Positions 1-45,974 of a DNA stretch of 45,974 nt are shown here, in pieces. How positions within the stretch are numbered: the stretch's first letter is position 1; each line of letters starts with the position of its first letter. This DNA comes from Elusimicrobiota bacterium. Lineage in GTDB: Bacteria; Elusimicrobiota; Elusimicrobia; Elusimicrobiales; UBA9959. The DNA is taken from positions 1 to 45,974 of the forward strand of contig DAIENX010000022.1 in NCBI GenBank assembly GCA_027340875.1, written 5' to 3'. The notes below the pieces were generated by a model. That model was not told the origin of the DNA and made no database searches. It worked only from the letters and a program-made list of their open reading frames with translations. The translations under genes were made by a program, and so were the position numbers.

Positions 1-627
1 CTTGTCGGAGACCTTGGCGCCGCCGATGATGGCCAGGAACGGCCTGGCCGGGCTGACCATCGCGTGGTCCAGGTACTCCAGCTCCTTCTGCACCAGGAAG
101 CCTATGGCCCCGGGCAGGAACTTCGCTATCGCGGCGGTGGAGGCGTGCGCGCGGTGCAGCGCGCCGAAGGCCTCCTGCACGAAGAACTCGCCGTGCCGGG
201 CCAGCTTCTTCGCGAAAGCGTCGTCGTTCTTCTCTTCCTCGGCGTGGTAGCGCAGGTTCTCGAGGAGGACTATCTCCCCCTTCTTCGCCGCGTCCACGAC
301 CTTGTCGGCCTCGGGGCCCACGCAGTCGGGCGCGAAATGGACCTTGGCGCCGGAAAGCTCGGCGAGGCGGTCTACCACGGGCTTCAGGCTGTACTTGGGC
401 TCGGGCTTGCCCTTGGGGCGGCCCAGGTGGGCCATCAGCACCACCCTGTTGTTGCCGTCGAGCAGCAGCTTCAGCGTCTTCATCGTCTCGCGGATGCGGG
501 TATCGTCCGTGATCGCGCCGTCCTTCAGCGGGACGTTGTAGTCCACGCGGACCAGCACGTTCTTGTCCTTGAGCTTCGCGTCCTGGACCTTGGCGAGCTT
601 GAGTACCGTCTTATTCTCCGTGGTCAT
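1..627 (-). CDS. pgk: Phosphoglycerate kinase, 5' part (runs off the window edge; missing from the ORF track)
   Basis: Manual translation from ATG at 627 gives MTTENKTVLKLAKVQDAKLKDKNVLVRVDYNVPLKDGAITDDTRIRET...MAHLGRPKG...LLENLRY...AFGALHRAHAS...IIGGAKVSDK, the canonical PGK motifs. RBS GGAGGTG lies upstream. Confidence 0.97.
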   Translation of the reverse strand, partial: MTTENKTVLKLAKVQDAKLKDKNVLVRVDYNVPLKDGAITDDTRIRETMKTLKLLLDGNNRVVLMAHLGRPKGKPEPKYSLKPVVDRLAELSGAKVHFAPDCVGPEADKVVDAAKKGEIVLLENLRYHAEEEKNDDAFAKKLARHGEFFVQEAFGALHRAHASTAAIAKFLPGAIGFLVQKELEYLDHAMVSPARPFLAIIGGAKVSDK

Positions 628-648
628 TGTTCACCTCCCAAAAACGGG

Positions 649-673
649 CCCGGGCCGGGGTCTCCGGCCCGGG
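649..673 (-). terminator. GC-rich intergenic hairpin (possible terminator or mRNA stability element)
   Basis: Perfect 10-bp stem CCCGGGCCGG / CCGGCCCGGG with a 5-nt loop. On the minus strand it is followed by CCCGTTTTT, just before the pgk RBS. Confidence 0.45.
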
Positions 674-683
674 ACAGGCCTCT

Positions 684-1997
684 TCACAGCACTTTCTTCA
701 GCGCGGCCTTCAGCCCGCCGACCTTGCGCTCCTTGAGCTCGTAGGTCACGCGGACGGACGGCTTGTTGAACGCCAGGTGGCGCGCCAGGTCTATCGGCGT
801 GCCGACTATCACCACCTCGGCCTTCGCGTCGTTGATGGTCTTCTTAAGCTCGGCCATCTGCTTGTCGCCGTAGCCCATCGCGGGCAGGATATCGGTGATC
901 TGCTTGAAGTTCTGGTACACCTTCTCTATCGTGCCGACGGCGTACGGCCGCGGGTCCACTATGGACTTGGCGTGATACTTGCGGGCGGCCACGTGGCCGG
1001 CGCCGAAGTTCATCTCGCCATGGGTCAGCGTCGGGCCGTCCTCCACCACCAGGGCCTTCCTGCCCTTCACGGCCGCGGGATTGTCCACGGTCACGGGGCT
1101 CTCGGCCTCAATGATCTGGGCCTTCGGGTTCATCTTGCGGATGTTCTCGCGCACCAGGGCGATCTGCTTGGCGCTCGCGGTGTCCACCTTGTTTATGACG
1201 ACCACGTCGGCCATGCGCAGGTTCTCGGCGCCGGGGTGGTAGGTGGCCTCGTTGCCGGCCCGCAGCGGGTCGGTCACGACGATGTGGAGATCGGGCTTGT
1301 AGAACGGCACGTCGTTATTGCCGCCGTCCCAGAGTATCACGTCCGCCTCTTTCTCGGCGCGCTTGAGGATCTCGCCGTAATCCACGCCGGAGTAGATGAT
1401 GTGGCCGGCGGCTATGTGGGGCTCGTACTCCTCCATCTCCTCGATGGTGCAGTCGTGCTTCTTCAAGTCCGCGAGGGTCTCGTAGCGCTGCCAGGTCTGC
1501 TTGACCAGGTCGCCGTAGGGCATCGGGTGGCGTATCGCCACGACCTTCTTGCCCATGCCCTTCAGCATCGAGGCTATGGCGCGGGTGGTCTGGCTCTTGC
1601 CGCAGCCGGTGCGCACGGCGCAGATGGCGACCACGGGCTTCCTGGACCTTATGTAGGTCTGTTCCGCGCAGAGGATCTTGAAGTTCGCGCCGGCGGCCAG
1701 CGCGATGGAGGCCTTCGACATCAGCGTGTTGAAGTTGACGTCGGAGTAGGCGAACTCCACCTCGTCCACCTTCAGCTTCTTTATCAGCTCGGGCAGGTGC
1801 TTCTCCTCGTATATCGGGATGCCCTTCGGATACAGCCTGCCGGCGAGCTCCTTCGGGTACTTGCGGCCCGCGATGTTGGGGATCTGGTAAGCGGTGAAGG
1901 CCACCACCTCGTAGTCCCTGTTGTTCCGGTAGAACACGTTGAAGTTATGGAAGTCGCGGCCCGCGGCCCCCATTATCAGAACTCTCTTCTTAGCCAT
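684..1997 (-). CDS. COG2403-family P-loop enzyme (usually annotated cyclic 2,3-diphosphoglycerate synthetase/GTPase; arginine-synthetase-like subfamily)
   Basis: N-terminal MGAAGRDFHNFN, P-loop-like AVRTGCGKSQT, RHPMPYG, TIEEMEEYEPH, WDGGNND, INKVD, VEDGPTLTHG and PAMGY motifs. Confidence 0.8.
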   Translation of the reverse strand: MAKKRVLIMGAAGRDFHNFNVFYRNNRDYEVVAFTAYQIPNIAGRKYPKELAGRLYPKGIPIYEEKHLPELIKKLKVDEVEFAYSDVNFNTLMSKASIALAAGANFKILCAEQTYIRSRKPVVAICAVRTGCGKSQTTRAIASMLKGMGKKVVAIRHPMPYGDLVKQTWQRYETLADLKKHDCTIEEMEEYEPHIAAGHIIYSGVDYGEILKRAEKEADVILWDGGNNDVPFYKPDLHIVVTDPLRAGNEATYHPGAENLRMADVVVINKVDTASAKQIALVRENIRKMNPKAQIIEAESPVTVDNPAAVKGRKALVVEDGPTLTHGEMNFGAGHVAARKYHAKSIVDPRPYAVGTIEKVYQNFKQITDILPAMGYGDKQMAELKKTINDAKAEVVIVGTPIDLARHLAFNKPSVRVTYELKERKVGGLKAALKKVL

Positions 1998-2026
1998 TGT
2001 TGTAGCTCCTGAGCGACTGCGACGAC

Positions 2027-2076
2027 GCCGGGGGTCTCAGGGTCCGCGCGCCTTGCGGCGCCACCCGACCCCCGGC
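2027..2076 (-). other. Long imperfect intergenic stem-loop capped by a GNRA (GCAA) tetraloop
   Basis: Minus strand reads GCCGGGGGTC-GGGT-GGCGCC-GCAA-GGCGC-GCGG-ACCC-TGA-GACCCCCGGC. The outer 10-bp stem is perfect. It lies between the gap stop and the next RBS. Confidence 0.6.
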
Positions 2077-2087
2077 AAAGCTGAATA

Positions 2088-3140
2088 TTACAGGCCCTTC
2101 TTTATCATCAGCAGGGCCAGGTCCACCACGCGGTTGGAATAGCCCCACTCGTTGTCGTACCAGGAGAGGATCTTCACCATGTTCCCCCCGATAACGCGGG
2201 TGTTCTGTGCGTCCACGCTGGAGCTGGCCGGGCAGTGGTTGAAGTCTATGCTCACCAGCGGCTCCTCGACGTACTCCATTATGCCCTTCAGCGGGCCCTC
2301 GGCGGCGGCCTTCAGGGCGGCGTTGATCTCCTCGGCGGTGGCCGGCTTGGCCAGCGTCGCGGTCAGGTCCACCACGGAGACGTTCGGGGTGGGCACGCGG
2401 ATGGCGAAGCCGTCCAGCTTCCCCTTCAGCTCGGGCATCACCAGGCTGATGGCCTTGGCGGCGCCGGTCGAGGTAGGGATCATGGACAGCGCGGCCGCGC
2501 GGGCGCGGCGCATGTCGCTGTGGGCCATATCGTGGATCTTCTGGTCGTTGGTATAGGCGTGGATGGTGGTCATCAGGCCCTTCTCGATACCCCACTTATC
2601 GCTGATCACCTTCGTGAACGGAGCCAGGCAGTTGGTGGTGCAGGAGGCGTTGGAGACGACGTTGTGGTTCTTAGGGTCGTACTTATCGTCGTTGACGCCC
2701 ATCACTATCGTGATGTCCTCGCCCTGCGCGGGGGCGGAGATAATGACCTTCTTCGCGCCGCCCTTGGTGATGTGGTTCTCGGCGCCCTTCACTTCCTTGC
2801 CCTTCTTGTTGACGCCGTCCTTCTTTATCGTGAACAGGCCGGTGGACTCCACCACTATCTCCACTCCGAGGCTCTTCCACGGGATGGCGGCCGGGTCCTT
2901 CTCCTTGAAGACCTTTATCTCCTTGCCGTTGACGGAGATCTTATCGTCGGCGGTGGCCTTCACGTCCATGTCCAGGCGGCCATGGACCGAGTCGTACTTA
3001 AGGAGGTGGGCGTTGGTCTTGGAATCGGTGAGATCGTTGATGGCGACCAACTCCAGCTGGCCGTCAGTGCGGGCCAGTATCGCGCGGGCGACGAGCCGGC
3101 CAATGCGTCCGAAACCGTTAATACCGATTTTAGTAGCCAT
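2088..3140 (-). CDS. gap: Type I glyceraldehyde-3-phosphate dehydrogenase
   Basis: [10 protein letters not shown], catalytic [29 protein letters not shown] and WYDNEWGYS motifs; RBS AGGAG upstream. Confidence 0.98.
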
Positions 3141-3207
3141 TTTAGGGGTCTCCTTAATAATAATTTAAATTGCGGACCGAGCGCGGCGGCCCTGCCGCCA
3201 CGCAATA

Positions 3208-3216
3208 ATTGTAGCA
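3208..3216 (-). promoter_or_regulatory. Putative extended -10 promoter of the gap operon (TGcTACAAT)
   Basis: TGCTACAAT on the minus strand in AT-rich DNA about 70 nt upstream of the gap ATG, followed by a short leader hairpin (3185-3199). Confidence 0.55.
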
Positions 3217-3323
3217 AATTTGGATTTTCCAAGCGTGCGCGCATGTGTGCGGACAAGATAAAGGACTGGTTCCATTATATGGAACCAGTCCATCAAAATC
3301 ACCTTAATGCTATTGCAAAACTA

Positions 3324-5864
3324 TTAAGGCATTGCCGTTACGCTGAATTGTTGTGGCGAATTGGTAAATCGGCTAATTCCTCCGCCATTATCCGAAATCT
3401 GCACACACCACTCATGTTTGCCAGCGGGAACATTCAGATCAATACCAATTAGGGGACAAGCCGAGATTAAGCTGGCAACCAACCCATTACAAGTTGCGAA
3501 CATAACCGTAGCTCCATCTCGTAGAATCGCGATATTGTAGTTAAACCCAACTTGGTTGGAAGAGAAAATGCCATTGTACATGAACATTACATTTGACGCA
3601 CGAGACAATGTTATAGTTGTTGTGGAGCCTGCCACGCATACGGGCGTTACAGATGTCGCCTGCGAACTATCTGTCACTCTGGATGTCGACGACAACATGA
3701 CTTGAAACGTGGGGGCAGCAGTGACCGTCAAGCTGCTTACCGTCACTGAATTATTGAAAGTCTTTGCCCCTGAAAGTGTCTGATTTGTATTTAGTAAGTC
3801 TACGTTCGAAGACAGCCTTGCATCCGCCACCGTCCCGGATGCCAGATTGGACGCATTCAATGACGTCACCCCGGACCCAGCACCATAGAAACCGTTTTGC
3901 GCGTATATCGTACCGCTGGAAACCACATTGCCGTTAACTACGAGTTTGGCGGTAGGGGCACTGTCGCCTATGCCGACGTTTCCCGAAGTGTCTAATATAG
4001 TAAGGCGGGGCAACTCGTTAGTGCCAAGCTGTAAAGGATATGACCCGACAGTTGTTATGCCGCCGGAATTGGGTAATTCGCCAATCATTATTGAGTTGCC
4101 CGCCGTGCGCGCCACGCCTATGGTCATTTGACCTTTATTTGTGATTATGCGCTGGATGTTGTATCCTTCTGCAACTGTCGAAGATGATATTGTTACCACT
4201 TGACCATCTTGGATATGTAAAGTACCGGCAGGTGAGGAGGTCCCAATGCCTATTTTTCCGCTCGTCGCCACCAGCGTTGCCCCGCCCACCGAGAAGGCGT
4301 TGCCGGTGACGGTAACGGAGGCCGCGGTAATGGAATCCGCGCCCACGATATCGTTAGAAGCCATATTCAGAGTCGTAGTAGCAATGTGATTTCCCAAGTT
4401 GTCGCCACCTGAGCTTGAGAGACCAGTCAGCCCCGATCCGTCACCGACGAATTTAGAGGCCATCATGACACCCGTGGCGGACATCGACGATATCACCCCG
4501 GAATTAGTACGCCATATTTGTGCGAATTGATTGATCGCTGTACCGGTAGATACAACATCTAGTGCCGCTCCAGGTATTTGAGTTGAGATTCCTATTGTTT
4601 TTGAAGCAAGATCACCAAACACTACTCCACCTATATTGAGCGAATAATTTCCCTGAGGTGCCTGCTGGTATGCACCAATAACTATATTGTTAGATCCATC
4701 GCTCTTCAGCCCGGCTTGAATACCAATTAAAATATTTGCGGTTCCAGCTTGCAGCACTGTGCTCCCAACGCCATACCCAACTAAAGTGTTCGAAGTGCCA
4801 GACGTCAGTCCATATCCTGCACCATTTCCCACTGCCGTATTTGCGCTGCCAGAATTATTATTGTATCCAGCATCCTTTCCAATCAATGTATTCCAGGCCC
4901 CACTTTGGTTTGATTTTCCAGCCTGATATCCTATAAATGTATTCTCTGCGCCAGTATTACTGGCTCCGGCAGATTTGCCCAGAAATGTACCTGATGTTGC
5001 GTCCTCGAAATTTATTAGACCAGCAACTTGCAGTTTATTATTAGGAGTTGCAGTCCCTATTCCAAAATTTCCAGAATTAAGGTAACTATAGTGACCCGCA
5101 TTTGCGTCGAGATTAATAACGATGTTGTTGGCCGCATTCGCCCCTGAAATTGCAGCATCCCCATAAGTATCCGACAATACAATCCGTGAACTCACATACA
5201 CGTAATTTGAATCAACATACAAAGGCTTATGAGCGTATATATATGCCGCATCTTCCGAGAGATTACTGTTTCCTAAAGCAACTGTGCTGCTCCATATCGG
5301 GACATAATTTACTGTCCCTCCACCTCCTATTCCGGAGCCAGGCAAATTCATCAACCCGGAGCCGTCGCCGTAAAACTTAGTGGCATGAACCCCCGTGCTG
5401 GATACCCACAAGATGGGACCCGTGCCGCTCGACACGACAAGGCGGAAACTGGGAGTAGTGGTCCCGATGCCGACATTCCCATAAGCCCCGAATACGTTCT
5501 CGTCTCCGGTCTGTTTATCGCCCCGCACTGTCTGAGCAAAGGGCACCGCCGTCAAAGTAAAAGAAGATATCACGTGAAGGTTGGGATCGGTCCCCGTGCT
5601 TAAACGCAATATATACTCGCCGCCGGAGAGAAAGACTTTAGAGTCGGAAATATACGTCTGAGTGGAAAAGAACCCTGTGGTGTCCGGGATCAGGGAAACG
5701 TCAGAACAAGGTATTACGTCCGCTCCGGACAGGACATTCACATTTACCCCAGTGATTGTGTCAGTAGATGCGAGTTCTCCTTGCAGGGTTATGTTATTGT
5801 AGGTTGCCGCAGAAACACCACCGACCCAGAAGACCAGCATAAACGTTGCAAGTGACTTTTTCAT
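3324..5864 (-). CDS. Secreted fibre/adhesin-like repeat protein (~846 aa), probably trimeric
   Basis: Signal peptide MKKSLATFMLVFWVGGVSA after RBS GAGGAG (start 5864, not 5900). Repeated GNVGIGTxxP modules, GDGSGL linkers, DNLGNHIATTTLNM, a run of NTxIGxxAG beta-roll repeats and a beta-rich C-terminal domain. Confidence 0.7.
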   Translation of the reverse strand: MKKSLATFMLVFWVGGVSAATYNNITLQGELASTDTITGVNVNVLSGADVIPCSDVSLIPDTTGFFSTQTYISDSKVFLSGGEYILRLSTGTDPNLHVISSFTLTAVPFAQTVRGDKQTGDENVFGAYGNVGIGTTTPSFRLVVSSGTGPILWVSSTGVHATKFYGDGSGLMNLPGSGIGGGGTVNYVPIWSSTVALGNSNLSEDAAYIYAHKPLYVDSNYVYVSSRIVLSDTYGDAAISGANAANNIVINLDANAGHYSYLNSGNFGIGTATPNNKLQVAGLINFEDATSGTFLGKSAGASNTGAENTFIGYQAGKSNQSGAWNTLIGKDAGYNNNSGSANTAVGNGAGYGLTSGTSNTLVGYGVGSTVLQAGTANILIGIQAGLKSDGSNNIVIGAYQQAPQGNYSLNIGGVVFGDLASKTIGISTQIPGAALDVVSTGTAINQFAQIWRTNSGVISSMSATGVMMASKFVGDGSGLTGLSSSGGDNLGNHIATTTLNMASNDIVGADSITAASVTVTGNAFSVGGATLVATSGKIGIGTSSPAGTLHIQDGQVVTISSSTVAEGYNIQRIITNKGQMTIGVARTAGNSIMIGELPNSGGITTVGSYPLQLGTNELPRLTILDTSGNVGIGDSAPTAKLVVNGNVVSSGTIYAQNGFYGAGSGVTSLNASNLASGTVADARLSSNVDLLNTNQTLSGAKTFNNSVTVSSLTVTAAPTFQVMLSSTSRVTDSSQATSVTPVCVAGSTTTITLSRASNVMFMYNGIFSSNQVGFNYNIAILRDGATVMFATCNGLVASLISACPLIGIDLNVPAGKHEWCVQISDNGGGISRFTNSPQQFSVTAMP

Positions 5865-5907
5865 GTTTTCTCCTCGACAGAATGCTCCGGTGCAAATCAA
5901 ATACCAC

Positions 5908-6489
5908 CTAGCGATATTTCTCGATGACCTTCAGCATTTGTGCCCTAACGGCATTGCGTCCTTCCAAAGTGCTCGATTCGCGCATCCTGTCCTCCAACGG
6001 TTTCAGCTCGGCCTGCATCCTGGCATATTTCTGGCTGCGCGTCTCTTGCTCCGCACGTTGTTCCGGAGTCATCATCGCTCTGGCTTCCGCATCATGTTTT
6101 TCGCGGAGAGTGCGCATCTTGTAGAGAATGCGTTCGCTCTCTGCCGCAGTTTTGGCGCTTGCCAGGGACTGACGCAGTTTATACATTTGCCATCGGAACG
6201 GATCTGTTTTAAGCATCTCCTCCATCTTCAAGCGCCTGACCTCGATTTCCGCCGGAGGCAATTCAGTCCGAGGATTAGCCGCACGATACTGTTCTTGAAG
6301 TTGCCTGATACGCTCGTATATCGAGGAACGCGCTTCACCGCTTTTGGCAGCGCGCACTTCCTGCATCAGGTCAGCCATCCTTTGACGATAGCCTTCCTGC
6401 AATGCGGTGGATTGCGGAAAAACTGGTAAGGCGAGGAAAACACCCGCAACAGCAAGAATAGTTCTACAAAACCAAACTGGTGGTCTCAT
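5908..6489 (-). CDS. Exported all-alpha protein with three helical repeats, Spy/CpxP-like
   Basis: Signal peptide (MRPPVWFCRTILAVAGVFLALPVFP), charged helical body, three ~28-aa repeats and an LTxxQ-like motif MTPEQR. Confidence 0.6.
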   Translation of the reverse strand: MRPPVWFCRTILAVAGVFLALPVFPQSTALQEGYRQRMADLMQEVRAAKSGEARSSIYERIRQLQEQYRAANPRTELPPAEIEVRRLKMEEMLKTDPFRWQMYKLRQSLASAKTAAESERILYKMRTLREKHDAEARAMMTPEQRAEQETRSQKYARMQAELKPLEDRMRESSTLEGRNAVRAQMLKVIEKYR

Positions 6490-6506
6490 AACTTTACACC
6501 TTCGCA

Positions 6507-7403
6507 CTAGAATTCTGTCTTCAGCGTTATCCTCTGGGCGTTACCGAGTTCGCCGAAGGGCGTGAACGCGTAATCCACGCCCATGCCGCCTATATTCAGG
6601 CCGGCGCCGGCGCTTAACCCTTTGTTCCTGGTGCCCGCCAGACCGTTATTCATCAGATAGCCGGTCCGCAGCGCAAATCCCTTTAAGACCCCGTACTCGG
6701 TGCCTATGCTCACGCTGTTCTGCCGGTCATAGACACGCCGCCGCAGGTCCATTGCAAGGTTGATCCCTGGCACCACGCTGAACATGACCCCGGCTGACAG
6801 ACTTAACGGCAACGGGTCCTTCTGGTCTATATATTTCATGGAAGTGCCCAGATTCTGCACGGAAAAACCGACCGTCAACGGAAGGCCCCTCAACGCCCGG
6901 CTCAACCCGAGATCCACGGCCACGGCATTGGCCCTTTCCCCCGCGATCTCGCTCTCTATGTATTTGACCGCAAGGCCCAGGCGGCTCCCTCCAACCCGCC
7001 TGGCCGAAATGAGCGACACCGCCTGGTCATAGCTGGAAAAATTTGCGCCGGCGCTCCTGTCCTCCCCCCTTGATTCCATGCTCCCGTTGCTGAACCGGGT
7101 AATGCCCATACCCAGAACCAGGCCGGGAGTCTTCATCGGAACGGCAACGCCGGCGAAATCGTGCATTGAATCCATTATCCAGTTGGCATGACTGAACCCA
7201 AGTTCCACGCCGCTGGCCGCGGAAAGGCCCGCTGGGTTATAGCCGATGGAACCGACTCCAGAAGCCAAAGCCGTATACGCCGAGCCCATTGAAACCGCCC
7301 TCGCGTCGGTGTCTATCTTCAGGAAGGTCGCGCCGCTGTCGAGCGCCTGCGCCGGGAGCGAAAAACCCGCCATAACCGTGAAAATGAGAAGAGTAGATTT
7401 CAT
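6507..7403 (-). CDS. PorV/PorQ (UPF0164)-family outer-membrane beta-barrel
   Basis: Signal peptide followed by GATFLKIDTDARAVSMGSAYTA...YNPAGL, amphipathic beta-strands, QNLG, GxEY, LRTGY, DYAFTPFGELG and a C-terminal Phe. Confidence 0.85.
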   Translation of the reverse strand: MKSTLLIFTVMAGFSLPAQALDSGATFLKIDTDARAVSMGSAYTALASGVGSIGYNPAGLSAASGVELGFSHANWIMDSMHDFAGVAVPMKTPGLVLGMGITRFSNGSMESRGEDRSAGANFSSYDQAVSLISARRVGGSRLGLAVKYIESEIAGERANAVAVDLGLSRALRGLPLTVGFSVQNLGTSMKYIDQKDPLPLSLSAGVMFSVVPGINLAMDLRRRVYDRQNSVSIGTEYGVLKGFALRTGYLMNNGLAGTRNKGLSAGAGLNIGGMGVDYAFTPFGELGNAQRITLKTEF

Positions 7404-7411
7404 AGCCTCAC

Positions 7412-7990
7412 TCACCTCACCACCGCAAATTTGCCCTTAGTCCGGAGTTTCTTGCCGGCTTTCTCAGCCTCGATTAGGTAATAATAGACCCCGCTGGCAA
7501 TATGTCCCTGCCAGGCGTATTCGTAGGCATAATCAAGTCCGTTACCGTCGTCTATTACGCCCGGCACTCCAGTGAGGACCCGCTGATGCACTTCCTCGCC
7601 TGCCACGTTGTAAACGGTTATTTTTACGCTATCGGCTATGCCCGTCTCCACATGAAAGCTCGGGACCTTCCCACCCTTGGCTGGATTCGGGAACACATAG
7701 ACCTCGCGCAGACGGAACTCTGCGCTGATTTCCAAGGCGCTAGGCGCGGCCTCTTGCGCTGCCGGCTTCGCCGCTACGGCTACGCGTCTGCCTTTGTTCT
7801 CCGGCGCCGGGCGCCGTTTCGCGGCGCTCCTGCCCATCAGCGCGCCGCCGAGATTGATTATCCTTATCTGTCCCTGGCCAGAAGCCGCGCCGCCGGGAAT
7901 CAGGCGCAAATTCTTGGCCTGTTCCGCCTCTAAAATGGCAGGTGCAAATACGAGGGCCGCCGCGAGCAGGAAGAAACTCTTTTTGAGCAT
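7412..7990 (-). CDS. Secreted protein made of a low-complexity linker plus a T9SS type-A / FlgD-Ig-like C-terminal sorting domain
   Basis: Signal peptide MLKKSFFLLAAALVFAPAILEA after RBS AGGGG. C-terminal VYVFPNP...VKITVYNVAGE...W...ASGVYYY...GKFAVVR. Confidence 0.75.
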   Translation of the reverse strand: MLKKSFFLLAAALVFAPAILEAEQAKNLRLIPGGAASGQGQIRIINLGGALMGRSAAKRRPAPENKGRRVAVAAKPAAQEAAPSALEISAEFRLREVYVFPNPAKGGKVPSFHVETGIADSVKITVYNVAGEEVHQRVLTGVPGVIDDGNGLDYAYEYAWQGHIASGVYYYLIEAEKAGKKLRTKGKFAVVR

Positions 7991-8057
7991 ATTAACCCCT
8001 GATAGGCGCCACGCCGCAAATGTTATGGCCGATATCACGGAGGGCCGCCTATCCGCT

Positions 8058-8086
8058 AGTATAGAGGACGGCGGCAAGCATGACAA
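8058..8086 (-). promoter_or_regulatory. Sigma70-type promoter of the CTD-PorV-Spy-fibre operon
   Basis: TTGTCA (8086-8081), 17-nt spacer, TATACT (8063-8058). A perfect palindrome CACGCATGCGTG (8088-8099) sits directly upstream. Confidence 0.65.
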
Positions 8087-8139
8087 TCACGCATGCGTGC
8101 GCGTTTTGCAATATTCACTTCGGGGAAGAGAATGGCGAA

Positions 8140-8886
8140 TTATTTTTTGGAAGAATTGGAGATATCTTCCGGAAAGACGGTGCCTGACGCCCTGTCGCGC
8201 AAGCGCGGCTGCACATACACCCACCCTTTACGGACCTTGCTCTTTATGCGGCGTCCGACCTGAGGCCCCAGTTTCTTACGAAGACGCTGCATCAGCCCGC
8301 GAATGGAATCCTCCACTTCGGGCGCGAAGTCGGAGTTGAACAGATGCACGGAGATCATATCCTCGGAAACGAACCTGGGGCTTTCCTGCACAAGAAGATA
8401 CAGAACGTGGAACTGGCCGGGAGAAAGCGTGGCTATTCGCCTGGAGCCCCTAAAAACGCAGAAACCGTTCTTCTCCAGTTTAATATCCCCTTTATGGAGA
8501 ACCCCGCGCTCCCAGCGGACCCGGCGCATGACCATTTCCACCACAGCGACGGCCCTTTGCCAATTATTCCCTTTAAGCACGAACCCGTCGGCCTGACAGA
8601 CCGTATAAGCCTGCAACTCCCGCTGATCCTCCCCGCTGATCACCACGATCGGGGTACGGATAAGCTTTTCCGCACTCCGGACGGCGTTGCAGAAAGCCTC
8701 CGCATCCGCATCCAGCAGGTTATAATCCAGCAGAACGCAGTCCGGCTTTATGGAATTAAAAACCTTGAGTCCCTCAAAACAGGACCCGGCGGTATGTACT
8801 TTGAATTTATGGAAGGTGAAATACTGCGCGGCTGCCCGCAGCCAGACGGGGTCGTCGTACACGATCAGGAGAGCACAGTGATGCAT
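8140..8886 (-). CDS. OmpR/PhoB-family response regulator (no kinase in the window)
   Basis: Receiver domain (IVYDD...PDCVLLDYNL...PIVVISG...ADGFVLK) plus winged helix (LSPGQFHVLYLL...IRGLMQRLRKKLG...IKSKVRKGWVY). Confidence 0.85.
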   Translation of the reverse strand: MHHCALLIVYDDPVWLRAAAQYFTFHKFKVHTAGSCFEGLKVFNSIKPDCVLLDYNLLDADAEAFCNAVRSAEKLIRTPIVVISGEDQRELQAYTVCQADGFVLKGNNWQRAVAVVEMVMRRVRWERGVLHKGDIKLEKNGFCVFRGSRRIATLSPGQFHVLYLLVQESPRFVSEDMISVHLFNSDFAPEVEDSIRGLMQRLRKKLGPQVGRRIKSKVRKGWVYVQPRLRDRASGTVFPEDISNSSKK

Positions 8887-8928
8887 TGCTAAACTGAATG
8901 TCCAGGTAACAAAGGACTTGCCAAATAA

Positions 8929-10287
8929 TTAGTTCCCTACGCCCTTGACCTCGAAGCCTATCCGGCGCAGTTTCGCGTGGTCCAGCACGTTCCGGCCGTC
9001 GAACAGGAAGGCCGGCTTGCGCATGGCCTTGTAGAGCTTATCGTAGTCCAGGCCCTTGAACTGCTCCCATTCGGTCAGCAGGATGATGGCGTCGGCGTCC
9101 CTGGCCGCCTCGTAGGGGTCCGCCGTGGTCACCACCCTGGAGGCCAGCTCGCCCAAATCCTCGGCCACGTGGCCCAGGGCCTTGGGGTCGGTTATGGCTA
9201 TCTGCGCCTTCTCCGCGGCCAGCATCTTCGTTATCGCTATGGCCGGGCTCTCGCGGGTGTCGCTGGTGTTCGCCTTAAAAGCGAAGCCGAAGATGGCCAG
9301 CTTCTTGTTGGCCAGCGTGTTGAACATGGTCCTGAGGATGTTCGCCACCAGCCTCTCCTGCTGGTAGTCGTTTATCGCCACCACCTGCCGCCAGTACTCG
9401 GCCACTTCGGTGAGGCCGTAGCTGTCGCAGATGTAGACGAGGTTGAGGATGTCCTTCTTGAAGCAGGAGCCGCCGAAGCCGGGGCCGGTCTTCAGGAACT
9501 TGGGGCCTATGCGGCTGTCCATGCCTATGGCCTTCGCCACCTGGTCTATGTCGGCCTCGGTGGCCTCGCAGAGCGCGGACAGGGAGTTCACAGAGCTGAT
9601 GCGCTGGGCCAGCATAGCGTTGGCGGCCAGCTTGGAAAGCTCGGCGGACCACAGGTTGGTGGTCAGGATGCGCTCCTTAGGGACCCAGGCCGCGTACACC
9701 TCGGCGAGGGCCTTTATAGCCGCCTTGCCGCGCGGAGTCTGGTGGCCGCCTATCAGCACCCTGTCCGGGTTCTCGAGGTCGCTGATCGCGCTGCCCTCGG
9801 CGAGGAACTCGGGGTTGGACAGCACCTCGAAATGGTATTTCGGGTGGCGGCTCAGGATATGCTCCATCGCCTCGGCGGTGCGCACCGGCAGCGTGCTCTT
9901 TTCCACCACTATCTTATCGCGGTTGGCGACCTTCACGATATTGCGCGCGGTAGCCTCCCAGTACTGCAGGTCGGAGGCGCAGCCGGCGCCGCGGCCGAAG
10001 GTCTTCGTGGGAGTGTTCACTCCGACGAAGATGATATCGCAGTCGCGGATGGCCTTGTCGATGTCGGTGGAAAAGAACAGGTTCTTGCCGCGGCGGCGCT
10101 TGACCACCTCGTCCAGCCCCGGCTCGAAGATGGGCATCCTGTCCGAGTTCCAGGCGTCTATGCGCTTCTTGTTGATGTCCACTACCACGACCTTGCGGTC
10201 GTGGTTATGGTCGGCTATCGCGGCCATCGTCGGCCCGCCTATGTAGCCCGCGCCTATGCAGCAGATAGATCTGTTCATCTTCTTCAT
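8929..10287 (-). CDS. ugd: UDP-glucose 6-dehydrogenase (eukaryote-like subtype)
   Basis: ICCIGAGYIGGPTM, VNTPTK, EKSTLP, SNPEFLAEG, ELSKLAANA, catalytic GFGGSCFKKD, FAFKANTSDTRES. Confidence 0.95.
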   Translation of the reverse strand: MKKMNRSICCIGAGYIGGPTMAAIADHNHDRKVVVVDINKKRIDAWNSDRMPIFEPGLDEVVKRRRGKNLFFSTDIDKAIRDCDIIFVGVNTPTKTFGRGAGCASDLQYWEATARNIVKVANRDKIVVEKSTLPVRTAEAMEHILSRHPKYHFEVLSNPEFLAEGSAISDLENPDRVLIGGHQTPRGKAAIKALAEVYAAWVPKERILTTNLWSAELSKLAANAMLAQRISSVNSLSALCEATEADIDQVAKAIGMDSRIGPKFLKTGPGFGGSCFKKDILNLVYICDSYGLTEVAEYWRQVVAINDYQQERLVANILRTMFNTLANKKLAIFGFAFKANTSDTRESPAIAITKMLAAEKAQIAITDPKALGHVAEDLGELASRVVTTADPYEAARDADAIILLTEWEQFKGLDYDKLYKAMRKPAFLFDGRNVLDHAKLRRIGFEVKGVGN

Positions 10288-10319
10288 GAAGCCCCTCTCT
10301 GTCGGTCCAGACTTGCGAG

Positions 10320-11270
10320 TCACTTGAGCGTACGGCGGAAATAGTCCACCGTCTTCCCCAGGCCCTCTTCCAGTTTTATCTTCGGCGTCCAGCCCAGTTT
10401 TTCTTTCGCCAGCGTTATGTCCGGCTGGCGCTGTTTCGGATCGTCCTGAGGAAGAGGCTTGTAGATCAGTTTGCTCTTGCTCTCCGGGATCAGCTGCAGC
10501 ACCTTCTCGGCCAGCTGCTTTATCGTGAATTCGTCGGGATTGCCGATGTTCACCGGGCCGGAAAAATCCGCCGGGCTCTCCATCATCGCCGTTATCCCGT
10601 TCACGAGGTCGTCGACGTACTGGAAGCTGCGGGTCTGGGAGCCGTCGCCGTAGATGGTGATGTTCTTGTTCTGCAGCGCCTGCACTATGAAGTTGCTGAC
10701 GACTCGCCCGTCGTTGGGATGCATATTGGGCCCGTAGGTATTGAAGATCCTCACCACCTTGATGTCCAGCTTATGCTGGCGGTGGTAGTCGAAGAAAAGG
10801 GTCTCGGCGCAGCGCTTGCCCTCGTCGTAGCAGGCCCGCGGGCCTATAGTGTTCACGCGGCCCCAGTAACTCTCCGGCTGCGGGTGCACCTCGGGGTCGC
10901 CGTACACCTCGCTGGTCGAGGCCTGCAGGATGCGCGCCTTCGTGCGGCGCGCGAGGCCCAGCATGTTTATCGTGCCGTTCACCGAGGTCTTGGTGGTGTG
11001 CACCGGGTTGAACTGGTAATGCACCGGAGAAGCGGGGCAGGCGAGGTTGTAGATCCTGTCCACCTCGAGCACGAGCGGAGAGCAGATGTCGTGGCGGATG
11101 AACTCGAAGCGCTTGTCGCCGAAGAGGTCGAGGACGTTCTCCTTGCTGCCGGTGAACAGGCTGTCCACGCACAGCACGTCGTGGCCTTCGGAAAGCAGGC
11201 GCCGGCAGAGATGGGAGCCTATGAACCCCGCGCCGCCGGTGACCAGTATCTTGAGTTTATGAGACATCAT
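10320..11270 (-). CDS. uxs: UDP-glucuronate decarboxylase (UDP-xylose synthase)
   Basis: [66 protein letters not shown]. Start taken at MMSHKLK. Confidence 0.93.
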
Positions 11271-11299
11271 CTGATCCGTATCCCCGCGCCGAAAGCGAT

Positions 11300-11308
11300 A
11301 TTTTAACA
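11300..11308 (-). promoter_or_regulatory. Putative extended -10 promoter of uxs-ugd (TGtTAAAAT)
   Basis: TGTTAAAAT on the minus strand about 30 nt upstream of the uxs ATG. Confidence 0.45.
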
Positions 11309-11320
11309 GTATAAGGCCGG

Positions 11321-12181
11321 TCAATCAACCGTGGCGCGGCCGGCGGGGCCGGCCTGAGCCGACTCTTCGGCGGCCTTGCGGCCCTTGCCGCCGGGAGTCC
11401 AGCCTATGACCAGGCGCAGGCCGAGATAATCTATCGCCCGCTCTCTCCCGTTGCTGAAGGAGCGTTCCCAATCACAGCGTAACCGGTACCCGCGCGGCAG
11501 ATAGTCCAGTCCGGCCGAGAGCCCGAATACAGCGAAAGGGCGCACCCAGCCTTCCCGGCGGTTGCTCCAGTAAACCCCGCCCTTATAGGATTCCCTGTAG
11601 CCTGTAGACAGTCCGGCACGGCCCGACGGGGTAAGGAGGAAATTACCGAGCTTAAGGTGCGCGGCAGCGCCAGCCCGCACCCCGGCCAGGAAATTGTAGA
11701 ACCGCCCCTCCTCCTTGTTGTTATGGTCGATGGAAAAATTGCCGTAAGAGACGGGGAAGGATACATGCAGAGACCAGCTCGGCACGCCCGGCACTCCGAA
11801 CAGGTAATGTCTGGCCGGTGCAGCGTGGATAGTATTGCCTACCACATGTCGCTTCACCCCGGCCAGCCGTATCTCACCGCGCCCGGGGGATCCCACAAGC
11901 GAAGTCCCCAGCGTACCCCCGTCATAAGTACCAGTAGACGTTCTTTTGGCTAAGGAAAGGCTGATATCCAGGCCGTTCACCTCGGTCCTGTCCCCGTCGC
12001 CGGCCAGCCAGGCCCCGCTGATATCCCATGTGGTGTCCTTCGCATAATCCACGGCCGGGGCAGGCTCGGTCAGCAGGTTGTACTGCTAGGCGCACAGCGG
12101 CGCAACGGAGAACAGAAGAAGTGCCGGCAGGATACGCAGAAGCATAAGAGCGGTAAAAAATGCGCGTTGAAGGGTTCGCAT
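11321..12181 (-). pseudogene. Putative outer-membrane beta-strand protein interrupted by an in-frame TAG right after its signal peptide
   Basis: The frame from ATG 12181 (or ATG 12145) reads MRTLQRAFFTALMLLRILPALLLFSVAPLCA*QYNLLTEPAPAVDYAK... TAG is at 12088-12086 and the same frame continues to 11321 with alternating hydrophobic/aromatic strands. Confidence 0.65.
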
Positions 12182-12191
12182 GCATGTTAAC

Positions 12192-12200
12192 TGCTATAAT
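12192..12200 (+). promoter_or_regulatory. Consensus extended -10 promoter (TGcTATAAT) for the ligase gene; probably a leaderless transcript
   Basis: Perfect TGnTATAAT 9 nt before the in-frame GTG at 12210, with no SD sequence in between. Confidence 0.6.
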
Positions 12201-12209
12201 TCTAGCATT

Positions 12210-13415
12210 GTGACAGCACGGAAAATCAGCGCGGACACTCTCCTTTCGGCCTTTCTCTGCCTGTTCGCGGCGGCGGCCCTGTTCTCCGTTACGGCGGTGG
12301 AAACTGCGCTATTCCTGAACCTCATGACCCTGCTGGTCATCCGCTACAGGGAAGGCTCTATAAAAGAGGCCCTCTCTTTTCTCGGGTGCCACCCGCTCTT
12401 CATCCCGTGGGCGCTCTACCTGGGGGTCTGCCTGCTTACGGCCATTACCGCCTATTACCCCGGCAAGGCCTTCGGGCAGCTCAACTCCGATTTCCTGAAA
12501 TACGTCTGCCTCTCTACGCTGCTGCTGGCGGTCAGGAAGGACCATCTCCCCCGCCTGTCGGCCTTCTACGCCGCGGCCGCCGGGGTCTCCGCCGTCTTCG
12601 GCATGTACGAGGCGCTGGGCTCGCTGGCCGCCGGGAACGGGCTCGCCCGCGCGGGAGTGCTGATGAACGCGGTGCGCTACGGCGAGGCAATGTCCATAGC
12701 GCTGCTGCTGCAGCTCAGTCTGCTGTTACAGGGCGGAGAGGCCCCGGCCGGGCGCCGCTTTCCCCTCCGCCTTTCCGCCGTCCTCACCTTCGCGGCGGTG
12801 CTGCTGACACAGACCCGGGGCGCCTACCTGGGGTTGTTCGTCGGCATGCTCTGCATCTTCACTTTCTCTCCGGCCTCCAGGAAGAGGCTGGCTCTTGCCG
12901 GCGGGGTTATGCTGCTGGCTGTCGTGCTGCTGGCCGCCTTCAGTCCAGGCGTCCGGAACAGGGTAGATGCTTCAGTGGCCTTCAAGCGCGGCGACTTCGC
13001 CGCGAATTCAGCCAGCACCGGCATCAATATCCGTTTGGAGCTATGGAAGGTCGGCTACAAGATGTTCAAGGCCCACCCCGTGGTCGGGGTCGGACCTGAC
13101 AATATCAAGAGGCTGTTCAAGAAGTTCCACCCAGAGCCCTTCCCGGAGGACGGCGTCTACGGCACGCTTAACAACATCTACGTCCACCAGGCGGCGGAAC
13201 GCGGCACGCTGGGACTGGCGGCGTTGCTGTTCCTGTTCTGGGCCATGCTGAACTTCGCGCTCCGGCGGTTCCGCGCGACGTCCAGTCCCTACGCCCTCTG
13301 GGCGCTGTGCGCGCTGCCAGCCTTCTACGTGATGAACCTTACGGAGATCTCCTTCCAGCACGTGCACACGTCGTTCGCTATCTTCCTCGCGCTGGCCTTC
13401 GCGGCGGCGGCGTAA
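12210..13415 (+). CDS. O-antigen ligase / O-oligosaccharyltransferase-like (WaaL, Wzy_C domain) membrane protein
   Basis: About 11-12 hydrophobic segments, LLTQTRGAYLG, and periplasmic loop IRLELWKVGYKMFKAHPVVGVGPDN...LNNIYVHQAAERGTLG. Start may be GTG 12210 or ATG 12180. Confidence 0.85.
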   Translation: MTARKISADTLLSAFLCLFAAAALFSVTAVETALFLNLMTLLVIRYREGSIKEALSFLGCHPLFIPWALYLGVCLLTAITAYYPGKAFGQLNSDFLKYVCLSTLLLAVRKDHLPRLSAFYAAAAGVSAVFGMYEALGSLAAGNGLARAGVLMNAVRYGEAMSIALLLQLSLLLQGGEAPAGRRFPLRLSAVLTFAAVLLTQTRGAYLGLFVGMLCIFTFSPASRKRLALAGGVMLLAVVLLAAFSPGVRNRVDASVAFKRGDFAANSASTGINIRLELWKVGYKMFKAHPVVGVGPDNIKRLFKKFHPEPFPEDGVYGTLNNIYVHQAAERGTLGLAALLFLFWAMLNFALRRFRATSSPYALWALCALPAFYVMNLTEISFQHVHTSFAIFLALAFAAAA

Positions 13416-13436
13416 AAGAGCGGGACCTGACACCCG

Positions 13437-14840
13437 TCAGGAAGTAATGGCCGTCTTGCCGGCCATAGCGGCGTCCTTCTGGAAAACCCTGCGGAAAGTC
13501 CTTAAGATTATGCCCAGGTCCAGTGCCAGCGACATGTTCTTGACGTAGTACAGGTCGTAATGGAGCTTCTCCAGCGACTCGGCCTGGCTCGAAGTGGCGT
13601 GGTAATTTATCTGCGCCCAGCCGGTGACGCCGGGCTTTATCAGGTGGCGCAGGTGGTAATGCGGCACGGTGCGCTCCAGTATGCGGACCTCGCTGGTCCA
13701 CTCAGGCCTCGGCCCGACCAGCGACATGTCCCCCTTCAGCACGTTCCAGAGCTGAGGGATCTCGTCGAGCCTGCTCGAACGCAGGAACTTGCCCAAAGGC
13801 GTGATCCTCTCGTCGTCCTTGCCGGCCTTGTACAGCGGCCCGGCCTTGCTGGCGCCCACCACCATCGTGCGGAACTTCCAGATTATGAATCTTCGCCCGA
13901 GGTGGCCGACGCGCTTCTGCACGAAGAACACGGGCGCGCCGATCCCTCCCTCCAGCTTTATGGCCGCCCAGACCGCCAGCGTCAGCGGCAGGGTCAGCAG
14001 CAGACCCGCCGCCGCGAAGGCCACGTCCAGGACCCGCTTCAGGACCGAATAGAACCGGTTCTCCTGATGCAGCACGTTGCTCAGCAGCCAGCTGGGCTTG
14101 GCGGCGTGTTCGGGAGGTATCTTGCCGTAGAGGTCCTCGTAAAAATCCAGGTGCGTGATGATAGGGACCTGCTCCATCACGGCGGTGGAGAGCAGCACTC
14201 CGCCAACCATGGGCCTGTTCTCGGCGTCCTCCGCGTCCACCACCAGCACGTCTATCCTGGGGGCCATGTGCACGCAGCCCCGGCCGTTGGGACGCCAGTA
14301 GCCTTCGGCGGTCTCGGCCGCGCCCAGGTCGGGCAGCGGCACGACGGTGAAGCCAAGGTAAGGATTCAGCGGCAGGTCCCGTTTTATCTCCTCGATAAGG
14401 GTGTTAGTGCCGAGAAAGGCGACCTTCTGCAGCAGGAGCTTGCCCAGCACCACGCGCGTCCAAACGCGCCGCCAGAGCGTGGCGAAGAGGTGCAGGAAGA
14501 AGAGGGTAAGGAACAGGTGCGTCTTCGGGGTAAGTCCCAGCTGCAGGTAGAACGCGTAGAACATCGCGCTGACCGCGGCCAGGTTCACCACGAAAGAAAG
14601 GAGACAGATGTTTATCAGGTTTACCAGCCTGTTGATGCGGCGCAGATCGTAGAAACCGACCACGTAGAAGACCGCCGTCCAGACCGGCACGAATATGGAG
14701 AATACGCGCACGTGCTCCAGGAAGAAATCCCATGGCACCGCGCTGAAACGGCGGGCCACCAGCGCCAGCCCCAGCGCCGCGTAGAACAGCGCGAGGTCGC
14801 CCAGGAAAAGCAGCAGCCGGCGCCACCTGAAGATCAGCAT
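13437..14840 (-). CDS. Initiating polyprenyl-phosphate phosphoglycosyltransferase (WcaJ/WbaP-type, Bac_transf)
   Basis: N-terminal TM helices; KRVLDV, FFVQKRVG, KFRTM, DERITPLGKFLRSSRLDEIPQLWNVLKGDMSLVGPRPE, PGVTGWAQI, DLYYVKN. Confidence 0.93.
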   Translation of the reverse strand: MLIFRWRRLLLFLGDLALFYAALGLALVARRFSAVPWDFFLEHVRVFSIFVPVWTAVFYVVGFYDLRRINRLVNLINICLLSFVVNLAAVSAMFYAFYLQLGLTPKTHLFLTLFFLHLFATLWRRVWTRVVLGKLLLQKVAFLGTNTLIEEIKRDLPLNPYLGFTVVPLPDLGAAETAEGYWRPNGRGCVHMAPRIDVLVVDAEDAENRPMVGGVLLSTAVMEQVPIITHLDFYEDLYGKIPPEHAAKPSWLLSNVLHQENRFYSVLKRVLDVAFAAAGLLLTLPLTLAVWAAIKLEGGIGAPVFFVQKRVGHLGRRFIIWKFRTMVVGASKAGPLYKAGKDDERITPLGKFLRSSRLDEIPQLWNVLKGDMSLVGPRPEWTSEVRILERTVPHYHLRHLIKPGVTGWAQINYHATSSQAESLEKLHYDLYYVKNMSLALDLGIILRTFRRVFQKDAAMAGKTAITS

Positions 14841-14861
14841 TTCTTCCCCGCCATCATCAGA

Positions 14862-16061
14862 TTATAGTCTATTTGCCGCGGCGACATGTGCCCGTATTCC
14901 GGCTATGACCCTCGCCCGGTCGTATTCTCCGGCGAGCAGCCTGCCGGCGCTGCCGGAGAAACTCCCCAGCTCTTCCGCGCTCAGGGAGCGGAACTTGAGG
15001 AAGCCGTCACGTATGGCTTCCGGGCTGTCGGGGTCGGCGCCGAGGCCGAGGCCGTGCTTCTCCACCAGGCCCTTCACTTCCCCGTTCATCACGGCGAACA
15101 CCGGCTTCCGAAAGGCCAGATAGGCCTGGAATTTGGCCGGCACCACCAGGTTAAGGCCGGGAGTATTGGCAAGGGAGACTATCATAACGTCGCTGGCCCT
15201 GAAAAAGGCCGGCATCTCCGAGTTCTTGTGTCTGCCCCAGAACTTCACGCCGGGGATCCCTTCCGTCGCCACGATCCCCTTGAGCGTCTCCAGGTGCGAG
15301 CCGTCGCCGACGATGCTCAGCCTCAGGTCCGGCCGCTCCTTCGCCGCCATCGCGAAACCGCGCAGGACGTTCTCCAGGTTCTGGAACTTGCCAACGTTCC
15401 CCGCGAAGGTGAAGTTGAAGCCCTCCGGCAGTTCCGCCTTCCCAGCGCCCCCGTCGTCCGCCACCGTGGGCCAGTTGGGAAAATGCGCTATCTTCCTTCC
15501 GGGGACGTATCCCAGGATGCGCCCGGCGAAGCCCTCGCAGGAGACCAGTATCTCCGAACAGCCGGAATAGACGAAGCGTATGACGGCGCCCAGGAACCAC
15601 TCCAGCAGGCGGGTCTTCCTGAAGCCGTAAGAATAGACCATGTCCGGCCAGATGTCCTGCGTCCAGATCGTCACCGGAATACCATACAGCCTGCCCGCTA
15701 TCACAGCAGGTATGGCCAGCGTCAGCGGGCCGGTCTGGTAGACGAAGATGCGGTCATGCCCGCGCGCCTTGAAAAGCGCGGCTGCGGTGCCGGCCAGGAC
15801 GAAACTGAGATAATTGAGCAGCTTAAGGACGAGGGAATCGCGATAGCCGGTGACGGTGAAGAAGCGGAAGATCCTCATCCCCTTCCATTTCTCCGACGAG
15901 AATGGCCTGTTGGAGTACCCGTCAAAGAGCCGCCCGAAAGGATAACTCGGAGCCTGGGTCAGCACGTCCACCGTCATCCCCCCGGCGGCCCACTCGGCCG
16001 CCAGGTCGTTCACGATGAACTCCTCCGGGTAGAACCTCTCGGTTACTATGAGCGTCTTCAT
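14862..16061 (-). CDS. GT4 glycosyltransferase, WbuB/Cap5L-like (L-FucNAc/L-QuiNAc transferase type)
   Basis: TERFYPEEF, PSYP.G, LLNYLSF, WTQDIWP, FAGNVGKFQNL, VGDGS, PAKFQAY; adjacent to the fnl/qnl genes. Confidence 0.85.
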   Translation of the reverse strand: MKTLIVTERFYPEEFIVNDLAAEWAAGGMTVDVLTQAPSYPFGRLFDGYSNRPFSSEKWKGMRIFRFFTVTGYRDSLVLKLLNYLSFVLAGTAAALFKARGHDRIFVYQTGPLTLAIPAVIAGRLYGIPVTIWTQDIWPDMVYSYGFRKTRLLEWFLGAVIRFVYSGCSEILVSCEGFAGRILGYVPGRKIAHFPNWPTVADDGGAGKAELPEGFNFTFAGNVGKFQNLENVLRGFAMAAKERPDLRLSIVGDGSHLETLKGIVATEGIPGVKFWGRHKNSEMPAFFRASDVMIVSLANTPGLNLVVPAKFQAYLAFRKPVFAVMNGEVKGLVEKHGLGLGADPDSPEAIRDGFLKFRSLSAEELGSFSGSAGRLLAGEYDRARVIAGIRAHVAAANRL

Positions 16062-16082
16062 GTCCGCCCGGGGCCCGCCCGC

Positions 16083-17216
16083 TCAGAGGGATTTCCGCCA
16101 GACAATGCGGTTGATGTAGTCGGTGTAGCTCTCAATGATGCGCAGCACTTTCTTCGAGACGTTGTCGACGTCGTAGTCCCCCACGAGGCGGAACCGCCTG
16201 TCGGCCTTGCTATGCTGGGCGGTCACTATCTCCACCGACTCCAGCACACGCTCGGTCTTCAGGCCGCACATGATCAGCGTGCCTTCGTCCATCCCCTCCG
16301 GGCGCTCGTGCGCCTGGCGTATCGTGACGGCGGGGACGTTGAGTATGGTGGACTCCTCGGTTATCGTGCCGCTGTCGGAGACCACGCAGAAGGCATTGAG
16401 CTGCAGCTTCACGTAGTCGTAGAAGCCGAGCGGCTTCAGAAAAGCTATGCGCTTGTCCAGGCCCTTCACGCCCAGTTCCTCCAGCTTCTTGCGGGTGCGC
16501 GGGTGCGTGGATACTATGACGGGCATGCCGTACTTCTTCGCCAGCGCATTGAGCGAGTCCAGCAGGCTGCGGAAGTTCTCCAGGCTGTCCACGTTCTCCT
16601 CGCGGTGCGTGCTGACCACGAAATAGGCGCCGTCCTTCAGCTTCAGGCGCTTGAGCACGTCGGACTTAAGGATCTTCGGCATGTAGAACGCCAGAACCTC
16701 CTTCATCGGGGAGCCGGTCTTGATCACCGTCTCCGGGCGCAGGCCTTCGGCCAGCAGGTAGCGGCGGGCGTGCTCGGTCAGCGTCATGTTGATGTCGCTT
16801 AGGTGGTCCACCACCTTGCGGTTGAGTTCCTCGGGGACGCGCTGGTCGAAGGAGCGGTTGCCGGCCTCCATGTGGAACACCGGTATCTTGCGACGTTTGG
16901 CGGGCATCACGGAGAGGCAGCTGTTGGTGTCGCCGTAGAGCAGTATGGCGTCAGGTTCCTCCTTCTCCATCACAGCATCGGCCTTGGCGATGATGTTCCC
17001 GATGGTCTCGGCGAGCGTCTTACCGGCGGAATCCAGGAAATAGTCCGGCTTGCGGATGCCCAGCTCCTTGAAGAAGATCTCGTTGAGCTCGTAGTCGTAG
17101 TTCTGGCCTGTGTGCACTATAACGTGCTTCAGGTGCTTCTCGGCCTCGTGCATCACCCGGCTCAGCTTGATTATCTCGGGGCGGGTCCCGACGATGGTCA
17201 TCAGTTTAAGGGGCAT
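16083..17216 (-). CDS. Non-hydrolysing UDP-HexNAc 2-epimerase (FnlC/QnlB/WbjD type)
   Basis: IVGTRPEIIKL, HTGQNYDYEL, YGDTNS, HMEAGNRSFDQRVPEELNR, HREENVD, SDSGTITEE, ERPEG. Confidence 0.93.
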   Translation of the reverse strand: MPLKLMTIVGTRPEIIKLSRVMHEAEKHLKHVIVHTGQNYDYELNEIFFKELGIRKPDYFLDSAGKTLAETIGNIIAKADAVMEKEEPDAILLYGDTNSCLSVMPAKRRKIPVFHMEAGNRSFDQRVPEELNRKVVDHLSDINMTLTEHARRYLLAEGLRPETVIKTGSPMKEVLAFYMPKILKSDVLKRLKLKDGAYFVVSTHREENVDSLENFRSLLDSLNALAKKYGMPVIVSTHPRTRKKLEELGVKGLDKRIAFLKPLGFYDYVKLQLNAFCVVSDSGTITEESTILNVPAVTIRQAHERPEGMDEGTLIMCGLKTERVLESVEIVTAQHSKADRRFRLVGDYDVDNVSKKVLRIIESYTDYINRIVWRKSL

Positions 17217-17229
17217 AGGTTCTCCAGGT

Positions 17230-18243
17230 CTATTTCAGCTCCGCCTTCACTTCGGGGAGCTTCAGCAGCATCTCCTTCACCTGCTTTACGCTCAGGCGCT
17301 CGGTGTTGTGCGAAGTATAGTCCTCGAGCAGCGCCTCTTTCCTGTCGCCTTCGGTGAAATACTTGTTGTAGTTCAGGTCGCGGCTGTCCATCGTGATCCT
17401 GAAATAGTCGCCCATGTCCTCGGCGCGGCGTATCTCCTCGGCGTTCAGCAGCGTCTCGAAGATCTTCTCGCCGTGGCGGATGCCGATCGTCTTCACGGGC
17501 ACTTCTGACTTGAACAGCTCCTTCAGCGCCTGCGCCAGGTCCCCCACCGTGCAGGCCGGGGCCTTCTTTATGAAGATGTCCCCCTGCCTGGCGTGGTCGA
17601 AGGCGAACAGCACCAGCTTTATGGCCTCAGGCAGCGGCAGCAGGAAGCGCGTCATGCCCTGGTCCGTGACGGTTATCGGCTTGCGCTCCTTTATCTGTTT
17701 GATAAAGAGCGGTATCACGGAACCGCGCGAGCACATCACGTTGCCGTAACGGACGCAGGAGACGGTTGTATCCTTCGCGTCCAGGCCGCGGCAGGCCGCC
17801 AGCGCGACTTTCTCCATCAGGGCCTTCGTCATGCCCATTGCGTTCACCGGATAGACGGCCTTGTCGGTGCCCAGGCAGACCACGCTCTCGACACCGTTGG
17901 CTATCGCGGACTCAACGACGTTATGGCTGCCGACGATGTTCGTCATCACCGCCTGCATCGGGAAGAACTCGCAGGAGGGCACCTGCTTGAGCGCGGCGGC
18001 GTGGAAGACCAGGTCCACGCCCTTCATCGCCTGGTCCACGCTGTCGCGGTCGCGCACGTCGCCGATGTGGAACTTGACCTTCGGGTTGTCCAGCTTTATG
18101 CGCATGTGTTCCTGCTTCAGCTCGTCGCGACTGAAGATGCGCACCTCCCGGAAATCCTTGTCCAGTATGGTATCCAGCAGCTCGTGGCCGAAGGAGCCGG
18201 TGCCGCCGGTTATCAGAAGGGTCTTATTCTTAAGGTTTGGCAT
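17230..18243 (-). CDS. fnlA: UDP-GlcNAc 4,6-dehydratase/5-epimerase (FnlA/CapE/WbjB)
   Basis: ITGGTGSFG, FSRDELKQ, HAAALKQVPSCEFFP, TDKAVYPVNAMGMTKALME, RYGNVMCSRGSVIP, GIRHGEK, YTSHNT. Confidence 0.92.
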   Translation of the reverse strand: MPNLKNKTLLITGGTGSFGHELLDTILDKDFREVRIFSRDELKQEHMRIKLDNPKVKFHIGDVRDRDSVDQAMKGVDLVFHAAALKQVPSCEFFPMQAVMTNIVGSHNVVESAIANGVESVVCLGTDKAVYPVNAMGMTKALMEKVALAACRGLDAKDTTVSCVRYGNVMCSRGSVIPLFIKQIKERKPITVTDQGMTRFLLPLPEAIKLVLFAFDHARQGDIFIKKAPACTVGDLAQALKELFKSEVPVKTIGIRHGEKIFETLLNAEEIRRAEDMGDYFRITMDSRDLNYNKYFTEGDRKEALLEDYTSHNTERLSVKQVKEMLLKLPEVKAELK

Positions 18244-18244
18244 T

Positions 18245-19144
18245 TCATCCTCGCTTGCGCCAGCTTCCGTAGGGCGTCGGGTCGGACGCCATCTCGGTCA
18301 TCAGCTGTTTCCACGTCGGGCAGACGAATCCGGCGGCGGATGCGAAGCGATCGCCGTTCAGGTCGCGACGCATCTCGAAGCCTTCCTCGGGCTCTATCTC
18401 CACGTCCAGCTTATAGGCTTCTCTCATCATAAGCAGCAGGTCGTACTTCGAAACGATCTCGCTCGATACATGGTAAAGGCCGTTGAGCAGCGGATGCTTC
18501 TCTATCAGGTCCCCCACAAGGGCGGCCAGCCTGTTGGTGGTCAGGCCCGTGAACAGGGCCCTGCGAAATCCCTTTATCTTATTCCCCTTCTGTGCCAGGA
18601 ACCACTCCAGGAGCTCCGTGCCCGCGAAGATCTCGCGGCCTATGAAGGAGGAACGCAGCGTCAGCGCGAAAGGGGCGTTCACGTCCCCGAGCGCCTTGGT
18701 AATGCCGTAGAGGTCGCGGGCGTCCGGGGGGTCCTCCTCCGTGTAGCCGCCCTTTTTGCCGTCGTAGACGCAAACGGTGCTGAAATGTATCAGGCGAGAG
18801 CCGCTGCGGGAGCACCACTCGGCCAGCCGGTGCGGCAGCAGCGCGTTTATAGAGATGGCGGAGTTCCTGTCCAGCGCTTCTTTGCTGCGCAGCGTCACTC
18901 CCGCGCAGTTCACTATGACGGAAGGTCTCAGCTCATCCAGCATCTTCCCCACAGCGGAGAAGTCGCGGAGGTCCAGGCCGTCTATCACGTTCGGAACGTC
19001 AAAAAGTCCTGTCTTCGCGTAAAAATCACGTTTCTTCCGCATGGAAACGAACGTGTGAGGAAAGCGCGCAGGCAGGACCTGCCAGAGCTTGTGCCCCAGC
19101 GTTCCCGCGCCGCCGAGTATCAGTATGCGTGGTGTTAAAGACAT
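18245..19144 (-). CDS. RmlD-like SDR 4-reductase (QnlA/WbvR type) for UDP-6-deoxy-L-HexNAc synthesis
   Basis: ILGGAGTLG, VNCAG, INALLPH, HFSTVCVYDG, DLYGITKALG, LRSSFIG, LLEWF. Directly upstream of fnlA. Confidence 0.8.
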   Translation of the reverse strand: MSLTPRILILGGAGTLGHKLWQVLPARFPHTFVSMRKKRDFYAKTGLFDVPNVIDGLDLRDFSAVGKMLDELRPSVIVNCAGVTLRSKEALDRNSAISINALLPHRLAEWCSRSGSRLIHFSTVCVYDGKKGGYTEEDPPDARDLYGITKALGDVNAPFALTLRSSFIGREIFAGTELLEWFLAQKGNKIKGFRRALFTGLTTNRLAALVGDLIEKHPLLNGLYHVSSEIVSKYDLLLMMREAYKLDVEIEPEEGFEMRRDLNGDRFASAAGFVCPTWKQLMTEMASDPTPYGSWRKRG

Positions 19145-19188
19145 CACAAGACCATAAAAGCATCCGGCCCAGCGGCCGCACTAATGTA

Positions 19189-19197
19189 ATAATAACA
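19189..19197 (-). promoter_or_regulatory. Possible internal extended -10 promoter (TGtTATTAT) for the reductase-fnlA sub-operon
   Basis: AT-rich gap 19148-19222 containing TGTTATTAT on the minus strand. Confidence 0.35.
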
Positions 19198-19222
19198 AAA
19201 TCTTAACGGCCGGAACACTCAA

Positions 19223-20977
19223 TTACTTCCCCCGGGTCCCGCTTGTGAACGTCGGGGCGTTCCCCACAGGGACGGAATTCCCGGAAGAGTTGTAATCATA
19301 TCCCCAGTAAGCGTAGACCCCGGTACCGGAAATTCTGCGTACGCAGGCTGTAGTTCTCTTAGGGCAGGACTTCTCCACGGAATAGGTGTACGGGAGCGCG
19401 CTCCAAGCCCGGCGCTGCAAATATCCGCCATGTATCAAAATGCAGATGGACGAACCGTTCAGATCACAAGTTTCGGTATTGGTCGCGTCGGATAAAGTAC
19501 CGTAGAGCCGTTTATGGTGCGTTGCCTTGTATTTCAAGTAGGCCTCGTTAACGATCTCACCCTGATAGAACGCGTCGCGCGCCAGCGCCTTCTCCACTGC
19601 CTTGAAGTAGTACGGAAAGGCCACCGAGGTCAGGAAACCCAGAACGACCGCTACGGCCAGGAACCGGACAAGTGCAAAGGGACCTTGAGGTCCGGCTACG
19701 GCCGAACCGGCGGGAAAGCCGGATCTTTCCCCCTCCCCTTCCCCCTGTGAAGCCGCGGCTGACAGGCTCTTATACAACTTATCCCACTCGTCTCCCACCA
19801 CGGCCAGGGAATACTTCGTACGCATCAATTCATGGGCAGCGAGCCCAATGGTTTCCCGCAAGGCCGGTTCGAGGAGCAGGCGTTCGAGCGCTTCGGCGAC
19901 CTGACGCGACCCATTGCAGACCAGACAATGCTTCCCGTTCTCCACCGCGATCCCGCCGAAAGCCACGCTGGTACCGACTACCGTCTTTCCAAGCGCCAGC
20001 GCGTCAAGGACCCGCGTCTTGATGCCTGTGCCGGACTTGTCCAGGGAAAGCAGAATGTCCGCCTCCTCGAGGAATTTGTGATAATCCTCGACCCATTTGA
20101 AGTACTTCAATCTGGGAAATCCCCTGATCCTCTGTTCGTCCGCCGCGGAAGCTCTGGGACCCAGCACATGGAATTCAAAAGTCGGCGCCCTGGCAATGAG
20201 ACCCGGATAGTCATGCTCAAGGAACTCGAAAAGGCCGTTGGCAATGCCCGGGATATCCAGATTGCCTGTAAAGACCACCCTGACCGGCCCGCCTTTTTTC
20301 ACTACGCACGGAGTTGCTACGTCCGAGGAACCTATCTCCGCTCCAAGCGGAATGACTTCGATCCGGAGGCCGGGAGAAATCCTTTTCAGGTAAGCGGCAT
20401 CTTCGCGCGAAACTACATGGACCCTATCGAACAGCGGATAGACGTTCTTCTCGAATCGGACTATCCTGGACATCGAGAGCCTCAGATACGAACGCCGCAG
20501 AAAGCCGGAGCTTTCCGTTATCATACCCTGATAGAATCTCGAGATGGCGTCGTTGGAGGAGAGCACGGACGGCACGCGGGGCCCCCACGGCAGATATTGC
20601 GCCATGTTGATCACGTCATAATGCGCCGCTTTGTATTTCCCGGTTTTCGCCGCCTCCCGGAGGACCTGGCGGAACCGCTCTGAATTATAGGTACCAAGGG
20701 AAGGCGGCAGTCCTCTAAGCAGGCTGAGAAGACGCCGCAGAACGCCGGCCGCGCCGCATACGGGAGGAACAACGGCCAGAACCCTGACCCCGGGAAGCGC
20801 CGCTTCGAAAGCGGGGATACGCGCCTCGGCATCCGTCCCGCCGAAACACAGGACATCGCAACGCCAGCCCCGGACCGCCAGGGAAGAAAGCAGGCTATAA
20901 ACCTTGCGGTTTATGCCGTTAGAAGGCGGATAGGGGAAATCCTGCAGCAGAAAGAGTATCTTCTTGTCCTGTGTCAT
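19223..20977 (-). CDS. GT4 glycosyltransferase with a C-terminal type IV pilin-like domain (fusion)
   Basis: aa ~1-410 is a GT4 (FPYPPSNG, VVSREDA, FTGNL, GTGIKTRVLDALALGKTVVGT). After a linker, aa 434-584 begins FALVRFLAVAVVLGFLTSVAFPYYFKAVEKALARDA (pilin alpha-1 helix), followed by a 4-Cys globular domain. Confidence 0.8.
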   Translation of the reverse strand: MTQDKKILFLLQDFPYPPSNGINRKVYSLLSSLAVRGWRCDVLCFGGTDAEARIPAFEAALPGVRVLAVVPPVCGAAGVLRRLLSLLRGLPPSLGTYNSERFRQVLREAAKTGKYKAAHYDVINMAQYLPWGPRVPSVLSSNDAISRFYQGMITESSGFLRRSYLRLSMSRIVRFEKNVYPLFDRVHVVSREDAAYLKRISPGLRIEVIPLGAEIGSSDVATPCVVKKGGPVRVVFTGNLDIPGIANGLFEFLEHDYPGLIARAPTFEFHVLGPRASAADEQRIRGFPRLKYFKWVEDYHKFLEEADILLSLDKSGTGIKTRVLDALALGKTVVGTSVAFGGIAVENGKHCLVCNGSRQVAEALERLLLEPALRETIGLAAHELMRTKYSLAVVGDEWDKLYKSLSAAASQGEGEGERSGFPAGSAVAGPQGPFALVRFLAVAVVLGFLTSVAFPYYFKAVEKALARDAFYQGEIVNEAYLKYKATHHKRLYGTLSDATNTETCDLNGSSICILIHGGYLQRRAWSALPYTYSVEKSCPKRTTACVRRISGTGVYAYWGYDYNSSGNSVPVGNAPTFTSGTRGK

Positions 20978-22416
20978 GGTCCGGTTTCCGTTCTGCGGCT
21001 AAGATTCAAAGCGAACAGCTCCAGCAAAAGGAACACGATCGCGCAAACGAACAGTTGCTTGAAGAGAGTCGGGGATACTCCCTCGGTAAGCGCCCAGAAC
21101 ATCAACAACAGGAAAAAGGTACGCACTATAGGAACGACGGGAGAGCTGGCTGCGGCCAACCGGTCCCATATGAAAACAGCGGAAACCCCGGCCGCCACTC
21201 CGGCCAGGAATATTCCCGGATACCCCCAAGCCATATACCACTGGGCTATGAACGGAGTGGCAAAACCGTTCGGAGCGTCGAAAGGCAAACCGAACGCGAA
21301 ATGGCCCAGATACCAGGAATAACCCTTTTCAGAGAACAGCACGGGGAACGCCGCGCTTCCGAGCGCTTTAACCTTAAAACCCGAGACGATCACGGAGATC
21401 TCTATTCCGGGAATGCGGAAAAAGATAAAACTGAAGGCCTTGAGGAAATCTCCGATACCAGGAGAAAATGCGAAGAGCGCGGACTTCAACGCCGGGAAAG
21501 GATCGTAACCGGAAAGCCTTAAGACCCTGTAACTCCAGATAAGCGGCGACAGGACTATAGCCAGGAGAGCGATACTGCCTCCCGCTGCCGCCTCCAGCTT
21601 CCGTATCCTTATCCCCCCGCTGACCGCCAGGAACAGGAGAAGCAGCGGGACCAGCATCAGACTGGCCCTGCTGCTCCTTAAGATAACGTCGGCCACAGCC
21701 CAGAACAACAGCAGACCCATTCCCGCCCTGGCCCACAGATATTTCCGGGAGGCCTCGCTGAAACATATGAAGCAGACTATCAATATCGGCAAAAGCATCG
21801 TATGGAGGAAGAAGATCGCCCCCGCCAGGTGGAACGGCAACGGAGCCGAAACCGTTCCCATCAATCCGATCTTGAACCGATAGATCAGGAACACCGAAAC
21901 CATGAGCAGGCCCGCGAGGCCCGCGAAATAACGCCACGGAGCGGATACCGGCAGCCTGGAGCTGGCGCGCGGCGACTCTCCGGAGCCCTCATCTCCCTGT
22001 CCGTAGAAGAACACCGCGAGGCAGAACCCCGAGAACCCGAGAGTCTGCATCAAAAACGCGTCCAAGAGCGTAGCAGGGATCTCAAAGTGGCGCCAGGACC
22101 ACCATTCCGGGAAAAACGGCTTCACCGGAGCGGGGTCCAGGACTAACCAATAGAACTTCGCGTAACCGAAGACCAGCAATATCGCGAAGGCCAGCCAGGC
22201 TGCCACGGGACTCCTCTTCCTGCGGCTTAAAGAACTTACGGCCAGATAAGCGGCTCCGGCGGCGGCGACGGTCAGGAACAGATATTCCGGCCATCTCCCC
22301 TGGAAAGGGCGGAAGGACAGGAGATATCCGGAAACAAAGAACAGAAGGGTACCGTATCCTGCCGCCGCGCCGAGGCGGGTACGGCCATCGCGACTGTTAA
22401 TATCCGGGCGTTTCAT
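20974..22416 (-). CDS. Multi-TM protein, probable Wzy polysaccharide polymerase
   Basis: About 11-12 TM segments, ILRSSRASL, FIFFRIPG and YMAWGYPG motifs, and position among the GTs next to wzx. Confidence 0.65.
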   Translation of the reverse strand: MKRPDINSRDGRTRLGAAAGYGTLLFFVSGYLLSFRPFQGRWPEYLFLTVAAAGAAYLAVSSLSRRKRSPVAAWLAFAILLVFGYAKFYWLVLDPAPVKPFFPEWWSWRHFEIPATLLDAFLMQTLGFSGFCLAVFFYGQGDEGSGESPRASSRLPVSAPWRYFAGLAGLLMVSVFLIYRFKIGLMGTVSAPLPFHLAGAIFFLHTMLLPILIVCFICFSEASRKYLWARAGMGLLLFWAVADVILRSSRASLMLVPLLLLFLAVSGGIRIRKLEAAAGGSIALLAIVLSPLIWSYRVLRLSGYDPFPALKSALFAFSPGIGDFLKAFSFIFFRIPGIEISVIVSGFKVKALGSAAFPVLFSEKGYSWYLGHFAFGLPFDAPNGFATPFIAQWYMAWGYPGIFLAGVAAGVSAVFIWDRLAAASSPVVPIVRTFFLLLMFWALTEGVSPTLFKQLFVCAIVFLLLELFALNLSRRTETGP

Positions 22417-23378
22417 ACTCTACGTCCAAAAAGAACACTTCGCAAATACTGCCTGATGGCCCTGAGAAGCCCGGCAAAGCTCCGCACAGGGGCCCAGGAG
22501 AACGCCTCAACCGCAAAATCCGCCAGCCGCGAGCCGGGAGCGATAAGGTTCGAAGCCTCTAAAAGGACCCGCGCGCCGGCAAGGTCGCCCCGCAAGGCGC
22601 TTCTCCGCGCCCGTGACCGCAAAGAGCCGGCGCAGTAGCGTGCGACCAGCCCCCGCCACTTCGCGAGCGGAGCCGAAGGCCTCCCCGCCCATTCCGCCAG
22701 CTTCAGGAAACTTTCCCTTGTTTTCGCGGTATCCAGAGACAGCCCTCCGGGATGTATCGAATACTCCAGGATAGGCGCCGGGACGCACGCCACCGTGCCG
22801 TGCGTGGCCAGAGCCAGCCTGAGCGCGAGATCGGTGGAGTTGCCTATTTCCGGATAGCCCCCTAATTCTCGCGCAAGCGCCGTCCTGAAGAGGGTCGCGG
22901 AGGGCAAGGCGTTACGAAGTCCGGAAAGCGAAGCCTGGATGAACGCCTCTCCGGGCTCCAGCCGGGGCGCCGCACGGCTGACTCCCAGGAATCCGCCGGC
23001 GTCGTCCCGGAAGACCGCCCGGCCATAGGAAAGGACGGCCCCTTCGTCGGTCAGCCCTTTTAAAAGTTCGGTTATGGCCCCGGCCGCCAACGAGTCGTCG
23101 TCGGAAAGCAGCAGGAAGTACTCGCCGCTGGCCCGCTGCAGGCAGAAGTTCCAGTTCTCCGTCATCGTCAGGTCGCTGTCATGTCTGAAATACTTTATGC
23201 GCGGGTCCGCTACTCCGGCCACTGACTTCCGCGTATCTCCGGAGGAATTATTATCCGACACTATGATCTCGAGGCGTCCATAGCTTTGCAGAACTACGCT
23301 GGCGACAGCTTTTAACAGGCTGCGGGGCCTGTCCCGGGTAGGGATAGCCACGGTCACCAAGCCGGTCGCTTCTACCAC
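22413..23378 (-). CDS. GT2 glycosyltransferase
   Basis: VTVAIPTRDR, IIVSDNNS, ENWNFCL, GEYFLLLSDDD. Start reassigned to GTG 23378 (RBS GGGGA) because the track ORF extends into wzx. Confidence 0.88.
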   Translation of the reverse strand: MVEATGLVTVAIPTRDRPRSLLKAVASVVLQSYGRLEIIVSDNNSSGDTRKSVAGVADPRIKYFRHDSDLTMTENWNFCLQRASGEYFLLLSDDDSLAAGAITELLKGLTDEGAVLSYGRAVFRDDAGGFLGVSRAAPRLEPGEAFIQASLSGLRNALPSATLFRTALARELGGYPEIGNSTDLALRLALATHGTVACVPAPILEYSIHPGGLSLDTAKTRESFLKLAEWAGRPSAPLAKWRGLVARYCAGSLRSRARRSALRGDLAGARVLLEASNLIAPGSRLADFAVEAFSWAPVRSFAGLLRAIRQYLRSVLFGRRV

Positions 23379-23448
23379 AAACCGTCCCCGCGGCGACGCT
23401 GCCGTATAACCGGCGATGAACCGGGCAGGTGGAATTCGCGCATAACCG

Positions 23449-24936
23449 TCATAGGTCCTCTCCCGGCCCGGGCAGGCCCGCTTCGTGGCCCCTGCCGGCC
23501 CCCAAGGCCAGATCACTGCCGTGGATCCCGGCCGCACGATACTGCAGCCACACGAAGTATGCCCCCGCCGCGGAGAGTGCCAGCGTGGCGCGAACGAACC
23601 CTCCCCCGTGGAAAAAGGCCAGCGGGAGGAACGCCAGGGACAAGAGCGCATAGCGCACAAAAACGGCGGCGTCCAGCGCAAGTCCGGACATACGCGCGAC
23701 AACCCGCCACATGATCACCAGCGTCAGGAGCCCGCTGGCCAGAAGGGCCAGCGGGATGCAGATCGACGGAGCCGGCGACAGCGCCGCGAAATAAACTCCG
23801 GCTAGCGCGGCTATTCCTCCGAAAAAGTACGGTTTGATCAGAACGTCGGTGCGCATCTCCGAATGGGCCGCGGAAGCCAGAATATTGGTGGTCATGCGGA
23901 AAAATTCTATGAACGCGCCGTACCTGGAGTATACGAACACCGCGCGGAACTTTTCCGACACCAGGACCCTGACCAGGTATTCCGACGTACCAAGAAGAAA
24001 AAAGAGATAGATCAGGTAGACGGGGATCGCTTTGGAGACCAGCTTCCCTAGGGCCGCGGCACGGGCGGCCCTATCCCCGCCGGTTATGGCGCGGTAAAAC
24101 CCCGGCAGATAGATCTGCTGTACCAGCGACTCGAGGATCCCGGCGACGCTCGTGGCGATGCTGAAGCCTACGGCCAGGTAGCCCAGGAACTCCGCCCCGT
24201 TCAGTTTCTCCACCAAGACCCTGTAGGATTGCGCCTGTGACCACATAAAGAAGGCTGCGCCTGACAAAGGGATGGCGAATCTGGCGGCCGGCAAAAGGGC
24301 GGACTTGCTGGTATACCGCGAAATCCTCGCCGCGGAAATGCCCGGCTCCGGGATCAGTTTCAGGAACGCTAAAACTCCGATACAGGTTACCGCCCCTATG
24401 GCCGCCACCTGTCCCCACATCCACATCCCGGCCGAAGCGGCACCGATCCTGACGAAGAGCGCGGAACAGAGCAAAGCCGCGAAGGATGTCGCCAGCGTCA
24501 GGGAGACGAAAGCGCCTTTGCGCCCCAGGGTGTTCAGAACAGGGAGAAAGGCCTGATTCAGGTTCAGGACAGACGTGTAACAAGCGGTGATAGAGGCAAA
24601 AGCTATCCCGGGCAGCTCCGCGCCGACCCCCAGAAAGCTCCACGCCGCCAGGACTACAGGGAAGGCGAGCGCTGAGATGGCCAGCACGTACCCGCTATAT
24701 CCCAGCATATGCTCAAAAACGGTCTTCGCATCATGCCAGAGGAACAAGTTCCGGTTAAGGTACATAAGGACCGGATTCAGGAGGAACATCCCGAAAAGGG
24801 TAGCCGCGGAGATCATAAGGTAAACGCCGCCGACGTCAGCCGGAGAAAGCAAAGTGGTAAGGACCCTGAAAAGGGCTATTGTAAGCAGGGCCTGGACACC
24901 ACGGCCTGCGACAAGAAGAATTACCTCGTTCTTCAA
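23449..24936 (-). CDS. wzx: Wzx-type (MATE/MOP) oligosaccharide flippase
   Basis: About 12-14 TM segments, LTTLLSPADVG, FAIPL, LGYLAVGFSIA and LVSEKF pattern; TTG start. Confidence 0.75.
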   Translation of the reverse strand: MKNEVILLVAGRGVQALLTIALFRVLTTLLSPADVGGVYLMISAATLFGMFLLNPVLMYLNRNLFLWHDAKTVFEHMLGYSGYVLAISALAFPVVLAAWSFLGVGAELPGIAFASITACYTSVLNLNQAFLPVLNTLGRKGAFVSLTLATSFAALLCSALFVRIGAASAGMWMWGQVAAIGAVTCIGVLAFLKLIPEPGISAARISRYTSKSALLPAARFAIPLSGAAFFMWSQAQSYRVLVEKLNGAEFLGYLAVGFSIATSVAGILESLVQQIYLPGFYRAITGGDRAARAAALGKLVSKAIPVYLIYLFFLLGTSEYLVRVLVSEKFRAVFVYSRYGAFIEFFRMTTNILASAAHSEMRTDVLIKPYFFGGIAALAGVYFAALSPAPSICIPLALLASGLLTLVIMWRVVARMSGLALDAAVFVRYALLSLAFLPLAFFHGGGFVRATLALSAAGAYFVWLQYRAAGIHGSDLALGAGRGHEAGLPGPGEDL

Positions 24937-24975
24937 ACGGGCACCCGATCCCCTACGGAAAAGTTGATCCGACGC

Positions 24976-26115
24976 CTAACCTGCACGAGCATTCCGGAGA
25001 ACCTCCTGGAACAGTTCTATAGTCTTGTCCACGGTCTTTTCCCAGGTAAATTCCCTGGAACGGGCATGCGCGGCCGACGAGAGAACGCTTAGTTTGCCGG
25101 CCTCCCAAGCCAGCACTTCCCTGATACGGGCCGCAAGCATCCGCCCGTCCCCTGGGGTATAATACACCGCCGCCGCGCCGTAGAATTCAGGAAGCGGGGG
25201 ATTGTCCGCGGCCACACAGACCGCGCCACAGCTCATAGACTCCAGGACGGTAGTGGGCCCCGCCTCCACCCGGCTGGTCATGAGGAACGCCAGACAATTA
25301 CGGTAACACCAGGTCATCTCCTCCGCCGATATCTGTCCGGCCCAGCACAGGTCCGCCGCCACCCCGGCCTTTTCGGCCATCCGTTTAAGATGCGCCTCAT
25401 ATCTCCGCATATCCGCTTTTGCCCGCCCCGCGACGACTATTTTCACCGGAGAGCCCAGGTCCTTCCGGAAATATTCAGCGCATTCTATCACGTCCTCCAG
25501 ACTCCGGTACGGCTCCACCGAACCGGCGGTGAACAAGAAAGATGTCCAATCAGCGGGCAGGTTCGAAGGACGCCGCGGATTAGCTGCCGGAACAGGGGTC
25601 CCGAAATAGACAGGAGCGATCTTGGCCTCCGGAACAGCCCACGCTCCCCTCAGGAAATCATGGACGAAACCCGAGATTGATATGATCTTTTCGGCCTGGG
25701 CTACCGCCCTGAAGGTTTCCGCCCTTTGCACCCATAATTTCAACTTTTGCCACGGACCGTACCACTCCCAGGAAACCAGCGGCGCCATGTTCTGTATCAT
25801 CGAAACCACCGGCACGTCCCGGAACTTCGCGACCCTGGCCGTAGGCACGAAGATCAAGTCCGGAGCGTAGGAAGAAAGCAGCTCTTCCATCGCTCTATCC
25901 ACGCCGTTATGGAACGGCCTGAACGGCGCGCACTCGACGAAACGCAGTTTTGGTCCCGCCGTGGCAAGCTCTTCGGCCCCCAGCGAACCGGGCGCCACGC
26001 ACAGAACGGAAGTTATCCGGGGATCGGCCGCCAGACGCGGCAGCATGCTCTGCAGGTAATTCTTGTAGCCGCCGCTTATGCCGCCGCCGGTAAGGTTGAG
26101 TATCGCCAGTTTCAT
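24976..26115 (-). CDS. GT4 glycosyltransferase
   Basis: SGGYKNY, ISISGF, FTAGSVEPYR, TSRVEAGPTTVLESMSCG, PEFYG, FTWEKT. Confidence 0.88.
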   Translation of the reverse strand: MKLAILNLTGGGISGGYKNYLQSMLPRLAADPRITSVLCVAPGSLGAEELATAGPKLRFVECAPFRPFHNGVDRAMEELLSSYAPDLIFVPTARVAKFRDVPVVSMIQNMAPLVSWEWYGPWQKLKLWVQRAETFRAVAQAEKIISISGFVHDFLRGAWAVPEAKIAPVYFGTPVPAANPRRPSNLPADWTSFLFTAGSVEPYRSLEDVIECAEYFRKDLGSPVKIVVAGRAKADMRRYEAHLKRMAEKAGVAADLCWAGQISAEEMTWCYRNCLAFLMTSRVEAGPTTVLESMSCGAVCVAADNPPLPEFYGAAAVYYTPGDGRMLAARIREVLAWEAGKLSVLSSAAHARSREFTWEKTVDKTIELFQEVLRNARAG

Positions 26116-26118
26116 ACG

Positions 26119-27135
26119 TCAGCGGCCCCCGCCGGAACCTCTGGCCCATTCGGCGGCAAGGCGCCTCGGCAGGTTCGAGCCGAAAAGTTTGTTGCCCAGC
26201 ATCTGGAGCGCGTAGCGCGAAGCCAGCACCCGTGCGCTAAACCGCGCCAGGGCGACCGGTCCGCCGCCTGCGGCGACATAGGCCGCCCTGACCTCCCACC
26301 AGGCCTTCCTGTGGTCCAGGAAGCCCTCGGAAAGAAGGCGCTCCTCCACCCAGGCGCGGAAGCTCTCCCACTCAGAGAGGTCCGGGGCCGTAGACGGGTC
26401 CGGGAGGCCGGCCTTGCGGAGGAAATGGCAGGCCGTGGCAGCCGCGGCATCGAACAGCTGCCGGGAGCCGCTCGCGTCCCAGGACATCTGTCCGGAATGC
26501 TTCCGTATCCTCACAAGCGGTTCGCGCAGACAGGACAGTTCCCCTTTCAGGGAAAGTTCCAGCCAGAGCCGCCAATCCTCCGCCCTGCTTATCCGCCTGT
26601 TATACCCGCCCACGCCGCGGGCGGCGGCCGCCAGGTAGAAGGCCGAGGAATGCGGGAAAAAGCCTTGCAGCCGTTCGAGCCGGCGCGAGAGCCCCCGGTG
26701 GGACCCGGGATAGGAATGCACCCCGATCAGGGACCCCCGTTCGTCGATCTCGGAGAATCCGGACCCCAAAAGGACCAGCCCGGAACGGGAGGCGGCGAAT
26801 TCCAGCTGCCTCTCCAGGCGCGACGGCTCGCAGATATCGTCCTGGTCCACCCTGGCTATCCAGGTACCCCTGGCCAGCGACAACCCCGCGTTCAGCGAAT
26901 CCGCGAGGCCGGTGTTCTGCTTCAGGAGAACGCGCAGCCTCCCGTCCCGCCCCTCGTACTCCCTGAGTATCCGCGGGGTAGCGTCCACGGAGCCGTCATC
27001 CACTACGATGAACTCGAAGTTAGCGAACGTCTGTCCCAGCACGCTGTCCAGCGCTTCCGGCAGCCAGCGGCTGCCGTTGTAGCAGGACATCAGCACCGAT
27101 ATCGGCGGGCTTCCTGAGCTTCCGGTCACGTTCAT
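26119..27135 (-). CDS. GT2 glycosyltransferase
   Basis: ISVLMSCYN, FIVVDDGSVD, NTGLADSLN, ARVDQDD, AEDWRLW. Start reassigned to ATG 27135, which overlaps the upstream stop (ATGA). Confidence 0.9.
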   Translation of the reverse strand: MNVTGSSGSPPISVLMSCYNGSRWLPEALDSVLGQTFANFEFIVVDDGSVDATPRILREYEGRDGRLRVLLKQNTGLADSLNAGLSLARGTWIARVDQDDICEPSRLERQLEFAASRSGLVLLGSGFSEIDERGSLIGVHSYPGSHRGLSRRLERLQGFFPHSSAFYLAAAARGVGGYNRRISRAEDWRLWLELSLKGELSCLREPLVRIRKHSGQMSWDASGSRQLFDAAAATACHFLRKAGLPDPSTAPDLSEWESFRAWVEERLLSEGFLDHRKAWWEVRAAYVAAGGGPVALARFSARVLASRYALQMLGNKLFGSNLPRRLAAEWARGSGGGR

Positions 27136-28076
27136 CTTCCGCCGCCCCCGGAAAGCCACTCGAAAGTCTTCCTTATCCCCGCTTCCAGCGGAGTAGGGAC
27201 GAATCCAGTAAGCGCCTTGAGGCGGCTGACGTTCAGCACCACTCGCGGCACGTCGAACTTGCGCCCGGGTCGGCGCTCCACCCTGAGCTCGCCGGCCACT
27301 TTCCGCAGCATGCGCAGCACCTCGTTGACGGAATGCCCCCTCCCGGAGCCCACGTTCACTATTTCCCCGGAGACGGCGGCATCCATCAGCCTCTTCACGG
27401 CCCGTACGCAGTCCTTCACGTAAATGTAATCGCGCACCACGCGCCCGTCGCCCCAGATGCGGACGGGCCTGCCCTCGGCCATGTTCCTCAGCGCCACGTT
27501 TATCAGGCCCTGCACCCGGGAGGAATGATGCTCCCCGTACGGGTTGGATATCCTCAGAATAAGGTACTCCAGGCCGTGCAGGTACGAACTCAACTGTATG
27601 TACTTTTCTATCGCCAGCTTCACGGTCCCGTGGGAGCAGATGGGATTGGTGGCGCAGCTCTCTGAGACGGCCGCGCGTCCACCGGCGCCGGGACCGTACA
27701 CGGTGCCGCCGGAAGAAGCGAAAATTATCCTGCGAGCCTTGTACTTTTCCATCAGGCACAGCAGGCGCACCGTGGGCACCAGGTTGGTTTCGATGTCGTA
27801 CACCATGGCGAAGCCGTCGGACGAAGCCGGGACCGTAGTAGAGACCAGATGGACCACGGTATCTATCCGGTGCCTCCGGAAAATGCCCTCCAGGGAGGAC
27901 CGCGAATCGAAGTTCCCGGGCACGTAGACCGCGCTCCCTATCTTCGCGGCGGCCTTGATCGCCTCCGGCCTGTCAAAAACGACCACGGAATAGCGGCGGT
28001 CTTTGGCGAATTCCTCCAGCAGGTTGCGGCCGATAAAACCGCAGCCGCCGATCACGAGAATTTTTTTCTTTTTCAT
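27132..28076 (-). CDS. Extended SDR NAD-dependent epimerase/reductase
   Basis: VIGGCGFIG, HLVSTTVP, ASSGGTVYG, SHGTVK (YxxxK Tyr appears replaced by His), RISNPYG, WGDG..VRDYIYV, NVGSG. Start ATG 28076. Confidence 0.85.
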   Translation of the reverse strand: MKKKKILVIGGCGFIGRNLLEEFAKDRRYSVVVFDRPEAIKAAAKIGSAVYVPGNFDSRSSLEGIFRRHRIDTVVHLVSTTVPASSDGFAMVYDIETNLVPTVRLLCLMEKYKARRIIFASSGGTVYGPGAGGRAAVSESCATNPICSHGTVKLAIEKYIQLSSYLHGLEYLILRISNPYGEHHSSRVQGLINVALRNMAEGRPVRIWGDGRVVRDYIYVKDCVRAVKRLMDAAVSGEIVNVGSGRGHSVNEVLRMLRKVAGELRVERRPGRKFDVPRVVLNVSRLKALTGFVPTPLEAGIRKTFEWLSGGGGR

Positions 28077-28942
28077 CAGAGTTTCACCCAGGTCCCCGGC
28101 ACGGCGTCGTCGTTGGCGAAACCGGCCGCCGGGGCCACGACTATCTTTCCCGGGGAGTCGGAAAGCCACGCTCCCCACCAGCTGAAAGTGCTGTTAGCGG
28201 TGATAAAGTGCGAACAGCGCCCCATCAACCAGAGGTCGGCGCAGGCGGCGTCGCCGGCGCGGTTATGCGAGACCACCGTAAGCCGGTCCCCGGGGAGGCC
28301 GATACGGGACCTCGCCTCTTCCGGCATGTCGGAAAAGAGGAAATAATGGGGCCGCCCGGCCTTAGCATCCATGTAGTCCACCGCCCGCCTGTAGTAATCC
28401 GCCGGCGCGTCGCTGGCCCCGGCCGAGCCGGTCGCCTCGAAAAGGCGGACGTGCAGCGCCACCGACGCCCGGGACCGGATTTCGGCCTCCACCCGCAGGT
28501 TGGCGGCGTCCGCAGGCGGACTCATACGCAGGTCTTCCCGTATCTCCCGCTCCCGGTCCTTGAAATAATTCTCGGAATGCCAGTAGCCGTCCAGATAAAC
28601 GGTGTCCTTGACCTTCAGCGCCAGCAGCCTGGGGTCGAATTCCAGTCCTTCCTGCTCCAGGTACGCGCGGGCGCCGAAAGGGCGCCGCCGCGAAAGCCAT
28701 TTCGCCAGGCCGCGCCTCAGCCGCTCGAACGGCTCCATCCTCTCCGGCGGCGTGGCCTTGCGCGCGCCGATATTAAAATGGTCCAGCATGTATTTCCGGC
28801 GGTATCTGGCGTCGCGGACGAAACCGGTGACGTCGTCTATCACCAGCTCCGCCCCGTTCGCCAGCGCGAGACGCCGCGCCGCCGCGTAACAGAAAAGCTG
28901 GTTCCCCAGCCCGCCTTTTATCCTGATTATGACCTTCCCCAT
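28076..28942 (-). CDS. GT11 (alpha-1,2-fucosyltransferase-family) glycosyltransferase
   Basis: IKGGLGNQLFCYA, DGYWHSENYF, HVR, FSDMP, HFITANSTFSWWGAWL. Confidence 0.88.
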   Translation of the reverse strand: MGKVIIRIKGGLGNQLFCYAAARRLALANGAELVIDDVTGFVRDARYRRKYMLDHFNIGARKATPPERMEPFERLRRGLAKWLSRRRPFGARAYLEQEGLEFDPRLLALKVKDTVYLDGYWHSENYFKDREREIREDLRMSPPADAANLRVEAEIRSRASVALHVRLFEATGSAGASDAPADYYRRAVDYMDAKAGRPHYFLFSDMPEEARSRIGLPGDRLTVVSHNRAGDAACADLWLMGRCSHFITANSTFSWWGAWLSDSPGKIVVAPAAGFANDDAVPGTWVKL

Positions 28943-28947
28943 CGGAT

Positions 28948-29847
28948 TCAATCCGCGCCGGCCAGCTTTTTAAAAAAACCCATGAGACCTTTTTTATTCT
29001 CCGGCGGCAGGACCAGGTGCGAGAATTCCCGCAGGTTCCTGACCAGGTAGTCCGGATAAGTGCCGTCTATCTCCACCCGCTTGAACTTCGAAGAACGTCC
29101 GAAGATATCCTTTTTCCCGGAGATCTTCCTGCCCAGGCGGGAAAGTATCTTCTCGTTGTTGAATTCCTGGTGCGCGGCCGACCTTATCTTATGCGCCACG
29201 CGGGCGGCGATATCCTCGTCTTTGCTGCCGCCCATGTAGGTGAAATGCCAGCCGCCGTCGTTCACCCTGACGCTCCGTTCCGGGGTCTTATCGACGCGCA
29301 GTTCGGGCAGCGGGAACAGGTCGAGCAGCCCCAGCCTGAACAGATAAGTTCCCAGCCACTGTTTTTTCTTAACTCCGTCAAAATCCCCGGCGTAGGAGAG
29401 CAGCTTTCCCGAGACTTCCTCCAGGTTAAGATAGAAGTAGAACTGTCGCTGCGCGAACTGGTATATCTTTTCCGGATCGAAAGCCGCCAGGATCTCCCGT
29501 ACCTTCTCCGGGTTCGGGATCTCGTCGAGATCGCTGTACATAATGACGTCGTCCTTGGAGCAGCCCGCAAGGCCGCGCGAGCGGGCGTTCTTCTGGAACA
29601 CGTCCCTGTCGAACGGCGAGACGCCGGGGCCGTCCGGAGTATCCGCTACTATCACATGGGTGATCTTATCGCGGAACTCTTCGAACATCTCCTTGTTCTC
29701 GTCGTAATACAGCGGCTTCGCCTGGCCGGAAAAAGTCACCGTCGATTCCACGATGACGAACCTGTCCACCACCGGGGCAAGAACGTTAAGCCTGAGCTTC
29801 AGCAGGTCCAGCTCGTTGAAGAATTGAAAGCAGTCGTAGACCCTCAT
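28948..29847 (-). CDS. GT17 (MGAT3/GnT-III-like) glycosyltransferase
   Basis: VYDCFQFFNELDLLKLRL, FVIVESTVTFSGQAKPL, SDLDEIP, GGWHFTY, KIRSAAHQE. Confidence 0.85.
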   Translation of the reverse strand: MRVYDCFQFFNELDLLKLRLNVLAPVVDRFVIVESTVTFSGQAKPLYYDENKEMFEEFRDKITHVIVADTPDGPGVSPFDRDVFQKNARSRGLAGCSKDDVIMYSDLDEIPNPEKVREILAAFDPEKIYQFAQRQFYFYLNLEEVSGKLLSYAGDFDGVKKKQWLGTYLFRLGLLDLFPLPELRVDKTPERSVRVNDGGWHFTYMGGSKDEDIAARVAHKIRSAAHQEFNNEKILSRLGRKISGKKDIFGRSSKFKRVEIDGTYPDYLVRNLREFSHLVLPPENKKGLMGFFKKLAGAD

Positions 29848-30560
29848 CCCTTCCTCCCGGAGAACAGCGCCGCCGCCCGGCGGAAAGGCGCCGCCAGATA
29901 GCTCGCGGCGCAGCGCGCCGCCACGCAGGCTTTCCTGGCGGCAAGCCCGGCGCCGTCGCCGTGCCTGACCACGAAGAGGAAATCGTCCCCGGTCCCGCTG
30001 ACGGACCTGAAATCGTGGACCTCGAACACGAAACCGTCGGGGAGCAGGCGCATCAGCTGGAACGAATCGCGGTAGGCGCGCTGCACGTCCTCCACTATCA
30101 GAACGCCGCCCTTCTCCAGCTTAGGCAGATAAAGCTGCAGGAACCGTTTCTGGCTGGCCAGGCTGTGGGGGCCGTCGTCTATAAGTATCGTGAACTTGCC
30201 CTCCAGATCGGCCGCGAAACTTTCTTCGTAGGCGTCTTTGCAGAAGAACTTGACCGAAGGATAGTCCACATATTCCTTGAGCGGTCCCGCCGGGGCGCCG
30301 ACCGGCTCTACGTCCACGCCGATAAGCTCCGCGTCGCTGAAAAAATTCGCCCACAGCGCCATCGAAGCCCCGCTGCGGACCCCTATCTCCAGAAGGCGGT
30401 TCCGTGCCGAGCGCCTGGGGGCGAACTCAGCCTCGTAAAAGCCTTTGACGTAGGTTTTACAGTCGCCTTTATCGGTACCGCGCGGATTCGTGGAAATGTT
30501 CAGATTCCGGCCCTCGAGTATCCCCGTCAGCGTGTCTTTTTTCGCGTCAGTCTCGTTCAT
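29844..30560 (-). CDS. Class I SAM-dependent (sugar O-)methyltransferase
   Basis: TDK, LLEIGVRSGAS, W..FF, IGVD, ILIDDGPH, GGVLIVED. Confidence 0.85.
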   Translation of the reverse strand: MNETDAKKDTLTGILEGRNLNISTNPRGTDKGDCKTYVKGFYEAEFAPRRSARNRLLEIGVRSGASMALWANFFSDAELIGVDVEPVGAPAGPLKEYVDYPSVKFFCKDAYEESFAADLEGKFTILIDDGPHSLASQKRFLQLYLPKLEKGGVLIVEDVQRAYRDSFQLMRLLPDGFVFEVHDFRSVSGTGDDFLFVVRHGDGAGLAARKACVAARCAASYLAAPFRRAAALFSGRKG

Positions 30561-30587
30561 ATCTCCCCTCTTGGATCGAGCGTCTTT

Positions 30588-31427
30588 TCAGCGGAACATC
30601 AGCCGGCGCAGCAGGTCGTTATACCTCGCCCGTGCTTTGCCGCGGATACTCCGCAGCTTCCCGCCCATCCCGGCTTCGGCAGAAAGCAGTCCGGCGTTCA
30701 GTTTTTCCTGCTCCGCCAGCGCCGCCTGGAAAACCTTTTCTTCGCGCATGTGCGGGTTCAGTTCGTAATTCGCCCCGAAGATCAGGTTCATCATGCGCTC
30801 CACCTGGTGGGCTTCGGACGGGAAATAGGTGTAACTTACCAGGTAACGCATGTTCTCGTAAAAGGCCTTCGGGTACTTGCGCACCTGCTCGGCCGAAACG
30901 ATGTGGCAGGCCCCCGGGCTGAACATGACCCATTCAGGTATTATCGGGTCCTTGAAGACAAAGCGTAGCAGGGCGTTATAACTTGAAAAATAGCGGTGCG
31001 TGCGGAAAGGGACGTACCAGGAGTTGTTTATCTCCAGAAAGGCCCCGTCGTAAAGCTGGTAGGCCACGCCGGGCTGGTCCGAATTCGCCCGGTCGTCGTA
31101 GAGGAAGGTATAGCGCTTATTCGAATACACCCTCTCGAAGAACTCCTCCGAAACGTGGCGGCCTATCATGTTCCCCTTGCCGAGCAGCATCCAGGCGGGC
31201 AGGTCCTCGTAGCGGTCGCGGAAGAACCTGAAATAATCCGAGATATTGTGCCCGGTATTCTCCACAAAAGAGATCTTCCGGTATTTCTCCTCCAGAACGG
31301 TCCTCATAGCCGGGTCGGTGGACTGGTCGTAGATGAGGTAATCCTCGCAGTAGGACAAATAGCGTTCCGGATCCGTATTGAAGTTGGATATGACGAAAAA
31401 AGTATCGGTCTTTTTGATCGCGCTCAT
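30588..31427 (-). CDS. DUF3431-like protein (putative glycan-modifying enzyme)
   Basis: ENTGHNISDYFRFFRDRYEDLP, FSPGACHIVS, YPKAFY and EAHQVERM resemble the DUF3431 pattern. Confidence 0.55.
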   Translation of the reverse strand: MSAIKKTDTFFVISNFNTDPERYLSYCEDYLIYDQSTDPAMRTVLEEKYRKISFVENTGHNISDYFRFFRDRYEDLPAWMLLGKGNMIGRHVSEEFFERVYSNKRYTFLYDDRANSDQPGVAYQLYDGAFLEINNSWYVPFRTHRYFSSYNALLRFVFKDPIIPEWVMFSPGACHIVSAEQVRKYPKAFYENMRYLVSYTYFPSEAHQVERMMNLIFGANYELNPHMREEKVFQAALAEQEKLNAGLLSAEAGMGGKLRSIRGKARARYNDLLRRLMFR

Positions 31428-31430
31428 AAG

Positions 31431-32426
31431 TCAAAGATCGAGAAGCCTGCGCTTGACCCTGGAGGCGGAGTCCAGGGTTCGCTGCAGCCTCCGGCGCCAG
31501 GCGGGGATACGCGGGGCAGCAGGCTTAGGACCGAAAGAGGCCAGCCCCCGCTCGGCCCGATAACGCTCATACTCTGCGGCGCACTGTTCGTACGTCCGCA
31601 GCTCGCCGTCCCTGTCCTGCCACAGCCAGTCCCGGTACAGGTTGAAGGCGCAGGCCCAGAACCCGTCGGACACGTTGTGCCTGGCCCAGTATTTGGGCGC
31701 AATGACCTTGCGCACGGTTTCGCTGGTCCAGGCCGGGAAGAAGGCGAAGCTGGAATTGGCCAGAACGAGGTAGCGGGCGTTCTTCACAGCGGCGTAGTCG
31801 CGCCCTATGCCGAGATGATAGGCCTCGAACTCCGGCAGGAGCTTTCGGGCGTACTTCACGTCGTCCGTTACCACCACGAAGCGCATCCCGGGTTTCTCCC
31901 TCCGCATGTTGGCCGCCGCATCGGTCCAGTACTTGCGGGGCAGGATAAGGTCCGGGTTATGCCGGTATTCTCCGCCGCGGACATTCATCACGCACAGGTC
32001 GTCGGAGGAGAAATCCATGATATCGCTCTCCGGGCGCACCTTCAGCCATCCGCGGATCTCACCGCGCCTGTGGGCTATGAACTTCTCCGACTGAAAATAA
32101 CCCTCGATCTTGGTGTTATCCGGTATGGCCAGCAGCCCCTCGTCGTGATCGCGAATGTCGCACCCGAATCCCGGGTGCCAGGTATCCCTCTCGACGTAAT
32201 AGTTGGTGATGCCGTCAGGAAGCCGCTCGGGCGGGCCGCCTTCCGGTCCGGCCCCGCCGCGCACTTCCCTGCCGAAGTCCGGGTCCATGAAATCGGCGCC
32301 CTTGAACTTCTGCGGGCTCATGATGCCGAACTCCAGCCCGCGGTCCAGAGCCAGCACGCGGGTGACCACATAGCTCCACAGCTGGTTGCCAAGCCCCTGC
32401 CCGCTGTACAGTTCGGTGACTAACAT
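31431..32426 (-). CDS. GT11-like glycosyltransferase (divergent)
   Basis: GQGLGNQLW, EGYFQSE, NVRGGEY, YW..A, VVTDD, LANSSFAFFPAW, APKYW. Confidence 0.78.
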   Translation of the reverse strand: MLVTELYSGQGLGNQLWSYVVTRVLALDRGLEFGIMSPQKFKGADFMDPDFGREVRGGAGPEGGPPERLPDGITNYYVERDTWHPGFGCDIRDHDEGLLAIPDNTKIEGYFQSEKFIAHRRGEIRGWLKVRPESDIMDFSSDDLCVMNVRGGEYRHNPDLILPRKYWTDAAANMRREKPGMRFVVVTDDVKYARKLLPEFEAYHLGIGRDYAAVKNARYLVLANSSFAFFPAWTSETVRKVIAPKYWARHNVSDGFWACAFNLYRDWLWQDRDGELRTYEQCAAEYERYRAERGLASFGPKPAAPRIPAWRRRLQRTLDSASRVKRRLLDL

Positions 32427-34060
32427 CGCACCCCCGCCTTAAACCTGGGGTAGCGGGCGTTAGACCCCGCCCACTTATGAAAAACGAACGGCTTGATCCC
32501 CCTTACCTCCGGGATCATCGATTCGTGGGAGAAATACGCCGCCAGTTCCAGCGGGGCGAATTTCATCCCGTGCCCTTCGTAGATATGCCTGTTCTTAACG
32601 CAGATAAAGCCGTCCTCGTTGTAGTAGCCGCGATAAGGCTCCCAAGGCAGCCCCAGTTTGACCGGCAGGTCCAGCAGGCGCTTACTGCGCAGCGAGACGC
32701 TGTTGCCGACCCGCACTATGTTCCCGTTCGCGTCGCGGTATGAAAAATCGTCGGTGGGCAGCGGCCAGGGCGCGCCTATATAGTCGTAGTCAAGGAACTC
32801 TTTTCTCCAGGAGCCGGGGTTGACCACAAAACCGTCCGCGTGCACCAGCAGCGCGAAATCCGTTCGGACATGCGCGCCGAGGTCGTATATTATCTTTCTG
32901 GACCAGTCATCGATGCTGGGGACTTTTTCGATGCGCTGGAATTCGATGCGCCTGTTCCTGGCCAGGGCCGGCGGGGTATAATGGGAAAGCAGTTTGACAG
33001 CCCCGAACTCCACCCCCCTGCAGCTGTATTCCATTCCGGCTACCGTTTCCTCTACGCTCCGCGTCGCCATTGCGATCAGAGTGACGTCCGGCAACGAGAG
33101 TTTCCTGTCGCTGATCGAATCTATAGTCGCTCCGCCGGACCGGAAGTCCGTCTTGGCCGCGGCTTTCCTCCCGACGGCGGCGAGGAGCATAACGGCGAAC
33201 CGCGGCAGGAAAACGGCCGTTATGAACGCCTTTTCAGCCAGCGCTCCCGAATTTCGGGCGAAGAGCCTGACGTCGCGGACATGCTCCGCCCAGATAGCGC
33301 CTATCTTTCGCAGCAGCCCGGCCGCAGGCGCACGGGTTTCCTCGAAATCCTCCGAATAATCCTTACGGTTGCCGCAGGTCAGCGTGCACATGGCCTCCGG
33401 GAGTACGGCCGCCGGGCCGCGCTGCAGCATGCTGTAGACTATCAGACTATCGGTGTTGATGTTGCCGTAATCGCCGCTTATAGCCTTAAGATCCAGCGCG
33501 GCCAGGGGCGCCCGGCGGAAAAGCGAGTAAAAGAGGTTGCATTTGCCACGCACCGGGTCCTGCAGATAATACGCCAGTGTACGGACCAGCCGGCTTCCGC
33601 TAGAGAACGGCCGGAAGACCCCGAGATGGGTCGCAGGATAACCGCTGGTCTGAACCCCGTCCTCTCCCACCTCGTGGTAATCGCAGAACGCCATCTCCGC
33701 CGCCGGGTTCCGCCCGAGCTCGCCGGCCAGCATCTCGATGAATTCCGGCGAGCGCCAATCGTCATCCGACAGCCAGGCAAAATACTCTCCGGTCGCCTGC
33801 CTGAGCACGAATTCGGTATTGGCGAGCAGGCCGATGTTCCTGGGCTGCCTGAAATATTTAACGCGCGGGTCGCGGCGCGAGAACTCTTCGGCGGTCTCGC
33901 GTACGCGCCTGTCCTCGGAAGCGTTATCGGAAACTACGATCTCAAGGTCGCGGTATGTCTGGCCCAGAGCTACCTCCAGCGCGCGCCTGAGCGGCCCCGG
34001 GCGGTTGTAGGTGGGCAACCCTATGCTGACCAGCGGTTTCCGCGGGATATCAGTTCCCAT
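32420..34060 (-). CDS. Two-domain protein: GT2 plus DUF5672-like domain
   Basis: N-terminal VSIGLPTYNR, VSDNAS, NIG, YFAWLSDDD. C-terminal LPDVTL, ALLVHADGFVVNP, FLDYDYIGAPWP, VGNSVSLRSKRL, EDGF, FSHE, FVFH. Start ATG 34060. Confidence 0.8.
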   Translation of the reverse strand: MGTDIPRKPLVSIGLPTYNRPGPLRRALEVALGQTYRDLEIVVSDNASEDRRVRETAEEFSRRDPRVKYFRQPRNIGLLANTEFVLRQATGEYFAWLSDDDWRSPEFIEMLAGELGRNPAAEMAFCDYHEVGEDGVQTSGYPATHLGVFRPFSSGSRLVRTLAYYLQDPVRGKCNLFYSLFRRAPLAALDLKAISGDYGNINTDSLIVYSMLQRGPAAVLPEAMCTLTCGNRKDYSEDFEETRAPAAGLLRKIGAIWAEHVRDVRLFARNSGALAEKAFITAVFLPRFAVMLLAAVGRKAAAKTDFRSGGATIDSISDRKLSLPDVTLIAMATRSVEETVAGMEYSCRGVEFGAVKLLSHYTPPALARNRRIEFQRIEKVPSIDDWSRKIIYDLGAHVRTDFALLVHADGFVVNPGSWRKEFLDYDYIGAPWPLPTDDFSYRDANGNIVRVGNSVSLRSKRLLDLPVKLGLPWEPYRGYYNEDGFICVKNRHIYEGHGMKFAPLELAAYFSHESMIPEVRGIKPFVFHKWAGSNARYPRFKAGVRC

Positions 34061-35912
34061 CCGCCTCCTCCCGGGCCGCCGCCGGAGTTCCTTGCGCGGA
34101 CTTGAGGAAGTCGGGGTTCCTGGCCAGCATCTCGTCGTAAGTTCCTTTGGCGAGCAGGCGACCGGCATCCAGCTGAAGGATGAAATCGCATCGTTTGAGC
34201 GTGGTTACGCGGTGGGCGATCATAATAACGGTCAAGCCGCCTTTAAGCGCGTCTATGGAGTCCATGACGGCCTGTTCCGTGGCGCTGTCAAGCGCGCTGG
34301 TGGCTTCGTCCAGGATAAGCACCGAAGCGCGTTTATAAAGGGCTCTGGCTATCCCGATGCGCTGGCGCTGGCCGCCGGAGAGCCTCACGCCGCGCTCCCC
34401 CGCCACGGCGTCGTAGCCTTCAGGCCCGGACTCGATAAAATCCGCTATCTGCGCCTGACGCGCGGCCCGCTTTACGAGGGCCATGTCCACAGCCGGCGGA
34501 GGAACGCCGAACGCTATGTTCTCGGCGAGACTGGCGTCCGCCAGGTAAATGGACTGCGGCACGTGCGCGATCGTCCGCTGCCAGGCCTTGATCCCGGCGT
34601 CGGCCAGCGGCGTTCCATCCACGAGTATCCGGCCGCCGGTCGGGAGCAGCAGCCCCATCAGCAGGTCCACGGCGGTGCTTTTTCCGCTGCCGGTAGCGCC
34701 GATCAACCCGACTCTGGCGCCTTTCGGGATGGAGACATCCAGCCCGGACAATACCAGGGGCCCGCCAGGAGCGTACCGGAAACTGACCTTCTCGAAACGG
34801 AGCTCCCTGACGAAAGCGAGCGGAGCGGGGACAGGCTGAAGCGCTTCAGGCGGGATAGGGCGTTCCAGTATCTCAACCACGTCGGAGAGCTGTACCTGGT
34901 TGCCGGCCATGCTCGTCCAGGCGTTATAGATCTGCTGCAACGCCGGCAACAGGCGCTGCGCCCCGAGCGCCAGCGCGCCCAGTACCGGGAAAGCCGCGGC
35001 TACGCCCCCGGGCTGGCGGCTCAGGCCGAAGGCCAGTACCGTGATAAGCACCATACCGACGGCTTCTATGGCGTACCGGGGGCCCTGGCCCACGAAGGAG
35101 TTGTCTCCCTGCGCCAGCCGGAAAGGGACATCCGCTTTGCGGTAGATCTCGCAATATACAGGCTGGGCCCCGTCCAACAGCACGTCGCGGATCCCTCCGA
35201 GTCCCTCCTGCAGGGCCTTAAGCACCTGGGTCTGCTCCCGGGCTATGCGCGCGCTATTACGGCGAAGGCGGCGTCGGTAGAACAGCGTGATCAGGGCATA
35301 GCTGGCGCCGAAACCTGCCGTGGCGATAGTCGCCACCAGCGGGTCTATAGCCAGCAACGCGGCCATGACCGCCACCAGCACCAGGGCGGAGCTCAACAAG
35401 GCCAGCATCGGCAGCACGACGCCAAAAACGACGCCGTTGACCTTGTTCGTTATGCCGTTAATGACTTCGCTGCTGTTGGAGGCGATGTGCACCTGGTAAG
35501 GCTGGTACAGCGTACGGCGGTAAACCTCGATGCTGAGCTCCGAACCGCTGGAAGCCGTCAGGCGCGTGCTGGCCCACAGTACCAGTATCCGGATAAGCCC
35601 CGCGCCCAGAGAAACGACGGCGAAAGCGACGGTGAGGGGAAGCACCAACTGGCCAGCCTCGGTTATGCCGCACGCCGCGGCCGCGGAGGCGACGAGTTTG
35701 TAAGAGAAGACCTTACCGGGGGTGGTAATTACGGCCAGGAAAGGCAGGATGGCGCCCAGGCTGACCACCTCGGCGAAAGCGCTCACGAGCATCAGCCCCA
35801 GCAGCAGCAGGAACTGGCGCCGCCGCCTGGCCGGCAGCAGTCTCCATAGGCGCGCCAGCAGGGCGAAGATATCCGCTTTCGCGATCTCGTCAGGCATCGT
35901 CAGAGTTCCCAT
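34050..35912 (-). CDS. Fused TMD-NBD ABC transporter, PglK/MsbA-like glycolipid flippase
   Basis: N-terminal TM domain (EVVSLGAILPFL, QRLLP), Walker A GATGSGKST, LSGGQRQR, LILDEATSALD, IAHR. Start ATG 35912 or 35897. Confidence 0.9.
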   Translation of the reverse strand: MGTLTMPDEIAKADIFALLARLWRLLPARRRRQFLLLLGLMLVSAFAEVVSLGAILPFLAVITTPGKVFSYKLVASAAAACGITEAGQLVLPLTVAFAVVSLGAGLIRILVLWASTRLTASSGSELSIEVYRRTLYQPYQVHIASNSSEVINGITNKVNGVVFGVVLPMLALLSSALVLVAVMAALLAIDPLVATIATAGFGASYALITLFYRRRLRRNSARIAREQTQVLKALQEGLGGIRDVLLDGAQPVYCEIYRKADVPFRLAQGDNSFVGQGPRYAIEAVGMVLITVLAFGLSRQPGGVAAAFPVLGALALGAQRLLPALQQIYNAWTSMAGNQVQLSDVVEILERPIPPEALQPVPAPLAFVRELRFEKVSFRYAPGGPLVLSGLDVSIPKGARVGLIGATGSGKSTAVDLLMGLLLPTGGRILVDGTPLADAGIKAWQRTIAHVPQSIYLADASLAENIAFGVPPPAVDMALVKRAARQAQIADFIESGPEGYDAVAGERGVRLSGGQRQRIGIARALYKRASVLILDEATSALDSATEQAVMDSIDALKGGLTVIMIAHRVTTLKRCDFILQLDAGRLLAKGTYDEMLARNPDFLKSAQGTPAAAREEADGN

Positions 35913-35919
35913 GCAGCCG

Positions 35920-36462
35920 TCAGAACGGAGACGCATAATCTCTCAACTCCGGAAAGCCGGCGTCGCGCGGCGACAGCAGCGGACGCCTCGACGGCCACTT
36001 TATGCCGGCGGAGCTCCAGAGCACCCCCTTGTCGTTCACCGGGCTGTACACCGCGGAGGTCCTGTAGACCATCACGGCCCGGGAAGAAAGCGTGTAAAAG
36101 CCGTGCGCGCAGCCCTCCGGGATGTACAGCATGTTGGCTTTCCCGGCGCTCAGCTTCAGGGTGAAGGCTTTACCGCAGGTCCGGGACTTCCGGCGCAGGT
36201 CCAGCACCGCGTCGAGCACTTCCCCTTCTATGCAGAAGACCAGCTTGATAAGCGCCGCCGGCGGCTCCTGGAAGTGAAGGCCGCGCAGCACGCCCTTCCG
36301 CGAGACCGAATAGTACTCCTCGCGGAAATCCGTCTCCAGACCCAGCTTTTTGAATTCAGGCGCGTGGAACACTTTCACGAAAGAGCCCCTGGCGTCCTTG
36401 CGCACGACAGGCTGCAATTCGAAACAGCCGTGGATCGGTGTGGTTTTTTTCTCGAAGTTCAT
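35920..36462 (-). CDS. RmlC-family NDP-4-keto-sugar epimerase
   Basis: DARGSF, YSVSRKGVLRGLHFQ, KLVFCIEGEVLDAVLDLR, IPEGCAHGF, LSPRD. Confidence 0.9.
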   Translation of the reverse strand: MNFEKKTTPIHGCFELQPVVRKDARGSFVKVFHAPEFKKLGLETDFREEYYSVSRKGVLRGLHFQEPPAALIKLVFCIEGEVLDAVLDLRRKSRTCGKAFTLKLSAGKANMLYIPEGCAHGFYTLSSRAVMVYRTSAVYSPVNDKGVLWSSAGIKWPSRRPLLSPRDAGFPELRDYASPF

Positions 36463-36564
36463 CAAAGCACCTTAAAAAAGCTGTCGAAGAAGTAGACCGC
36501 GTAGTCCGGCATTCCGCAAGGCAGGCAGGCAGACGCTTCCGCCCCGTCCCGGCGCCGCTGCCGC

Positions 36565-37251
36565 TCACTCCCAATCATCCGTGCGGATATTCCCGGGCGG
36601 AACGCCGTCGGCCGCCAGCCGCGCCTTGAAGCTCTTGATCATGGCCGGCGGGCCGGAAATAAAATATACCGCGGCAGGCCCGTTCTCGGCGAAGATCTTC
36701 TGTATATCCAGCCGGCCGTCCTTCTCCTCGTTCAGGAGGGTCTGCCGGAACGAAGGGTTTCCGGCTCCGGCCTTTTCCAGGTCGGCCGCGTACAGATGAT
36801 GGGAGGGGTTCCGCACTCCGAAATAGAGCCGGGGCTCCTTGTAAGCCGAGAAAGCCGCGGACGTGAACAGCGAGAGGAAGGGCGTGATGCCGGTCCCCCC
36901 GGCGACAAAGACCGACCTGCGCTCGTCCTCCCCGGAAGAGAACAGGTCGCCGTAAGGCAGCTTTACGCAGACAACCTTACCGGGCGCCAGTTCCCGGGCC
37001 ATGCGCTCCGTGAACTTCCCCTTCGTCGCGAAAGTGATCTTTATCGTGTCCTGGTCGGGGGAGCTCTGCATCGAGAAGCAGCGGGATTCCGGCCAGGGCC
37101 GGGCCGGGTCGAACTCGTCCAGCGCCAGGTGGAGGAACTGGCCAGGGTGGTATTTGTACGCCTTCTCGAGCGGGCGCAGCGTAACTACCCGGATGTCGGG
37201 TATGGGGTTCTCTACCGAGACCACCTCGGACCTGTATTTCTTCACTATCAT
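36565..37251 (-). CDS. FNR-like FAD/NAD(P)H oxidoreductase (E3/DdhD-like, without a 2Fe-2S domain)
   Basis: PGQFLHL, RCFSMQS, LPYG, VAGGTGITPF, YFGVR, SGPPAMI. Only 228 aa with no Cys cluster motif; coupled to ddhC. Confidence 0.8.
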   Translation of the reverse strand: MIVKKYRSEVVSVENPIPDIRVVTLRPLEKAYKYHPGQFLHLALDEFDPARPWPESRCFSMQSSPDQDTIKITFATKGKFTERMARELAPGKVVCVKLPYGDLFSSGEDERRSVFVAGGTGITPFLSLFTSAAFSAYKEPRLYFGVRNPSHHLYAADLEKAGAGNPSFRQTLLNEEKDGRLDIQKIFAENGPAAVYFISGPPAMIKSFKARLAADGVPPGNIRTDDWE

Positions 37252-38552
37252 TTCAGGTGCTTCCCCATGAATTCAGCGACGCAGTCCTCCACGTAGGCGA
37301 ACATCTCCTCGGTCATGCCGGGAAAGGTCCCGAGGAAGAACGTATTGTTCATGATGAAGTCCGTGACCGGGAGCTTTCCCTCTACGCGGCAGGGCCTGTC
37401 TACGAAGGCCGGCTGGCGCAGGATATTCCCCGCGAAGATGTTCCTGGTCTCTATCCGGCGCTCGTTCAGGAAGGTCACCAGCTCGTTGCGCGTAAAAGGA
37501 GCGTTCTCCCTTACGGAAAGCACATAGGTGAACCAGGACGGCTCCGCGCCGGGGGTAGCCTCGGTGAGAATGAAATATTTCTCATAGGCCGAGAAGATCC
37601 TCTGGTAACGCCTGAAATTCTCGCGCCTCCTGTTCCCGAACATTTCCAGCTTATCCATCTGCGCCGAGCCTATGGCCGCCTGCATGTCGGTCATCTTCAG
37701 GTTATAGCCTATCTCGGAGTAAACGTACTTGTGGTCGTAGCCGGCGGGCAGCGTGCCGAACTGCTGGGTGAACCGCTTGCCGCAGGTGTTGTTCTCCCCG
37801 CCGCCGCAGTAGCAGTCGCGGCCCCAGTCGCGGAAAGACCGCACGATCTGCGCCAATTGCTCGTTATTGGTCACCACGGCGCCGCCTTCGCCGGTGGTGA
37901 TGTGGTGGGCCGGGTAAAAGGAGATCGTGGCTATATGCCCGAACGTCCCGGTGTATTTCCCCTTATAGAGGCTGCCGAAAGCGTCGCAGTTGTCCTCGAT
38001 AAGCCAGAGGTCGTGCTCTTTTACCACCTTCATCACGGCGTCCAGGTCGAAAGGGTTGCCGAGGGTATGCGCTATGAAGATAGCGCGGGTCTTAGGCGAT
38101 ACGGCCTTCTTGAGAGCCTCGACGTCTATGTTGTAGGTCGGCAGCGAGACGTCCACGAAGACCGGGATCAGCCCGTTCTGGAGTATCGGGGTGACGGTCG
38201 CGGGGAAACCCGCCGCCACGGTTATCACCTCGTCCCCGGGGACGAGCCTCTTCTTGCCCAGCTTCTTCGAGGTCAGGGCGGAAAGCGCCAGCAGGTTGGA
38301 GGACGAACCGGAATTGGTAAGGATGACGTTGTCCACGCCCAGGAAGTCGGCTATCTTCTCGGAAAAACTTTCGGCGTAGCGCCCTTCCGTCAGCCAGAAG
38401 TCCAGCGAGGAATCCACCAGCGCCACCAGCTCCTTTTCGTCGAAGACCCTGCCCGCGTAGCGGACCGTGTCCTTTTCCCGGTTGAAAGGCTTGGCCGGGA
38501 AAGCGGCCGAGTGGTAGGCTTTCACGGCATTCAGAATCTCTTCACGTTTCAT
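37248..38552 (-). CDS. rfbH: CDP-4-keto-6-deoxyglucose 3-dehydratase (E1, DdhC/RfbH)
   Basis: NSGSSSNL, AHTLGNPF, IEDNCD, SFYPAHHITTGEGG (His in place of the PLP Lys), RDWGRDCYC...NTC, GYDHKY, GYNLK. Confidence 0.95.
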   Translation of the reverse strand: MKREEILNAVKAYHSAAFPAKPFNREKDTVRYAGRVFDEKELVALVDSSLDFWLTEGRYAESFSEKIADFLGVDNVILTNSGSSSNLLALSALTSKKLGKKRLVPGDEVITVAAGFPATVTPILQNGLIPVFVDVSLPTYNIDVEALKKAVSPKTRAIFIAHTLGNPFDLDAVMKVVKEHDLWLIEDNCDAFGSLYKGKYTGTFGHIATISFYPAHHITTGEGGAVVTNNEQLAQIVRSFRDWGRDCYCGGGENNTCGKRFTQQFGTLPAGYDHKYVYSEIGYNLKMTDMQAAIGSAQMDKLEMFGNRRRENFRRYQRIFSAYEKYFILTEATPGAEPSWFTYVLSVRENAPFTRNELVTFLNERRIETRNIFAGNILRQPAFVDRPCRVEGKLPVTDFIMNNTFFLGTFPGMTEEMFAYVEDCVAEFMGKHLK

Positions 38553-38604
38553 CAGGAGACCTCTTCACAAGTTTCAAGTTCCAGCTTCGATCGCCACGGG
38601 TCCG

Positions 38605-39666
38605 CTAATCAGCGTAGTCCCGTATCTGCCCCAGGCAGACCTCGCGCAGGTTCTTGCCCGCCTGGTAGGCGCGGGTCCATTCCACTATTCTGTCCACGGC
38701 CTGGCCGACATGCCAGCGCGGCTTCCAACCCAGCTCGCGGCGGGCCTTGGAGGAATCCAGCCGGAGGTAATGGGCCTCGTGCGGGTGACGGCCCTTGTCT
38801 ATCACGTAGCCGGGGGCCTCGGGCCAATGGGAGAACATGCGCTCCGCTATCCACTCCACGTCCCTGGCGTCTCCGGCATCCGGTCCGAAGTTCCAGGCGG
38901 AGGCGTACCGCGGGCCGTGTTTATAAAGTTTCTCCGCCAGCATGAGATACCCCGAAAGCGGCTCCAGCACGTGCTGCCAGGGACGTATGGCGCGGGGACT
39001 GCGTATCAGCACCCTCTCCCCCTTCAGCGCCGCGCGGATGATGTCCGGTATCAGCCTGTCCGCGGCCCAGTCGCCGCCGCCTATCACGTTGCCGGCCCTG
39101 GCGCTGGCAAGCGCCGTGCCGTGCTTCCGGAAATCCTTCGGGTTGAAGAAAGAACTGCGGTAGGCCGCGGTCACCAGCTCCGAACAGCCCTTCGACGAGG
39201 AATAAGGGTCGTAGCCGCCCATCGGCTCGTCCTCGCGGAACGGGCGGTTATGCTCGTTGTTCTCGTAGCACTTGTCGGTGGTGACGTTGACCACTGCCTT
39301 TACGCCGTGCGCCGCGCGCACGGCCTCCAGAAGGTTCACCGTGCCGATCACGTTGGTGGTGTAAGTGCCGGCGGGATCCCGGTAAGATTCCCGCACCAGC
39401 GGCTGAGCGGCCATGTGCAGCACTATCTCCGGCCTGGCGGCCAGCAGGGCCTTCTTCAGCTTCGCGGCGTCGCGCACGTCGCCGGTCACGGACTTCATGC
39501 GCCGGTCCAGCCGGCACAACTCGAAGAGGCTCGGCTTCGTGGGCGGCTTCAGGGCGTAGCCCGCGACCTTCGCGCCGAGCGAATCCAGCCAGACGGACAG
39601 CCAGGCGCCCTTGAAGCCCGTATGCCCGGTCAGAAAAACGCGCCGGCCGCGCCAGAACTCAGTCAT
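38605..39666 (-). CDS. rfbG: CDP-glucose 4,6-dehydratase
   Basis: [67 protein letters not shown]. Start ATG 39666. Confidence 0.96.
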
Positions 39667-40438
39667 TCCAGACCCTCCACGGCGCGTCCCCGCCCTGCCA
39701 GAGTTTCTCGAGCTCCGTCTTGTCGCGCAGGGTATCCATGCACTTCCAGAAGCCCTTATGCGTATAAGCCGACAATTCACCGTCGGCGGCCAGGCCTTCC
39801 AGCGGAGCCCTTTCCCAGATGGTAGGATCGCCGTCCTTGATATAGCCGAATATCTCCGGCTCCAGCACGAAAAAGCCGCCGTTTATCCAGGCACCGTCGC
39901 CCTGCGGCTTCTCCTGGAAAGCCCGGACGGAACCGTTAGAGGCGATGTCCACCGCCCCGAAGCGCCCCAGCGGCTGTATCGCCGTCATCGTGGCGAGCTT
40001 GCCCTGCTTACCGTGGAAAGCCAGCAGTTTCCTGATGTCCACGTCGGCCACCCCGTCGCCGTAGGTAAGCATGAAGGGCTTCTTCCCGACATAGTCCTGT
40101 ACCCGCTTTATGCGGCCGCCGGTCATGGTATTGAGCCCGGTGTCCACCATCGTCACCCTCCAGGGCTCGGCCTTGCAATGGTGCACCTCCATGCAGTTCT
40201 TCTTCATGTCGACGGTAACGTCGGCCTGGTGCAGGAAATAGTTGGCGAAGTACTCCTTGATCATGTAGCCCTTGTAGCCCAGGCACAAGATGAACTCGTT
40301 GAAACCGTAATGTGAGTATATCTTCATGATATGCCAGAGCATCGGCCTTGTGCCTATTTCGGCCATCGGCTTAGGCTTGACATCGGTCTCCTCGCTCAGC
40401 CTAGTACCCATCCCGCCCGCAAGTATCACTACTTTCAT
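39659..40438 (-). CDS. rfbF: Glucose-1-phosphate cytidylyltransferase
   Basis: [50 protein letters not shown]. Confidence 0.96.
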
Positions 40439-41520
40439 GGTTGCACAGCCTCCCTGTCCACGGTCTTCCCGGTATAGCGTTCGTACTCGCGCCTTACTCC
40501 TTCCTGCAAGCTCACCCTGGCCTTCCAGCCGAGGGCGGCCATCCTGGAAACGTCCAGCAGCTTCTTGGGCGTGCCGTCTGGCTTGCTCCTATCGTAATCT
40601 ATAGCACCGGCGAACCCCACCGCGCCGCGTATCAGGGCGGCCAGGTCCTTGAGCTGTATGTCCACTCCGGTGCCTATGTTGACCACCTCGCCTATGTCCT
40701 TGTAATCGCAGCTGTCCATAAGGAACGCGCAGGCGTCGGCCATATCGTCGACGTAGAGGAACTCGCGGTAGACGGAGCCGGTGCCCCAGAGCTTCACGGC
40801 GGCGGCTGTCACGCCCAGCCCGGCCAGGACCTCCGTTACCTCTTTATCGCAGGCGCCCCTCAGCTTTGCGTCCAGGCCGAAGCCTACCGGCCGCGAGGCT
40901 AGGTCCTTCTTCACCCCCGGCATATCCCCCTCAGCAAGCAGCTTCGCCAAGTGGAATTTACGCAGCATGGCCGGCAGCACGTGGGCCGTCTCGAGGTTGT
41001 AGTTATCCCCGGGCCCGTACATATTGGTGGGCATGACCGAGATATAGTTGGTCCCGTACTGCTCGTTGTAATAGCGGCAGAGCTTCAGCGCCGTTATCTT
41101 GGCCACGGCGTACGGCTCGTTGGTCGGCTCCAGCGCGCCGGCCAGCAGCGCGTCCTCGCGCATGGGCTGCGGGGCCAGCTTCGGGTAGATGCAGGAGGAG
41201 CCCAGATTGAGCAGCTTCTTCACGCCGTTCCTGTAGGCGGCGTGTATGACGTTCATCGCTATGGCCAGGTTGTCGTAGATGAACTCGGCCTTGTAGGTGT
41301 TGTTGGCTAGTATGCCTCCCACCCTGGCCGCGGCGATAAAGACCTGCTCCGGCTTATGCCTGGCCATGAAAACCTCTGTGTCGGCCTGGCGGCGCAGGTC
41401 CAGCTCCCCGACGTCGGCCGCCACCAGCTTCCTGTTATTATCGGTCGAAAGCCGTCGGTACAGGGCCGAGCCTACAAGCCCGGTATGCCCAGCCACGTAA
41501 GTTACGGTCTTATTCCCCAT
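40435..41520 (-). CDS. fcl: GDP-L-fucose synthase
   Basis: [69 protein letters not shown]. Confidence 0.95.
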
Positions 41521-41538
41521 CGCTGTTATCTCCGCCCT

Positions 41539-42936
41539 TTATTTCTTCTTCGTGCCGCGGCCGTAGATATCACTGAAGCGCACTATATCGTCCTCGCCCA
41601 CGTACTCGCCGTTCTGCACCTCTATCATCTCGAGCGGCACCTTGCCGGGGTTCTCCAGGCGGTGCCCGGTGCCCTGCGGCACGTAGGTGCTCTCGTTCTC
41701 GTGCACGAGCGACGTGGTCTTGCCTATGGTCACCCTGGCGGTGCCCTTCACGATTATCCAGTGCTCGCTCCTGTGGTAATGCAGCTGGTGGCTCACTTTC
41801 TGCTCCGGCTTGAGCACTATGCGCTTTATCTTGTAGCGCGGGCCCTCCTCCAGCACCACGAAGTAGCCCCACGGGCGGTAGACCGTCAGGTGGTCCACGC
41901 CTTCCTTGCGCTTGTTCTTTTTCAGGACGTCCACCACTTCCTTGACGCGCTGGGCCTGGCCGCGCCTGGCTATCAGCAGCGCGTCGGCGGTATCCACGAT
42001 GATCAGGTCCTTTAGGCCTATCGTAGAGATAAGGCGCTTCTCCCCCATCACTATGGTCTTCTTCGTGTCCAGCGCCAGCACGTCGCCTATCTTCACGTTC
42101 CCCTCGGCGTCAGGCTTTATGACCTCCGGCAGGGAGTCCCAGGAACCCACGTCTGACCAGAGCAGGTCTATAGGCAGCACCGCCGCCTTTTTGGACTTTT
42201 CCATCACCGCGTAGTCTATCGAGATGGACGGCATGTCCTTGAAGGTCTCCGTCATCTTCGCCAGGGTCAGCGGCATGCGGCGGCTTATCTCCGGGGCATA
42301 GGCTTTAAACTCGGAAAGCATGGTGTCTATCGTAAAGGCGAACATGCCCGAGTTCCAGTAATAGTCCCCCGCCTTCAGGTATTTTTCCGCCGTCCTATGG
42401 TCGGGCTTCTCGGCGAACTTGGCCACCTGGAACACGCCGCCCTTCTTCGCGCCGCGGCGTATATAGCCGTAGCCCGTCTCGGGCCGGTCCGGCTTCACGC
42501 CGAAAGTCACTATAGAACCCGCCTTGGCGGCGGCTTCGGCCTGCCTGGAGTATCTGGCGAACTTCTCCACCGGCTCTATGATGTGGTCGGACGGGCAGAT
42601 GAAGATCACCTCGTCCTTGCGGCTCCTGAGCTTCTCCAGGCAGTAACGCAGCACCAGCGCTATCGCGGGAGCGGTGTTGCGGCCTATGGGTTCCAGTATC
42701 ACGTTCTCCGCTATGTCCGGCGAGACGGCCTTGAGGTCCTCCTGCACGTGGAAGCGGTAGTTCTCGTTGGTAATAACGAAGATGTCCTTCAGCGGCACCA
42801 TGGCGGAAAGCCGCTCCACCGTCTGGCAGAGCAGCGACTTGCCGCCGTTGAGCTTTATGAACTGCTTGGGCATGCCGTAGCGCGAGACCGGCCACAGCCT
42901 GGTGCCGGACCCGCCGGCGAGTATTATCGCTTTCAT
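41539..42936 (-). CDS. manC: Mannose-1-phosphate guanylyltransferase / mannose-6-phosphate isomerase
   Basis: LAGGSGTRLWP, PKQF, EPIGRNTAPA, PSDH, ETGYGYI, WNSGMF, SIDYAVME, WSDVGSW, RPWG, HYHRSEHW, EDDIVR. Confidence 0.96.
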   Translation of the reverse strand: MKAIILAGGSGTRLWPVSRYGMPKQFIKLNGGKSLLCQTVERLSAMVPLKDIFVITNENYRFHVQEDLKAVSPDIAENVILEPIGRNTAPAIALVLRYCLEKLRSRKDEVIFICPSDHIIEPVEKFARYSRQAEAAAKAGSIVTFGVKPDRPETGYGYIRRGAKKGGVFQVAKFAEKPDHRTAEKYLKAGDYYWNSGMFAFTIDTMLSEFKAYAPEISRRMPLTLAKMTETFKDMPSISIDYAVMEKSKKAAVLPIDLLWSDVGSWDSLPEVIKPDAEGNVKIGDVLALDTKKTIVMGEKRLISTIGLKDLIIVDTADALLIARRGQAQRVKEVVDVLKKNKRKEGVDHLTVYRPWGYFVVLEEGPRYKIKRIVLKPEQKVSHQLHYHRSEHWIIVKGTARVTIGKTTSLVHENESTYVPQGTGHRLENPGKVPLEMIEVQNGEYVGEDDIVRFSDIYGRGTKKK

Positions 42937-43958
42937 AGTTCCACCTTCGCGCCCTCCAGGCGCCTAAGTTCGGCGTCCACCATTATGGGCGCCAGGTCCC
43001 CAAATTTAGTCTTAGCTTCCCAGCCCAGCACCCGGCGGGCCTTTGAGGCGTCGCCCACCAGTTCCTTCACGTCGGCCGGGCGGTAGAATTCCTTAGAGAC
43101 CTCCACGCGCACCTTGCCGGCGGCGTCCACGCCCTTCTCGTCCAGGCCCTTCCCCTTCCATTCCAGCGGCAGGCCCGCCGCCGCGAAGGCCCGGGAGATA
43201 AATTCCCTCACCGGGTGCACCTCGCCGGTGGCGAGTATATAATCGTCGGGCTTCTCCTGCTGGAGTATGCGCCACATGCCCTCCACGTATTCCCGGGCGT
43301 AGCCCCAGTCGCGCAGGGCGTCCAGATTGCCCACGGCCACCTTCTCTTGGAGGCCCTTCTTTATGCGCGCGGCGGCCGCGGCTATCTTGCGCGTGACGAA
43401 CTCCTCCCCGCGCAGCGGGCTCTCGTGGTTGAACAGTATGCCGTTGCAGGCGTAAAGGCCCTGCGCCTGGCGGAAGTTCACGGTTATCCAGTGGGCGTAG
43501 AGCTTGCTGACGGCGTAGGGGCTCTTGGGGTAGAAATCGGTGGTCTCGTTCTTCTGCGCGCTGCCGGTGCTGCCGAACAGCTCGGCGGTGCTGGCCTGGA
43601 AGAACCTGGCCTTCGGCGCCGTCTTGCGCACGGCCTCCAGCAGACGGGCCACGCCCACCGCGTTCACCTCGGCCGTCAGCACCGGCTGGGAGAACGACAT
43701 CAGCACGAAGCTCTGCGCCGCGAAGTTATAGATCTCGTCGGGCTGGGCCTTCTCCAGCGCGTCCATTATGCTGCCCTGCTCCAGCAGGTCGAGCGGCAGG
43801 TCCTTTACCTTGCCCTCTATGCCCAGCTCGCGCAGGCGCCAGAGCCCGGCGTCGCCGGCGCGGTCGGCGCCGTACACCTCGTAGCCTTTCTCGAGCAGCA
43901 GGCGGGAGAGGTACGCCCCGTCCTGGCCGCGGTAGCCCGTTATCAGCGCTTTCTTCAT
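42933..43958 (-). CDS. gmd: GDP-mannose 4,6-dehydratase (paralogue 2)
   Basis: [61 protein letters not shown]. Confidence 0.9.
   Translation of the reverse strand: MKKALITGYRGQDGAYLSRLLLEKGYEVYGADRAGDAGLWRLRELGIEGKVKDLPLDLLEQGSIMDALEKAQPDEIYNFAAQSFVLMSFSQPVLTAEVNAVGVARLLEAVRKTAPKARFFQASTAELFGSTGSAQKNETTDFYPKSPYAVSKLYAHWITVNFRQAQGLYACNGILFNHESPLRGEEFVTRKIAAAAARIKKGLQEKVAVGNLDALRDWGYAREYVEGMWRILQQEKPDDYILATGEVHPVREFISRAFAAAGLPLEWKGKGLDEKGVDAAGKVRVEVSKEFYRPADVKELVGDASKARRVLGWEAKTKFGDLAPIMVDAELRRLEGAKVEL
43408..43447. repeat. 40-bp perfect direct repeat, copy 1 (inside gmd paralogue 2)
   Basis: ccgcgcagcgggctctcgtggttgaacagtatgccgttgc is identical to 45234-45273. Confidence 0.9.
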
Positions 43959-44107
43959 TTCAAGCTATCCGGGTCGACGTTCACCGCCTTCCCGTCCTTC
44001 CAGATCGCTATCGGCCGGCCCTTCTTCCTGTGCTCGGCTATGGCCTTCTTCACCGCCACCTTCATGGCGATCTCGGCCTTGTCCTGCATCGAAAGTCGTT
44101 TTTTCAT
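43955..44107 (-). CDS. 50-aa basic protein, putative partner/antitoxin of the adjacent ATPase (missing from the ORF track)
   Basis: Manual translation MKKRLSMQDKAEIAMKVAVKKAIAEHRKKGRPIAIWKDGKAVNVDPDSLK*. ATGA overlaps with both neighbours; host-like codon usage. Confidence 0.8.
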   Translation of the reverse strand: MKKRLSMQDKAEIAMKVAVKKAIAEHRKKGRPIAIWKDGKAVNVDPDSLK

Positions 44108-44685
44108 AGTTTGTTCTTGGGGACTATATGGTCAAAAAGCTTCTGGTTCTCCACGGTAACGCTGTCGCCGTGGCCTTTAGCGGCCAGCACCGGCCTGGGG
44201 CCGGAGTTGTCGAACAGCATCCAGCTGGAGGCTACGTTCACGTAGACGCCGAAGAAATTGATGATGGACCGGTCGAAACGCCGCCCCACGTCGGAGACCG
44301 GCACGTCGTGGCCGCCGTCGGCCACCCGGTTCTTGATGCGCAGGAGCGACAGCGCGGGCGCCGGCACCCAGAGGAAATAGATATGCACCTTGTAGCCTTC
44401 CGCCTCCAGGCGGCGGAACAGCCTGCGGTGGGTCTTGCCGGACAGCGTGGTCTCGAAGCCGAAGTCCGCGCCCGTCCGGGAGAACTCGTGTATACGGCTC
44501 AGCACCAGGCGCCCCGCCCTTATGGCGGCCGCCGTCGGGTCGAACGGCGAGAGGCCCTGCGCTATCAGGTCCGCGTTGACGAAGTTGGGACACTTGGCGT
44601 AGTTGGGCAGGAACTCCCTGGCGAAAGTGGTCTTGCCGGACCCGTTGGGCCCGGCCACCACGTAGACGTTGCGTGCGGGAGCCAT
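44104..44685 (-). CDS. Zeta-toxin-like / COG4185 P-loop kinase-ATPase
   Basis: AGPNGSGKTT, FVNADLIAQGLSPF, FETTLSG, RVADGGHDVP, FDNSG. Confidence 0.88.
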   Translation of the reverse strand: MAPARNVYVVAGPNGSGKTTFAREFLPNYAKCPNFVNADLIAQGLSPFDPTAAAIRAGRLVLSRIHEFSRTGADFGFETTLSGKTHRRLFRRLEAEGYKVHIYFLWVPAPALSLLRIKNRVADGGHDVPVSDVGRRFDRSIINFFGVYVNVASSWMLFDNSGPRPVLAAKGHGDSVTVENQKLFDHIVPKNKL

Positions 44686-44689
44686 CCGG

Positions 44690-45793
44690 TCAGCAGCTCT
44701 TTATCCCGGCGAAGCCGCTCTTCTTGAGCAGGTGCTCGCTCTGGGCCAGCCTCAGGTCGCTGGCGGCCATCTCGCGCACCAGCTGCTCAAAAGTGGTCTC
44801 CGGCTTCCAGCCCAGCACCTTGCGGGACTTGGCGGGATCGCCCAGCAGGGTCTCCACCTCGGCCGGACGGTAGAACTTCGTGTCGACGCGCACTATCACG
44901 TCGCCCGTCTTTACTTTGGTCTCCATTCCCGGCAGCGGCCTCACCGCCTTCACGAAGCCGGTCTCTTTGACGCCCTTGCCCTTCCAGCCCACGGCGATGC
45001 CCACTTCCTTGGCGGCCAGCTCTATGAACTTCCTTACCGAATGCTGGCGGCCAGTGGCTATAACGAAATCGTCCGCCTTCCTGACCTGCAGTATCTTCCA
45101 CATCGCCTTCACGTAGTCGCGGGCGTGGCCCCAGTCGCGCAGGGCGTTCATGTTGCCCATGTACAGGCATTTCTGGTCGCCCAGCACTATGCGGCCCAGC
45201 GCGCGGGTTATCTTGCGGGTCACGAACTCGTCGCCGCGCAGCGGGCTCTCGTGGTTGAACAGTATGCCGTTGCTGGCGAACATGCCGTAGGATTCGCGGT
45301 AGTTGCGGGTTATCCAAAGGCCGTAGAGCTTGGCCACGCCGTAGGGGCTGCGCGGGTAGAACGGGGTGGTCTCCTTCTGCGGTATCTCGACCACCTTGCC
45401 GAACAGCTCCGACGTGGAGGCCTGGTAGATGCGGGTCTTCTTCGCCAGCCCCAGCAGCCTGACGGCCTCGAGTATGCGCATCGTGCCAAGCGCGTCGCAA
45501 TCGGCCGTGTACTCCGGCTCCTCGAAGCTTACCGCCACGTGGCTCTGCGCGCCCAGGTTGTAGATCTCGTCGGGCTTTATCTCCGCTATCAGGCGGGTGA
45601 GGTTGGTGGAGTCGGTCAGGTCGCCGAAGTGCAGCTTCAGCCGCGGGTGCTTTATCAGATGTGAGATGCGGGCCATGTTGAACGAGGCCGCGCGCCTGCG
45701 TATGCCGTGCACCTCGTAGCCCTTCTCCAGAAGGAATTCTGAAAGATAGGAACCGTCCTGACCAGTGATGCCCGTGATTAGCGCTTTTTTCAT
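44690..45793 (-). CDS. gmd: GDP-mannose 4,6-dehydratase (paralogue 1)
   Basis: [68 protein letters not shown]. Confidence 0.96.
45234..45273. repeat. 40-bp perfect direct repeat, copy 2 (inside gmd paralogue 1)
   Basis: Identical to 43408-43447; encodes the conserved [12 protein letters not shown] segment. Confidence 0.9.
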
Positions 45794-45853
45794 GTAGCCC
45801 GCCCTTCGAGATAAATAGCGACCCGGCCGGCTTCCCGGCCGAATATTATCTAT

Positions 45854-45862
45854 ATTATAGCA
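45854..45862 (-). promoter_or_regulatory. Consensus extended -10 promoter (TGcTATAAT) at the head of the glycan operon
   Basis: TGCTATAAT on the minus strand about 60 nt upstream of the gmd ATG, followed by leader hairpin CGGCCGG-GAAG-CCGGCCG (45841-45824). Confidence 0.65.
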
Positions 45863-45974
45863 AGTTAGGGGGTTTTGCTGTCAGGAGGGCAAGTGACCGG
45901 GCGGCAGGGCGGGTCCTGTCGGCGGTTCGTCTCGTCAGGCACGGGGTCTCGCACTGGGCCATGCCCGTGCCGCA

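Follow-up and report, generated by a model that had tools for sequence, protein, structure and literature searches.

Analysis of a 45,974-nucleotide contig of an Elusimicrobiota bacterium (hereinafter, the window) revealed a 584-aa open reading frame on the minus strand (positions 19223..20977) in which a complete GT4 glycosyltransferase continues, through a short linker, into a homolog of type IV pilins whose processing signal is non-canonical. The interpretation that we favor, at a probability of about one half, is that an ordinary glycosyltransferase of a Wzx/Wzy pathway is tethered to the membrane by a membrane-retained pilin mimic, that the two parts work independently of each other, and that the fusion arose locally through a slip in a run of five G residues. 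The fusion is apparently private to one population and arose from known components through a simple event; as such, it provides a snapshot of a two-compartment membrane protein born from neighboring genes, through what is likely a one-base event that is still readable. The free-standing relatives of the pilin part, P0043 and P0150, are more intriguing than the fusion itself and represent a lead worth following.

Organization of the fused gene

The N-terminal part of the protein (aa 1-405; 19763..20977, minus strand) matches four Pfam models of GT4 glycosyltransferases above their cut-offs (PF13692, PF13524, PF13579 and PF13439, all within aa 20-392), contains both GT-B domains and is full-length compared with its orthologs. 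The best NCBIfam match is TIGR03087, far below its cut-off, and no NCBIfam model scores above cut-off. The 28-aa linker that follows (aa 406-433; 19679..19762, minus strand) was delineated from the three-frame translation and from its GC content at the three codon positions (0.79/0.75/0.54 vs 0.62/0.44/0.68 for the glycosyltransferase), and probably combines the former glycosyltransferase tail, a spacer and a pilin leader. As already noticed in the initial annotation, which was made from the letters and a list of reading frames, the pilin part has no separate start: between aa 406 and 439, there is no in-frame ATG, GTG, TTG, CTG or ATN codon. No promoter-like site was found within 19000-20100.

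The pilin-like tail (aa 434-584) opens with the hydrophobic alpha-1N helix (aa 434-457; 19607..19678, minus strand; delimited by hydropathy and the model helix), which is predicted to be an uncleaved membrane anchor, and continues with a head that consists of alpha-1C, the alpha-beta loop and four strands (19226..19606, minus strand; assigned from the AlphaFold model and structural matches). The head is about 125 aa long after the hydrophobic stretch, not the roughly 100 aa estimated at first, and retains 4 of the 8 Cys residues of the family. The strongest 19-residue hydropathy window of the fused protein (aa 436-454, score 2.29) is missing from P0001, the closest glycosyltransferase relative; it lies in the only strong hydrophobic segment of the protein, as proposed in the initial annotation, and this segment corresponds to the stretch of about 21 hydrophobic residues that characterizes alpha-1N of pilins. 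The predicted topology comprises a cytoplasmic GT4 domain, one uncleaved inner-membrane helix and a periplasmic pilin head.

In each of four sequencing runs, a single contig spans the whole ORF unchanged, with no other letters and no gaps, at a word depth of 7-12; the four runs are mine-drainage metagenomes from one study, possibly the source of the window itself, and so are not independent confirmation, and contigs drop rare variants. This agreement excludes a private assembly error, and the single 584-aa frame is thus confirmed as real. Three of these runs (X2-X4) also carry a second contig, about 93% identical over positions 18046-18184 in the dehydratase gene, which derives from a relative that co-occurs in these samples. 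The named homologs suggest that the organism of the window belongs to the Elusimicrobiales.

The tail is a full pilin homolog with a disabled signal

The Pfam scan yielded no match of its own for the tail. Direct comparison, in contrast, showed 31% identity over 145 aa, end to end, with the canonical pilin encoded on contig C33 of the same genome (tblastn E-value 5e-21), and pilin-like matches at E ≤ 1e-5 were detected in 70 of the 79 other genomes of the family. All 31 distinct pilin sequences of the family that were compared, namely those from the fetched loci and from the genome itself out of 93 family matches, carry the canonical motif. The tail is a divergent member of this set, with a mean identity to the family of 32%, compared with 46-60% to the others for the 30 C33-type pilins; PF07963 (N_methyl motif) matches 77 of the 79 aligned members, and the unmatched ones are the tail and P0043.

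The AlphaFold model of the tail (pLDDT 93-94), for which canonical pilins made up the alignment, consists of a long helix (residues 8-61) and four head strands. The top nine structural matches of the modeled head are all type IV pilins (Z 5.8-6.9); the best of them, 6xxd, superimposes with an rmsd of 2.8 over 86 residues at Z 6.9; values of Z under 8 count as modest. With either model, Foldseek returned no hit at E ≤ 0.001 (best hit, FimA, 3sok, E 0.09), and nothing clear with the head alone. Taken with the homology, the modeled fold supports the view that the tail is a full pilin homolog with the type IV pilin fold.

Like the canonical pilins of the family, the tail is colinear with them over the whole mature protein, combines a long helix with a four-strand head, and retains the aromatic core and the two landmarks Gly14 (Gly447) and Pro22 (Pro455), counted from Phe+1 at aa 434 (first base 19678). 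Unlike them, it has Pro at position -1 (Pro433) and Arg at +5 (Arg438) in place of Gly-1 and Glu5, lacks 4 of the 8 Cys (those left are Cys504, 512, 538 and 545) and is encoded outside the pilus operon. Pro-1, Arg+5, Gly14, Pro22 and the presence of four Cys agree with the reading in the initial annotation. The signal, furthermore, lies 433 residues inside the protein instead of behind a short N-terminal leader, and the 7 residues preceding Phe+1 include no Lys or Arg, a situation found in 1 of 86 canonical leaders. Gly-1 is reported to be required for prepilin processing and Glu5 for pilus assembly (PMC4471445, 10.1101/459388). By this rule, the tail, as well as P0043 and P0150, should be neither cleaved by the prepilin peptidase nor polymerized, and the block in processing that was suggested for the tail in the initial annotation fits the Gly-1 requirement (PMC4471445).

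Free-standing non-cleavable pilins

In a search of 1.84 billion representative sequences, the closest relative of the tail is P0043, a protein of 160 aa (54% identity, E 3.5e-46), and the next best hit is at E 3e-16. A profile search, with 2 matches among 837 candidates, added P0150, also of 160 aa, so that the identity of the tail to the two proteins is 51-54%. Neither protein is fused: each has an initiator Met of its own, placed seven residues ahead of Phe+1, a leader that contains Lys/Arg, Arg at -1 and Lys at +5; the C-terminal Cys pair is missing from both, as it is from the tail. Among the 87 motif-bearing relatives (a count that leaves out seven sequences missed by the pattern and all sequences above 210 aa), P0043 and P0150 are the only ones without Gly or Ala at -1 and Glu at +5; the other 85 have Gly (83) or Ala (2) at -1 and, without exception, Glu at +5.

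In the phylogenetic tree, the tail, P0043 and P0150 form a single clade with support 1.0 and a long stem. Given that the two free-standing proteins already have Arg-1 and Lys+5, comparison of the sequences indicates that the signal was lost before the fusion took place, and we abandon the idea of the initial annotation that the cleavage site was lost through domestication by the glycosyltransferase.

Across 401 genomes of the phylum, P0043 found at best 38% identity outside the genome of the window (G000); searches for loci of the clade gave 2 short, chance-like matches in metagenomes and just 1 canonical Elusimicrobium pilin in genome contigs, and viral contigs, 50,697 phages and 72,556 plasmids yielded no match. 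A word-based homolog search with the tail retrieved none among 535 candidates from a collection that contains P0043, which is a false negative, so absences in the word-based search are weak. Fusions of the tail to other partners were covered by the representative search, in which clusters could hide some. A 90% cluster that placed the 584-aa protein together with unrelated peptides of 49 and 54 aa was discarded as a clustering artefact.

A variable slot behind the glycosyltransferase gene

We found no other protein with the architecture proposed by the initial annotation to be sought, a GT4 domain followed by a pilin: the maximum query coverage of 42 GT4 homologs (321-1022 aa) is 73%, and none of the 42 extends over the tail. 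Thirty-three homologs are 34-65% identical, comprising 32 proteins of 401-435 aa and one GT4-GT2 fusion. The latter, P0026 (755 aa), is a member of the same GT4 subfamily with a C-terminal GT2 domain, which shows that this GT4 tolerates C-terminal fusions. Close orthologs are present in 4 of the 79 family genomes, and all were found without a tail. The glycosyltransferase thus resembles those of Wzx/Wzy clusters in having a complete domain, 54-65% identity to its orthologs and the same gene order (flippase, polymerase-like protein, GT4, reductase, dehydratase, epimerase) in the congeneric or confamilial genomes G024, G030 and G089, but these orthologs end at 401-435 aa and have no transmembrane segment.

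The slot behind the GT4 gene is empty in G024. In G089, it is occupied by genes for an AbiEii nucleotidyltransferase and an AbiEi-like partner (L059:8435-9818), and in G030 by a gene for a 468-aa membrane protein without a Pfam match (L060:8920-10326). In a further genome, G002, an fcl-like gene comes next after the GT4. Given that the slot is empty or holds unrelated cargo in the relatives, the pilin is one of several passengers at this site. The AbiEii/AbiEi-type pair indicates that the slot can carry defense-type cargo, and the 468-aa protein is possibly a second polymerase. The downstream edge of the slot is marked, before the gene for an RmlD-like reductase, by an AT-rich motif, a GC hairpin (19165-19178) and a T-run (together 19155..19199, minus strand). 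A similar element (L058, about 13600-13710; L059, about 9815-9880; L060, about 10350-10420) delimits the slot in each of the four syntenic loci (the window, G024, G030 and G089), whatever the cargo upstream, and it might represent a promoter plus attenuator.

Origin of the fusion

The sister of the glycosyltransferase in the tree is P0001 (423 aa, 65% identity, support 0.98). In Logan, P0001 and P0043 each occur on a single contig, which in both cases is 5106 bases long; from this shared length, we infer that the two genes are probably adjacent on one contig, unfused. Alignment of the 18-residue tail of P0001 with the linker DNA matches 28 of 54 bases when read straight and 35 of 54 when one base is skipped at 19741-19746, a score that 13 of 1000 shuffled tails reach; on residues alone, the frameshift test is not significant (39 of 300 shuffles). 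The skipped base falls in a run of five G (19741..19745, minus strand), within the slippage-prone G-runs (about 19729-19745) to which the initial annotation had drawn attention. In the shifted frame of the three-frame translation, a TAG codon (19696..19698, minus strand) would terminate the glycosyltransferase at about 426 aa, compared with 423 aa in P0001. The one-indel match together with this stop codon makes the gain of one base in the G run the likeliest event, with moderate support. At the position where P0043 and P0150 have their initiator Met, the fused ORF has GTA, and all 7 leader residues of the tail differ from those of the two proteins; the homology of the linker to the old pilin leader is suggestive but does not reach significance (408 of 5000 shuffles).

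These observations can be combined into a tentative scenario. The GT4 would be an unremarkable enzyme of repeat-unit synthesis in a surface-polysaccharide cluster of the Wzx/Wzy type, and an ancestor would have gained, in the slot behind it, a copy of the pilus-operon pilin of the family that already lacked Gly-1 and Glu5; this copy would survive as a free gene in relatives. An extra base in the run of five G would then have led the glycosyltransferase frame past its own stop into the pilin gene, and, with its own start and charged leader gone, the pilin would be made only as the tail of the glycosyltransferase. The enzyme would keep adding its sugar to the lipid-linked repeat unit like its orthologs, the tether being harmless or mildly useful, and the tail would persist as a membrane-retained pilin mimic that is unable to polymerize and, by analogy with unprocessed pilins, may dampen pilus assembly.

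Selection and age of the fusion

Where P0043 and P0150 have the same residue, the tail retains 26 of the 30 family-conserved positions vs 47 of the 94 others (Fisher p 3e-4). The branch leading to the tail (0.53, vs 0.35-0.42 for the sisters) is long, and so is that of the glycosyltransferase (0.48 vs 0.27); GC3 is 0.69 for the tail and 0.68 for the glycosyltransferase. The tail has accumulated about twice as many changes of its own as its sisters (14 vs 7 and 13 vs 6, not significant), compared with 48 vs 29 for the glycosyltransferase. Judging from these patterns, the tail has been constrained over most of its branch without special relaxation; the constraint does not date the fusion, and all of it could predate the joining of the two genes.

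All 151 codons of the tail are open, with no stop and no net frameshift. Because 4.4% of base changes in the tail would create a stop, an unused tail would be expected to contain 3.4 stops at 0.17 neutral changes per site and 6 at 0.3, and at 0.05 it would have acquired no stop in 37% of cases. The frame having stayed open after the start was lost, all 7 leader residues changed and the leader Lys/Arg disappeared favors an older fusion in use, whereas the 37% chance at 0.05 and the loss of Cys 1, Cys 4, Asp53 and two helix residues (Ser31 and Lys32) favor a recent one. Loss of Cys in the family mostly affects Cys 1 with 3 or Cys 2 with 4, so that Cys 1 and Cys 4 belong to different pairs by that pattern; three canonical members have a Cys pattern like that of the tail. 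We rejected the possibility that the Cys residues of the tail were lost as disulfide pairs, because the family losses favor pairs 1-3 and 2-4.

The strongest alternative, which we regard as possible if rather unlikely, is a recent accident: a copy of the pilin, already decaying after the loss of its start, was attached to the glycosyltransferase by the G-run slip as a tolerated appendage without function. Such an origin would account for the restriction of the fusion to a single known population, for the uniformly tail-free GT4 homologs, for the stop codon that the shifted frame has retained at about the expected length of the enzyme, for the unpaired Cys losses and for the twofold excess of changes in the tail. 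The glycosyltransferase, however, shows the same excess, which implies that the tail is not specially relaxed, and the 151 uninterrupted codons behind a fully altered leader and the retention of the conserved sites count against decay. The initial annotation had offered an accidental fusion with a decaying pilin gene as its second option; the slip in the G-run is supported, but constraint acted on the tail during most of its divergence.

Membrane-retained pilins as potential inhibitors of pilus assembly

Pilins that escape cleavage have been described among mutants made in the laboratory or selected by phages, in which they block or repress pili. In Pseudomonas, unprocessed pilins are reported to be retained in the inner membrane, to repress pilin expression through PilS and to be capable of conferring phage resistance (PMC13170266), and in Streptococcus sanguinis unprocessed pilins are described as acting dominant-negatively (10.1101/459388). 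The genome of the window carries a prepilin peptidase, pilins and ten matches to the pilus-ATPase family, so that a target for a pilin mimic exists; in this genome, a PilS/PilR pair was not identified, and two sigma-54 activators were found. In the case of P0043 and P0150, an uncleavable pilin has its own gene, apparently maintained by selection, which makes these proteins candidate natural pilus inhibitors. Our search of the literature, covering titles and the beginnings of abstracts outside subscription journals, found neither a glycosyltransferase-pilin fusion nor a natural gene for an uncleavable pilin.

A bolder reading, which we consider doubtful, is that the tail, P0043 and P0150 are dedicated uncleavable mimics that reside in the inner membrane and throttle or jam pilus assembly, for example against pilus-binding phages, that they travel as cargo of glycan clusters, and that in the window the mimic has become hard-wired to an essential glycan glycosyltransferase. 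If so, the fusion would couple pilus suppression to O-antigen synthesis while anchoring the glycosyltransferase in the membrane. The parallel with PilS feedback lies in the altered phage susceptibility caused by a membrane-retained uncut pilin; that feedback, however, is described for a mutant state and involves no dedicated gene (PMC13170266). Similarly, P-FimU, reported as an anti-phage pilin mimic (10.1101/2024.03.29.587342), resembles pilins, has its gene away from the pilus operon and alters phage susceptibility, but it is prophage-borne and built into the pilus, whereas the tail is encoded in a glycan cluster and predicted to be unprocessable.

The glycan cluster and the case for pilin glycosylation

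The genes around the fusion form a probable Wzx/Wzy set in which the phosphotransferase and the glycosyltransferases score above cut-off, the flippase just below, and the polymerase is assigned by position only. Immediately upstream, a gene for a 480-aa membrane protein (20974..22416, minus strand) has no Pfam or NCBIfam match; its syntenic homologs are 38-59% identical, and by position it would be Wzy-like. Further upstream lies a Wzx-like flippase (23449..24936, minus strand; PF13440, E 1e-4, just below the cut-off) that is syntenic in three relatives. Downstream of the fusion, genes identified with Pfam and NCBIfam encode the RmlD-like reductase, an FnlA-like dehydratase, a 2-epimerase and a second GT4 (14862..19147, minus strand); the best NCBIfam match among them, TIGR04130, is below its cut-off, and we take these genes to be an L-FucNAc-type set corresponding to FnlB, FnlC and WbuB. 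They are followed by the initiating polyprenyl glycosylphosphotransferase (13437..14840, minus strand; TIGR03025 above cut-off) and, on the plus strand, by a 411-aa Wzy_C protein of the O-antigen ligase family (12180..13415). PF04932 is the sole family-specific model that matches this protein, and the match does not separate PglL-type protein transferases from WaaL.

The initial annotation proposed that the pilin had been domesticated and may dock glycan assembly onto the pilus machinery or the neighboring ligase, as part of a system for pilin glycosylation; in such a system, the pilin could also be the acceptor of the glycan. Apparent co-inheritance of the glycosyltransferase and the non-cleavable pilin (the sisters are congruent, and P0001 and P0043 both come from a 5106-base contig), a Wzy_C protein 6 kb away and the pilus genes elsewhere in the genome speak for this proposal, but the cluster persists in G024, where the ligase has an ortholog (58% identity) and the locus has no pilin, the cargo found in the slot of G089 and G030 is unrelated, and the glycosyltransferase, predicted to be cytoplasmic, could not reach the periplasmic head. 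TfpO and TfpM are reported to glycosylate the C-terminal Ser/Thr of a pilin (PMC9829042). The TfpO (PilO)-PilA and TfpM-pilin pairs have in common with the window a pilin-like protein near a gene of the O-antigen ligase family and glycan genes, but in those systems a processed pilin with a Ser/Thr end directly precedes its transferase (PMC9829042), whereas the tail is predicted to be unprocessed, ends in Lys (its sisters in Arg) and is encoded 6 kb from the ligase on the opposite strand.

Two further Wzy_C proteins, of 808-866 aa, are encoded on contig C97 of the same genome (9864-14904), directly before a core type IV pilus cluster, whose genes were named from the look of the neighbors and an ATPase match; these two are better candidates for pilin oligosaccharyltransferases than the 411-aa ligase. 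Together with the tail-free orthologs of the GT4, these facts make the glycosylation proposal improbable; what is left in favor of a link is the probable co-inheritance of the glycosyltransferase and the pilin copy, and on the present evidence the fusion does not reveal a new pilin-glycosylation pathway.

The fusion might also act as a phase-variable switch, with slippage in the G-run toggling between the glycosyltransferase alone and its fused form, given that the shift maps to this run and that the shifted frame gives an enzyme of normal length. Phase-variable glycosyltransferases typically need long homopolymer tracts, which occur at mixed lengths, but the run comprises five G only, the genome contains 3295 runs of exactly that length, and the contigs of the four runs, which drop rare variants, show no indel, so that we consider a switch very unlikely. 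A one-base sequencing or assembly error in the same homopolymer, the two genes being separate in the cell, is largely refuted: the four runs do come from one study that is possibly the source of the window, but each has a contig that spans the ORF unchanged, and even an unfused pilin would have no start codon.

Other genes of the window

Upstream of the Wzx/Wzy block, positions 28076-35936 hold a second glycan block that encodes GT11 and GT17 glycosyltransferases, a methyltransferase and an ABC exporter resembling PglK/HepA; two routes of export may thus be encoded on the contig. At the other end of the window, positions 3324-8086 encode an 858-aa exported repeat-rich protein without a family match, a 199-aa protein without an assigned family, a member of the PorV/PorQ family and a protein whose C-terminal domain weakly matches the T9SS type; G024 lacks this block between gap and the ligase gene. 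Finally, a Zeta-toxin/AAA-like gene (44104-44685) is flanked by two GDP-mannose dehydratase genes.
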